Part shown: positions 1-64,000 of the stretch, piece after piece | How the letters are laid out: the number at the start of each line of letters is the position of its first letter | Position numbering within the stretch: position 1 is the first letter of the stretch | Translations under genes and position numbers: made by a program | NCBI RefSeq assembly: GCF_004010195.1 | Contig: NC_057719.1 | Location: 30,815,001-30,879,000 of the forward strand | Length of the DNA stretch: 64,000 bases | Source: Chiloscyllium plagiosum | Lineage: Eukaryota | Reading direction: 5' to 3' | Notes under the pieces: model-generated | What the model was told of the DNA's origin: nothing | Databases searched by the model: none | What the model saw: the letters and a program-made list of their open reading frames with translations, nothing else

Positions 1-277
1 GGATTGGAGCAGGGGGATTGGAGGGCTGCGCGTTGTGAGGGTGAGAGGTTGGAGTGGGGGAGGGGGGTCGACAGGTTGAGGCGGTTAATGTCCCGGCGGC
101 AGTTGTGAATGAAGAGGTCGAGGGCAGGTAATAGGCCAGCGCGGGGTGTCCAGGTGGATGCAGTGTGTTGGAGGTGGGCGAAGGGGTCCTCGGAAGGTGG
201 GCGGGAGTCCTGATTGTGAAAGTAAGCTCAGAGGCGGAGGCGACGGAAGAATTGTTCGACGTCACGGCGTGTATTAA
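1..277 (-). mobile_element. Penelope-like element (Neptune-type), N-terminal ORF fragment, runs off the window edge
   Basis: Minus-strand translation NTRRDVEQFFRRLRL*AYFHNQDSRPPSEDPF...STWTPRAGLLPALDLFIHNCRRDINRL...HSNLSPSQRAALQS fits the F-x-RRLRL and NLS...AL motifs upstream of PLE RT; the stop is a CGA>TGA-type change. Confidence 0.8.
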
Positions 278-702
278 ATTCATTGATGCGTGGACGGAGA
301 GGGATGAAGGTGAGTCCTTTGTTGCAAAGAAAGCCCACAGTAAGAAGGATCTGCCCATATTACAGAATGCCATGGTTTCCATCAAAGCACACCCTTTTAT
401 TACAGGAGCCCATGCTGAAAAAAAATTCTGAAGGCCAACTTGGACATCAAGAGTTTTCCCCTGGGGAAGTAAAAGATCAGCAGAGTCAATACCAGATTAT
501 GGTCATTGTGGCTAATGATTGACACACGCACTTTAAATTTGATAGAGAATTGCAGTTTGTTGTTCTATCAGATTGTGTAAAATCGTTGAAGGAGTTTACC
601 CTTTAATATTCATCCATCCAACTGAATGGCCCAGGAGGAACAAGCCTCAAGGTCAAAGGCCAGCTTCAGGCAATGGTAAGATGCAGTTATAAAATGATTG
701 TG

Positions 703-920
703 GGAATTGGTTTAGCTCAGTTAACTGGATTGTTGATTTACACAGCAATGTGATGCCAGCAGTGTGGGTTCAATTCCCATCACTGGTTTGAGCTTACTAT
801 GAAGGACTCTCCTTCTCAACCTCTTCCCTTGCCTGTGGTCTGGTGGCCCTCAGGTTAAATTACCACCAGTTGCTTCTCTCTAATGAGAGAAGTCCCTATG
901 GTCTGGTAAGACTATGGTGA
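703..920 (+). mobile_element. Old tRNA-derived SINE
   Basis: A-box-like TAGCTCAGTTAA (~713) and B-box GGTTCAATTCCC (~767), then non-tRNA body; no cloverleaf end. Confidence 0.6.
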
Positions 921-999
921 CATAACAACATTAACTAATGATTGCTGAAACCCCTGGATTTTTTTCCCCAATGGCATTGTGGGTGTGTCTTAACTTTAT

Positions 1000-1450
1000 G
1001 ACAGTCTTGGTACAAGCATGTCAAAACAGGCGAACTTGAGGAAAATGAGGATGACTGCCTCTGACATCAGCATTTGATTGTGTGACATCAAGGAGCCCTC
1101 GAAAAAAATACAGTCAATTGAAATTAAGGGAACATTCTCCACTAATTGGAGTCATCCTCGCACAGAGGAAGATGGTTGGTGTTCATAGAACATAGAACAT
1201 AGAACAATACAGCACAGAACAGGCCCTTCGGCCCACGGTGTTGTGCCAAACATTTGTCCTAGCTTAAGCGCCTATCCATGTACCTATCCAATTGCCACCA
1301 AAGATTCTGAGGTCAATCAGGTCAGACACGAGACATCAGTGCTGGAGTTCTTAGAGTAGTATCCTCAGTTCAATCATCTTATCTGTTTTATTAATCACCT
1401 TTCTTCAATCATAAGGTCAAAGTTGGGATGTTAGCAGATGACTGCACAAG
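1000..1450 (+). mobile_element. Ancient L2/CR1-group LINE RT fragment, split by a younger CR1 tail
   Basis: Degenerate DI.AFD..HQGAL, AGV...S.L, CFINHL.SIIRSKVGMLADDCT motifs readable across frameshifts. Confidence 0.65.
1184..1298 (-). mobile_element. CR1 LINE 3' end
   Basis: (CATAGAA)x3 is the reverse complement of the (TTCTATG)n tail seen at 6741-6760, followed by the matching 3' UTR. Confidence 0.8.
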
Positions 1451-1779
1451 GTTTCATAGGCAGCACCTTCCAAATGTACCCCTCCACTTAGATGGTCTAA
1501 TAAAACCATTTTTCACTTTTGGGCCTCTTCTGTCTCTGTAAATCACTGTAATCATTTTAGGTGCTGCAACGATGAACTTGTTGCACGACTGCCAGAATTT
1601 TCTGGCCACTCAACAGTGAGTTTCTTTAAGGTTGCAGAAATTCAGGCAACAGGCTGCTTTACATGTGTTATGGCTGCCATATGTCAATGGCCGTATCGGG
1701 GCAGAGTCATGACTGGAATCCATCACATTAAATCCCTCATTAGTTTGGCTGTTACATTGCATATTTTTTCTCATTCTTA

Positions 1780-2060
1780 GGATGTCATTCTGTGGATGTC
1801 TAGCAAAAACTGACAATTATTTTCCATCTCCCTCTTGTTGCCTTGGATACAACTGCATGACTTGCTCGATCACTTCAGAGAGTAATTAAGAGACAACCAT
1901 ATTGGAATCATGTATAGGGCAAAGGCACTGAGTTTTACCCCCTAAAGGACAGTTGTGTTTGTTTGATAATTTGAGAGCTTTATGCTCACTTTTCCTGATA
2001 CTAGCTTTTTCATTTTCTGATTCTTTTACAATTGAATTTCAATTCTTAAGCTCCCAAGAT
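1780..2060 (-). mobile_element. Degraded SINE of the family at 22805-23125
   Basis: Colinear similarity (ttaagag.caacca, ccctaaaggaca, ttgaattt/caa) to the 22.8-23.1 kb copy. Confidence 0.5.
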
Positions 2061-2136
2061 GAAACTAAAATTGTGAAAAAATGAAAAATGCACCAATTTT
2101 CAGTCATGAACCAGTTAATAATTCTAAAAAAAATAC

Positions 2137-2305
2137 GTTCCAAAGATTGTTTGATAGCAGGAACACTGCACGGATCATTAAGTCTGTTTAAAAGGCTACA
2201 TAACTGGGGCAAATCACTTGCTGTCTGCATTGAAATATTGATCTTGGAATGTTCTCGTAACCATAGGAACTGAAGGTCAGTCTTAAGAACCTTTACAGTC
2301 ATGGG
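2137..2305 (-). CDS. Candidate internal exon of an unidentified host gene (PMTVKVLKTDLQFLWLREHSKINISMQTASDLPQLCSLLNRLNDPCSVPAIKQSLE)
   Basis: Strong acceptor ttccttttgtttacag, 169 nt open (phase 0 to 1), donor GTATTT; non-repetitive sequence. Confidence 0.35.
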
Positions 2306-2679
2306 CTGTAAACAAAAGGAAACCAAGGTCTCCATTGCAGAAGTGACTAATGTTTTTCTGGTTTATAGTACATACACAAGATCTTGTAATCCATCACTGT
2401 TTATAAATAATTATGATGTCTCTAATAACCTGAATAATCATTTCAAAAAGGTGAAAAAAGCCCATGCAGTGAGTGAAATGAGGACTGTGACTAAACAGCT
2501 ATTAACAAATATTTATTTGATCATGATTTGACTTTAAGTTAACAAAAGTAAAACAGAGTAAGCATAGTCTGTTCGGGCAGTGTTTATGTTCCCATTGAAC
2601 TGGTCCATTAGCCATCAAGTGACGTTCTAGAAGCCAATTTACTGACAGTTGAAGCTTGCTGAGGATATAAGTTGATTAC

Positions 2680-2818
2680 CTCTCAGATATATCCCTGGAT
2701 GTAGGAGGAGGTGGAGCAAGATCCACTCTCTCCCAGTTTTCCAGAACCTTGAGTGGCCTTAGCTGTGGTTCTGCGAATGGACTTGAGCCCATTTCTATGC
2801 ATCCATCAAGTGATTCAT
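2680..2818 (-). CDS. Candidate exon (ESLDGCIEMGSSPFAEPQLRPLKVLENWERVDLAPPPPTSRDISE)
   Basis: Donor GAG/GTAATC, weak acceptor aaacccag, single open frame (phase 1 to 2); spliced to 2305 it would terminate after Ser-Pro. Confidence 0.22.
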
Positions 2819-2875
2819 CTGGGTTTTATTGACAGACTAACCGAAATATGCTTATCATATTTATGGGAATAATAA

Positions 2876-3262
2876 TGGCGCTGCTGCCTCACAGTGCCAG
2901 GGATTTGAGTTCGATTCCACCCTTGGCCAACTGTGTGGAGCTTGCACATTCTCCCTCTGTCTGATTGGGTTTCCTCCACCTTGGGACCCTCCAACCACAC
3001 CGGATCAATGTTGATTTAATCAGTTTCCTGATTGATTATTCCGGCTTCCCCCCACAGTCCAAAGATGTGCAGGTATGGTGGTTTGGCAATGTTAAATTGC
3101 CCATAGTGTCCAGGGATGTGCAGGCTGGGTAGATTAACTGTAAGAAATGCAGGGTTACAAGGATAGGGTGGCAGGTTGGGAATATAGGAGTCTGGGTGGG
3201 ATGCTCTTTGGAGGGTCAATAGGCCTAATGACCTGCTTCTCCACTGTAGCGATTCTATGATT
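2876..3262 (+). mobile_element. HE1-like tRNA-derived SINE with a ~55 bp internal insertion
   Basis: Colinear with the intact copy at 41201-41520 (ctgctgcctcacag, B box, gtttcctcc/cccacagtccaaa); CR1-type tail ttctatga. Confidence 0.85.
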
Positions 3263-3351
3263 TGAAGTTTAAAAATGGTGTTCATGGTTCAAGGGCAAGG
3301 AATTAAAATACCCTTGGCATGTTGTAAACTCAACTTCTAACTGACAAAGAG

Positions 3352-3885
3352 AGAGAGTGAGGACTGCAGATGCTGGAGATCAGAGTCGAAAAGTGTGATG
3401 CTGGAAAAGCACAACATCCAAGGAACGGGAGAATCAACGTTTCGCACATAAGCCCCTCATCAGGAATGTGGGGGTGGGTGTTAAGGGGACTGAGAGATAA
3501 ATAGGAGGGTGGGGATGAGGCTGAGGGGAAGGTAGTTAGGAAGGCAATAGATAGATGCAGATGGGTGATGGTGATAGTTTGGAGCAGAAGGTGGAGCGGA
3601 TAGGTGGGAAGGAAGATGGACAGGTGGGACAGTTCAAAAGGGCAGTGGCGAGTTGCAGGGTTGGATCTGGGATGAGGTGTGGGGAAGGGAGATAAGGAAA
3701 CTGATTAAATCGACATTGATCCCGTGTGGTTGGAGAGTCCTGAGGCGGAAGATGAGGTGTTCTTCCTCCAGGGTGGCTAGGATTTGGCAATGGAGGAAGC
3801 TCAGGACTTGCACGTTCTTGGCAGAGTGGGAGGGGGAGTCGGAGTGGTCAGACACAGGGCAGTGGGGTTGTTTGGTGCGTGTGCA
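3352..3885 (-). mobile_element. Penelope-like element 3' end (GIY-YIG C-terminus, 3' UTR, hammerhead-bearing terminal repeat)
   Basis: ORF 3634..3855 has EEEHLIFRLRTLQPHGINVD; minus strand 3463-3436 reads CTGATGA-GGGGCTTATGTGC-GAAA-CGTT. Confidence 0.85.
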
Positions 3886-4334
3886 ACAGCCACAGCTAGA
3901 ATCTGCCCAGACGTAAAATCCGGGCCACTGTACACAGTAAAGTTTGTTTCCAAAGGGTTAGTTAGTTTTGAAGAAAGCGTAATTATTAACTCTATTTCTC
4001 TCTCGAGATGCTGCCAGATTTCCTGGACATTTTCTGTATCATGCTTTACTTAGACATGACATTTTTGATTACCTTGACCACTCAATAAGGTATTCATTGT
4101 AAGTATAAAAACATATCTTATGTATCTTTCATGTATAATAATGATGATTGTTTACAATTGTATTGTGAATAATAATTACTTGTTTTATTTGTATTATCAT
4201 TATAACTTGGCACCTGTCACCATGATAATTTAGCTACCCATATTGATTCTCAGGACTTATACCTTCATCTCTTCCAACAAATTTTACGTGGTAACTTTAA
4301 TTACTTTCATTAGAAATTTCCTTTACTCTCCTTT

Positions 4335-4560
4335 CATACATGAAGCATTTCTGAATGAGCTGCTCCATGAGAGCTCTGATAGCTTGAACACCAGTGGATA
4401 TATTACCTCAACTGTTCCTCCTTTTCTCACTGTGTATTCTCCTCCCCTCTTCATCCTTTTTCTACCCCTATTCCTGATGCACTTTCTGATGCCCAGATGG
4501 TAATGGTGATCTCTCACAAAGGCTAAGGTATAAAGCATGAAGCAGGTGACCAAAAATGAA
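4335..4560 (-). mobile_element. Decayed PIF/Harbinger transposase C-terminus
   Basis: LVTCFMLYTLAFVRD resembles the HARBI1-type xxCCxLHNLAxxRG motif, followed by a purine-rich (acidic) stretch and AIRALMEQLIQKCF (ARxxRxxLIxxxF-like). Confidence 0.5.
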
Positions 4561-4639
4561 TGGTGACTAAGTGATGCAGGGAGTGGAAACATGGAAGGGG
4601 TGGATAAAATACAGCATTGGCCAGTATGTGCTGTCCAAC

Positions 4640-4686
4640 TTGCAACATATTGCTGCATTTCAGTACATTGTTTAGTGTAACCATAT
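4640..4686 (-). CDS. Candidate small exon (frame and donor uncertain)
   Basis: Strong acceptor cctctctttccag; two frames open (MVTLNNVLKCSNMLQ or YGYTKQCTEMQQYVA); donor weak. Confidence 0.22.
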
Positions 4687-5620
4687 CTGGAAAGAGAGGA
4701 CACTTAATGCACAAAAAATCAAATCAAGAATCTTAACAGTGTATGTTATTACTTTAAGACATGTTAGGTGGACAGGGTTGGTTGGCTAGGTGTCATAGAA
4801 AACCTACGAAATTAGCATGAATGTCTGAGCCACCACAGAAAGTTTGAACATTATTTTGTTGTGGTTACAATGGAGTCTCTTAACAATACTGAAACTTGGC
4901 TTTAGTTTTCTATTATGATTGCAATTTAAATTCTTCATTCTTTCAGATTCTTTCCATTTCTGAAGAAGAGTCATTTGACTCAAAATATTCTTGAAGTACT
5001 CTTTCTTTTCACATAGACAACAGAATTGCTGAATTTTTCCAGCTCTCTCTGTTTGTATTCTTCCTTTTAAGATTTCCTTGTCCTGAAATAAGCTATAGTG
5101 CAATTCTAATGTTGCTTAGTTGACAACACATGAAAATAAATGTATTGAATGGTCATAATAATGAATGAATCTGCTCTGAGTAAACAATCAAGATTTAAGC
5201 AGTTATCACCATAATGCTCTATAATGTCAAATTTTCAATATTATTTCAATGTTGACTAGTTAAACCTGAGAATCAGGTCAGTTAAGCAACAGTAATTTTT
5301 AAAAAATAATTTGCTATAATGTTTTACCAAGTGTTTTTAACCATATTATTTATTACAATAAATAATTTAAGTAAAAATGACTGAATAAATATAATAATAG
5401 ACAGAAACAAAACATAAAAGATACTTTATCAATTTTGACTGACAAATGTCCTATAGATATGTATCAATTATTTGGCTGTCAACCTTGTTAAAAGGATGTA
5501 AATATGAAACATAACCATCTTACCGGTCATTAAAAGATCATCAACCTGAAACATTAATCTTGCTTCTCTCCACTGATATTGCCTGACCCCCATTGAACTT
5601 TTCAACTTCTTTTCTAACAT

Positions 5621-6760
5621 TGATAAGGTTTGATAAGGTTCCCCATGGTAGACTACTGCAAAAAATACGGAGGTATGGCATTGAGGGTGAGTTGCAGGGT
5701 TGGATTAGGAGTTGGCTGGCTGGAAGAAGACAGAGGGTAGTAGTTGATGGCAAAGGTTCATCTTGGAGTGCCGTCACTAGCGGTGTTCCGCAAGGATCTG
5801 TTTTGGGACCATTGCTGTTTGTCATTTTTATAAATGACCTGGAGGAGGGGTTAGAAGGTTGGGTGAGCAAGTTTGCGGATGATACGAAAGTCGGAGGAGT
5901 TGTAGACAGTGAGGAAGGATGTGGCAGGTTACAGCGGGATATAGATAAGCTGCAGAACTGGGCAGAAAGGTGGCAAATAGAGTTCAATGTAGCTAAGTGT
6001 GAGGTGATTCACTTTGGTAAAAGTAATAAAAAGATGGGGTACTGGGCTAACGGTCGGATACTTGGTAGTGTGGATGAGCAGAGGGATCTTGGTGTCCATG
6101 TACACAAATCTTTGAAAGTTGCCACCAAGGTAAATAGTTAGGTGAAGAAGGCATATGGCGTACTGGCTTTTATAGGTAGAGGAATTGAGTTCCGGAGTCC
6201 TGAGGTCATGATGCAGTTGTATAAGACTCTGGTGCGGCCGCATCTGGAATATTGTGTGCAGTTTTGGTCGCCATACAATAGGAAGGATGTGGAGGCACTG
6301 GAACGGGTGCAGAGGAGGTTTACCAGGATGTTGCCTGGTATGGTAGAAAGATCGTATGAGGAAAGGTTGAGGCACTTGGGGTTGTTTTCATTGGAGAAAA
6401 GAAGGTTTGGGGTGACTTGATAGAGGTGTATAAGATGATTAGGGGTTTTGATAGGGTCGACAGTGAGAATCTTTTTCCTCGTATGGAGTCAGCTATTACA
6501 AGGGGGCATAGCTTTAAATTAAGGGGGGGTAGGTATAGGACAGATGTTAGGGGTAGGTTCTTTACTCAGTGAGTCGTGAGTTCATGGAATGCCCTGTCAG
6601 TAGCAGTGGTGGACTCTCCCTCATTATGGGCATTTAAGCGGGCATTGGATAGGCATATGGAGGATAGTGGGCTAGTGTAGGTTAGGTGGGCTTGGATCGG
6701 CACAACATCGAGGGCCGAGGGGCCTGTACTGCGCTGTATTCTTCTATGTTCTATGTTCTA
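5621..6760 (+). mobile_element. CR1 LINE, 5'-truncated ORF2 RT plus 3' UTR
   Basis: FDKVPH, SGVPQGSVLGPLLF, KFADDTK, LVRPHLEYCVQFWSP motifs; in-frame stops; (TTCTATG)n tail. Confidence 0.95.
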
Positions 6761-7061
6761 TTACTAGATACATTACTTTTTAAGATCACACCTTACTCAA
6801 TCATCCTACTTGATAAATAATTCTGTTTGATCTAGTAATTACATGTAGATAATCCTGCAAATGGTGCACTTATTGCACTGCTCTGCCTTCATAATAAAAC
6901 CTAACCCTAGTCCTTTCTTCCAGATGCTGAAAGTATTGATGCCTCTGGATCATTTCTGGAGAAGGGGGCCAACCTTCCTGACGGTACAGTTTCTCTTGTC
7001 ATTGATGCAGGTGGTGATGAATACCTGACTTATTTTAGCTTAAAAAGGCAATCTCATTCAG

Positions 7062-7186
7062 GGGTACAAATCACACAACACCAGGTTATAGTTCGACAGG
7101 TTTAATTGGAAGCACTAGCTTTCAGAGGGCCGCTCCTTCATCAGGTGGTTGTCCACCAGTCCAACACCAGTATCTCCAAATCATGA
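7062..7186 (-). mobile_element. PLE terminal-repeat mini-element with hammerhead core
   Basis: Minus strand 7144-7116 CTGATGA-AGGAGCGGCCCTCT-GAAA-GCTA; same terminus as PLE copies at 12408-12520 and 30715-30802; last ~35 bp in opposite orientation. Confidence 0.8.
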
Positions 7187-7198
7187 TTACTATCATAC

Positions 7199-7307
7199 AG
7201 GGATGTAATTTTTGAAGACCTGACATATAAACATTTCCTATACTTATATATGGCTGTTTTACATTGTCCTGTATTGTGTTCCAATGTTTGTACAAATCTA
7301 TTTGTGA
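7199..7307 (-). CDS. Candidate exon (SQIDLYKHWNTIQDNVKQPYISIGNVYMSGLQKLHP; a second frame is also open)
   Basis: Acceptor aaacctttcag, donor GTATGA, 109 nt. Confidence 0.3.
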
Positions 7308-8079
7308 CTGAAAGGTTTTGAAATATACAGTAAAGTACAATCTCATTAATCCCAATATCATCATCACTCTATAGTACTCAAATACCAGAGAGAGCTCCCT
7401 TCTCTAACATAATAGCATCTCACTGATTATTCACACAGTTGAGTTTAGACTTTCTTCAAATGATCCCTTCAGAACTTCTGGTCTAGAGTTTTCAACTAAA
7501 ACTATTACACTGATGTTTGATTTGATTTGATTACTTTTCTGAACTAAATCCTTTCTCTAGGAGAAATCGTTTCTTACATCTAACTCTAATCAAGATTTCT
7601 ATGAACTGAAAATAAAAACTTTCCAAGTTGTAGGATTAGCTCCTAAGCAAAAGGAAAATCAATTCCTTAATCTCCTAAAATGAAAGCAAGCTAATGCTAT
7701 TTTAATGTTTACTCAGTCCTCCTGTGAAACTCTCACAATGCCATCTAGATCCCATTATCACTCCAGGAACACTCTCTCATGCTGTTTTCTTTCTTCAATA
7801 AAGCCATGGCTCCTGAGATACTGACAAGTTAATTATTAAAAACCCTTGTACACACAGACTTAAACTCATATGCCACCAGTTCAAACACCAACCTCTATAA
7901 TAAATGATATTTATACATTTAACATAAATTATACACCTTATATTACAACAGAGTAATATGTTATAGACTTTAACTGACTGTATAAAAGATTCAGAATTTC
8001 AGTTTGGAGATTCCTTTTTCAGTGCTTGCATCTAAACTGTTGAATTTTCTAGAATGTGACATACAGGTAAGTTTCTGAT

Positions 8080-9345
8080 TTTCAACTGCTGTTCAGTACT
8101 CAGAAAGAGACATCTTTTTAGATTCAATAAATGCTGCTTTAGAGAAAGGAGGAGCAATTATGTACAGCAGATGTGATGGTATAAATTAAACTTTCTGTGG
8201 TGTACAAAGGATGGGGGAATTCAGTGATGGTGGCCTTCTGAGATCATCTGGTATGAGATAGTGCAATAGTCTGATATGAGTGCAACAGAAGAGTTATAGA
8301 CTGAAAAAATAAGGATGAAGTCACTCTTAGTGGATCTGGATATCACTGCAAATGACAGTATAAGTAGTAACAAACAAATGAACCCCAGCATTACCTGAGG
8401 AACTGTTAACAGATGTGACTCAAAATATCATTATGTAATGAATTACTCAAAGTGAAAGAGCAGGATTGTTGAATGGACTCATGACAAAGAATTTAGGGAA
8501 TTTTAAGATAATGACAGTTATCAATCTGAGGGAATTGTACTGGTCACAAGAAAATTTAGTCCAGTAAGAAGTGCAATAGTTAGTATTCATTTAATTGTAC
8601 TATGTTAAATAATGATATCACCATATATCCACCGTGTGGATTAAAATGTTATTTAGATTTACTCTGTAATAAGGCTTGAAATTTCAGGTTTGGAAATGAC
8701 AACACACTGAGGTCATTAAAATGCAAATGACCATAATTGGTACAGATGTAATCTCTCATGAGATATCCTTACAGCTGAGTAAACATTTCATAAAAAGACA
8801 TAAATGGAACTGGACTTAGGATATTCTAAAGCAAATATTTTTGGAAAGTCACTGGATCTCCAGGTTACCCAATCAGAGTATTATTCCATTTCCTTTACAA
8901 AGTCTAACGTTCACAATCAGAATGTTAAAAAAGAGTTAATGACATCATCAAGTGATAAGAATCTGAAAATAAAAACAAATTTTCTTAAGGTTACACAGAT
9001 AATTTGCTCACCCTTCTCACAAATTAAACATCTTCCTAAAAGATGCAGCTGCTGTTGATGATGTGTGTTTAAGACTCATCAAAGCAATTCCTGAAGAATG
9101 TGACATATGTAAAAGGTATTGAAGAAGTAGGAGCCATGAGCTTAAAGCTTTGGGACAAAGTCAGAAATAGTTCTGTTTTATATTTCGGATTCAGTTTTTC
9201 TAAAGTAATGCATTCTAAGGACAAAAAGATAATTGTTGATAAGTGTGTCTGTGATGAGTTTGAAAGCTTTGGTGAAAATATGAACATTGAGGTTATGAAC
9301 ATTGCAGCTGAAAGTCTTTTCAGCAATGGACTCTGTGAAAGGTAC
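8080..9345 (+). mobile_element. Decayed Ty1/Copia-order LTR retrotransposon (GalEa-like): gag knuckle, protease, integrase
   Basis: RCDSKYHYVMN (CCHC remnant ~8410), FRFGNDNTLRSL and TDVISHEISLQLSK (protease region), ELDL...KANIFGKSLDLQVTQSEYY, RLHR*FAHPS...EECDIC (HHCC), EFESFGENMNIEVMNIAAESLFSNGLCER (integrase core); PR directly followed by INT. Confidence 0.72.
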
Positions 9346-9602
9346 CTATTATTAATTTAATGTATTTTCTGTTCCCTAAGTGTTTATGTTTTTATCTCTT
9401 TTTGTCCTCTGAGCTTCACTGTTATCCCTTTTCTTTAACTTTGAGTCACTATGATATGTAGCTGAGCCCACTTCTTGACCACTTAAGTACTTTCTATGAA
9501 TCTATTTACCTTTTTTGCTTGGACTTTGACCTAGTTCAGAAATCTCTGAAGACAAAATCTTTTTATTCTACTCACCACTTAAATTGCATCATGGTTTATG
9601 GT

Positions 9603-9690
9603 CCGGATCAGCGGCGCTGGAAGAGCACAGCAACTCAGGCAGCATCCGAGGACAGGCAAAATCGACGTTTCGGGCAAAAGCCCTTCATCA
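9603..9690 (-). mobile_element. Young ~85 bp PLE-derived hammerhead fragment with 16-bp target-site duplication
   Basis: CATCATGGTTTATGGT at 9587-9602 and 9686-9701; minus strand TGATGA-AGGGCTTTTGCCC-GAAA-CGTC; CpGs intact. Confidence 0.85.
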
Positions 9691-9975
9691 TGGTTTATGG
9701 TGTCTTGGTTGAAGTTCTGGTCAAACTCCCTATGGATCTCCTTTTTGTCCTTATAGGTAGTGAATATAACTTATCTTCTGGACAAGACCAACAAGTTTCT
9801 GTTCTTTTGTTTACCTCTACTATTGACAGTCCATCACAGACTCCTATTAATGTCCTTGTTTCTTCCTGTAGGTGGTGTGACTACATTCTGAAGTGAACAA
9901 TTCTGATATTCTCTCTCCTCCTTTAGTCAGATTGTGCATATCTTGCACTCCAGTTTAATAACTCAGAGCAACAGT

Positions 9976-10308
9976 GATTAGATTAGATTCCCTACAGTAT
10001 GGAAACAGGCCCTTCGATCCAACAAGTCCACACTGACCCTCCGAAAATTAACCCACCTAGATCCCTTCCCCTACCCTATATTTACTCCAGACTAATGCAC
10101 CTAACACTATGAGCAATTGAGCATGGCCAATTCACCTGACCTGCACATCTTTGGATTGTGGGAGGAAACCAGAGCACCCTGAGGAAACCCATGCAGACAT
10201 GGAGAGAATTTGCAAACTCCACACAGACAGTCGCTCTGGGTGGGAATCAAACCCGGGTCCCTGGCGCTGTGAGGCCGTAGTGCTAACCACTGAGCCACCA
10301 TGCTGCCC
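9976..10308 (-). mobile_element. HE1-like tRNA-derived SINE, full length
   Basis: GGGCAGCATGGTGGCTCAGTGG head (A box), GGTTTGATTCC B box, (TAATC)n tail. Confidence 0.9.
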
Positions 10309-11139
10309 CTTCAAACCATGAACATTTACAGGATATTCTGACTGTCCACACCTTCCCACTTTCCATCTCACTATCTATGCTCTGTTACGTACTCAATATA
10401 TTAGTTTTTTATATATTCCTTGTGCTAAGTATAATACTATATTAGACTTAAGTTCATTTCTATTATCACTTAAATTGCTTGGTTTATTATACTTAGACTA
10501 TTGCATCTGTTATGGCATTGGATTCTGTTTAATTATTTATTGTTGATCGGTATCTTTCTGATCTTGCATCTTATGGACTTGCACTTTCAAAAATTGCAAT
10601 TGCAATATTATTTTTAAATTAGTGGCTAGTTTTTAGAAGCAGGTGATGCTCCGGATTTTCACTAAAGTAAAAATATTCATATCCTGCTTAACAGGATGAT
10701 TGTTAATGGCTTCATTTTGAGAACACCTCACTAGCAAGACAATTCACCAAACTCTGCTGAAGGTTTACTTGGAATGATTGAGCTGATTATACACCATATG
10801 GACTTCCTCTTTGAATATCACTTCATTTTTGCAGAACATAATTTACATAATACAAACATTTATCATGCTCATTGCACTGTCCACTGGCTACATGTATTAG
10901 TGGCACTTGTTGACATGATTTAAAACTAGCCTGCACCTCATAAAGGGAAGGTGTGTTTCGGTTCCTGGAGCTGAAATCATTAGAGAACTGCTGTTAAATA
11001 ATTAACAGAGCATGAGAGTTTTTAGTGGAGAAAGCAGAAAGATCAAGATGGTCCTATAATGAGCAAAAGCCAGTAGCAATAGTATAGCTGCAGATATTAA
11101 TGCCAGAATTTAGTCCCTTTGACTTAGATGCAATATTAC

Positions 11140-11290
11140 AAGTTTAATGACTTCATGTAAGTGGTCAAGGTCAGATTGGACAGGGCATAGTCGTGATGCT
11201 ACAGTGAAGATTGTTTGTCTCATTGTCCTCGTATCATTAGAGAAGGTGCAGTGTGTGGGCATATTCTTTGGGCCAACAAACAGCATAGTC
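11140..11290 (-). CDS. Candidate exon (TMLFVGPKNMPTHCTFSNDTRTMRQTIFTVASRLCPVQSDLDHLHEVIKL)
   Basis: Acceptor ttattctcacaaag, donor CTT/GTAATA, 151 nt open (phase 2 to 0), unique sequence. Confidence 0.33.
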
Positions 11291-11649
11291 CTTTGTGAGA
11301 ATAAATATAGCTTCAAACATGAATGAATCACAAAGCAAGCCGATTGATTTTATTAAATTGATTTCTTATGCAATTCTTAGTCTAGATTATTTAGTAAATA
11401 TTGCCTAATAGCAGAATCACATCTAATATTTTGCAAGAATGGACTGGTTAAGGACATTCAGCAAACTGACCTCTATAGATAGTCACTAAAACTCACATAC
11501 ATGACACACTTGAGTGGTATACAAAATATCCTTTTGGCTTGATGGCAGCATCTTACCAATGGAGAATACTGTTTGTCTATTTTATGTAAAATGACACTGT
11601 AAGACATCTAGCTTCAGTTGTTGCTCAAAACTGGATGCTTTTAGATCTT

Positions 11650-12245
11650 AAAAGCAGGAGGATTGATTTTAAGAGCCGTGAGGTTATACTGCAGCTCTCT
11701 AGAGCCCTGCTTGGACCACACTTGGAATATTGTGTTCAGTTCTGGTCGCCTCATCATAGGAAGGATGTGGAAGCTTTAGAGAGGGCACAGAAGAGATTCA
11801 CCACAATGCTGCCTGGACTGGAGGGCATGTCTTATGAAAAAAAGTTGAGGGAGCTAGGGCTTTTCTCATTGGAGTGAAAAAGGATGAAAGGTGACTTGAT
11901 AGAGGTGTACAAGATGATGAGAGGCATAGATAGAGTGGATAGCCAGAGACCTTTTTCCAGGGCGGAAATGGCTATCACAAGGTGGCATAATTTTAAGGTG
12001 ATTGGAAGTTTTAGGGGAAATGTCACAGGTAGGTTCTTTACACAGAGAGTGGTGCGTGTGTGGAATGCACTTCCAGCAATAGTAGTAGAGTCAGATACAT
12101 TAGGGACATTTAAACAACTCTTGGATAGGCACATGGAAGTTAGTACAATGAAGGGTAAGTAGGTTAGTTTGATCTTAGAATAGAATAAAAGGTTGGCACA
12201 GTTTCAAGGGCCAAAGGGCCTATACTGTGCTGTACTATGTTCTAT
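11650..12245 (+). mobile_element. CR1 LINE 3' portion
   Basis: PHLEYCVQFWSP, GDLIEVYKMMRG, FFTQRVVRVWNALP; tail tgttctat. Confidence 0.9.
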
Positions 12246-12836
12246 AAGACCATTACATATAGGAGCAGGATTAGGCAAATTGGCCTGACAAGTCTGCTCC
12301 ACTATTTGATCATGGCTGATATGTTTTTCAAGGATATTGTCCTGCCTTTCCCCCATAACCTTTGATCCCTAATCCTAATCCTATCTATCCCTGTCCTAAG
12401 AATACTCATGATTTGGAGATGCCGGTGTTGGATAAAAATCACACAACACCAGGTTATAGTCCAACAAGTTTAATTGGAAGCACTAGCTTTCAAGCACCGC
12501 TCCTTCACCAGGTGGTTGCGGAGGACACAATTGTAAGACACAGAATTTATAGCAAAAGTTTACAGTGTGATGTAACTGAAATTATACATCGAAAAATACT
12601 TTAATTGTTTGTTTATAGTTTCACTTCCTTCATATGTAAATCACAAACCTTTTTTTTAAAAGTTGCATTCTCTGTAACAATTGGTGTCAGCCAGATAATA
12701 TGTTGAAAGTGTTAGCCCCCTGTATTCCCTGTCTGTGCCATATTATTTGACTGATTCTAACCTAAAAAGTGAGTTAACAGAGTCTTACATGGATTCATGC
12801 TGTTTTTGAGCAAAGTACAATGTAACTCTGCAAGTA

Positions 12837-13086
12837 CCAGAGAGTGGTGGCTGTGTGGAATGCTCTGCCACAGGGGGCAGTGGAGGCCCACTCTCTGGAT
12901 TCATTTAAGAAGGAGTTGGATAGAGCTCTCAAAGATAGTGGAATCAAGGGTTATGGAGATAAGGCAGGAACAGGATACTGATTAGGAATGATCAGCCATG
13001 ATTATATTGAATGGCGGTGCAGGCTCGAAGGGCTGAATGGCCTACTCCTGCACCTATTGTCTATTGTCTATTGTCTATTGTCTATT
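12837..13086 (+). mobile_element. CR1 3' end inserted in the PLE
   Basis: QRVVAVWNALP-coding start, (CTATTGT)n tail; interrupts caagtac/aaattcaccc, which is contiguous in the 30370 copy. Confidence 0.9.
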
Positions 13087-13295
13087 GTACAAATTCACCC
13101 ACAAATGTCTATGTATATGTGTGCATGTGGGTTTTGTGTGTGTGTGTGTTGATTATATTGAATGGCGGTGCAGGCTCGAAGGGCTGAATGGCCTACTCTT
13201 GCACCTATTGTCTATTGTCTATTGTCTATTGTACAAATTCACCCCCACAAATGTCTATGTATATGTGTGCATGTGGGTTTTGTGTGTGTGTGTGT
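12999..13295. repeat. ~151 bp tandem duplication spanning the CR1/PLE junction
   Basis: 12999-13149 repeated at 13150-13295 with one substitution and microsatellite-length differences. Confidence 0.9.
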
Positions 13296-15742
13296 CTGGG
13301 GTGGGGGATTGTGAGTGTCTGTGAGAGAGAGTGTATATGTGTGTGTGAGTGTAAAGTAGTCTAAGTCTGTAAGAGGATGCATGTGGGAGGATGTGTGTCT
13401 GTAGGTATGTGTGTGCGTGTCTGTGTGCGTGTCTGTGTATACGTGTGTGCGTGTGTGTGCATTTGTAGGAGTGTCTGTGTGTGTGTATAGTGCAATGGTG
13501 GTCACCTGTAGTGTGAAATGAACCCAAGCTCCCGGTTGAGGCCCTCCCTATTGGTACGGAACTTAGCTATCAGCCTCTGCTCAGCCACTTTTCGCTGCTG
13601 CCTGTCCCGAAGTCCGCCTTGGAGGATGGTCACCCAAAGGTCCAAGGTCGAATGTCCTGGATCACTGAAGTGTTCCCCAACTGGGAGGGAACACTGACGA
13701 TTGTTGTGCGGTGCACATTCATCGTTGCCATCCACACTCTGACACGTCTTGCAGCGCCTACTGTGACAGGGCTGTATGGAGCTGTCCTGAGAGCCGGGCA
13801 GCTTGCTACGAACAATGATCTGTTTGAGGTTTGGCAGTTGTTTAAAGGTGAGCAGTGGAGGTGTGGGGAAGGTCTTGGTGAGGTGCTCATCCTCATTGAT
13901 AATGTGTTGCGGGTCACGAAGAACATGGAGTAGTTTTTCAGCTCCTGGGAAATACTGAACAATGAAGGGTACCCTGTCAGTTGCAGGACGTGTCTGTCTC
14001 CTGAGGAGATCATTACAATTCCTTGCTGTGGCACGTTTGAACTGGCAGTCGATGGGTTGAGCATTGTACCCCGTTCTTATGAGGACATCCCTGAGTACTT
14101 CCAGGTGCCCGTCAAGTTCCTCCTCATCTGAACAGATCCAGTGTACGCGTAGGCCTTGTCAACACAGCCATCCCCTACGGACATCCTCTAGCTAAAGAAA
14201 TATCTCCTCATCTCAGTTCTATAGACCTGTCCCTTCCCTCTGAGTCTGCAGCCTTGGATCCTAGTCTCTCCTATTAATGAAAACATCTTCTCCATGTCCA
14301 CTCTATCCAGGCCTCTCAGCATTCTGTAGTTTCAATGAGATCCCCCTATCCTTCTCAACTCCACTGTGCGCAGGCCCAGAGTCCTCAAATGGTCCTCATA
14401 TGACAAACATTTCATCCCTGAGATCATTCCTGTAAACACCCTCTGGACCACCTCTAAGGCCAGCATGTCTTTCCTTAGATATAGCGCCCTAAGACTACTG
14501 ACCATATTCCAAAAGCAGTCTGACCACAGCCTCAGCAATATATCCCTGTTCCTGTATTCTAGCCCTCTCAAAATGATTGCTAGCATTGTATTTGCTTTCC
14601 TAACTGTCAATAAACCTGCATAATAATCTTAAGAAAATCCTAAATTAGCATTCCTAAATCTCTGTATTACAGATTTCCAAAGCTTTTCCCCATTTAGAAA
14701 GTAATCTATTCCCTCCTTTCTTCCTAACAAAGTGCGTAAGCTCACACAATCCTACTTATTATTCCATCTGCTACTTCTTTGCCCACTCTCCTAGTCAGTT
14801 CAAGCCCTTCTGCAACCACGTTGCATCCTCAATACTATCTATCCCTCCACCTATCTTTGTGCCATTTCAAACTGAGTAAGAATACCTTCAGTTCCTTTGT
14901 CCAGATCATCAATGTATAACATGAATAGCTGTGGTCCCAACATGAACCCCTGCAGAACTCCACTAGTCACTAGCTGGAAAATACCCCTTTATCCCAATTC
15001 TCTGCCTTGTACCAGGATATGCGAGCTAACAATATAGCCAATCCTCTATCCATGCTCCTCATACCACAGGCTCTTACCTTATTTGGCAGCCTCCTGTACA
15101 GCACTTTGTCAAAGCCCTCTGGAAATAACAATAGTTCACAAGTATTGGCTCTTCTATGTCTAATTTGCTGATTACCTCTTCCAAGAATTCTAACAGATTT
15201 GTCAGGTATTACAATCCCTTGACAAAGCCAAGTTATCTCCTTTAGAACCCTGGTGTGTAATCCTTCTGGTCTGGGTAATTTATCCACCTTCAGATCTTTC
15301 AGCCTCCCCAGCAACTTCTCCTTAGTGATGACCATTGCACTCACCTCTGCCCCTAACTCTCTTGAAGTTCTGGTATGCTATTGGTGTATTCCACTGTGAA
15401 GACTGATGGAAAGTACCTATTTTGTTTCCCATTACTACTCCAGCCTAATTTTCCAATGGTCCAATGCCCACTCTTGCCAATCCCTTACCTTTCATATATC
15501 TAAACAAACTCTTGCAATTTTCTTTTATATTGTTAGCTCGCGGATCCTCATATTTCATCTTCACTCATCTAACTCCCAACCCCCCAACCCAGTCCACCTG
15601 CTTATTGGAGACCCCCATGATTATTGTAGTCGTGTTTTTCTTTAAATTACTTTTCTATCTCCTGATTTATTTTCTAACCCACATCCTGAGGACTGCTATG
15701 AGGCCTCTAATAACTCCAACCAAGGTCTTTTTTACTTTATGG

Positions 15743-15948
15743 AGAAAGTGAGAACTGCTGGAGATCAGAGTCGAGGGTGTGGTGCTGGAAAAGCGCAGCA
15801 GGTCAGGCAGCATCTGATGAGCAGGAGAATCAACATCTCAGGCATAAATTCCTCCATTCCTGACGAAGGGCTTATGCCCGAAATGTCGCTTGCCCTGCTC
15901 CTCGGATGCTGCCTGACCTGCTGTGCTTTTCCAGCACCATACTCTCAA
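15743..15948. mobile_element. Palindromic PLE-derived mini-element with hammerhead core and 16-bp TSD
   Basis: Imperfect inverted arms ~15770-15848 / ~15872-15950; plus-strand CTGACGA-AGGGCTTATGCCC-GAAA-TGTC at 15860-15887; CTTTTTTWCTTTATGG at 15727-15742 and 15949-15964. Confidence 0.85.
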
Positions 15949-17719
15949 CTTTTTTTCTTTATGGTTACTCTATCCACAAAGATTCTACACCTTCTGACTC
16001 CATATTTCTTCTTGCTATCGATTTAATTTATTTTCTTTCTAACCAATGCAACCCCACCCCCTCTGCCCATCTGCCTATCCTTTCAATAGAATGTGTATCC
16101 TTGGATATTTAGTTCCCACCCCTGACCTACTTGCAACCACATCTCTGTGGTACCCACAGCATTGTACCTGTCAATTTCAATCTGCGCTACAGGTTCATTC
16201 ACCTTGTTTCATATTTTAGGCAGTACAAGTGTAACACTCTCAGTCTTGCATTGACTGCCGCCTTCTCACAAATGTCCCCTCATCTGCTGTGTCTGAAGTT
16301 AGATTCTTAAGCTGTTCCATACTCTCTATCCTATTACTTGTTCTGGAACCTTTAATACCCTCTCCTGACCTCCCCCCTTGAAATGGTTTAAAGTTCCTGT
16401 GATCTCGATTTGCCCCTATTTGTACCATCAAGTTGTGTACCTCATTCTGAATGCTTCCTGCTCTGAAGATACAAAGCCTTTTAACTTTTTGTCGAGTTTC
16501 TCTACACTTTTATGATTCCTTGGTATGTATGGCATTCACACATTCTGTCCCTTTCGTTTAATTTTCTCGTAACAACCAATCCCATCATTAACCAGCAACT
16601 CTATCTTTTCCTTTCCCTTTGATTTTATAATTTTCCATGTTACTGAACCTGCCCCATACTCCCACTATTTAACTTAAAATCCTATCTGCAGCTAGTTTCA
16701 CTCATATTTAACAATCATAGCTTCACTTCACCAAGACACTTGGTATTATTCCAAGCTCCAAATCGTATCTCACATCTTTTCCACACTGCCAGTCACTTAA
16801 CCATGGTGGGCTTATTGCTACAATAATTGCATGATATCTCAACCTCCATTTCAGCACAAAGAGATTCCACCTAAAGTTTGGATACTGCAATACAGATTGC
16901 TGTCATACAAGCTCAGGCCAATGCCACTCTACAAGCAGATAGCAATATTCAAATAGATCTTCAGGGTGTCATAGGAGTCCGTCAATCTACCCTCCAAAAT
17001 ATTGCGATGACTGCTGAAGCATGATCCTTGGGGAACAGCTCAAACCTGCTCTTCTCAAGACACCAGACCCTTGCCACTTTGCTTGTGCTTTTGCTATTAC
17101 CTTCTCACATTCTGTTCCTTACTGAGGTTCAGGAAGGAGAATTGCTCCCTGGACACAATGCATGGACATGCATCCTAATCCCTTCCCTGTCAGGTGATGA
17201 ATTCTCACTGCAACTCAGCTTGGTGTAAAATTAATTTGGTAGGTTTGCTATCAGCATCCCATTTACTGGGAGGAATCTAAAGGGCCTGTTTAATCTAGTA
17301 TGGTAAAGGACAAGCCTCTTAAATAAGATGCAATTTATTTCATGATATCAACTAGGTCTACAATAATGCTATGATAAAATAAGGCTGTGAGATTTCAATG
17401 TTAGATCTTACTCCTTCAAGCTGTCTGCTGCCTGAGTCCATATGGCAAAATCATGTTTTGTGGTGCTTAATGTACTCCTCAGCATTAACACTTTTAGGTC
17501 CTTACATTCATTTACTGTACTCTCCTCCTTCTCTCATTTATCCTTCTTGGTGCAGTGTCTGTTCATTTTCCAGTCATGTTTGATTCTGAAAGGAAGGGCT
17601 ACTACTGTACCTATGTTGGAGAAACTGGTTGATGCAGAACCCTTGGAGTTAACAAAAGCATTTCAGCAACCGTCACATCACTACCTGCAGATTGTTTAAA
17701 ACTGAAACAGTGATAAAAT

Positions 17720-17910
17720 TTGTTGTGGTTCTGTTCGCCGAGCTGGAAATTTTTGTTGCAAACGCTTCGTCCCCTGTCTAGGTGACATCGTCAGTGCTTG
17801 GGAGCCTCCTGTGAAGCGCTTCTGTGGTGTTTCCTCCGGCATTTATAGTGGGTTGTCCCTGCCACTTCCGGTTGTCAGTTTCAGCTGTCCGTTGTAGTGG
17901 CCGGTATATT
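17720..17910 (-). mobile_element. PLE terminal repeat of a third family (as at 50335-50745) with mutated hammerhead
   Basis: Minus strand CTGACGA-TGTCACCTAGACAGGGGAC-GAAG-CGTT; colinear with 50345-50460. Confidence 0.72.
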
Positions 17911-18519
17911 TATCAAATATCTGTGCAATTGTAGAAACAACAAGAAAACTAATGTGTCAGGAGCTAACCTTTAAGTAGTTGATGATCCCATTAAATTCTG
18001 AAGATAAATGTCGGGATGAGAGGAGAGGATTGCAGTATATTTCATGCTGGTTGAACATTAATTATGCAAGGTTAAAAGATCACATTGGATAGAATATGAA
18101 GCTCATAAAATGGCATCACTAATGTCAAATCACTGCTGTTTGCTGAGTAATACCATGATCTGCATGTGCCATATACTTCTAGGATACACCAGTCTTAATC
18201 TCTGAACCAATATTATATTTTGTGCCAGAGCATCACAGATGCCATTTCAAAATGCAGAGGTACAAGAGATAGATGTTACTAAAAGCCTGTTGCTCTTATC
18301 CCATCATGAGTGTTCTTTTAATATTCTATGGTCTTGCACAATGTTTGACTTATTTTGTTTATTTAATTCCTATAATATACAGGTTTCCACCTTCATGTTA
18401 GATTTGATTTAGTCATATTTTCATATTTTACATCTCATCTGTTCTAAAGTCTTGTCTGAGATTTTAGCAAGGAGACAAAGGTTTTGGACTTAGCAGAAGT
18501 GACATCCAGGCAATGTACC

Positions 18520-18760
18520 AATACAGTTATTTACAGTAGTCTACCATCCCCTAAAATACAACTATCTCAGGGCGAGAGCACAATAGCATTAATGGGTCAA
18601 AAGACACTCCCTACAAACTCTGTACAGTATGCCCCACAAAGACTGTCCTGTATCATGATGGTGAGCTGTGTAGCCTCACTATTAGGCCACTGGCATGGTG
18701 CAGCTGCAGTCCTCACCAGATAACAAAAATTGGGGAAGGCAAAATGAAGAAGAGGGTGAC
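18520..18760 (+). mobile_element. Possible Harbinger transposase remnant
   Basis: VQYAPQRLSCIMMVSC resembles HARBI1-type LQYSPxxVSxIxxVCC. Confidence 0.35.
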
Positions 18761-18837
18761 CTGATTATTTGACAACAAGAGAGGGAATGTCTTCTTGCTC
18801 AGTAATGTTATGACCTGTTCATCCCCTGATAATTTAC

Positions 18838-18915
18838 GCAGAATCCCTTTGTACTAAACTCGTTACTGTTTCCTTTATCCTCTGTTGAAGGACTTTTAAG
18901 GCGTTTAGACAATCT
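18838..18915 (-). CDS. Candidate 78-nt symmetric exon (DCLNALKVLQQRIKETVTSLVQRDS or RLSKRLKSPSTEDKGNSNEFSTKGFC)
   Basis: AG/GT bounded (gatatag / GTAAAT), two open frames. Confidence 0.22.
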
Positions 18916-19378
18916 CTATATCAATTATATAGTAACAAAGTAGAATTCAGAAGTTGCCAAAAATTACTGCGAAGTGCCAGATTTGGCATTTAGGTTCTAC
19001 TTTTAAGATCTTTTTATCATTTTTCCATTCTTTCCAAATGAATCAGTGAGTGATCTGCTCCACCGAGTCTAGGAGGAGGTCTACCAGATACAACATACTA
19101 TGCAACAGCACAATGGATAATTTTCTCTGCAATCTTACTGTCTTGCCTGTACATCAATGTAATTCTTGTACTTGGTACTTCTTGGTTCACAAAACTGAGG
19201 TGATTCCCTAGGACTATATTGCACAGCATGTTGCACTACATTATCCTGAATGCAATGATTCAGTTAGTTCATGAACATGTTATCCAGTGAAGAGGAAAAA
19301 GATTCCTGTCAGTATCTAGTTTGAATGCTGAGTACTCAGCATTGACTCAATTACTCATGCAGTAAGATCAGATTCGGT

Positions 19379-20400
19379 TGGTGTCAAACAGAAGTGTGGT
19401 TTTCACCACAGACATTCTGAAGCTGTTGCGTATTCACAGTTTTTCTATTGATCCAGTGTTGCAGACTCCATATGTAAATATGATTAATTTCACAACATTG
19501 ACAGCCTTGAACTCTATTATAGAACCACTTCTTGAAGTACATTTGCTGAGCAACGACAATTGAATTCCCATCCTATGAATTAATTAGAAAGCTATGATGC
19601 AAAGATGACATTTCTTCCATGCATATTAACATGATCATGAAATAGCTGATAAAGTTTTAAGCAAGGCTAAACAATTACATATCACTCCATTCATACCACA
19701 CTTAGAAAGAAACTGTTTTAAAATGAATTCCACCCTGAACTTCACAGAAGACAACAGTAATTTTAAAAAGGTTTAAATGCATGCTTTGAACCCCAACATA
19801 ATGCATGAATGGTAGGTGATTAACACTAGGGACCAAGGTGAAAAATAATCCATTAATTGATACATAACATTGTTAACTTAGCTCGCAGAAGCCTGTGAAT
19901 TCGCACAACTGAAAGATGATCTCATTAAAGATAGAATCACCTTAAACTTAAGAAATCCTATCATCACAGCATGACTGCTAAAATAAATCTTGACTCTTGA
20001 AGACATCACAAATATGAACAGAAACTCTAAGATTGTAAATCAATAGCTGCAGTACATACATAAGAGAATAGCTGAGTTTGTCCACAGTGTGGAGAAGCTG
20101 TCCTGATCTGTGAGCTGTATTGACAAGCAGCTCAAAAATGTCTACTATATTGATAAGCATCCTAGATCTTTCAAGTACATCAATGTGGAGTAGAGCAGTG
20201 AATATCCAAAAAAAATGCCAACAGAAAGATTAAACTTGAAGGACAAGTTTCAAATACTGCAACAGTCATCACATGACTCAAAAGAACTTGACACGGTCAG
20301 CCTGGGGAAAAAACTGTAAGAAACTAAGCTATTTTGCATACAGGCATTGAGCTAGGTATTAGACAAACAAGCCTATAAAGGCATAAAGATAATCACTATA
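19379..20400 (+). mobile_element. Decayed Ty3/Gypsy gag
   Basis: NTRDQGEK*SIN*YITLLT*LAEACEFAQLKDDLIKDRITLNLRN...LL..ILTLEDI (19820-20010), KYCNSHH...AWGKNCKKLSYFA knuckle remnant (~20250-20340), PBS-like TGGTGTCA..GAAGTG at 19379. Confidence 0.75.
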
Positions 20401-20479
20401 AATATTCAGCTGAAATCAAGCAATGATGCTGGAGACATATCAGACAAAAATTTGGACACTTTGTTCTATACCTTAGAAT

Positions 20480-21100
20480 AATTCAGTCTCAGGGAAGGGT
20501 GCTGAGGGGATGGTTAATGGTAACATCATGTTAGAGGTGGTGGAAATGGCAGAAGATAAGTAATTGAATATGGAAGCCAATGGGATGAAAGATGAGAACA
20601 AAGGGAACCCCATTATTGTTCTGAGAGAGAGTGGAAGGAATAAGAACTGCATGTGAACACAGTCAAGGGCTCAGTTGGGAAGTCTGGTTGAGGGAAAGCA
20701 AAGACATTTCTGTGGCAAGTTGCATCATTACAACAGATGTGACAGAAGAAGTGTGAGAAAGGAATGGAATCCTTACAGATTATGTACTGTGAGAAGGTTT
20801 AGTCAAGGTTGCTGTGGGAGTCAGTGGAGTTTTAGTCATTATTAGTTCATAGTCTAGCATCAGAGATAGATTAAAATAAGATAAGGAAGGGAGGGAAGAG
20901 TCAAAGTGGACTGTGTGAAACTGAGAGGGTGTGGAAGTTGCCAGAAAACTTGATGAAATATTTTAATTCTGACCAAAAGTGGACATGGCTCTGACTGCCA
21001 TCAATATAACAGAATAAAAGTTGACCCAAGGGACCTGAGTAAGTCCGAAGCAAGAAATGTTTGGCATATCCTTCAAAAATGTATGCATAGCTAGAATTGC
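20480..21100 (-). mobile_element. Old Penelope-like RT/thumb fragment
   Basis: SYAYIFEGYAKHFLLRTYSGPLGQLLFCYIDG...ELKYFIKFSGNFH fits PLE RT PSYACLFVGY...RYIDD...NFHP. Confidence 0.8.
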
Positions 21101-21179
21101 TACAAGAAACACAGGACAAGTCCCAATTTGTTATGACTAATCTCTGGGTGAAGTTTCCCAATTTATTACCAGATGGAAT

Positions 21180-21700
21180 TCATTGTATTGTCCAACTTCC
21201 AGGTAAGGAACTAGCTCTCTTTCTTTATTCATTTACCCCCTTGATTGGTCACAACAAAGTTAGTTTGAAAAAAATCCCTTACTTGTGAATGCCTTTCTCC
21301 CAGACCAAATATATTTATGTTTTCAAAGCAGCCAATTTAACTAGGCTTTCTTCAGTAATGCATTTATCAGTTACCAAAAAGGAGAAAAAGTAATAATGCA
21401 ACACACATTCAGCCAGATTAAAAATAAAGTGACTCCAAAATAAAAACAATCTCTGGATTGTTCGTGAAAAGTAGATAGTGGAACCTTGCAGTTGTTACAT
21501 TGGGTGATACAGATATCACTGATGTTAGGAGGCAAGCAGTTGATTTTGAGAAGTTGGTTTTGCATGTCCACTGAAAGACCTTTGACCTGTTTCCTTTTGA
21601 TGGTGGTTTCACATTCTTTCTAGCTTCAGCAAAAAGAGACAGACATCCTTTCATTTTCACTTGATACACAAGGCTGACGAGAGGTTTTCTCAGCTTTGAC
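21180..21700 (-). mobile_element. LTR-like repeat remnant
   Basis: Non-coding; general resemblance to LTR 3' halves only, ends ...ACA on the minus strand. Confidence 0.25.
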
Positions 21701-22049
21701 ACTAACAGCGCACACTTTTGCCTACAAACACACCCAAATCCAGGTTAAAACTGGATTTTAAACCCTGTTTTTGTGTATTCTTGAAAGGGACAAAACACAA
21801 ACATGTCTCTCATCCAGACTGTTCTCTTTTCTCCCATCGCATTCGCAGTCTTGAAATAAATAACAGGCGATTGCAGTTCAGTTTGCAGTGCACTTCTCAT
21901 TATCATTTCCTTCTCTTTTAATCTTCTTTGATACTTTACAAGGTGTAACATCCCAAGCAATTTTTTTGTGGACCCTCACAGCCTACAGCCTGACAACATG
22001 TTCGTACACTGTGTTTCATCAGGAAGCTTGGAAGGTCAATTTCATTTAT

Positions 22050-22250
22050 TAAAATAAAAATCTTGAATGGAAAGCTGATCACCATGGTGGGGCCTGTATG
22101 TGACATCAACCCCACAGCAATGTAGTTGACTCTTACCTGCCAACTGAAATGACCCAACAAGATGGCAGCTCAGGACTATCTACTCCAGGAAAATTAAGGA
22201 TGGACAATAAATGTGGCCTTGCCAGTGACGTCCTCATTTTCTGAATGATA
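22050..22250 (+). mobile_element. SINE 3' fragment with L2-like tail
   Basis: ggttgactctta-like core and ggatggacaataaatg...gccagtgac tail shared with 22805-23125, 51245-51485 and 56280-56440. Confidence 0.55.
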
Positions 22251-22424
22251 ATTATGATAATAATGAAGCATAAAATAATAAGATTGAATATTGAATAATT
22301 GAACACTTTCCATATGCAAATTATTACAAAATATTGAACAAAGGAGATCCCCTTAATTTATAGAATGAAGATTAAAATTCTGTTGCACCCTACATTTTGT
22401 ATCAGTCCATGTATCAAATGTTAC

Positions 22425-22495
22425 CATAGCAATTTTGCTGTCAATTCTAGTAAAGTGAACAAAATTGGCTTCAGATTGTTGATACTCTGTGTTAG
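22425..22495 (-). CDS. Candidate exon (LTQSINNLKPILFTLLELTAKLL or NTEYQQSEANFVHFTRIDSKIAM)
   Basis: Branch-point-like GCTAAC plus atcctgcttctag acceptor; donor ATG/GTAACA; 71 nt. Confidence 0.3.
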
Positions 22496-22804
22496 CTAGA
22501 AGCAGGATGTTAGCAATAAGAGCATGATGACAACCCTCTTTAAAAGGAGCATCTGCAATCATCAACAATGGAATCAGTCATTCAGAAGGTAGCTGTAGTT
22601 ATAACAATTGTTTTTAAAAAAAAAATTCAGACTTTAATTTAAACCTTCTATGTTGTTAAAAGAAAGTCATACAGTTAAACTCAAGATTTTATAAAGATCT
22701 TCGTATCCTCCCATTCATAATGAATTGTATAATTAGAAAGGCAACAAATCTGACAGAAAGTGCATTTAACATCGCTACTTTTTTTTATACATCTGTTTAT
22801 GTAC

Positions 22805-23125
22805 TTATTCATGAGATGAAGGTCTCGCTGGCTAGGCCATCATTTATTGCCCGTCCCTAATTGTCCAGAGGACAGTTTAGCGTCCTGTGGGTTTGGCCAT
22901 GTAATGATTGTGGTTTCCTTCCCTAAATGATATTAGTGAACATGATGGATTTTTCCCAACAATTGACAATAGATTCATAGTCATCATTAGACTCTTACTT
23001 GTAGATTTTTATTGAATTCAAATCCACCATCTGCTGTGGCAGGATTCAAACCCAGGACCTGGACTATTACTTGGATCTCTGGATTAACAGTCCACTGATG
23101 ATCCCACTAGGTTGCTGCCTCCCCT
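22805..23125 (-). mobile_element. tRNA-headed SINE sharing its 3' tail with the old L2-like LINE
   Basis: GGGGAGGCAG..CCTAGTGG head, GGGTTTGAATCC B box, tail ttagggacgggcaataaatg...ctagccagcgac. Confidence 0.75.
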
Positions 23126-24069
23126 TAAACAGATACAGAATCACTCTTCCTATATATCTTCTTCATTTACACTTTAATTGAAAAATAGAGAATGTACAGC
23201 TGAGAAGGAAAGTCATTTGGCCCAATGTGTCATAGAAACATGGAGATATAGAAAATAGTTGTGCCCATACACTTTCATTCCTTTAGCCCAACAAATTATA
23301 TATATCTTCTTCTTGAAAACTTTCAAGGTTTTGGTTCAACCACTTCTGTGGCAGAGAATTCCACAGACAATTTTCTATGTGAAGAGTTTTCTCTTCATCT
23401 CAGTCCTAAATGGCCTACCCATATCCTTACACACTGTTGATGTTTCTGTGTCAGTTGAGGCAGAGCTGTCTAGCTTAATAACACTTTCTTAATAACAGTT
23501 CTTGGACTGGAGTCTTGTGGGTTATATCGGTTCAAGTGTGTTCTTTATTCCAATGACTTTGATGGGACTGTTGGTTATCAATTAATACAAACTGAAACAG
23601 AAGCCTTTGGGAATGATGAAAAACACAAACTCAATCACAATCAGAGATCTGGGAGATCACAATCCGGGAGTTTTCGTAACTTTTTCAAGTGATTTCAGTC
23701 TCTTCTGTTCTACTGTTTGGAACTTTCTCCCTTTCCTGGCTCCTCCACCTCTCCTTTTCTCTTTTCATCTCCAAACATATTATTAAAACCATCATAGTCT
23801 TATGTCTATAGCTTGTCATTTATTTGATCTACATTCATTTTATGTATTCCTATTTATTCCTCCCTTTCCTGTAAAATGTCTTGTGATATTTCCAACATTA
23901 AAAACACCATATGAATAGTTGTCAATGAAGGATTACACATATTGAGTCACTGTATGACTCATGGTGCTGTGCACAGTCATTTCCTCAATCCTGGATACCA
24001 GCTACCATCATAATTTAATAGTCAGTGATAGTTGCCTGAGAACGTGGAGAAATGAACAATGATCTCTTG

Positions 24070-25682
24070 AAAAGTGTCCATAATACAGAGGAGGAGGAGA
24101 TACTGGGCAGCTTAAAATGAATAAAGGTGGATTAATCCCCAGTACCTGATCAGGTGTATCTCAGAACTTTGTGGGAAGTTAGGGAAGTGATTGCTGGTCC
24201 CCTTGCTGAAATATTTGCATTATCAATAGCCATGGGAGAGGTGCCAGAGGGCTGAAGGTTGGTTAATATGGTGCCATTATGTAAGAAAGGTGGTAAGGAA
24301 AAGGCAGGGAACTATAGATGGGTGAACCTGACATCAGTGGTGGGGGAGTTGTTGGAGGGGATTCTGAGGGAGAGGATTTACATGTATTTGGAAAAGCAAG
24401 GGCTGATTAAGGACCTGATTAAGGACTGTCAATATGGCTTTGTGCATGGGAATCATGTCGCACTAAATTATTTTTTCTTTGAAGAAGTGACAAAGAGGAT
24501 TGATGAAGGCAGAGCAGTGGACGTTCTCTACCTGAACCTCAGCAAGGCATTTGACAAGGTTCTACAAGGTAGACTGGTTAGCAAGGTTAGATCATATTGA
24601 ATCCAGGGAAAGCTAGCCACTTGGATACAAAATTGGCTTGAAGGTAGGAGACAGAGGGTGGTGCTAGAGGGTTTTTTTCAGACTGGAGGCCTGTGTCCAG
24701 TCGTGTGCTGCAAGGATCGGTCCTGAGTCCACTGCTTTTTGCCATTTATATAAATGATTTGGATGTGAGTATAGGAGGTAAGGTTTGTAAGTTTGCAGAT
24801 GACATCAAAATTGATGGTGTAGTAGGCAGTGAAAAAGTTTATTTCAGAATACAACGGGACCTTGATCAGATGGGCTGATGGGATAATTTAGATAAATGTG
24901 AGGTGCTTCATTTTGGTACGGAAAATCAGGGCAGGTTTTATATACTTAATGGTAGGGTTCTGAGGTGGGTTGCTGAAGAAAAGAGACATTGGAGCGCAGG
25001 CTGATAGTTCCCTGAATGTAGAGTTACATGTAGACAGGGTGGTGAAGAAGGCGTTTGGTACACTTGTCTTTATTGGTCAGTACATTGAATATTAGAGTTA
25101 GGAGAACATATTGCAGCAATACAGGACATCGGTTATGCCACCTTTGGAATATTGTGTGCAATTCTGATTTCCGTGCTATTGGAAAGATGTTGTTAAACTT
25201 GAAAGGGTGCAGAAAAGATTTACAAGAATGTTGTCAGGGTTGGACGGTTTGAGCTATAGGGAGAGGTTGAATAGGTTGGGGTTATTTTCCCTGGAGTGTT
25301 GGAGGCTAAGGGGTGACCTTTCGAGGTCTATAAAATCATCGATATGGTGAATGTCTAAGGGCCTTTTCCCAGGGTAGGGGAGTCCAAAACTAGAGGGCAT
25401 AGATTTAAAGATGAGAGGGGAAAGATATAAAAGGGACCTAAGGGTCAAGATTTTCACACAGAGGGTGGTATGTGTATGGAATGAGAGAGGAAGTGGTGGA
25501 CCTTTGTACAATTAGAATATTTAAAAGGCATCTGGATGGATACATGTTTAGGAAGGGTTTAGAGGGATATGGGCCAAATGCTAGCAAATGGGGCTAGATT
25601 AATTTAGGATATCCAGTTAGTATGGGTGAATTGGACCGAAGGGTCTGTTTCTATGCTGTACAACTCTATGACTCCATGACTA
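24070..25682 (+). mobile_element. CR1 LINE ORF2 (RT) and 3' UTR, decayed
   Basis: GNYRWVNLTSVVG, QYGF, SKAFDKV, QGSVLSPLLF, KFADDIK; (CTATGACT)-type tail. Confidence 0.95.
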
Positions 25683-26224
25683 CACAATTAAACAAAGCCT
25701 GAGATGCTAAACAGCGATAAGCCAGTGTCTCTTTGCTTCTGATGGAAGTTACAAGCAAGCTTCTTGCTCCCTGTTAACTTAGATGACTTCACCATGAAGT
25801 GCGGTGCTAAAGTGCCCTTGAGTCACTACCTGCTTGAAAAGAGCATGCCAAATTTTTAGCAGCTAGCATCACTTGAAGCCAGTCTACATTTCTTAAAGGA
25901 GGGCCCTTGTAGATCCATGGTAATATCTGTGCTTCTGGGCCTGACATTCTGGGCTTATGTCCCAACTGCTCTTAATATGTGCAAACAATTTGATTGAACA
26001 TATCTGCATTTATTAAAGGAGAAGTATGTTGTAACTGCAGCAGATGCTGACAGTCATTCTACAACGGATCCTGATCTGGCAATGATAGAAGAATGGCATA
26101 ACATGGAGGAGAATGGGCTCAGAGATTTTTTGATATCACACTAGAAGACTTGATGTAGGAGATGAAGAGGTGTTGCCATTTATCCACTTGGAGTGATAAT
26201 TAGTGCCTGGAATCTTGCTCCAAG

Positions 26225-27150
26225 GGTTGAGAGTGTGGTGCTGGAAGAGCACAGCATGACAGGCAGCATCCAAGGACCAAGAGAATTGACGTTTCAGGCA
26301 TAAGCCCTTCATCAGGAATGAGGCCTGTGGGCTGGGGGGCTGAGAGATAAATGAGAGGGGGTGGGACTGGGGGGAAGGTCGCTGAGATTGCAATAGGTAG
26401 ATGAAGGTGGGAGAGGAGGTGATAGGTGGGAGAGGAGGTGGAGCGGAATGATGGGAGTGATGATGGATATGTCAAGAGGGCGGTGCTAAGTTGGATGCTT
26501 GGGACTGGGTTAAGGTGGGGGGAGGGGAAATTAGGAAACTAGTGAAATCTGTGTCGTTGCAAGATCCCAAGGTGGAAGATGAGGCGTTCTTCCTCCAGTT
26601 GTCGGGTCGTTAGGGTTTGGCGATGGAGGAGGCCCAGGACCTGCATGTCCTTGGTGGAGTGGGAGGGGGAGTTGAAGTGTTCAGCCACATAGCAGTAGGG
26701 TTGGTTGGTGCAGGTGTTCCAGAGATGTTCTCTGAAACAATCTGCAAATTAGCGTCCTGTCTCCCCGATGTACAGGAGACCACATTGGGAGCAACAGATA
26801 TAGTAGATGACAATTATGGAAGTACATGCAAATTTCTGTTGGCTTTGGAAGGATCCTTTCGGGCCTTGGACTGAGATGAGGGGGGAGGTATGGGCGCACG
26901 TTTTGCCTTCTTGCAGAGGCGGGGAAGGTGCTGGAAGAGGGGTGTGGGCTGTTGGGAGGGGGCGAGATCTGACAAGGGAGTTGCAGATGGAATGGTCTCT
27001 CTGAAACGTTGATAGGGTGGGGAGGGAAATATATCCCTAATGGTGGGGTCTGTTTGTAGGTAATGGAAATGGCAGAGGATGATGCGATGTATATGGAAAT
27101 TGTGGGTGTAAAATGAGAACCAGGTGGGTTCTGTCCTTGTTGCATTGCTT
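26225..27150 (-). mobile_element. Penelope-like element 3' portion (GIY-YIG) with intact hammerhead core
   Basis: VIYYICCSQCGLLYIGETGR...FREHL readable at ~26820-26720; minus strand 26315-26288 CTGATGA-AGGGCTTATGCCT-GAAA-CGTC. Confidence 0.9.
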
Positions 27151-28149
27151 CAAGGATTTGGATACAATGTCGAATGCAGTTCAATGACCAGAATTACCTG
27201 TGATTTAGGTCAGAGAATGTAATTTCAAATGCCATCACCCACCAACTGAAACGTTAGCTTTAGAGGCTGCTCAATGGACTACACCCTGACGATTTACTTG
27301 CAATTTTATTTTGATCACAGCACATGCCTAATATTCATAGCTTCAATTCAAACTTGCACATTTAGAACTGCCATAGGTCTGACACCGACATTGCACGCAT
27401 TATCAATATTCAATCATCATATTGAACCCTTTCATTTGTTGAAGTTTAATGCCCATACATTCTCCAACCCTGTAGACAGGTTTGCTGGTGGGGATATGAG
27501 ACAAGTGTGGAGAATCCACAACCTTCTTATCATTCTCTGATTTACTCAAGGGTGGCAAACCTCAAATACTCAAGTACCTTCCCACTCAGAAATGAATTGA
27601 ACTCTTAACAAGTGACTTAAAGTCCACATTCCACTGTTGCTGGTTGCTGATCAGGCAGGTCCACTCCTGGGAAAACCCTAGCAGATTGACCTGGGCCTGG
27701 TGGAGGAGGGCTATTTCCCTCCTTGCCAGGCTCTCTATGCTTAATGAATGCATCACTGTTGAGGTGGAGGTAGCTTGAGTAAGTTGTCCCTCTTCAAATT
27801 GACACCTCTCCCTCCACTCACTGGGGCCTCCCCTTCTGGATCAGACGAACACAACCCACTCATTATTTTCCTGGGGCTCCAGTGCCAATTCCTGGTTGAG
27901 GATCAATATTCCTGGTATTGCAGCCCATTTGAGAGAGTTACAAGACAGTGAATGATTGGCTCCGCACAGGATTTCCAGAGAAGATTTTCCTCAGGGAAGG
28001 ACCGAGAAGCCTGATGATGGGTGGGTTGATGCGTAATTGGGATTAAATTTGACTGACCTCCTGAACATGGTCTTTGAAAGGTTTCAAACAGTTTTCCAGT
28101 TGCTGGACAGGCCTCACACCCTGACCTTTGATTTCTGCCCACTGACACA

Positions 28150-29330
28150 TTTTCTCTCGCTTTTGAAGAAGGCAAAACATAGCCAGAGGCAGTAGAAGCA
28201 GACTGGTAATTTCTTAACTGGATAGAGGAAACAGTGATCCCTGTCACTGGAGCAGCCATGATGGTGGCTATGACCATCATGATCTCCTAGTCATTCATCA
28301 TCCTTCTTACTCTCCACTCATTCACACTAACTTAGAAACTGCAGAAGGTATAAACCTGCACTTCTTGTTTCCTCCACTTTCTTCATCATGATCACCCTAT
28401 CCTTGTGCCTTTCTCTTTCAAGAACAACAACATAATCAGGCAGTCATGGGAGAGCAAAAACTGAATGAGAAGGAAGACAGATATAATGGAGAAACATTGT
28501 TACTTGGGCTCATATTTGTAGCCACCACCTCAGATAATAGCAGTGTGCACATTTTCAAGGACAACTTAAAGATAGATTTTATATGTTGTGAGACTTGGGT
28601 ATGAGTGACATATCTGGGACAGGGTGTGAACTAGAACAGTTGCTTGAGGGTGATGTTCTGGTGTTAAAGATTTTGGTGTGGGCTTTTATGGGGTGACCTA
28701 CAGAAGGAGGGTAATGTGCATGCAGAAAGAAAAGCTTAATGTTTTGGCAAGACTACTTGAAAGCTTCATTGAGGAGTTCGCACCAACAAAGCGCAGGGCT
28801 TCGTACAGATTTTGAGCCCATATTTTCTGGTGTGGAAGCGATGGCATGAGCAGAATTGCAGGCCCAAGCATGATGCAGCATGATAGTTGATGCCTCAGTT
28901 TCCAGTGCTGCACAAGTACAGGTTTTCCATTGTCTGAGTGCCACTTTGGAACATTAGACTGAAATCCTGCCAGGTCAGCTTGCTGCCACTCAAAATCATA
29001 CTGCTGCAATATACCTGCAGATACCAGTACTCAAAGGACTTGGAAGGTCTGATAGAAGTCCAGCAATTTGTCCTCCAGCATATCCCTACGATTGGTTGAG
29101 TGCTGCTTTGGGATAATGGCAGAAAGGCAGCAATCAGCAGAGCACAAACCTGCTCCCATTTGACAGGAGGAGAACATTCCTTCACTCTGCCAATGTCTTT
29201 GCAGTTTTATATCAGTCATCCAGAATGCTGCTGATCATGCAAATGCTGTAGTCCAAAGCTGGACCTTCTATGGCCCACATTTCCTTAGGGATTTCCTGCA
29301 ACGACATCTGGCAGTCTCCTGCAATGAAAG
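28150..29330 (+). mobile_element. Decayed Harbinger-associated Myb/SANT-like ORF region
   Basis: KKAKHSQRQ*KQTG...EETVIPVTG similar to the segment at 32168-32300. Confidence 0.38.
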
Positions 29331-29334
29331 CGTT

Positions 29335-30802
29335 GAATGGAGTACAGTGCCCAACTCATCGACTGCCAGTTCTGACGTGCCACAGTAAGGAACCGCAATG
29401 ACCTCCTCAGGAGATAGACACGTGCTGCAACCGACAGGGTACCCTTTGTTGTTCAGTATTTCCCAGGAGCTGACAAACTACGCCATGTTCTTCGTGGCCT
29501 GCAACACATTATCAATGAGGATGAGCACCTCACCAAGACCTTCCCCACTCCTCCACTACTTGCCTTTAAACAACCACCAAACCTCAAACAGATCATTGTT
29601 CGTAGCAAGCTGCCCGGCTCTCAGGACAACTCCATACAACCCTGTCACGGCAGGCACTGCAAGACGTGTCAGAGTGTGGACATAGATACCACCATTACGC
29701 GTGGGGACACCTCCCACCTTGTACATGGCAGGTACTCATGTGACTCAGCCAACATTGTCTATCTTATACGTTGCAGGCAAGGATGCCCTGAAGCATGATA
29801 CATTGGGGAAACCGAGCAAAGGCTACGACAACGGATGAATGGGCACCGCACAACAATCAACAGTCAGGAAGGTTCCCTCCCAGTTGGGGAACACTTCAGT
29901 GGTCCAGGACATTCGACCTCGGACCTTTGGGTGACCATCCTCCAAGGTGGACTTCGGGACAGGCAGCAGCGAAATGTGGCCGAGCAGAAGCTGATAGTTA
30001 AGTTCGGTACCCATAGGGAGGGCCTCAACCGGGACCTTGGGTTCATGTCACATTACAGGTGATCACCATTGCACTACACACACACACACAGATACTCCTA
30101 CACACACACTCACTCACACACAAACAGACAGGCACTCCTATACACACATACACACGGATCCACATGTACACAGATGTGCACACAGACACCCACACACACC
30201 CTTACAGATACACACATTCCCACACTCACACATGCACCCCCTCACAGACTTAAGACACTCTACACTCACTACACACACACACACATACACTTTATCACAC
30301 TGACAACCCCCAACCCAGACAGACACACACACACAGACAAAGACCCACATGCACACACATATCTTGTGGGGTGAATTTGTACTTGTAGGGTTACATTGTA
30401 CTTTGCTCAAAAACTGCATGAATTCATGTAAAACTCCATTATCTCACTTTTTAGACTAGCATCAATCTAAACATCATGGCAGAGACAGAGAACACAGGGG
30501 GCTAACGCCTTCAACATATTGTCTAGCTATCACCTAACCTGAGAATGCAACTTTTAAAAAAAGGTTTTGTGATTTACCTATGAAATAAGTGAAACTATCA
30601 TGGTATTCAAACAGATGAAAGACTTAACAATCAATTTTTCAATGTATAATTTCAGTTACATCACACGTTAAATTTTTGCTATAAATTCTGTGTGTTAGGA
30701 TTGAGCCCTCCAGTATCACCTGATAAAGGAGTGACGCTCTGAAGGCTAGTGTGCTTCCAATTAAACCTGTTGGACTATAACCTGGTGTTGTGTGATTTTT
30801 AA
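29335..30802 (+). mobile_element. Penelope-like element, 5'-truncated, full GIY-YIG domain, CA-rich 3' UTR, degenerate hammerhead
   Basis: PCHGRHCKTC...SCDSANIVYLIRCRQGCPEA*YIGETEQRLRQRMNGHR...PVGEHF...AEQKLIVKFGTHREGLNRDLG; CTGATAA...TGAAGGCTA at 30720. Confidence 0.92.
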
Positions 30803-31082
30803 TTTATGCAGTTAATGATTATGGTTCCCATGCTATCATTGTAACTGCTGGGTAAGATTAGTCATTTTCTGAGAAGTTGTTAAAATGGATTGGATTTTGT
30901 CTTTAATTTTTTTAAAATGGTCTAAAAGGGTTCCTGGGCGTTTTCGGCTATAACTCTGAGGAATGCAAGAAAGATTGAAAAACAAGTTAACCTACTCTAA
31001 TGCCATTGTAATAGACATTCAGCAGGGAAACACACCTAACTCTTTTGCAAAAGAGAGGATAAAATTGCTCAGAGAACTGGTT

Positions 31083-31268
31083 GAAAATGTGTTGCTGGAA
31101 AAGCGCAGCAGGTCAGGCAGCATCCAAGGAACAGGAGAATGATTCCTGAAGAAGGGCTTATGCCTGAAACGTCGATTCTCCTGTTCCTTGGATGCTGCCT
31201 GACCTGCTGCGCTTTTCCAGCAACACATTTTCAGCTCTGATCTCCAGCATCTGCAGCCCTCACTTTCT
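31083..31268 (+). mobile_element. 186-bp hairpin PLE-derived mini-element with 15-bp TSD
   Basis: Perfect 59-bp inverted repeat 31082-31140 / 31175-31233; CTCAGAGAACTGGTT at 31068-31082 and 31269-31283. Confidence 0.92.
31146..31173 (+). ncRNA. Minimal type I hammerhead ribozyme core
   Basis: CUGAAGA-A-GGGC(UUAU)GCCU-GAAA-CGUC: CUGANGA box, stem II, GAAA box, palindromic ACGU in place of stem III, GUC cleavage triplet. Confidence 0.75.
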
Positions 31269-31619
31269 CTCAGAGAACTGGTTATATGGCACACGAGAGG
31301 ATTCCAACTTCCAGGCTGGGGGTACAATTGATTTCCATGTCTCGCTTATTTGTTCATCCTCTTGGAATCAATGTATGGCTATGTACATAGCACCCAGGAA
31401 AGAAGGTATTTTGCATTTGTGATTCACAGAATCTTTATAGTTACATTGGTGAGCTTAGAAACATAAAAGGTATCGTTAATATGGAGTAAGGTTGATTTCA
31501 TGGTCACATTCAATCATGGTCCCTGACGTCAAGGATTCTTTCAAATTGATTTTCATTTACATCCATGTAGTCTTTGAAAATCAATGAAGTTGTTGCAGAG
31601 CAATTGTGACTTATCTAGA

Positions 31620-33290
31620 CATGCTTGGGATGGAGAATCAAATTTGTGAACTGGTTTAGGGAGGCTCACATGAGGCATCTATCCATCCAAGTTAAGCAGA
31701 CCTTTTACCTTTCATCATCTTGGAGTAAAGTGCCTTGCATTCATGGTTCAGCCTGCATGTCTGTACATACCCTTCACAACACACCATTGTACCTGCCTCC
31801 AAAGCAATGCTAATTTATCTGTTGAAGCTGACAAATATTCAGAAGTCACCAATGTTTAAGGGCTTATACTTAAAGGCACTTCACTCATTATAAGCCAGAA
31901 ACTCCACTTCTTCACTCATTATAAGCCAGAAACTCCACAACAGCTCCAGCCACAAGGATCTGTACTCATTATTAGATTACTAGTCCAGAGACATTATCTC
32001 TGCACCACCACCTCCTCACCATGCTGACAGTCTTCTAATGCTTCCTGGGCACTGCTCTGCCTGTTCACTGTCTAGGCAGTGCTCACCACCTAGCAGGGCT
32101 ATTCATGCTCATCAAGTGTCCAAGTGCACATTCCTACCTCAGTCAACCCTTCTCTTCCTCTCACTGCAAGAAAACCTGGCGCATAACAGGAAGGAGAAAG
32201 TCCAGATTGGTGGAAGCCTTTCTGATCATTACATCTTCATCACATCTGAGGAAGATGCAGTTCAATTGGCTGGTGAGGATTTGAGAGAGTGGAATAGCTG
32301 AAGCGAGTGAGCAACATTGTTGCTTACTCTTTTCGGAAGTGGAATCACTCTTACACACTCCTCCACATACCAACTCCCTTATCAACTAACTTGCTTTTTT
32401 CTCTTCTACAACATAAGCAGTGTTCCTCCAGTAAAATGAAAGTGCACACAGTGGCTCCCTGTACAAGCACCTCTTAAAATATTGTTTGGGATATTTTACC
32501 TCCATCAGCACAGATATTGTCACCTTCATGACTATCCTGACTAGAGTAGACCAGGGGATGCAATCTGCTGACCACATCATTGACACATGTCTGCAGCTAC
32601 TGGAGAAAGAAATACCTGAGGACTCTGATGTTCAAGGACATCCAGAGACTAGGCACCTGCCCAGTCCCACCCATACGATGCCATTCTACTCAGCCATAAG
32701 TCACATGGTCAACCTGCAAAGACAGATCCGGCAGAGATTCTGAAGGCCTTCACGACACTACAGTGAAGGATGGAACAGTCCATCTATCTTCAGCCTGTCC
32801 TGGTGCAAGTACATGCAAATGCTTAGCTGCCTCCTTGGAATCAGTGGCTGTCATGTTAGAAACTCATGTCCAGTCGAGCCTGAGTTCAGTGGCTGTCAGG
32901 AATGTGTTCAGGCCTGCATCATTGCTCTAGCCATGAGTAATCAATGTCAATGTCAAAATAAGAGTGGAATGAGGCACCTTGGCTTCACTCCAGGTTCCTC
33001 TGCTTCTCAAAAAGACAAGTATGTGCCATCAGCCATGTACAGACAGCAGAACGAACAGACAGAGAACCTGGGAGTTTCATCTCAGTGCACTCTACGGGTG
33101 ACACACCCTGTACCTTTCCTCAATCAGTAATTCCATTGCCTGCAGCTGGTTAGGCCAAGGTGGTGTACCTGTATTTCTGTAGGAGATTCTCACCATCATA
33201 GGATGCCCTGCAAAGCCAGGCCACAATTAATGCCAAAAGTATCTTCATAATCACCAGGATTTACCATTCAGCAGGTTCCATCCACCTCAG
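31620..33290 (+). mobile_element. Decayed Harbinger-associated Myb/SANT-like gene
   Basis: ENLAHNRKEKVQIGGSLSDHYIFITSEEDAVQLAGEDL after a pyrimidine tract resembles the KxAHNRxExxxTGGG...LTxxEE segment of NAIF1/MSANTD-like Harbinger partners; downstream coiled-coil-like remnant. Confidence 0.5.
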
Positions 33291-33399
33291 TTATCCTCCA
33301 ACATGGCGGTGGAGTAGGAAACTCCAGCCAGAGCTCGTCCCCTCTATCCGTTCTTCTCCTTTTTCTTCTCTTTTCTTCCTTTTAGTGCTGCTTTTAACC

Positions 33400-34095
33400 T
33401 TCTTCTCTCACAGCCTCTGATGTTTCCCAGCACTCTGGTGACGACTCCTGGACTCTGACAATGACTCTGGCCCCTGGTGATGACTCCCAGAGTGGCCTCA
33501 TGGCTTGGCATGATGACCTCCCTGTCTGGTGCAGCGGCCTCCAGGCAAGGTGTGGTGACCTCTTGGCCTCCTGCAGCAGTGTCCTCCCATTGTGGCCTCC
33601 CACAGCGGCTTCCTGGTGTGGTGACTCCTGACCTGGCATAGCAGCCTCCCACAGTGACCTTCCAGCATGGTGTGGTGACCTCCCAGCTTCCAGCAGTGGC
33701 CTCCCAGTGTGGTGACCTTCTGACCTGGCAAAGCAGCCTCCAACGGTGACCTCCCAGCATGGTGTGGCGACCTTCCAGCTTCCCTCAGTGGCTTCCTGGT
33801 GTGACGTGATGAATCTCTTGAACCCCCACTGTGGCCTCCCGGCGTGGTGACCTCCTGACCTGGCACAGCAGCCTCTTGCAGCAGCCTCCCTGGCATAATG
33901 ATCTCTCGGACTCCCGCAGCAGGTTCCCAGAGTGACTCGGTGACCTTCTGGCCTGACTGAGGAGCCTCTTCCTGCAGTGGCCTCCTGGGGTGTCATGGCA
34001 ACCTTCTGGCCTGGCGTATCAGCTTCCCTACCTATAGCAGTGGCCTCCCAGTGTAGTGTCCTTGGCTGAGCTTGGTGTCCACGGCCCAGCGTGGT
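33400..34095. repeat. GC-rich degenerate minisatellite with ~91 bp higher-order unit
   Basis: Recurrent GTGGTGACCTCC / GTGGCCTCCCAG monomers; 33618-33708 repeated at 33709-33800. Confidence 0.85.
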
Positions 34096-34398
34096 GATTA
34101 GATTAGATTACTTATAGTGTGGAAACAGGCCCTTTGGCCCCAACAAGTCCACATCGACTCTCTGAAGAGCAACCTACCCAGACCCATTCCCCTACATTTA
34201 CCCCTTCACCTAACACTCAATTCACCTAATCTGCACATTTTTGGACTGTGGGAGGAAACCGGAGCACCCGGAGGAAACCCATGCAGACACGGGGAGAATG
34301 TGCAAACTCCACACAGAGAGTCACGTGAGGTGGGAATTGAACTCAGGTCCCTGGCATTGTAAGACAGCAGTGCTAACCACTGTGCTACCGTGCCGCCC
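34096..34398 (-). mobile_element. HE1-like tRNA-derived SINE
   Basis: GGGCGGCACGGTAGCACAGTGG head, GAGTTCAATTCC B box, (TAATC)n tail. Confidence 0.9.
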
Positions 34399-34537
34399 TT
34401 AATCAACACTGGCAACTCTTCGAAGGTTTTGATGTCAGATACCTCTGGGAAACCCAAGCCCCTTGTAACGAAAGATTCAGCAGGTCTACGCACAGTCAGA
34501 AGAATCACTCATTGCTTTTCATCTGCCCCAAAGTCAT
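34397..34537 (-). repeat. Inverted copy of Gypsy gag segment 35273-35413
   Basis: 141 bp, about 10 mismatches by eye, no indels. Confidence 0.9.
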
Positions 34538-34708
34538 CTGAATGTGATCTGAAGTGATATCCCAGTTTTGTGGTCCTCAAGGTGATATCTGGCATGATGT
34601 GGAGCCAGGGCCTGTTGTGGACTGAAAGCTAGATATCATTGTGGTCTGTTGTCTGAACTTTTATCTCTGCAATGCTGGACATTTTATTTCTGTATTGTCT
34701 AAGATCTT

Positions 34709-36830
34709 TGTAGTGATTGGGACCAGGTTGACCTGATTGACTACAAGGGTCTTGATTGGGGTTGTTAACCTGGACGAATTAGGAAAGCCTTGACTGACTA
34801 ATGTAACTAGGAGATTAGAATCTCCTCAGTTGAGGACTGACTCAAAGCTGGCTGGCCATAGCCAGTGTACTGCGGGGGAAGGAAGTTCCCTGGACAAAAA
34901 TATTAATATATAAAACCAGGAGATTATAGTCCCCTAAATTGAGGACTGACTCCAAGTTGGCTGGCAATAAAATATATATAATCAGGAGATTAGAATCTCC
35001 TCAGTTGAGGACTGACTCTGAGCTGGCTGGCCACAGCCACTGTACTGTGCATTAGTAAATAAAGTGAGACTTGGTGACAGGACCCGGCTGTTATTTCAGT
35101 GGGAATGGGAGAACAGGTCGCACCTGAGGAACATTAATTTACAACTGTCATCTTAGAGTTGTGGTAAACATTTCTGGCATCATCCCTCTACTTGGGAAGC
35201 TTGACTCATTTGACCCTGCTGTCAAAGACGGGGTCCAGTATGTTGAGAGAATGCAATATCCTTTTTAGGCAAATGACATTGGGGCAGATGAAAAGCAATG
35301 AGTGATTCTTCTGACTGTGCGTAGACCTGCTGAATTTTTGGTTACAAGGCGCTTGGGTTTCCCAGAGGCACCTGACACTAAAACCTTCAAAGGGTTGCCA
35401 GTGTTGATTAAGGAATATTATGACCACAAACTTCCTCAAATCCTGAGATGCTATCGGTTTTATACGGAAGGTTTGGCAGTCATATTTGGTGTGAGGAAGT
35501 TCCACCAGTACCTCTACGGATGGGAATTTATCATAGTCACAGATCACAAACACCTGCTAGGGTTACTGAAGGAAGGTAGTGCCACTCATAGAATTCCGTT
35601 AGAATTCAGCATTGGGCCCTGATTCTTGGCTCGCACAAGAACAAGGTAGAACACCATCCAGGAAGCCAAGTGGCTAATGCCTCCCACTAGCTGATACTAC
35701 ACTGGTGTTGCGTCCCCTGGAATAGTCCATTTTGGTTTTAAACTTTCCTGCCACCCTTCCAGTCATCACGGACAATATCCAGCTGTGAACACAAAAACAT
35801 TCTGTCCTAGCAAAATGGTGGTACTGGGGTAACGGAAAGGCCATTGCAAACAGGATTGAAACTTTTTTGGACCTGGCGAGATGGGATCACGTAGAGTACA
35901 GCATATTACTATGGGGAACAAAGGTGCTTGTCCTGAGTAAAGGTTGTCGCCAGGTACTCGTCGAACTCCACCAGGGGTCTCCAAGATGAAGATGCTAGCA
36001 AGAAGCTATGTCTGGTAGCCAAGGTTGAATGCCAACATAGCCATGTTGGTGGGGCAGTGCCCAGGTTGCCAACAAGGACTAAAATTGCCATTAGCATCAC
36101 CTCCCACATTTGTGGGCTTGACCAGGTAAACCCTGGACTCTGTTGCTTGTCGTCTATGCCAGTCCTTTCATGGGTTTAATGTTCCTGGTCATTGTGGATG
36201 CCCATTCAAAGTAGTTAGATGTGCATAACGTTTGGTCAGCAAACTCAGGGATGATGACTGAGAAGCTGCGAGCATTGCTAATGATACTCGGATTCCAGGA
36301 AGTACTGGTCATGGACAATGGGATGTCATTTACCAGCAGGGAATTTGAATATTTCCTAAAGTCCAATGGCATTTGGCATTAAAGGACAGCTCCATACTAT
36401 CCATCATCCAATAGTCTAGTGGAAAGAATGGTTGAAGGCAGGCTTAAAGAAGCAGCCTACAGCATCAATTGAGATCAAACTGTCCCAGTTCCTGTTAATA
36501 GGACCACCCCACACACAATAATAAGGATAGCTCCAGCCGAGTTGCTGACGGGGAGGAGTCTCCACACCAGGTTAAACCTGATATTTACACAGCTGGGGGG
36601 GAAAATGGTAGCAGGAATGCCAATGCCAGGCAAATTCTTCCTCTAAGCAAGAGAGACAATTTAATTCAGGGGATAAAGTTTGATGCTGGAGCCATGGAAA
36701 TAGCCTTGTATGGATACAAAGTGAGATTGATGTGAGGTCAAGTCTCATGACTTACAAAGTTCGGGTAGCTGATCCAATCCTAAACAAACATGTGGATCAC
36801 CTGAAAACCATTATCTTGCAAACAGGGCAG
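34709..36830 (+). mobile_element. Internally deleted Ty3/Gypsy element: 5' LTR (34709-35098), gag N-terminus fused to RNase H, integrase; no 3' LTR seen
   Basis: TG...TTATTTCA LTR with AATAAA; PLLGKLDSFDP...YVERM...ANDI gag; EGLAVIFGVRKFHQYLYG..FIIVTDHK RNase H; KMLARSYVW, FLVIVDAHSK*LDV, DNGMSFTSREF, RTAPYYPSSNSLVER integrase. Confidence 0.9.
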
Positions 36831-37419
36831 GAGCAAAACATGGCCCCTCAGAACAGTTAGAAGCCCTGTCTTAAACTGCAGGTGCTCCCCCTCTGTATAG
36901 TGTCGAGAAAGCCTCAGAGTCCGAAATGGATGCAGCCTCGATACAGGTACTGCCGAAAGAAGAGGAGAAGACTCTTCCAAGATGTTCTGGGCACAAGAGA
37001 TGGGCCACGATCCATCGTGTCTGAGTGTCTGAGTTCGAGTCGGAGGAACTAGACCTAGGGCTGCTATTACCGTAAACATCTGAGGTTTCTTTGGAGAAGC
37101 AACATGAGCAGAAGAATCAAAAACCATAATTGCTGGAAATACTTAGCAGGTCTGGCAGCATCTGTGGAGATGCAACTTCCAGCCATTTCGGTCTTTGATT
37201 CCGATTTCCAGCAGACACAGTTCTTCCAGGGTTTTTTTTAATCTGTGTCAACTTGATGTTGCTTTCAGGAGATCTGTGGAGATAGCAATGACATACAAAT
37301 AGTTATATCTGTCAAGGATACAGCTTCTATCTTGCTTTTGTCTCCCTTGTTATATTGTTTACTACATACCTGGGTGAGCATGAATTAACAAACTGGTGAA
37401 AACTCCATTTCATTCTCCT

Positions 37420-37795
37420 AGTTCCTCAGTCTCCATTGAGTCTGTTTTGATAAAATCAGCTTCTTTAAGGGGCCTCTAAATTGTCCACCTTCTTCCTAAA
37501 CCAAGGATTCCTCACCACTGTGGTTGACAGGGCCTTAGCCGTGTTCAACCTATCTCCCAGACTTCAGCCACCACTTATTGCCTTCTCTCCCACAACAGTG
37601 ATAGGGTCATCCTTGTCCTCATTTACCATCCTCCCTGCATCCACATCCAAAGATGCATTAGCTGCTATTTCTGCCACCTCCTGCAGATGCTATCACCACA
37701 CTCTTATTCCCCTCCCCTCCTTTGCCAGCATTCCACAGGGACTGTTCCCTCCAGGATACTTTGGTCCACTCCTCCTCCATTCCACTCATGCCCAC
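37420..37795 (+). mobile_element. Old PLE thumb/linker fragment
   Basis: STFFLNQGFLTTVVDRAL...DRVILVLIYHP, colinear with the reverse complement of 61200-61400. Confidence 0.62.
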
Positions 37796-37799
37796 TGAA

Positions 37800-38460
37800 G
37801 TGACTAGGGCCAAGGGCAGAACCTCAGAGTAAAGGATCAACCTTTTACAACAGAGATGAGGAGAAATTTCTTCAGCCAGAAAGTGGTTATCAGTGGAACT
37901 CATTACTGCAGAGTTCACTGGAGGCCAAGTCATTGAGTGTATTTAAGACAGAGATAGAAAGGGTCTTAATTATAGAGTCATAGAGATATACAGCACGGAA
38001 ACAGACCCTTCGGTCCAACTCCTCCATGCTGACTAGATATCCCAAACCAATCTAGTCCCACCTGCCAGCACCCGGCCCATTTCCCTCTAAACCCTTCCTA
38101 TTCATATACCTACCCAGATGCCTTTTAAATGTTGCAATCATACCAGCCTCCACCACTTCCTCTGGCAGCTCATTCCATACACGTACCACCCTCTGCGTGA
38201 AAAGGTTGCCCCTAGGTCTCTTTTATATCTTTCCCCTCTCGCCCTAAGCCTGTGCCCTCTAGTTCTGGACTCCCCCATTCCAGGGAAGAGACTTTGTCTA
38301 TTTATCCTATCCATGCACCTCATGATTTTATAAACATAGTAAGAGGATTGAGGGTTACTGGGAGAAGGCAGAAGAATGGGTTTGCAAATATGTTAGATGT
38401 GATTTAATGGCAGAGCAGATTCGATGGGCCAAATTCTGCTCCTGTATCTTATGATCCGAT
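37800..38460. mobile_element. CR1 3' end (+) interrupted by a younger CR1 3' end (-, ~37972-38334)
   Basis: RRNFFSQKVV remnant resumes at ~38336; insert starts with the ATAGAGTCATAGAG tail and encodes DRINRQSLFPGMGESRTRGH. Confidence 0.85.
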
Positions 38461-38567
38461 AGATTATATTTCAATTGGTAGCTTCACTGTCAGAAGAAAT
38501 TTCTCGAGATTATGATGCTGTACAAAGAGCTCAATATGCTTATAAATTGGTTCATGCAGGCACACAC

Positions 38568-38635
38568 TTTGAAAATTAAGGGAACATCCTTCAGAAACTT
38601 TCTTTTGGACCAAAGAAAGCATGAGTGAAAATTTC
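38568..38635 (-). CDS. Candidate exon (NFHSCFLWSKRKFLKDVPLIFK; alternative longer frame KFSLMLSLVQKK...HHNLEKFLLT to ~38488)
   Basis: Acceptor ttatttgcactcag, donor AAA/GTGTGT. Confidence 0.25.
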
Positions 38636-39229
38636 CTGAGTGCAAATAATAACTGCATTCATTCACAAGAAATGTCTGAAAGTCTGAAAAGTGTTTGCAT
38701 TTCAATAACTTCTCTTTGAACAAATGTTTCTTTTATGATGATCACTTCGAAGTAGTTGTGTCTGTTAAATCACAGGGTATGATTAGAAGGTCACACGGAA
38801 AGGCAGAAGGAATATGATTCAGTACAGTTGATTTAATTACATCATGAGATTAGGAGTGTAGACTGAGAATTGGTTAATGAACAGAAAACAGAGTAGGAGT
38901 AAAGAGGTCATGTTCAGGACAACTGCCTATAACTGCTGGGCCTAAGTTACTTATAATCAAATGGAAAATGCTTGTATTTAATATAATACTTAATATAATA
39001 AAATGTTGCTTCATCAGAGTATTAAACAAAACTGGACACAAACCTCACAGGCAAAATGGGGGCAAATGGTCGAAAGCTCAGTAAAGATATGAGTGTCTTA
39101 AATAATGAAAGGAAGGTGCAGAGGTTCAAAGAAGAAATTCCAGAGCTTAGAGTCTTGCAACTGAATTCAGGAACCAGTGGTAGAACAATTGATATCAGGG
39201 GCCAGGAAAAGTCCACTAATTATCTTCAT

Positions 39230-39960
39230 CCATGTCCAACTAATCACAACCAAAACCGACTAACCCTGACAATGCCAACTACACCTGACCTGTCGCCTCT
39301 ATTAACCAGACCAACAACTCACCTACCTAACTGCCTTGAACACCTCCATACACTTACACCTCCCAATATTCCACTTCACTGAACTACTCACCTTTCAAAG
39401 AATTAAAATACCCACTTTCTTTTTATTAGTTTATGAGAAGTGGGCATCACTGGCAATGTTGGTATTTATTGCTCATCCCTAATTGCCCTGTATAAGGTGG
39501 TGGTGAGACACCTTCTTGAACCACTGCAATCCTTGGGGTATAGGTACATTCACAATGGTACTAGGGAGGGAGTTGCAGGATTTTCTCCCAGTAACAACAT
39601 AGGAATGGTGATTATAGTTCCAAGTCAGGGTAGTGTGTGGCTTGAAGATACTTTGCCCATCCACAAATTTCAACCACCTACTCACTTCACCTACCTGCCT
39701 ACCTACCCACCCACATCTCTTAACTAATGACTTTCTCACCTATCCACCTTTACACCTACCCACCTACACACCCACCCTTTAACCCCCTATTAATCAACTC
39801 ACTTCATTCACTTCACTCACCTTACATACCTCACCCACTACCCAAATCACTCACACACCAAAATACTTACTTCACAGACCTACCCACCCACTCACCTCAT
39901 CTACTGTGCCACTCACCCACCTATCCATTCACTCGTTCATCTGTTCATTGACTGAGTCAT
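39230..39960. repeat. AC-rich low-complexity tract (CACCCACTCACC-like) split by an L2-like 3' tail (-, ~39420-39650)
   Basis: Strong C/A strand bias; insert is the reverse complement of the 51245-51485 type tail. Confidence 0.7.
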
Positions 39961-40493
39961 TTGCCGAAAGACTTGGACATTTAAAAATGACCTGAATACA
40001 GCAACAACTGTCATGAGAAGGAGACATGTTCTCTTTACATCTGTCTCTTCTTACGCTCAATGATCTTCCCCTTTGAAAGCCTTCACTGACTATGTGATGC
40101 TTCAACCTTGATGAAAAGACATGACTGAAAAATCATAAACGGGTTGGGTTGCAGAAAAATTTGCAAGCAGCGTTAGTGCTCTCAATATCAAATGAGTCAT
40201 TTTGTTCAAATGAGTCATTTTGTCTATTTGAACAAAATGTCTGCTTTTTCCATAATATATTTTACTCGTATCTGTCAGTATTGGGACAGCCAGTTCTTCA
40301 GCTACCTTGCCTGACAATTACTGCCCTTTCTTCATTCAATGCACTTGGATTGTCTCCTGTAACATTGCATTTAATTTATATTTTGTGCAGGCAGTAACAA
40401 TGATAATAAATTCAGGTTATCTGTCATTTATATTCACTACAGTGCACAGATGGTTCCTGATGATGGTCAATTAGATTTTGTAAATGTAATTAC

Positions 40494-40574
40494 CATGACA
40501 ACTAAAGAACATCTGATGATCTATAAAATCCACCAAGGTGTATACTGGCTCAGAGACATTACACAGTACAACCA
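40494..40574 (-). CDS. Candidate 81-nt exon (VVLCNVSEPVYTLVDFIDHQMFFSCH)
   Basis: Acceptor ctcttctttatatttcgaag, donor ATG/GTAATT, only one frame open (phase 1 to 1). Confidence 0.35.
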
Positions 40575-41200
40575 CTTCGAAATATAAAGAAGAGCTAATG
40601 GATCAAATCTTACCCTGGAAATAATTGTGTGGCTCCCCGTGATTAAGGAGCATATTTGAAACCAATTTCAAGTGTCTACACATCCACAGGAAAACAGAGA
40701 AATCAGGACATTGCTGCCTAAGTTGCCTAGCTCTTTGAGAGGCTTTGCTGCAATGATATCACACTGATACCAGTTTCAGCCTTCACATACATGAAACAGC
40801 TTGAACGTAACATGAAATATGAACATATGGATGACCCACAGATCATGAAGTGAGGATTCTTTATTCCCTAGCACAAAATTGCTCCAAAAATTAAGGGAAA
40901 TTATGGTCAAACAAGAAAGCATTTATCATAGATTCATGGACATTTAAAGCACAGAAAGAGGCCTGTTGGCCCATCATGTCCACATTAGTCAACAAAAGCC
41001 TGACCATATTAATTTTATTGTCCAGCTGTTGGCCCATAGCCCTGGAGGCTATGACAATGGAAATGGTTATTTAAATACTGCTTAAATGTTATGAGTGTTT
41101 CTGACTCAATCACCCTTGCAGACAATGAGTGCTGGACTTGCACCACACTCTGGTTGAAAACTTTATTCCCGACTCTCCTCTTAGCTTTCTCCTTCTTAGT

Positions 41201-41520
41201 GGGCGGCACGGTGGCACAGTGATTAGTACTGCTGCCTCACAGCACCAGAGACCCGGGTTCAATTCCCGCCTCAGGCAATTGACTGTGTGGAGTTTGCACA
41301 TTCTCCCCGTGTCTGCGTGGGTTTCCTCCGGGTGCTCCAGTTTCCTCCCACAGTCCAAAAATGTGCAGGTCAGGTGAATTGGCCATGCTAAATTGGCCAT
41401 AGTGTTAGGTAAGGGGTAAATGTAGGGGTCTGGGTGGGTTGCGCTTCGGCGGGGCGGTGTGGACTTGTTGGGCCGAAGGGCCTGTTTCCACACTGTAAGT
41501 AATCTAATCTAATCTAATCT
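41201..41520 (+). mobile_element. HE1-like tRNA-derived SINE, young full-length copy
   Basis: A box TGGCACAGTGA, B box GGTTCAATTCC, (TAATC)x4 tail, CpGs retained. Confidence 0.92.
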
Positions 41521-42477
41521 TATCTTAAATCCATGCCTTCTGCTTACCAATGCCTCAACTAATGGAAAAATGACTTCCTATCCACCATATCTGTGCCCTA
41601 ATAATCCTATATACCTCGATCAGATTTGCAGCTTCAGGAAAACAACCCTAGCCTATCCAATCTTTCCGCATATCTCAGATTTTCCAGTCCAGGCATAAAG
41701 GTTTATTTACTGTTCCCTCTCTAATGTAAGCACATCCGTTCTACAATGTGATGACTAAAATTCCAGTTGTGGCCTAATCAATGTTTTATTCAGTTCCAGA
41801 ATAACCTCCTTGTTTTTGTATTTAATGACTAGGCCATTAAAGTAAGGATCCTGTCTGGCATCTTAACTATTTTATCCACTTACCTGGCTGTCTTCTGCGA
41901 TCTGTACACAAAGGCCCCTTTGGTATTCAGTATATTCCAGGGTCCTAATTTTTATCATGTAATCCCTTGTCTTGTTATCCCTTCCCAGGTGCATCAGTCC
42001 ACAACTTATTCATTGAATTCTGTTTGCTGCTGCTCTGCCCAGCTGACCAGTCCCTTGGTACCCACCTACAGTTTACAACTATCCTTCTTGCTATGTACCA
42101 GCCTGACAATTTTTGTTTCATCCATTAACATCTCAATCAAACCCTTTCATTTAAATCCAAATTATTAATATACACCACAAACAGCATGAGCCCAAGCATC
42201 AAGCCCAGAAGAACCCCACTGAAAACAAACTTACAGTCACAGAAATATCTTTGTACCATCACTGCATGCCTCATGATTCTCAGTCAATTTTGGATCCAAC
42301 GTATCACTTTCCTATGGGCTCTTTGTCAACTTATCTGCCATGAGGGAACTTATCAAAAACCTCACAAAAGTCTACAGGTGATAGACTACATCAAATGCAT
42401 TGCTGTCATCAACACCCCTAGTTACCTCCTCAAAAATTCAATCAAATTTATCAAACAAATTTTCCCTTAACAAATAC

Positions 42478-44632
42478 TGCAGGGCAAGAGTTATAGCTGG
42501 GGGAAAGGCAATTACGATGTGATTAGGCAAGATTTAGGATGCATCGGACGGGGAAGGAAGCTGCAGGGGATGGGCACAACTGAAATGTAGAGCTTATTCA
42601 AGGAACAGCTACTGCAGGTCCTTCATAAGTATGTACCTGTCAGGCAGGGAGGAAGTTGTCGAACGCTGGAGCCGTGGTTTACTAAGGAATTTGAATCTCT
42701 TGTCAAGAGGAAGAAGAAGGCTTATGTTAGGATGAGATGTGAAGGCTTATTTAGGGCACTTGAGAGTTACAGGTTAGCCAGGAAAAACCTAAAGAAAGAT
42801 TTAAGAAGAGCCAGGAAGGGACATGAGAAGTCATTGGCGGATAGGAAAACCCTAAGGCTTTCTATTGGTATATCAGGAATAAAAGAATGACTAGAGTAAG
42901 ATTAGGGTCAATCAAGGATAGTAGTGGGAAGTTGTGCGTAGAATCAAAGGAAATAGGGGAAGTACTAAATGAATATTTTTCATCAGTATTCACACTCGAA
43001 AAAGACAATGTTGTCAAGGAGAATGCTGAGATATAGGCTACTAGACTAGATGGGATTAAGGTTCATAAGGAGGACATATTAGCAATTCTAGAAAGTGTAA
43101 AAATAGATAAGTCCCCTGGGCTGGATGGGATTTATACTAGAATTCTCTGGGAAGCCAGGGAGGTGATTGCCGAGCCTTTGGCTTTGATCTTTATGTCGTC
43201 ATTGTCTACAGGAATAATGCCAGATGACTGGAGGATAGAAAATGGTGTTCCCTTGTTCAAGAAGGGCAATAGAGATAACCCTGGTAATTATAGACCAGTG
43301 AGCCTTACTTTGTTTGTGGGTAAAGTGTTGGAAAAAGATTATAAGAGATAGAATTTAGAAAGAAATAAGTTGATTAGAAAGGAATAAGTTGATTAGGAAT
43401 AGTTAACATGATTTTGTGAAGGGTAAGCTGTGCCACAAACCTTATTGAGTTCTTTGAGAAGGTGACCAAACAGGTGGATGAGGGTAAAGCCATTGTGTGT
43501 GGTGTATATGTATTTCAGTAAGGCATTTAATAAGGTTCCCCACGGTAGTCTATTGCACAAAATATGGAGGCATGGGATTGAGGGTGATTTAGTAGTTTGG
43601 CGGGCTGAAAGAAGACAGAGGGTGGTGGTTGTTGGGAAATGTTCATCCTGGAGTTCAGTTACTAGTGGTGTACTGCAAGGATCTGTTTTGGGTCCACTGA
43701 TTTTTGTCATTTTTTAAACAACCTAGATGAGGGTGTAGAAGGATGGGTTAGTAAATTTATGGATGACACTAAAGTCGGTTGAGTTTTTGGTAGTGCAGAA
43801 GGATGTTGTAGGTTACAGAGGGACATAGATAAGCTGCAGAGCTGGGATGAGAGGTGGCAAGTAGAATTTAATGAGGAAAAATGTGAGGTGATTCAATTTG
43901 GAAGGAGCAACAGTAATGCAGGGTATTGGACTAATGGGAAGATTCTTGGTAGTGTAGATGAGCAGAGGGATCTCAGTGTCCATGTACATAGATTCCTGAA
44001 AGTTGCCACCCATGTTGATAGGGTTGTTAAGAAGGCATATGGTGTGTCAGCCTTTATTAGTAGAGGGATTGAGTTTCGGAACCGTGAGGTCATGCTGTAG
44101 CTGTATAAACTCTGGTACTGCCGCACTTTGAGTATTGCGTACAATTCTGGTCACCGCATTGTAGGGAGGATGCGGAAGCCTTAGAAAGGATATTTACTAG
44201 GATGTTGCCTGGTATGGAGGGAAGGTCTTACAAGGCAAAGCTGAGAGACTTGAGGCTGTTTTTGCTGGAGAGAAGAAGGTTGAGAGATTGACTTAATTGA
44301 GACATATAAGATAATCAGAGGGTAGGATAGGGTGGACAGTGACAGCCTTTTTCCTTAGATGGTGATGGCTAGCACAAGGGGGCATAGCTTTAAATTGATT
44401 GATATAGGACAGATGTCAGAGGTAGTTTCTTTACTCAGAGAGTATTAGGAGCGTGGAAGACACTGCCTGCAACAGTAGTTAACTCGCCAACTTTAAGGCC
44501 ATTTAAGTGGTCATTGGATAGACATATGGACAAAAATGGAATAGTGTAGGTTAGGTGGGCTTCAGATTGATTTCACAGGTTGGCTCAACATCGAGGGCCA
44601 AAGGCCCTGCTCTGCGCTGTAATGTTCTATGT
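42478..44632 (+). mobile_element. CR1 LINE ORF2, ~2.1 kb, frameshifted
   Basis: DKSPGLDGIY, PGNYRPVSLT, FSKAFNKVPH, QGSVLGPLIF, KFMDDTK; tail tgttctatg. Confidence 0.95.
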
Positions 44633-44887
44633 AAAACCATGCTGACTATCTCTGATTTAATCTATGTCTCTCCAATTGCAGATATATTCTGTCCGTCAGA
44701 GTTCTTTCTTTTTAATAACTTCCTCACGCCTGAAGCTAGAGTGACTGGGCTGTAAATTCCAGATCTACTCCTTCTCCTCTTTTTAATTGGGATACAATGT
44801 TACCAGTCCTCCAATCCTCTGGCATCTCCGAGAGGAGTTGAAAATCACTACTAGGGCCCCTGATATCTCCTCCAACAGCTTTGGATC

Positions 44888-45286
44888 AGGTTATTGTTCA
44901 ACAGGTTTATGTAAAATTGCAAGCTTTTGGAGCACTACTTCTTCATCAGGTGAAGTGGAGAGAGGCGCACAGTCACAGAATATGTTGGCAGAGAGATAGT
45001 GGCAAGATAATTCCGGGTATTTAAGAATGTCAACAGAATGTCAGCAAAAACTTCTTATTCAGCTGTCAACACTCTAATCACACTATTTGTACTCACCTGT
45101 TGGCATTCTTAAATACCCGGAATTATCTTGCCACTATCTCTCCATTTATATATTCTGTGCCTATGCACCTCTCTCCACTTCACTTAAAGATGGAGTAGCA
45201 CTCTGTGATTTTAAATAAACCAGTGTCTATAACCTAATGTCATGTCACTTTGTCCACCCAGTCCAACACTGGCATCTCCACATCAT
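44888..45286. mobile_element. Palindromic PLE-derived mini-element with decayed hammerhead
   Basis: Inner arms 44991-45036 / 45098-45143 match at 45 of 46 nt; minus strand CTGATGA-AGAAGTAGTGCTCC-AAAA-GCTT; ends with the PLE terminus ccagtccaacactggcatctccacatcat. Confidence 0.8.
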
Positions 45287-45666
45287 AAGATCCTGGGATA
45301 CATTTTTTTCAAGCCTGCATGCATGTATTTATCCACTTTTAGTCATAGAATCATAAATCCCTACAATGTGGAAAGAGGCCATTCAGCCCATTGACTCTGC
45401 ACTGATCCTCCAAAGAGGATTCCTCTCAGACTCAGGCCTACTCTATCCCTATAACTTGATGTTTGGATAACTGGGGTTGTTCTGTACTTTCGTTGCTTTC
45501 CTAATTCCCTTTATAAGATCCTCCTGCACTTTATTTATTGCACATAATGTATATGGATTATCGCCTGTGGTTTAAATTGGGTTGAAGAAGCCTTTGTCTG
45601 TTTGCTCCTTCTTCACAGGAGACCTTCTTTCCCCAAAAAACACCTTTTTTCCAGAGAAGGTCCAGT

Positions 45667-45881
45667 TGAAATAATTTCAGAGACTGGTATGCGGTCACCA
45701 AGTCATGCTTTATTTACATGTGAAGAGCCCTTGACACTGATCCAGCTCCCTCAGAGCCAGCTCTCAGAGTGAACAGGATATCTGACATTCTTGTTCTTAT
45801 CTGTCAGCCAGATTAACAGCCCTAATTAGGGAACTCATATTCTATGAGGTCCACCTGGCTGACCTCACTACAATCATCACA
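45667..45881 (-). mobile_element. Solo LTR related to the LTR at 34709-35098
   Basis: TGTGATGATTG...GTAAATAAAG..TGACTTGGTGAC...TTATTTCA; no clear TSD. Confidence 0.75.
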
Positions 45882-48859
45882 GACTATCCCATCTGCCTTC
45901 CCTCAGCATTGCCACCTGCTGCTAAAGGTTCCATTACATGGATGTGTGTTAGGAAAAGATAAATAACCTTTAAACGTGACAGAAAAATTTAGGGCTGGTC
46001 CTTTCAAGTATCAGTTTTTTTTGTGGTTTGTTAAGTTTTAATCATTATTTGGATTCAGGCATAAACTTCCCGATTTCTGTGTTTAACTGCGAATGTATAG
46101 CATTGGAAACTGATATCGGTCGCTTAATAATGGTGGGTTCCAATAGACCAGCAATAACTCTAGGACATAATTATTATATTTTTTAACTTCTTTCTGTCTT
46201 TTTTCTCTCTCTCTTACTCCTATTTTTCATTTCAGCCCTTTATTTCGATTCTTGCACATGATCAATTTTTAATTATCTTTTAATTATATCCTTTTAAAAC
46301 ACTGAAGACTGAAGTATGCTAGAGCTTAGCCCAAATGTGCATTCCATCTGGGGTAGGGGTGCTGCTTTGAAATTGGGAAACAAGAAAGAATTGGCTTCCT
46401 GATTGTCCTCCAGGATTCATGAGGACTCCATTTTTTTTTCTCTATTGGTTTCCCACTCAAAGGAAACTTGATTGACAGATTAGAGATCTGTTCACTGGGA
46501 AGCCTTCAGCACAAGGTCACAGTGAAAAAGAACACATCATGGATTACTGCAGAATCAGATATGATGGTATTTCTTAATACAAAGATGTTCCAATTGTGGC
46601 GAGACCCACTCACAGGAAGGAAATTATAATGGTTTGTGGGGTTACCAATTGCTGGAAAGTGCCTTCAAAGGCAATTGGAGGAGCTGGCACAATCAAGGGA
46701 TGCATCTAATAGTACTTGGGTGGTCCAGTAGAGGCCACTTGTCTGATATTGATCAGGAGATTGAGGGTTCAGTACTCCTGGGGTGTAATGATTGATTACA
46801 GAAATTGAAAACTAATGGGGCAAGTGTGGTATTTATTGATTATCTTACTGGAGCAAATACTTACGCATCTCCTGTTTCAAAACCAGTGCTTTAAAATCAT
46901 GCAGCTCATGTATTCAGCCCCTTTGATCACCTTGAAGGTGTTGGGTTTTGCAAGGTATGACCAGCAAGAGTTAAGAATAGAATGACTGCCGAAATGAAGG
47001 CAAGTGACCACTGTTGCAAATATTTAATTCATCATTCATACATTTTAGTTTCTAAATTTTAGCTTTAGGAATTAAAGTTTAATAGTAGCAAATGGGATAA
47101 ATGCAATTGAAACACATGAAAGTCTATCATGTTTTAAAGGTTAGTGGCATGTTGCTTGAAGACATTACTCTCATTTGGTTTACAGAATCGGAATCAAAGA
47201 GATTGGTTGTTTTACGAGTTACCTCAAAATTAGCTTGAAAGCATTCAGTGAATTCTGAAAGGTTATAAAACCCATAAGAAGAGCATGCCAATATGCAAAT
47301 TAGGAGCAGGAGTATTCTAATGCTGTTGAATGGGACAGGAATGCGAAACACTTCAAAGGCCACAGTGAAACTAGAACTCATTACTCCTGGTTTACAAAAT
47401 CAGTACACTAACCAACAAGCTATGGAGCCAGAGTGTCTTGAGCCTGCTCTGACATTCAATATGATCTGATTCCTTCACAATCCTACCTACCCTCAATGAC
47501 CATTCCAACACCCCTTGCTAATCAAATATCTTTCCACCTTAAAAATATTCAACATTTCTGTTTCCACACCATTTTGAGGAAGACAGTTCAAACAATTCTT
47601 AACCACTTGTGAAAAAAGAATTTTCCTTATCTCTTTGGGATCACCCCATTTAAGAAATTGAACAATTTAACATTTCAGACATTATACTCTACTTGCCAGA
47701 TCTTTGTCCACTCACTTAATCTATCTATTACCCTTTATAATAAAACAAAAAGTACTGAAGAAACTCAGGTCTGGCAACATCTGTGGAGAGAAAAATAAAG
47801 CTAACATTCCGAGTCCAATGTGACTTCTTCAGAAGTCTTCTAGTTGTGATTGGCATAGCATACATTTGGTAGCATAATCAGTGATTGTAATACCTCAATA
47901 AATGGCCAACCCACTTACCATAATGGATTGTTGCCTGTCCCTTCTCTGGGTCCATTAAAACTGGAAGTGGATGAGTTTGGGGCACATTTTGTTCCCGTTC
48001 CAAATTGGTTGAATGTTAATCACTGACTTTAACCCCTTTTTGGGGATTATGATTAAACCATGCTTGCTTCCATAAGAATTCTTCAATCTATTTGATTAAG
48101 AAAACACACATCTACTTGTCCTACTCACACTTGCTTCAGATTCTCTGTAGAGGGAGCTGAGTCAAAGTGGATTTCTAACAATCATAAATTCTTATCTGTG
48201 GGTAAGTGAAAGTGTCATGAAAGGCTAGTGTTGTTCATTCTTCACTGATTACAAAATCCAGGCCAATACTTTGATATTTCAAGAAACTTTATATTCAGCA
48301 TTATTGACTGCTTGCTAAAATTAAAGGCACTATTAAGCCTGTAAAAGTCAGATCAATTTAACTGGTGCAGTTATGACATTTTGTAAAAGGGCATGTATAA
48401 AACAATTTTATTTTTAAAATTGCATCAGACTGTTTTTGCAATTGTCAACATTTGGTGCATGCACTGTAAACTATTGGTATTCTTCTTTCAAACAGGAGGG
48501 ATGTTTTTAATCTATTGGCAATTTCATCCCATGTTTTCCAATTGACTAAACAGTACTATATTAGAGCGTTTACTTTGTATTTTAGTGGACAGGAGTGCTT
48601 ACATCCCACGAGTAAATAAGATAAAAATAAATTTTTGATATCACATGGAGTAAATTGAATTGGCTGAAGACAAAAAGAGGTTGAAATGGATCATCTACTC
48701 AGAACTTCCGATTGAAGATACATGCAAATGTTTCAGCCTTGTCTTTAGCAGTGATGTGGTGACCTCCCCATCATTAACAATGGGAATGTTTGTGGGCCTC
48801 CTCCTCCACAATTGGAGCAAGCACTGTATATGCAAAGGCTATGGACCCTACAGGTAATC

Positions 48860-49545
48860 ATACTAAAGACTATGGTTTCCATCACTAAGCTGTTCCAGTA
48901 CAATTAAAACACTGGTTTCTAACCAGCAATGTGGACAATTGGCCAGCTGTGTCCAGTTCACCAAAAAGTGAGACAAATCCAACCCAGCCACTTTCTGCTC
49001 CTTCAGTCTATCCTCAATCATTAGCAGAAAGTGTCATGAATATCAAGCTGTCAAGCATCACTTTCTTAGTAACAGCCTGCTGACTGATGGTGTTTAGGTT
49101 CCACAAGCCCACACCGCCCCTGACTGTACTATAGTCTTGGACCAAACACGAACAAAAGGGCTGAGCTTAAGAGGGGAAGTGAAATCAAGACAGCATTTGG
49201 TTGAGTGTGGCTTCATTAGTCCTAGCAAAACTGAAGACAATGTGAATCAAGTGAAAACTCTATGCTGGTTGGAGCCATATATAGCACAAAGGAAGGTCAT
49301 GTTTGTTAGCAGTCAATAATCTTAGTCCTAGATGTATAGATCAGTATTATTTTACTTTCTTTATTATTAGTTGTGGACAGAAATGGAAAAATGACTGCTT
49401 TAAAGTCCTTGACTCACTGTCACTGGGTCAACATTCTGTAACTCCTGCCTGAACTTTATTGTGGCTGTACCTGTGACTGTAGCTGCTCAGTACCACCTTC
49501 TCCTGGGTAATATGGATGGACAATAAATGCCAGGCTCACAAGCTG
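48860..49545 (+). mobile_element. Ancient L2/CR1-group LINE fragments with 3' tail
   Basis: PVHQK..KSNPA..CSFSLSSIIS motif, colinear with 1000-1180; ggatggacaataaatg tail. Confidence 0.6.
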
Positions 49546-49569
49546 TAAAATATTTTTTTCAATGTTATA

Positions 49570-50142
49570 CATACAGATGTTACAGCACAGACGGAACGCA
49601 TTTAGCTCATTGTGTACTCACCAGTCAATAAATATCTGACCGCATGAATTCCATTTTCCAGTTCTTGGCCACAGTCCAAGAGGCAAAGCAATGAGTAAAT
49701 ATCTAAATACTGCTTTGATGTTACGATCATTTCTGACTCAACCACCCTTTCCGGCAGTGAGTTCCAGACTCCCACCACTCTTTGGGTAAAAGTTCTCCTA
49801 TTTCTCCACTTAGCCTTCTAACTCTTACCTCTTACCCTGGTTATTGACACCTCTAATGGTGGAAAATGTGCCTCCCTATCCACCCTATCTTATACATGTT
49901 TATTAGGACCCTCTCAACCTTCACTACTCCAGGGAAAACAACCCCAGCCAACCCAATCTTTCCTCATAGCTCAGCACCCTCCATCCAAGCAGAATGCTGG
50001 TATATCTCCTCTGCACCCATTATAGTGCAATCACATCCTTCCTACATGTAGTGACCAGAACAGCTCTAGTTGTGGCTTTCCTAACATCTTATACAGTTCC
50101 AGCATATCATCCTTGCTCTTGTATTCTATGCCTCGGCTAATA
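49570..50142 (-). mobile_element. Old CR1 3' portion
   Basis: Colinear with 40928-41850; QRVVGVWNSLP on the minus strand. Confidence 0.75.
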
Positions 50143-50334
50143 GATGGTAATATAAAGCAGTGTAAAAACAAATCAGTTTCTTAAATGATAATTTTTCTCT
50201 AACTTCTCTCAACTAAAAGTATAATTGGTTTAATAAAAACAAGCAATTATTGAGTGAGACATGAAACACATGCAAGATGACATACTTTGGACCACTGTTT
50301 AGAAATGTAATTGTTCAGAGTATTTGAGAAAATT

Positions 50335-50935
50335 TGTAGTTCATGTTGTGGATGAGGTTGTTGACTTGCTCACTGAGCTGGTACGTTTGTTTGCAGATGT
50401 TTTGTTGTAATTCTAGGTGACATCATCAGTGCGCCTCTGGTGAAGCACTGGTGTTCTGTCCCACTTGCTCTTTGTGTCTGGGTCTGCTGGGGTTGGTGGT
50501 GTCAATTCCAGTTTTGTTGTTGGTTCTGTTTCTTAGTGATTGGTATATGGGGTCTAACTCTACATGTTTGTTAATAGAGTTCTGGGTTAAGCGCCAGGCT
50601 TCCAGGAATTCCTGTGCATGTCTCTGTTTGGCTTGTCCTAGGATGGACACATTGTCCCAGTCAAATTTGTGTCCATCATTGTCCTTGTGTATGGATACAA
50701 ATGATAGCTGGTCATGTCTTTTGGTGGCTGGTTGGTGTTTGTGTACCAGGTGTAAGGGATCCTTTATACTTTATTCATGGTAACCCACAACCAACTACCA
50801 CACTACAACAGCTACTAACAAGAATAAAGGATCCCATACCCACAACCAACAGGACCAACATTATACACAAAATGCCATGTAAAGACTGCCAAAAGTACGA
50901 CATAGGGCAAACAGGAAGGAAATTACCACCAGAGT
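50335..50935. mobile_element. Poseidon-type PLE 3' end (-) joined to an inverted GIY-YIG N-terminal piece (+)
   Basis: Minus: ILGQAKQRHAQEFLEAW...SINKHVELDPIY; plus: PTTTLQQLLTRIKDP...NIIHKMPCKDCQKYDIGQTGRKL. Confidence 0.85.
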
Positions 50936-51244
50936 AATTGTACACTTGTTACATGGATTGGTTGGGATAGATGGTCTGTTTCTTATACTGCATATCCCAT
51001 GTAACTTTACATATGTAATGTTGATCAATAATGCAAGGGAAGGAAACTAACACTGTTATTCCTTGAGATTACATAGAAGAATTCTATCTACCATGACCAA
51101 TTAGAGGAACGAGAATGACATGTAATCACCATCATCTCCAAGTTCACTTCCAAGTCATACACTGCAGATCAAGAAAAAAATCCAATTCCATCTATTCATG
51201 GTAATGAGAGATGAAAAATAAATTATACTTGCTAGTTTAACTGG

Positions 51245-51485
51245 GATCACCACCACGTGCAAGTTCCCCTCCCAGCCACTCACCATCTTGAGTTGGAAAT
51301 ATATTCAGTGTCACTGGGTCAAAATCCTAAAACTCCCTTCCTAATGGCATTGTTGGTCCACTTACACCAAATGGATTGCAGTATTCAAAATGACAGCTTA
51401 CCAACAACTCCTTAAGAATGACTAGGGATGGGTAATAAGTCTGACCCAGCCAGTGTCACGCACATTCCATGAATTCAAAAAAATC
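51245..51485 (+). mobile_element. L2-like LINE 3' end
   Basis: tgcaagttcccctcc..ccactcaccatc...gggtcaaaatcc...ctagggatgggtaataa tail. Confidence 0.7.
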
Positions 51486-51838
51486 CTACATCCCATGAAT
51501 AAACTAAACAGAGAGAAAGCAATAGATTGCTCCTTATACTAGAAGTGACATCTGAATGATATCGCTTACAAGTCACCCAAAGACAAGGCATCACTTTACA
51601 AATTCAGATCTATCATTCATGTGTACTTCATATTGTGACAAGCATTAATCGTGATTGCAAATATTCTCGCCTACCCAAAAAGACTGAGTGTATCTTTTGT
51701 TTCTAAAATTTAAGCCTTATCGCAGCACGATAACAAAATATGGACTATCATGCTGAATTATTCACAATAATCTGTCAATCTGACAGCAGAAAAAACTGCT
51801 TCAAATTTGTAAAAAGAAATACTTAATGACAATCATAC

Positions 51839-51937
51839 TAAGGCTGAATCATGACTTGATTGCACGGTCTTGCAAAATACTCCCACCACTTTGTGTATAT
51901 TCACAAAATCTACTTTTTCATCAGATGCAATTTCTGT
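51839..51937 (-). CDS. Candidate 99-nt exon (TEIASDEKVDFVNIHKVVGVFCKTVQSSHDSAL)
   Basis: AG/GT bounded (gattgaacag / GTATGA), open phase 0 to 0, unique sequence. Confidence 0.25.
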
Positions 51938-52164
51938 CTGTTCAATCATTAACATAAAAAGGGCAACAAAGGAGAGGAGATGAGATAAAGGGGTCCAAGT
52001 GAATGTAATTTGTTTGAGTTTGAAGTCATAGGTAGTGGGCCAACTGCACAGCTATCCATGTTGTACTTGCTTATAGCCTGCTATGGGGTGTTTCTCATTC
52101 TCACGTACTGTGTGACCAACTGAAAGACCCAACAAAAGGAAAGGTGACACCCAGTGGGAAGACA

Positions 52165-53110
52165 ACATGGATACAAAATTGACTGAGCGATAGGAAACAG
52201 AGGGTAATGGTCAATTGATATTTCTCAGGCTGGAGGGAGGTTTGTAATGGAATTCCTCAGGGGTCAGTTTTCTGATCTTATTTATTCTGATATTTCTGCT
52301 TTTCCCTGATATATATACTAATGGTGTTGATCTTGATGTGCAAGGGACAATTTAAAATTTTGCAGATGACTTGAAATTGAAAAGAATTGAAAACTGTGAT
52401 GAGGGCAATGTAGAATTTAAAAGAACATTGACAAGTGTGTGGATAGATGCTGATGGGTTGAATAGAGAGAACTGTGAGGTGATATATTTTGGTAGGAAGA
52501 AAATTGGAAGACAATATGAAATATGGCATACAATTCCAAAGGGGTTGCAAGAACAGTGGGACCTGGATGTATATGTGCACAGATCAGTGAAGGTGACAGG
52601 ACAGGTTGAGAGAGCAATTAATAAAGCATACAGTATCATCACCTTTATTAAGGGGACATTGAGTACAAGAGCAAGGAGGTGATGTTGAACTTTTAAAAGA
52701 CACTGATTAGACCTCAGCTAGAGCACTGTGTACTGTTTTAGGTGATACATTATGTAAAAATATGAATGCATTGGAGGGAGTGCAGAAGTAATTTACAAGA
52801 ATGGTTCTAGGGATGAGAAACTTCAATTATAAGGATAGATTGAAGAAGTTGGGTCTGTTCTTCTTGGAGAGAAGAACAATATGAAGAGATCTGATACATG
52901 TTTCCAAAATCATGAGAAGGTTAGATAGAGTAAATGGGTAGAAATTGTTCTCGCTCATAAAAGAATCCAGTGATTTGCATAAGAAACGAATGCAATGTGA
53001 AAAAAAAAACTTTATCACACAGTGAATGGTTAAGATATGGAATGCACTGTGAGAAGTGTAGTGGAGACAGATTCAACTGAGGCATTCATGAGGGTATTGA
53101 CTGATTATAT
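52165..53110 (+). mobile_element. Old CR1 RT/3' portion
   Basis: GIPQGSV, NFADDLKL, CEVIYFGRK, LIRPQLEHCV, FITQ*MVKIWNAL. Confidence 0.85.
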
Positions 53111-54371
53111 GGCTCTTTTCTCTGCCGTAATTCTTCTGTGATTCTTAGAGCACTGACTCTGCTTTTGCTGTTAACCCCCTTTCCTCCCCTTTCAAGAATT
53201 CCAATCCCTTCCCACTTACCTTTCCCTAGGACTCCAGCAATAATGCCTGGTGAATGTCCATTGCTCCTGGTTGTTGAAAGGTTGTTGGCTCTGATTGACT
53301 GGCAGCTCTTTGGACAGGATTGCCACTCTGCATTTGAAACAGGAGGTTTAACACTGTCGAGGTAAATTCCTGTTTATTGCGTCGTATTTCCCAAACAATA
53401 TGCAACACTGGGTTCACAATGGTTTTGCAGCTAGTGTACTTGAGCCCGAACATGAACAATAAATCCCCTCATAGAAAGTTATACTGCAACTTTAGAGAAC
53501 ACAGATTAGACCTTAGCTGTAATATGGTGTTAATTAGCACCACACTGTAGAATGAGTGTCAATGCCTCACAGGGTGCAGAAAACCTTTATGACAATTGTA
53601 CCTGGGTGAGGGACTTCAGTTATGTGGAGCAACTGGGGAAGCTGCATTCATTCTCAATAAATTGTGAAGGTGTTAGGTTTTCTTTTTGATAAATGGTAAT
53701 AATCAATAATTTGATTGTATTGCATATTAACGGCAGTAATTAGACTTCATGCAACACAAGTGAGACTTAGTATATTACATTATCTGAGCTGAATTTTATT
53801 ACTCCATTATAAGCAAATGCCTGCACACTTTGAACATCTGGTTTGTCCTCCAAGAGATGAATTTTGGTCCCACCCTTCCCCACCCCAGCTGGTATATTTG
53901 AAATGGGGGAAGTACATAAAATAAAGTGGGTGGTCAATCCACTTGCCCATAGTGTTCAGGGATGTGTAGGTTAGTTGCATTAGTCATAGAAATGTCAGGT
54001 TGTAGGGTAGGGGAATGGGTCTGGGTGGGAAAATCTTTGGAGGATCTGTGCCCCTGATTACAGAATGTGGGCAATGTAGCAGGCAGCCTGCTGAAGCCCT
54101 TAAACTGTTGATTAATGTTCACTTAAAGACTTTACTCTGCCCCCATTACAATAATATGTTTGGCTAGGGAAGGTGGATAGAAAGTGGCCATCCCTCAAAT
54201 TTAATAGCTCAGATTAAACAGCAGGAAGGAAAGGCATTCTATCTCCACTGTTGGTGAAAGATAAGGAGCATGGATGTCTGCTGCAATCATCAAAACCCAA
54301 GACCATCCCTTCCAATTTCTGCCTGAGTGTGACCTCTGAAACCATCATCCAAAATCCCTCCTTCTTCTTGT

Positions 54372-55625
54372 TAGAACATTAGAATGTAAGAACCAGGAGC
54401 AGGAATAGGCCATCTGGCCCTTTGAGCCTGCTCTGCCACTCAATTAGATCATGGCCAATCTTTTCGAGGACTCAGCTCCACTTACCTGCATTTTCACCAT
54501 AGCCCTTAATTCCTTTATTTTTCAAAAAAGTATCTACCTTAGCTTTAAAAGTGATTACTGAAGTAGCATCAACTACTTCCCTGGGCAAGGAATTCCATAG
54601 ATTAACAACCCTTCTACCAAAATGTATGACTTCACATTTAGTAACATTGCATTCCATCTGGCAGATCTTTGCCCATTCACTCAATGTATCTCCATTCCCC
54701 TGCAAAGTTTCACAGTCCTTTGCACACATAACTCTGCCACTCATCTTAGTGTCATCTGCAAATTTTGACACTATACAAGTGGTCCTCAACTCCAAATCAT
54801 ATATATATAAATTGTAAATAATTGTGGTCCTAACACTGATCCCTGTCACTAATTGCCAGCCAGAATAGTACTCATTTATCCCCACTCTTCGCTTCCTGTC
54901 AGTCAACCAATCCTCTATCCTTGCTAATACTCTATCCCTAACACCACACATCCTTATCTTATGCAGCGACCTCATGTGCGGCACCTTGTCAATGGCCTTT
55001 TGGAAATCTAGGTACACTACATCCACTGGGTCCCTGTTGTCCACCTTGCTTGAAATGTCTTCATAGAATTCCAAAAGATATGTGAAGCATGACCTGCCCT
55101 TCGTGCACCCATGCAGCGTCTGTACAACTGGAGAATTTCTTTCGAGATGTCTTGCTATTTCTTCCTTGGTAATAGACTCAAGCATCAGAGGTTAAGCTCA
55201 CTGGTGTTTAATTCCCCATCTTTGTCTACTTCCCTTTTTAAACAGTGGTGTCACATTTGCTATTTTCCAATCTGCTGGGACTGCCCCAGAGTCCAGCAAA
55301 TTTTGGAAAATTACCACCAGTCCACCTGCTATTTCTCCTCCCATCTCTTTTAGTACCCTGGGAGGAGAATTCTATCAGGGCCAGGAGTCTATCCTTAGCT
55401 CTATTAGCTTATCCAACACTAACTCTTCTGTAATAATATTTGTTTCCAAGTCCTCACCTACTTCGTCTCTTCATCACTTACTGGCATGTTATTAGTATCC
55501 TCCACTGTGAAGACCGATGCAAAGTACCTGTTCAATGCCTCAGCTATTTCATCATATCACATAACTAACTTCCCTTTCTCATCCTCTGAAGGACCAACAT
55601 TTACTTTAACCACTCTTCTTCGTTT
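54372..55625 (-). mobile_element. CR1 LINE ORF2 with in-frame internal deletion
   Basis: ORF 54472..55185: YLDFQKAIDKVPH, KFADDTK, then CEVIHFGR joined directly to RVVNLWNSLP. Confidence 0.92.
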
Positions 55626-57059
55626 TATATTTGTTTTGGCTCCACAATTGAAAGGCAGTCCCACTCTCAAGCATTTAATGCTGCCTCCAGTATATTATCA
55701 TTGAGGGGCATCCAGACTTAAAAGATGTTCTTCCCATAATGTTCAACCCAAGTGTCTCTTGAAGTCTTCTACACCCTCTTTCTGTGCAGGTATACTTTTT
55801 ATCATTCTTGAAGTAATTGAAAAACCATTAAATTTCTTTAAACCTCATCACTTATCACTCTATTGTACAATTGTAGGGATGGCATGTACACAAGACTATA
55901 TAGCTTCGCTCAGGTTTGGTTTAATGACCTCTGTCATCAGCATTTTTTGTTATGATTGCTGCCATTATCTATGGCAATACAAAGCAGCATCTTTCGTGGT
56001 AGAACAGATAACATCCTTGAGGATCTCATGATTCTGGCAAAAGGCTCACACTTTTTTGTCTTGAACCAAGGCACAGATCTTCCTGTACTCTGAGGAATTC
56101 CAATTCAGGTAATTAATTTTAATTAACATGGGAAAGTAGCTGTCTCAGCTTGCTGTCCCTTCTGATTTCCACAGTTCTTTACATTTAATTGAATCGACCA
56201 TACTATCAAGGGTTTCTCTTTTAATTCTCCCATAAGAAGGGGAATATGCCATTAAATGCCATGAACCAGTTTTGCCATCCAATGTGTCAAATTCTTGGAG
56301 GTCCCTCACTGGCAACACCTTAGGTGTACCTATGCCACACAGATAGCAGTAGTGTAAGAAAACAGTTCACCACCAGGGCAATTAGGGATGGACAATAAAT
56401 ACTGGCCTAGCCAATGATATCTGCATCACATAAATTTATCAACGTGTAATAAAATTACCATTCTATCCCTTTGATTGAAGCACAATCTCCACTTAACTAT
56501 TCCTTGGTCATGCTCCAGGTACCAGTGAATATGTGAATACAACACATAATACCTCTACAATTATTCTTCAAAAATCTCTGATATAATGTCATTATGCAGT
56601 AAAGCCAATAGAGACCAATTTTACTCAGTCATTACCTTGCCATTATTTGAATGGCTCAATCACAAAAGATGTCCTTTAATCGTGTTTCCCCCTAAGTCAA
56701 GTCTCTCTTTCAGGTCTTTTGACATTCTGACTTTTATTAGCTCATTAACATTTTAAACCTAATTCTTGGTCAAAATGAGAAAAACATGTTGACCTTGGTA
56801 CCCCAGTGTCTGGTCCAGGATTCAAAGTACTTCTGCTTTCTCTACTTGCTGTCCATGCCTCTAAAGTTCTGTTAAGGTGTTTATCTTTTCGGTTGCATGC
56901 AGCAGGTGAGCTTCTTCTTCAACCATTGCACTTTATGTCACGAGGGTGTTCTCACAATTCTGTTAGATAGGGTTTCCAGATATCCATCTAGCATTAATGA
57001 AGAAACAATACCTGTCATGATTTGTGTTATTAATTGGCAGGTGGGTTTGGTTCTCTTAC

Positions 57060-58060
57060 ATTAGGGATGAAAATTGAGATGGACATTGTCTGGCACATAC
57101 GTGAGTGAACATTAATTTCTAATGTTACTTGTGCATAGTACTTAACAGGCTAAGCCTGAATTTTATTCATATATTGCTTCATGGTTGAATGGACCTGTTA
57201 TCTGAAGTATTGTAACTGGAACTCAACTCTGTAAAATCATTAACAGATAATTCCACTTATGATTTTATGATGGAGAGAGGTCATTTATGAAGCGATTGAA
57301 GATGACTATACCTACATGCTATTCTGAGAAGCTGTTGCAATAATGTCTTGGGATGGACATGACTAGCCTCAAATAACCAGAACCACATTAGCATGTGTTG
57401 AGATTACTGTAGCCAGGGACCTGTTCAGTTAGTTAGTTAGTGTTTAGGTCAGATTAATGCAAACAGGGGTTGAATCCCTGTTTTTCAATTGAGGTAAAAC
57501 TGAGACCTTACACTACCTGGCATAAAAAAATCATGGCACTTTGCCATGGTTTGGTGAATACCACCAAGGATCTACCTTTGGCAAAGAAATAAAGAAGAAT
57601 ACTATACCCACTGGAGAATTGTCCTTTGATTCCCAATGACTTTAGTTTGAATCGAGATGCTCAGTATCATACTGTTAATGGTATCTTGAGGTCAAGAACA
57701 GTCACTTTCACCTCACCTCTGAAGTTTAGCTTTTGTGTTTGTGATTTGACCCAAGGGTGTTATAAGTCACAAGAGTTGACTGATCCCAGATAAATCCAAA
57801 CCAAGCATCACTGAACAGATTATTGATGAGAAGTGCCTCTTGATTGTGGTTTGGCCAATATTTTCCACTACTTTGCTAATGATTAAGATTATACTGATGG
57901 GATGGTAATTAGCTAAACTGGATTGTTAAAATTATTTATGGACTGGGCATACTGTGTAATTTTTAACAATCCCAGTTAGTGACCAGTGTTGTCGCTGTAA
58001 TAGAACAGATTGGTCAAGATATGGTGCATTTTGGATTACAAGCCATCAGCAGGACATTGG
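57060..58060 (-). mobile_element. Ancient LINE RT remnants with a small insert
   Basis: Reverse complement reads EVKVTVLDLKIPL and carries atcttaatcattagcaaagt, colinear with 1000-1180 and 49000-49300. Confidence 0.5.
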
Positions 58061-59602
58061 AGCTATCTTTATTTTCCACATTTTAGTACTGCAAATAAAT
58101 GCTGACAAGCATTTATCGTCATGCTTAAACTAAACACTTGAACAACCATAATTATTTCCAAATAAATCTATATAATGTGAGCTACATCTTCATTTCGGTA
58201 CATTTCTTCTAACAGCCTGTATTTCAGAAACTAATTTAGTATTAATTAATTTCTCTATCAAATACTATGCACTTGAACAGAAACTTCCAAGGTACAATGT
58301 AGTGATTATAATTTTCAATGCTAGAATAAGTAGGGGTCCAATATTAACGAGATTTGAGTTCTCTCAAACTAGTCTCCATAAATTCAGTTTTAACCTTAGC
58401 TGAATTACCTTGGGAGACATTTAACAAAAGGCAAGGTATTTCCCCAGAGAGACAGAAAAAGCAACTAAAGACTGCATCAAGCTAATGTACTTTCATGTAC
58501 TACTAAAATGAAGTTAGTTAATAGGAACATGTATGGGTTATGTAGCCATTTTGAACCATTCAACCAATTAATCACATCATGACTCTGCATTTCCAACTTC
58601 ATAATGCTATTTGGTCTGAAGTCCACCTTAATTTAGTAACCTTTAATGTCCTTTCTTCTCCAGTCATAAGAATTTTCTCTTCAAAAAAAAACTTGTGAAT
58701 AATAATTCTGAAGTATATGAATAATTGGATAAAATGTGATTTCAAAATATGTTCACAAAGCACTTAATGACAAGAAAATCACTCTTATACTTTTAGTTGT
58801 AATCTAGCTGTCAATAGAACCATTGAGAAAAGGTTTTCAGTTCTCACTATGGTTTTTTTAAAAGTGACAGGCACTATTATGCTTTTTTTTATTACCATTA
58901 ACAATTTCCCTGTTATTTAGATGAGTATGCCTTAAGGGGGTGTTATACTTATCCCAGGGCTTTTAGCAGGCAGGTTTAGCTTACTGAAACATATTTTCAA
59001 GGTGATTCTCAAATGCCACATTATCAGTCATAAGGATAATTTATTCACTAGCTGTATTTGCATTTGAAGATTCTTAGTTGAAGTTTTCAAGGTAATGAAA
59101 TGTTCCAGATCAAGTCCTTGCATACCATTGTATTTACAATGCTAGAAAAGTGTTGCACATTGTGAAGAATTTTTTTAAAAATCAAACATTTTCAAAACAT
59201 TGAGTTATTCCTGTAGGGTACATATTTGTAATATTTCTGCATTCATTCTATTTTCTTCTAATTGTCATTTATACACCACATCAGCAAGCATGCCAATTTT
59301 ATTACACAGGATTATATATGGAAATTTAAAATGATTATCTTCAATACTTGAAAAATGAGCTAAACAGCAGAATAATAGTGGCACTGCTAATTGCTCAATA
59401 ATACCAATGTCAGGAACGCTAAACTATACCAAAGACTTTGACTGCTCTGATACCTGGTTTAGTTGACCTGTCTCTTCACAACAAAACTTGTCTTAGGTAG
59501 AAATAGAAGCTATGAAATAGAACCTGCATGCCAAAAGGCAACCGGATTGGTGTGTAGAGTAACGAGATAAACACTGAATGTGTAAAGGTGATGATGTATA
59601 AT

Positions 59603-60400
59603 GTTGTGTTCCCAGCTCAAGGTAATACTGGACAAGTCAGATCCCAGAGTGAAACCTGGTAATGATAAATCATAAATTTTATTTTCCCTTTTTGTTTACT
59701 TTGATGGTCAGTTACTGAACATAATTGGAGTATGTCACCAATGTACTTTTGACAAAGGAACATTAAACACAAAAAAGAAATAAAAACATACCATTTTACA
59801 CTATACTAGAAATATTTATAATAGTCTTATTAAAAATATCAGAAATAAAGATTCAACCCCTTTAACTCAACAAAAACCTTACAGATACTCAAACCTCAGT
59901 AAACTTCACTCCATTTCACAGTTCCTTATTTAGTAGGCAAGGATACAACTGGTTTCTGGAGCTTTCTTTTTACAGACTTTGAAGTACTTTGAAGCAAACA
60001 CCTGGATTTTCTATACCCTTGGCTTCCAGCAGTTTTCTTTTTCTGGAGATTTATTCTCAGTCATTCGTGACATCTTTTTTTCTGCCCTGCCTATTTTGAG
60101 GACATGCAAACAGCACTGCTACTGTTACAGACTTTTTTCTCTGAGTGACCTGTACCTCTCAAAGGACCCTGTACACTTCACCAAACACTGAATAGTTCTG
60201 TCTTCATGTCTCACTGTATCATAGAATATCTTGTTGCTGAGCAACAGAAGATTGTTTTTCTACACTCATTTCCAGTGCACTGAACTGTTCACCTCAAGCT
60301 CTAAACCATGACTGTAAACCTTCATTAAAAATGCATATAGCAATAAACTTCAAACACTCCATTGCCGCTCATAGATCAAGTGTAAAATGAAATTAAAGCT
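59603..60400 (-). mobile_element. LTR-like repeat remnant
   Basis: Minus strand ends ...ctgggaacacaACA; non-coding; general resemblance only. Confidence 0.28.
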
Positions 60401-60647
60401 ATGGCCAGAATCTTACTGGGGTCTAAATTATATGAGCTGTGGCAAAATTAGTGTCAAAATTGGATGAAAGGTACGGTGAGACTTATCTCAATGTCAGGAC
60501 CATATTACTCTTTTTTAAATGCTTTTATCAACCAGTGAGGCATATTTCTCACTTTGCAGCAGCAAGTTGCGACCAAAAAGGACTATTGCTCATTAAATAT
60601 TTCGTTGACAACCCAATTCACGCCATTAGTCTGCAAGTTTTGGTACA

Positions 60648-61562
60648 GGAGAAAGTGAGGACTACAGATGCTGGGGAATCAGAATCGAAAAGTACAGCAG
60701 GTTAGGCAGCATCCGAGTAGCAGGAGAGTCGACATTTCAGGCATAAGAGTTGAAGGGTCCCAAGGCAGAAGATGAGGCATTCTTCCTCCAGTTGTTGGGT
60801 GGTTTGGGTTTGGTGGTGGAGGAAGCCAGGACTTGTATGTCCTTTGGGGAGTGGGAGAAGGAGTTAAGTAGTCAGCCACAGGACAGTAGGGTTGTTTGGT
60901 GCGTGTGTCCCAGAGATGGTTCCTGAAATACTCCGTGGGGTGGCATCCTGCCTCCTCGATGTAGAGATGACCACATGGAGAGCAACGGACACAGTAGATG
61001 AGGTGGATGGATGTGCGGGAAAATCTGTCCTGGATGTGAAAGGATCCTTTGGGGCTTTGGATAGAGGTGAGGGGGAGAGGTGTTGGTGCAGGTTTTACAC
61101 AAGGGAAGGTGCCGGCTATGGAGGGTGGGTTGGTGGGGGTATGGACCTAACGAGGGAGTTATGGAGAGACTGGTCTCTGCGGAATGCAGATAGGGGTGGG
61201 GAGGGACATATATTTCAGTCAGATCTCTGTGATCTGAAACAATGGAGGATAATGCGTGGGGTGGAAGGTGAGAATCAGCAGTTTCTATCCATGTTGTGGT
61301 TGGAGGGTTGGGGTTCAATGGTGGAAGTGCGGGAAGTGAAGGAGATGTGCTAAGGGCACTATCGATGAGGGGAAATTGTGGTCCTTGATGTTGGAGGCCA
61401 TCTGAGATGTCCTGGCGTGGAATTGCTCCTCCTGGGAGCAGATACGGTGGAGGTGGGGGTATGTGAGGAGGTGCAGTCCTGGTGGCTGTGGGAGTTGGTA
61501 GGTTTGAAATAGATGTCCATGTTGAGTCGGTCGCTGGAGATAGAGATGGAGAGATCCAGGAA
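60648..61562 (-). mobile_element. Penelope-like element RT thumb to GIY-YIG with truncated terminal repeat
   Basis: DFLDLSISISSDRLNMDIYFKPTNSHSH..TSSH; LIYCVRCSPCGHLYIEEAG; colinear with 26225-27150. Confidence 0.9.
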
Positions 61563-62234
61563 ATCTGCAAGCTTTGTATCATCAGGAAGGAGATCACATC
61601 TGGAGTGAGACACAGCCTGATTGAATATATGGTTCAGGAGACAGCATGGGAATAGAACTGGTAAACCTTTCTTTTTATTCTCTTTTTTTTAAAGTTTAAA
61701 ATTCACTAGGTTATTTGAAAGGTTAATAAGGTAGCCAACTGAGAGACAGTTATTATTAAATCACCTGAGCCATGAATAGGGCCTTAATTGATTTTGATTA
61801 CTATTGAAGCTTAACTTGAGAGAGTTATCTCAGCTCATCTTAGTTCTATTTAAGAGGGAGACTGTTGAAAATGCAAAATCAGTAAGCTTCATGCAGTTAG
61901 GAAGGGGAGATCACATTCCAAATGAGTTTGGGGAATTTGGAAGTATGGTGGGAATTCAGTGCAGAGGGGAAGAGGTATTTTTTGATTTTTGGTTTGTAAG
62001 GTTTTTGATAAGTAGGATAACTTGAAGCCCAGGATCAGGGGGCCCAATACAAATGAAAGAGTGACATCACGTGAAAACTGTAAGTTCATTGGCTGGTAAT
62101 ACTTGCTAATTTGACTATCTATTATGTGATCTTCAGATTGAAGGCAATTCAGACAAATATTTACAGATTACAAACTAAAAGAGCAATTAGGAAATATTTA
62201 AAAACAAACTAAGAAGTGAGCAAATGAAATAGAG

Positions 62235-62825
62235 ATGCAGGGTCAGGTGAATATGTAGTACCAGCATGATGTGGAAGCTGGTGGACTCCATTGTGACACA
62301 TCTGTAGCAAGTGCTGGTTGCTTGAGAAACTCTGGCTCAGAGTTGATGAGCTGGAGTATGAACTTTGAGCACTGACACATCAGGGAGGGGGACAATTACC
62401 TGGATGCTATCTTTCATATGAAGAGCAGTTGAGGACTCTGGATCTGTACTTGGTGGAGTTTAAAAAGAAGAGAGGTGATCTCATTGAAATTTGTAGAATA
62501 CTGAGAGGTCTGGTTAGAGTGAATGTGAACATTTTTCAACTCAGGGTAGAAACTAGGACCTGAGGGCACAGTTTTAGTGTAAAGAGATGACCTCTTTAGA
62601 ACTGAGGTGAAGAGGAAATCATTGCCAAAGAAGGCTGTGGATGCTGAGTCACTTTGTGCATTTGAGATGGAGGTAGATGGGTTCTTGATGAGTGTAGAGA
62701 TCAAAGGTTATGGAAGAGAAGGAAAGAGAATGGAGTTGAACATTATATCCCTCATAATTGAATGGCAAAGCAGATCTGATAGATTAAAAAGCCTCATTCT
62801 GCTTCTAATACCTTATGTTTATTAA
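62235..62825 (+). mobile_element. CR1 ORF1 N-terminus joined to CR1 ORF2 3' end
   Basis: MQGQV...MWKLVDSIV...HICSKCWLLEKLWLRVDELEYEL...IREGDNYLDAIF (zinc-finger/zipper-like), then at ~62416 YEEQLRTLDLYLVEFKKKRGDLIE and 3' UTR. Confidence 0.65.
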
Positions 62826-63534
62826 TTTTCTGCTTCCTATTTTAACAATTGCATTGAACAAGCTAGATGTCAAGAAATCTCAATATGGAAATTACCTTGG
62901 AAATAGCTGACAACTTCAGCACACAGCTTATACTAAAGAACATCCACATTGTTAGAACCAAACAGCAACTGCAGGCATGATCCACTGGCACTTGCCATAT
63001 ACACCCCTCATCCATGGAGACTGGCATTTGCCAACTCCCTCACAACCATGATTCCACTTCTTCTTTGTACTTGCAAGCTACTCAAGTATAACAGAATTAC
63101 ATTGCAGGGCATTATGGCAACTAACTTGAAAGGCTGCAGCAAGGACATGTTATGTACAGGAACTCAGGTCATGGATTGGACAAGTCTGAATCTCAGGGCT
63201 GCTCACTTGCTCTCCTAGAGTTTACTCACTTACCACCTACCCTCATGTTTGCATCATCCATGCCTTATTCATGGGATGTGGGCATCATTTATAGTTCATC
63301 CTTTATTGCTCTTGAACTGAGAAACTTCAGAAGGCATTTCTGTGGATCTGGAGCCATGGTTAGGCCAGACCAAGTAAGGACGGTATATTTCCTTCCCTCA
63401 ATTGGGAGCCTGTTCTCAGCCCAGTCAAGGGGGCAGCTAGTGTCTGTCAAGATTTCCTGATATCATCAGTCATTGACAGCTTACACAAGGTCCAGAAGCT
63501 TGCTCATGGTCAGTCATCCACTTGGCTCATTCAT

Positions 63535-64000
63535 GTAGAGTCAAAGAGCATGGAAACAGACACTTTGATCTGACCAGTCCATGCCGAACAAATCCCAAAC
63601 TAAATTAGTCCCACCTGTCTGCTTCTGGCCCATATGCCTCCAAACCTTTCCTACTCATGTACTTATCTAAATGTCTTTTAAACATTGTAACTGTGCCTGC
63701 ATCCACCTCCTCAGGAAGTTCCTTCCACATGTGAACCACCCTCTGTGTTAAAAAAAACTGCCGTGTCTGTTTTCTTTTTAAATCTCTCTTCTCTCTCATT
63801 AAAATATATGCCCCATCCTATGAAAAGGACACGTTAATGCTGCTCATGATTATATAAATATCTAAAAGGTCACTTCTTAACCTCCCATGCTCCAGTGAAA
63901 AAGGTCCCAGCCTATCCAGCCTTTCTTTATGACTCAAATCTTCCATATCCAGCAACATCCTGGTAAGTCTCTTCTGAATCATCTCTAGCTTAATAATATC
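63535..64000 (-). mobile_element. CR1 LINE 3' end, runs off the window
   Basis: FFLTQRVVHMWKELPEEVDAGTVTMFKRHLDKYM. Confidence 0.9.

Follow-up and report, generated by a model that had tools for sequence, protein, structure and literature searches.

A 186-bp hairpin with a hammerhead motif at a shark locus: a probable 5'-truncated integration product of an endonuclease-bearing PLE

Described PLE insertions and hammerhead-bearing elements

An inverted 5'-truncated copy, a tail of 30-40 bp on one side only and a target-site duplication (TSD) are typical of Penelope-like element (PLE) insertions, as described in the available text of three papers (PMC3846280, PMC8557442, PMC8969392). The insert reported here was found in a 64,000-nucleotide stretch of Chiloscyllium plagiosum DNA (hereafter, the window) and resembles the complex insertions of endonuclease-bearing (EN+) PLEs in having a head-to-head inverted partial copy at its 5' end, a one-ended tail, a TSD and a 5' truncation. 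It differs from these insertions in that its 186 bp hold neither an ORF nor a second pLTR and in that the inverted and direct parts abut as a 152-bp hairpin. The TSD of the insert is 15 bp in length as compared to 8-10 bp in the rotifer EN+ PLE cases described in the available text. The minimal hammerheads of metazoan PLEs are, according to the accessible sections of PMC4209133, mostly solo motifs of truncated PLEs, with some arranged as opposite-strand pairs; sharks are not mentioned there. The motif in the insert shares with these its core boxes, an extra base 9/10.1, the lack of helix III, a palindromic 15.2-16.2 and a short helix I, but has a stem II of 4 bp with a G10.1-U11.1 pair and a stem I whose 3' strand is taken by one of the hairpin arms.

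Two further systems bear a likeness to the insert. For Poseidon of Anolis carolinensis (i.e. PAc), reverse transcription is reported to begin internally, at a pair of neighbouring sites that delimit the tail, both strands of the target are cut and extended by the PLE protein in vitro, and the hammerhead cuts only in the presence of protein and is dispensable for insertion (PMC11167929). PAc and the insert have in common two 3' ends that lie a tail-length apart with the hammerhead upstream of both, and the cutting and extension of both strands by PAc accounts for the polarity of the insert. However, PAc belongs to another clade (Neptune being suggested here by a linker motif) and the PAc work, in the sections available, does not reconstitute an inverted junction. 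Non-LTR retrozymes are described as head-to-tail tandem repeats, two or more of which hold a complete motif (bioRxiv 10.64898/2026.07.22.740005; PMC7229834, both in excerpt). Those of animals are like the insert in being small and non-coding, with a type I hammerhead, a kinship to PLE pLTRs and a long TSD. Retrozymes give rise to circular RNAs from their tandems, whereas the insert is a head-to-head fold-back that carries a single minimal motif and has a junction peculiar to this copy. No papers on shark PLE hairpins were found in the literature searched, which covered few subscription journals; Repbase-type libraries may list the family.

Structure and age of the insert

The insert extends over 186 bp (31083-31268) and is flanked by a 15-bp direct repeat (31068-31082 and 31269-31283; 15/15 match). 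A perfect inverted repeat (31082-31140 and 31175-31233) has 59-nt arms of 100% complementarity and a spacer of 34 nt; 58 of the arm bases are inside the insert, as T31082 is common to arm and TSD. The original prediction had described a self-contained hairpin element with a hammerhead ribozyme in its loop, and all of the coordinates that it gave for the hairpin and repeats were correct. Among the perfect inverted repeats of the window with arms less than 600 bp apart, the 59-nt arms are the longest, with a runner-up of 39 nt. By chance, the arm would be expected ~2e-27 times and a 15-bp repeat at both ends ~1e-6 times, and the RNA fold of the hairpin had a z of -17.7 (0/200 shuffles), indicating that the structure did not arise by chance. 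An assembly artefact was ruled out using two sequencing runs of organism A: both junctions were present in run X3 and the left junction in run X7, whose coverage has a gap at the right one.

The left TSD copy (31068-31082, plus strand), whose T31082 lengthens the arm by one base, is followed by a 58-bp inverted, tail-less and 5'-truncated partial copy of the pLTR (31083-31140, minus strand). This copy equals the sense positions 31175-31232, is without the ribozyme core and stands head to head with the adjacent sense part. The outer end of this arm coincides with the tail-less end of the family. Family ends were found to pile at 31269 (292, 330 and 109 contigs; 727 RNA reads) and, as loose ends, at 31235/31236; these two piles are 33-34 nt apart and match the two ends of a PLE 'tail'. 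A single junction base, G31141 (plus strand), agrees neither with a continued arm nor with the upstream sequence of the family, the sister copies having a C upstream of 31142. It is the centre of a 4-bp mini-palindrome (31137-31140/31142-31145) and was presumably added without a template. The sense part (31142-31268, plus strand; 127 bp) is the 3' end of a pLTR with homology to the terminal parts of PLE bodies, and it includes the right arm (31175-31233). It is 5'-truncated, beginning at 31142 where sister copies reach 0.4-0.9 kb further upstream. Outside the right arm lies the 35-nt tail (31234-31268, plus strand), which is present at the right end only. The right TSD copy (31269-31283, plus strand) begins with C31269, a base that also fits the family end.

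An exact 15-bp TSD had been claimed for this locus, and the claim was confirmed by an empty site with one target copy in a related organism (i.e. organism B). One contig of run X12 is contiguous from 31067 to 31269 and lacks 201 bp, corresponding to the insert plus one TSD copy, indicating that the 15-bp repeat is a true TSD and fixing the limits of the insert. No empty-site piece was observed for organism A among the selection of pieces listed for runs X3 and X7. The flanks of organism B differ from the window at 13 of 530 positions (2.5%), with one additional 7-bp gap. At the divergence of the A/B split, the probability that a 58-bp arm pair would still be identical is ~0.24, and thus the perfect arms do not demonstrate a very recent insertion. 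The insertion postdates the A/B split and is common to several organism A samples. Precise loss in organism B via slippage between the TSDs is possible, though less parsimonious than gain in organism A. An insertion as recent as was first proposed is therefore upheld as far as the split from organism B is concerned, whilst its presence in two further runs of the same species and the uninformative arm identity leave 'very recent' unsupported.

The sense part contains a minimal type I hammerhead motif (31142-31178, plus strand) that has the descriptor features given in the available text of PMC4209133 and a predicted cut at 31173/31174. The stem I strands are located at 31141-31145 and 31174-31178, the core at 31146-31152 and 31166-31173, and stem II at 31154-31157/31162-31165 (i.e. 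31154-31165), all on the plus strand. We take the core positions C3-A9 to be 31146-31152, followed by the extra A31153, with G12-A15.1 at 31166-31169, then C31170-G31171, U16.1 at 31172 and C17 at 31173. The conserved core, the extra base 9/10.1, the palindromic 15.2-16.2 and the NUH cut site were all present in the insert, and no hammerhead core was found on its minus strand. The closing pair of stem II (G31154-T31165) is G-U and not the conserved G10.1-C11.1. T31165 is a minority letter in the family, with C accounting for 81% of the aligned depth, and the pair has decayed to G-U in this copy. The core had been predicted to be intact; this is correct for the core letters, which make up a minimal hammerhead, but not for the closing pair of stem II.

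An Rfam search of the window produced four matches at E values of up to 1, none of which was to a hammerhead family and all of which were below the gathering score. The bare core pattern had 8 matches in the window as compared to 3.8 expected (4/100 shuffles), which is not significant alone. With Rfam silent and the bare core not enriched, it is the full descriptor together with the family context that supports the ribozyme call. Folding of the loop region alone was no better than for shuffled sequences (z of -0.95, 0.42 and 0.74), and the stem II covariation in an 8-row alignment was uninformative, being reached in 265-370 of 500 shuffles. In the predicted fold of the insert, the left arm takes the 3' strand of stem I, and the cut-site triplet is paired with 31141-31143. 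An active-like fold, if imposed on the insert, would cost 6.6 kcal/mol (fraction 2e-5) versus 2.0 kcal/mol in the sense part alone, so that predicted folding agrees with the earlier proposal of a ribozyme clamped by the long stem. Minimal PLE hammerheads are reported, in the sections available, to show no cleavage as monomers and weak cleavage as dimers (PMC4209133; review, PMC6765202). The presence of a single motif, the lack of stem III, the decayed G10.1-C11.1 pair and the predicted loss of stem I to the long arm suggest that the hammerhead is most likely an inactive passenger of the pLTR that would not cleave.

Family identity and the junctions of other copies

BLAST searches within the window identified six other loci of the insert's family. 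Each of three of these six loci (3349-3467, 26228-26319 and 60649-60747), all on the minus strand, forms the 3' end of a longer element whose upstream DNA contains decayed RT-thumb, Cys-linker and GIY-YIG coding sequences (tblastn E values of 3e-52, 5e-34 and 3e-12). The corresponding PLE bodies, each ending in an insert-like module, are at 3349-3882, 26228-27147 and 60649-61580 (minus strand). A frame at 26542-27036 had 14 protein matches among 241 candidates, the best two being from the bamboo shark Chiloscyllium punctatum with 63% and 59% identity and carrying GIY-YIG and RVT_1 signals. Four of these protein matches were scanned with Pfam: GIY-YIG was detected in all four, above the cut-off in two, and an RVT_1 signal below the cut-off was detected in three. 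The direct Pfam match of the window frame to GIY-YIG was weak (E 0.092). Together, the sister copies and protein matches indicate that the insert is the end module (i.e. the pLTR end with its hammerhead, and the tail) of an endonuclease-bearing PLE that encodes an RT with GIY-YIG at the C terminus. The PLE origin originally proposed, for which a 3' extension matching the PLE terminus had been cited, is thus substantiated by sister copies that run into RT/GIY-YIG coding DNA. A C-x4-C-x2-C linker is visible in three homologues (P0002, P0009 and P0010) and degenerate in the window frames; judged by this one motif, the clade is probably Neptune. The Cys linker motif is common to Nematis too, according to the context available from PMC8557442.

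The family of the insert is very abundant. At an identity of at least 90%, three public DNA runs had 53,313, 64,445 and 64,196 contigs on a 711-bp stretch, nearly all of them on the insert. Exact-pattern scans for the family in metagenome contigs and viral contigs found 0 loci.

Fold-backs account for two of the seven family loci in the window, and their junctions differ. The second hairpin (15727-15964, minus strand) is older than the focal insert and consists of a tail-less inverted arm and a tailed sense copy with a 16-bp TSD containing one mismatch. Its 95-nt arm spans the whole hammerhead (core 15860-15887, plus strand), its sense copy starts inside stem II and a short filler is present. 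The outer end of the arm is at the equivalent of 31236 in this 15.8-kb copy and at 31233 in the focal insert. A sense-only stub of ~85 bp from a related subfamily (9587-9701, minus strand) has a perfect 16-bp TSD, the last bases of which overlap the hammerhead core (i.e. microhomology), and the 26-kb copy has a tail-less end and an 11-bp TSD with one mismatch. Contigs on the hairpin exhibited 233 joints, 15 of which were listed; all 15 differ from one another and from the focal junction. The listed joints have arm inner ends at 31099-31133 and sense restarts at 31141-31224, and each was found in 1-3 contigs per run, with 4 of the 15 occurring in both organisms A and B. Several have a contig depth of 20-279 as compared to 3-10 for single-copy flanks, depth being no measure of copy number. 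The high-depth and two-organism joints may represent recurrent or multiplied junctions, or high-copy words in short contigs. These other junctions, in the second hairpin and in the 15 listed joints, indicate that the insert is most likely a one-off integration product. Many family contigs depart from the focal copy at 31142, with only about ten further upstream letters common in the consensus, and this divergence is consistent with a clustering of 5' ends just ahead of the hammerhead and not at its cut site.

Other repeats were also present in the window. A second PLE family is represented by two truncated bodies (29335-30801, plus strand; 12405-14158, minus strand) with linker and GIY-YIG frames, a CA-rich repeat and a decayed hammerhead; the former body ends ~270 bp upstream of the focal insert. 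Two hammerhead-bearing insertions of a second PLE family (44887-45289 and 7062-7184) are arranged head to head with a tail on one side, the arm with the core being on the minus strand and the tail only on the plus strand; in the larger one the arms are long and diverged and include a perfect stretch of 39 bp. Further decayed fragments of PLE coding sequence, lacking any obvious end module, were detected by tblastn at 20456-21092 (minus strand) and 37507-37776 (plus strand). LINE-type RT fragments (RVT_1) are located at 5587-6749, 11658-12253, 24633-25339, 43519-44640 and 54475-55191, and an RNase H-like fragment of an LTR/DIRS-type element at 35302-35619. A perfect 29-bp tandem duplication with 31-bp spacing (31879-31938) lies 600 bp downstream of the insert. 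A Pfam search of 150 of the 234 stop-to-stop frames of at least 65 aa in the window gave three matches, all RT-related, and no host exon.

Origin of the hairpin

Very probably, the insert was dead on arrival: it is what an endonuclease-bearing PLE (probably Neptune) left behind after extreme 5' truncation, with the hairpin formed at integration and the hammerhead carried along as a passenger. Of the two readings initially put forward, this corresponds to the 'extreme truncation with fold-back', which is supported by the inverted tail-less copy, the tailed sense copy and the heterogeneity of the junctions. From the observed polarity and ends of the insert, we infer a scheme of priming. Among mechanisms, we lean, with some hesitation, towards integration from two primers. 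The GIY-YIG endonuclease would nick both target strands, 15 nt apart. One cDNA would be primed by the 3' end of the bottom strand at the distal start site (that of the tail) and would stop after 127 nt; the other, primed by the 3' end of the top strand at the proximal site ~35 nt upstream, would stop after 58 nt. Their head-to-head joining would add a single untemplated base. Against this mechanism, the arms are identical even at family-variable sites, for which fold-back on one cDNA accounts at least as easily.

Such a fold-back is a possible, if less probable, source of the arm: the insert would again be a one-off truncated PLE, with an arm that one cDNA made by priming itself or by switching template. 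The perfect identity of the arms and the mini-palindrome of 4 bp around the junction base favour this route, and self-priming has been argued from junction palindromes at PLE inverted junctions (PMC3846280, in the text available). However, the register at the junction is only ~2 nt, and fold-back, unlike priming at two sites, fails to predict that the outer end of the arm lies at the alternative 3' end of the family (31233, or the 31236 equivalent in the 15.8-kb copy). It is quite unlikely that the arm is instead a run-off cDNA of the 3' cleavage product of the hammerhead, primed from the second target strand. The inner end of the arm, at the 31175 equivalent, is one base short of the predicted cut (31173/31174), but in the 15.8-kb copy the arm reads past the cut, no joint among the 15 listed has an end there and the listed loose-end piles include none at 31174-31175. 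Should the inner ends of arms pile at this position across the genome, fold-back stubs of sharks would record, as fossils, that PLE minimal hammerheads cut in vivo and that cut RNA serves as a template in two-primer integration. A 33-bp deletion between two short repeats was also considered as the origin of the junction; it would need two events.

The other reading in the original prediction, a non-autonomous unit of the retrozyme kind, is unlikely, as is a SINE-like equivalent; either would have the entire hairpin transcribed and then mobilised in trans by PLE RT/endonuclease. The cis-acting end and tail are retained, pLTRs alone are described as sufficient for mobilisation in trans in rotifers (PMC3846280, in excerpt), and some joints of other copies have a high contig depth. 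Nevertheless, the ribozyme is single and non-tandem, with a core on the plus strand only and no tandem copy, and the 58-bp stem would be expected to hinder reverse transcription. The junctions vary between copies, and constant boundaries were not found among the window copies and the 15 listed joints; heterogeneous breakpoints had been named at the outset as the observation that would speak for one-off truncations. In RNA library X21 (single-cell poly(A)), 1,960 of 12,955,460 records aligned, none of them in either flank, and no pile of read starts or ends was observed; as a single library covered to ~2% of its reads, this is weak as absence. The X21 reads derive from other family copies, and no transcription of the focal locus, and hence no dsRNA, was seen in this one library. 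A search of sequencing runs for the insert sequence listed no RNA run. It is highly improbable that the insert is a MITE/fold-back DNA transposon or a microRNA precursor, short as it is and furnished with inverted repeats and a TSD. The weak Rfam matches to MIR528 and mir-3127 scored 30.7 and 29.8 bits, far under the gathering scores of 62 and 82. The right arm is not terminal, with 35 nt of tail outside it, so that terminal inverted repeats are not present at both ends, and a MITE/fold-back transposon is excluded by homology of the sequence to the end of RT/GIY-YIG elements.

The truncated PLE insertion described here is an ordinary product of PLE integration, real and exact. As a single locus it matters little: the PLE family has left very many such stubs, and their architecture has already been published. 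Its value is as a clean and dated example (i.e. with an exact TSD, the empty site of a relative and unmutated arms) for studying the inverted junctions of PLEs. It is also useful for asking whether the hammerhead cut shapes PLE junctions, a question that the abundance of the family in sharks makes one of pure counting.
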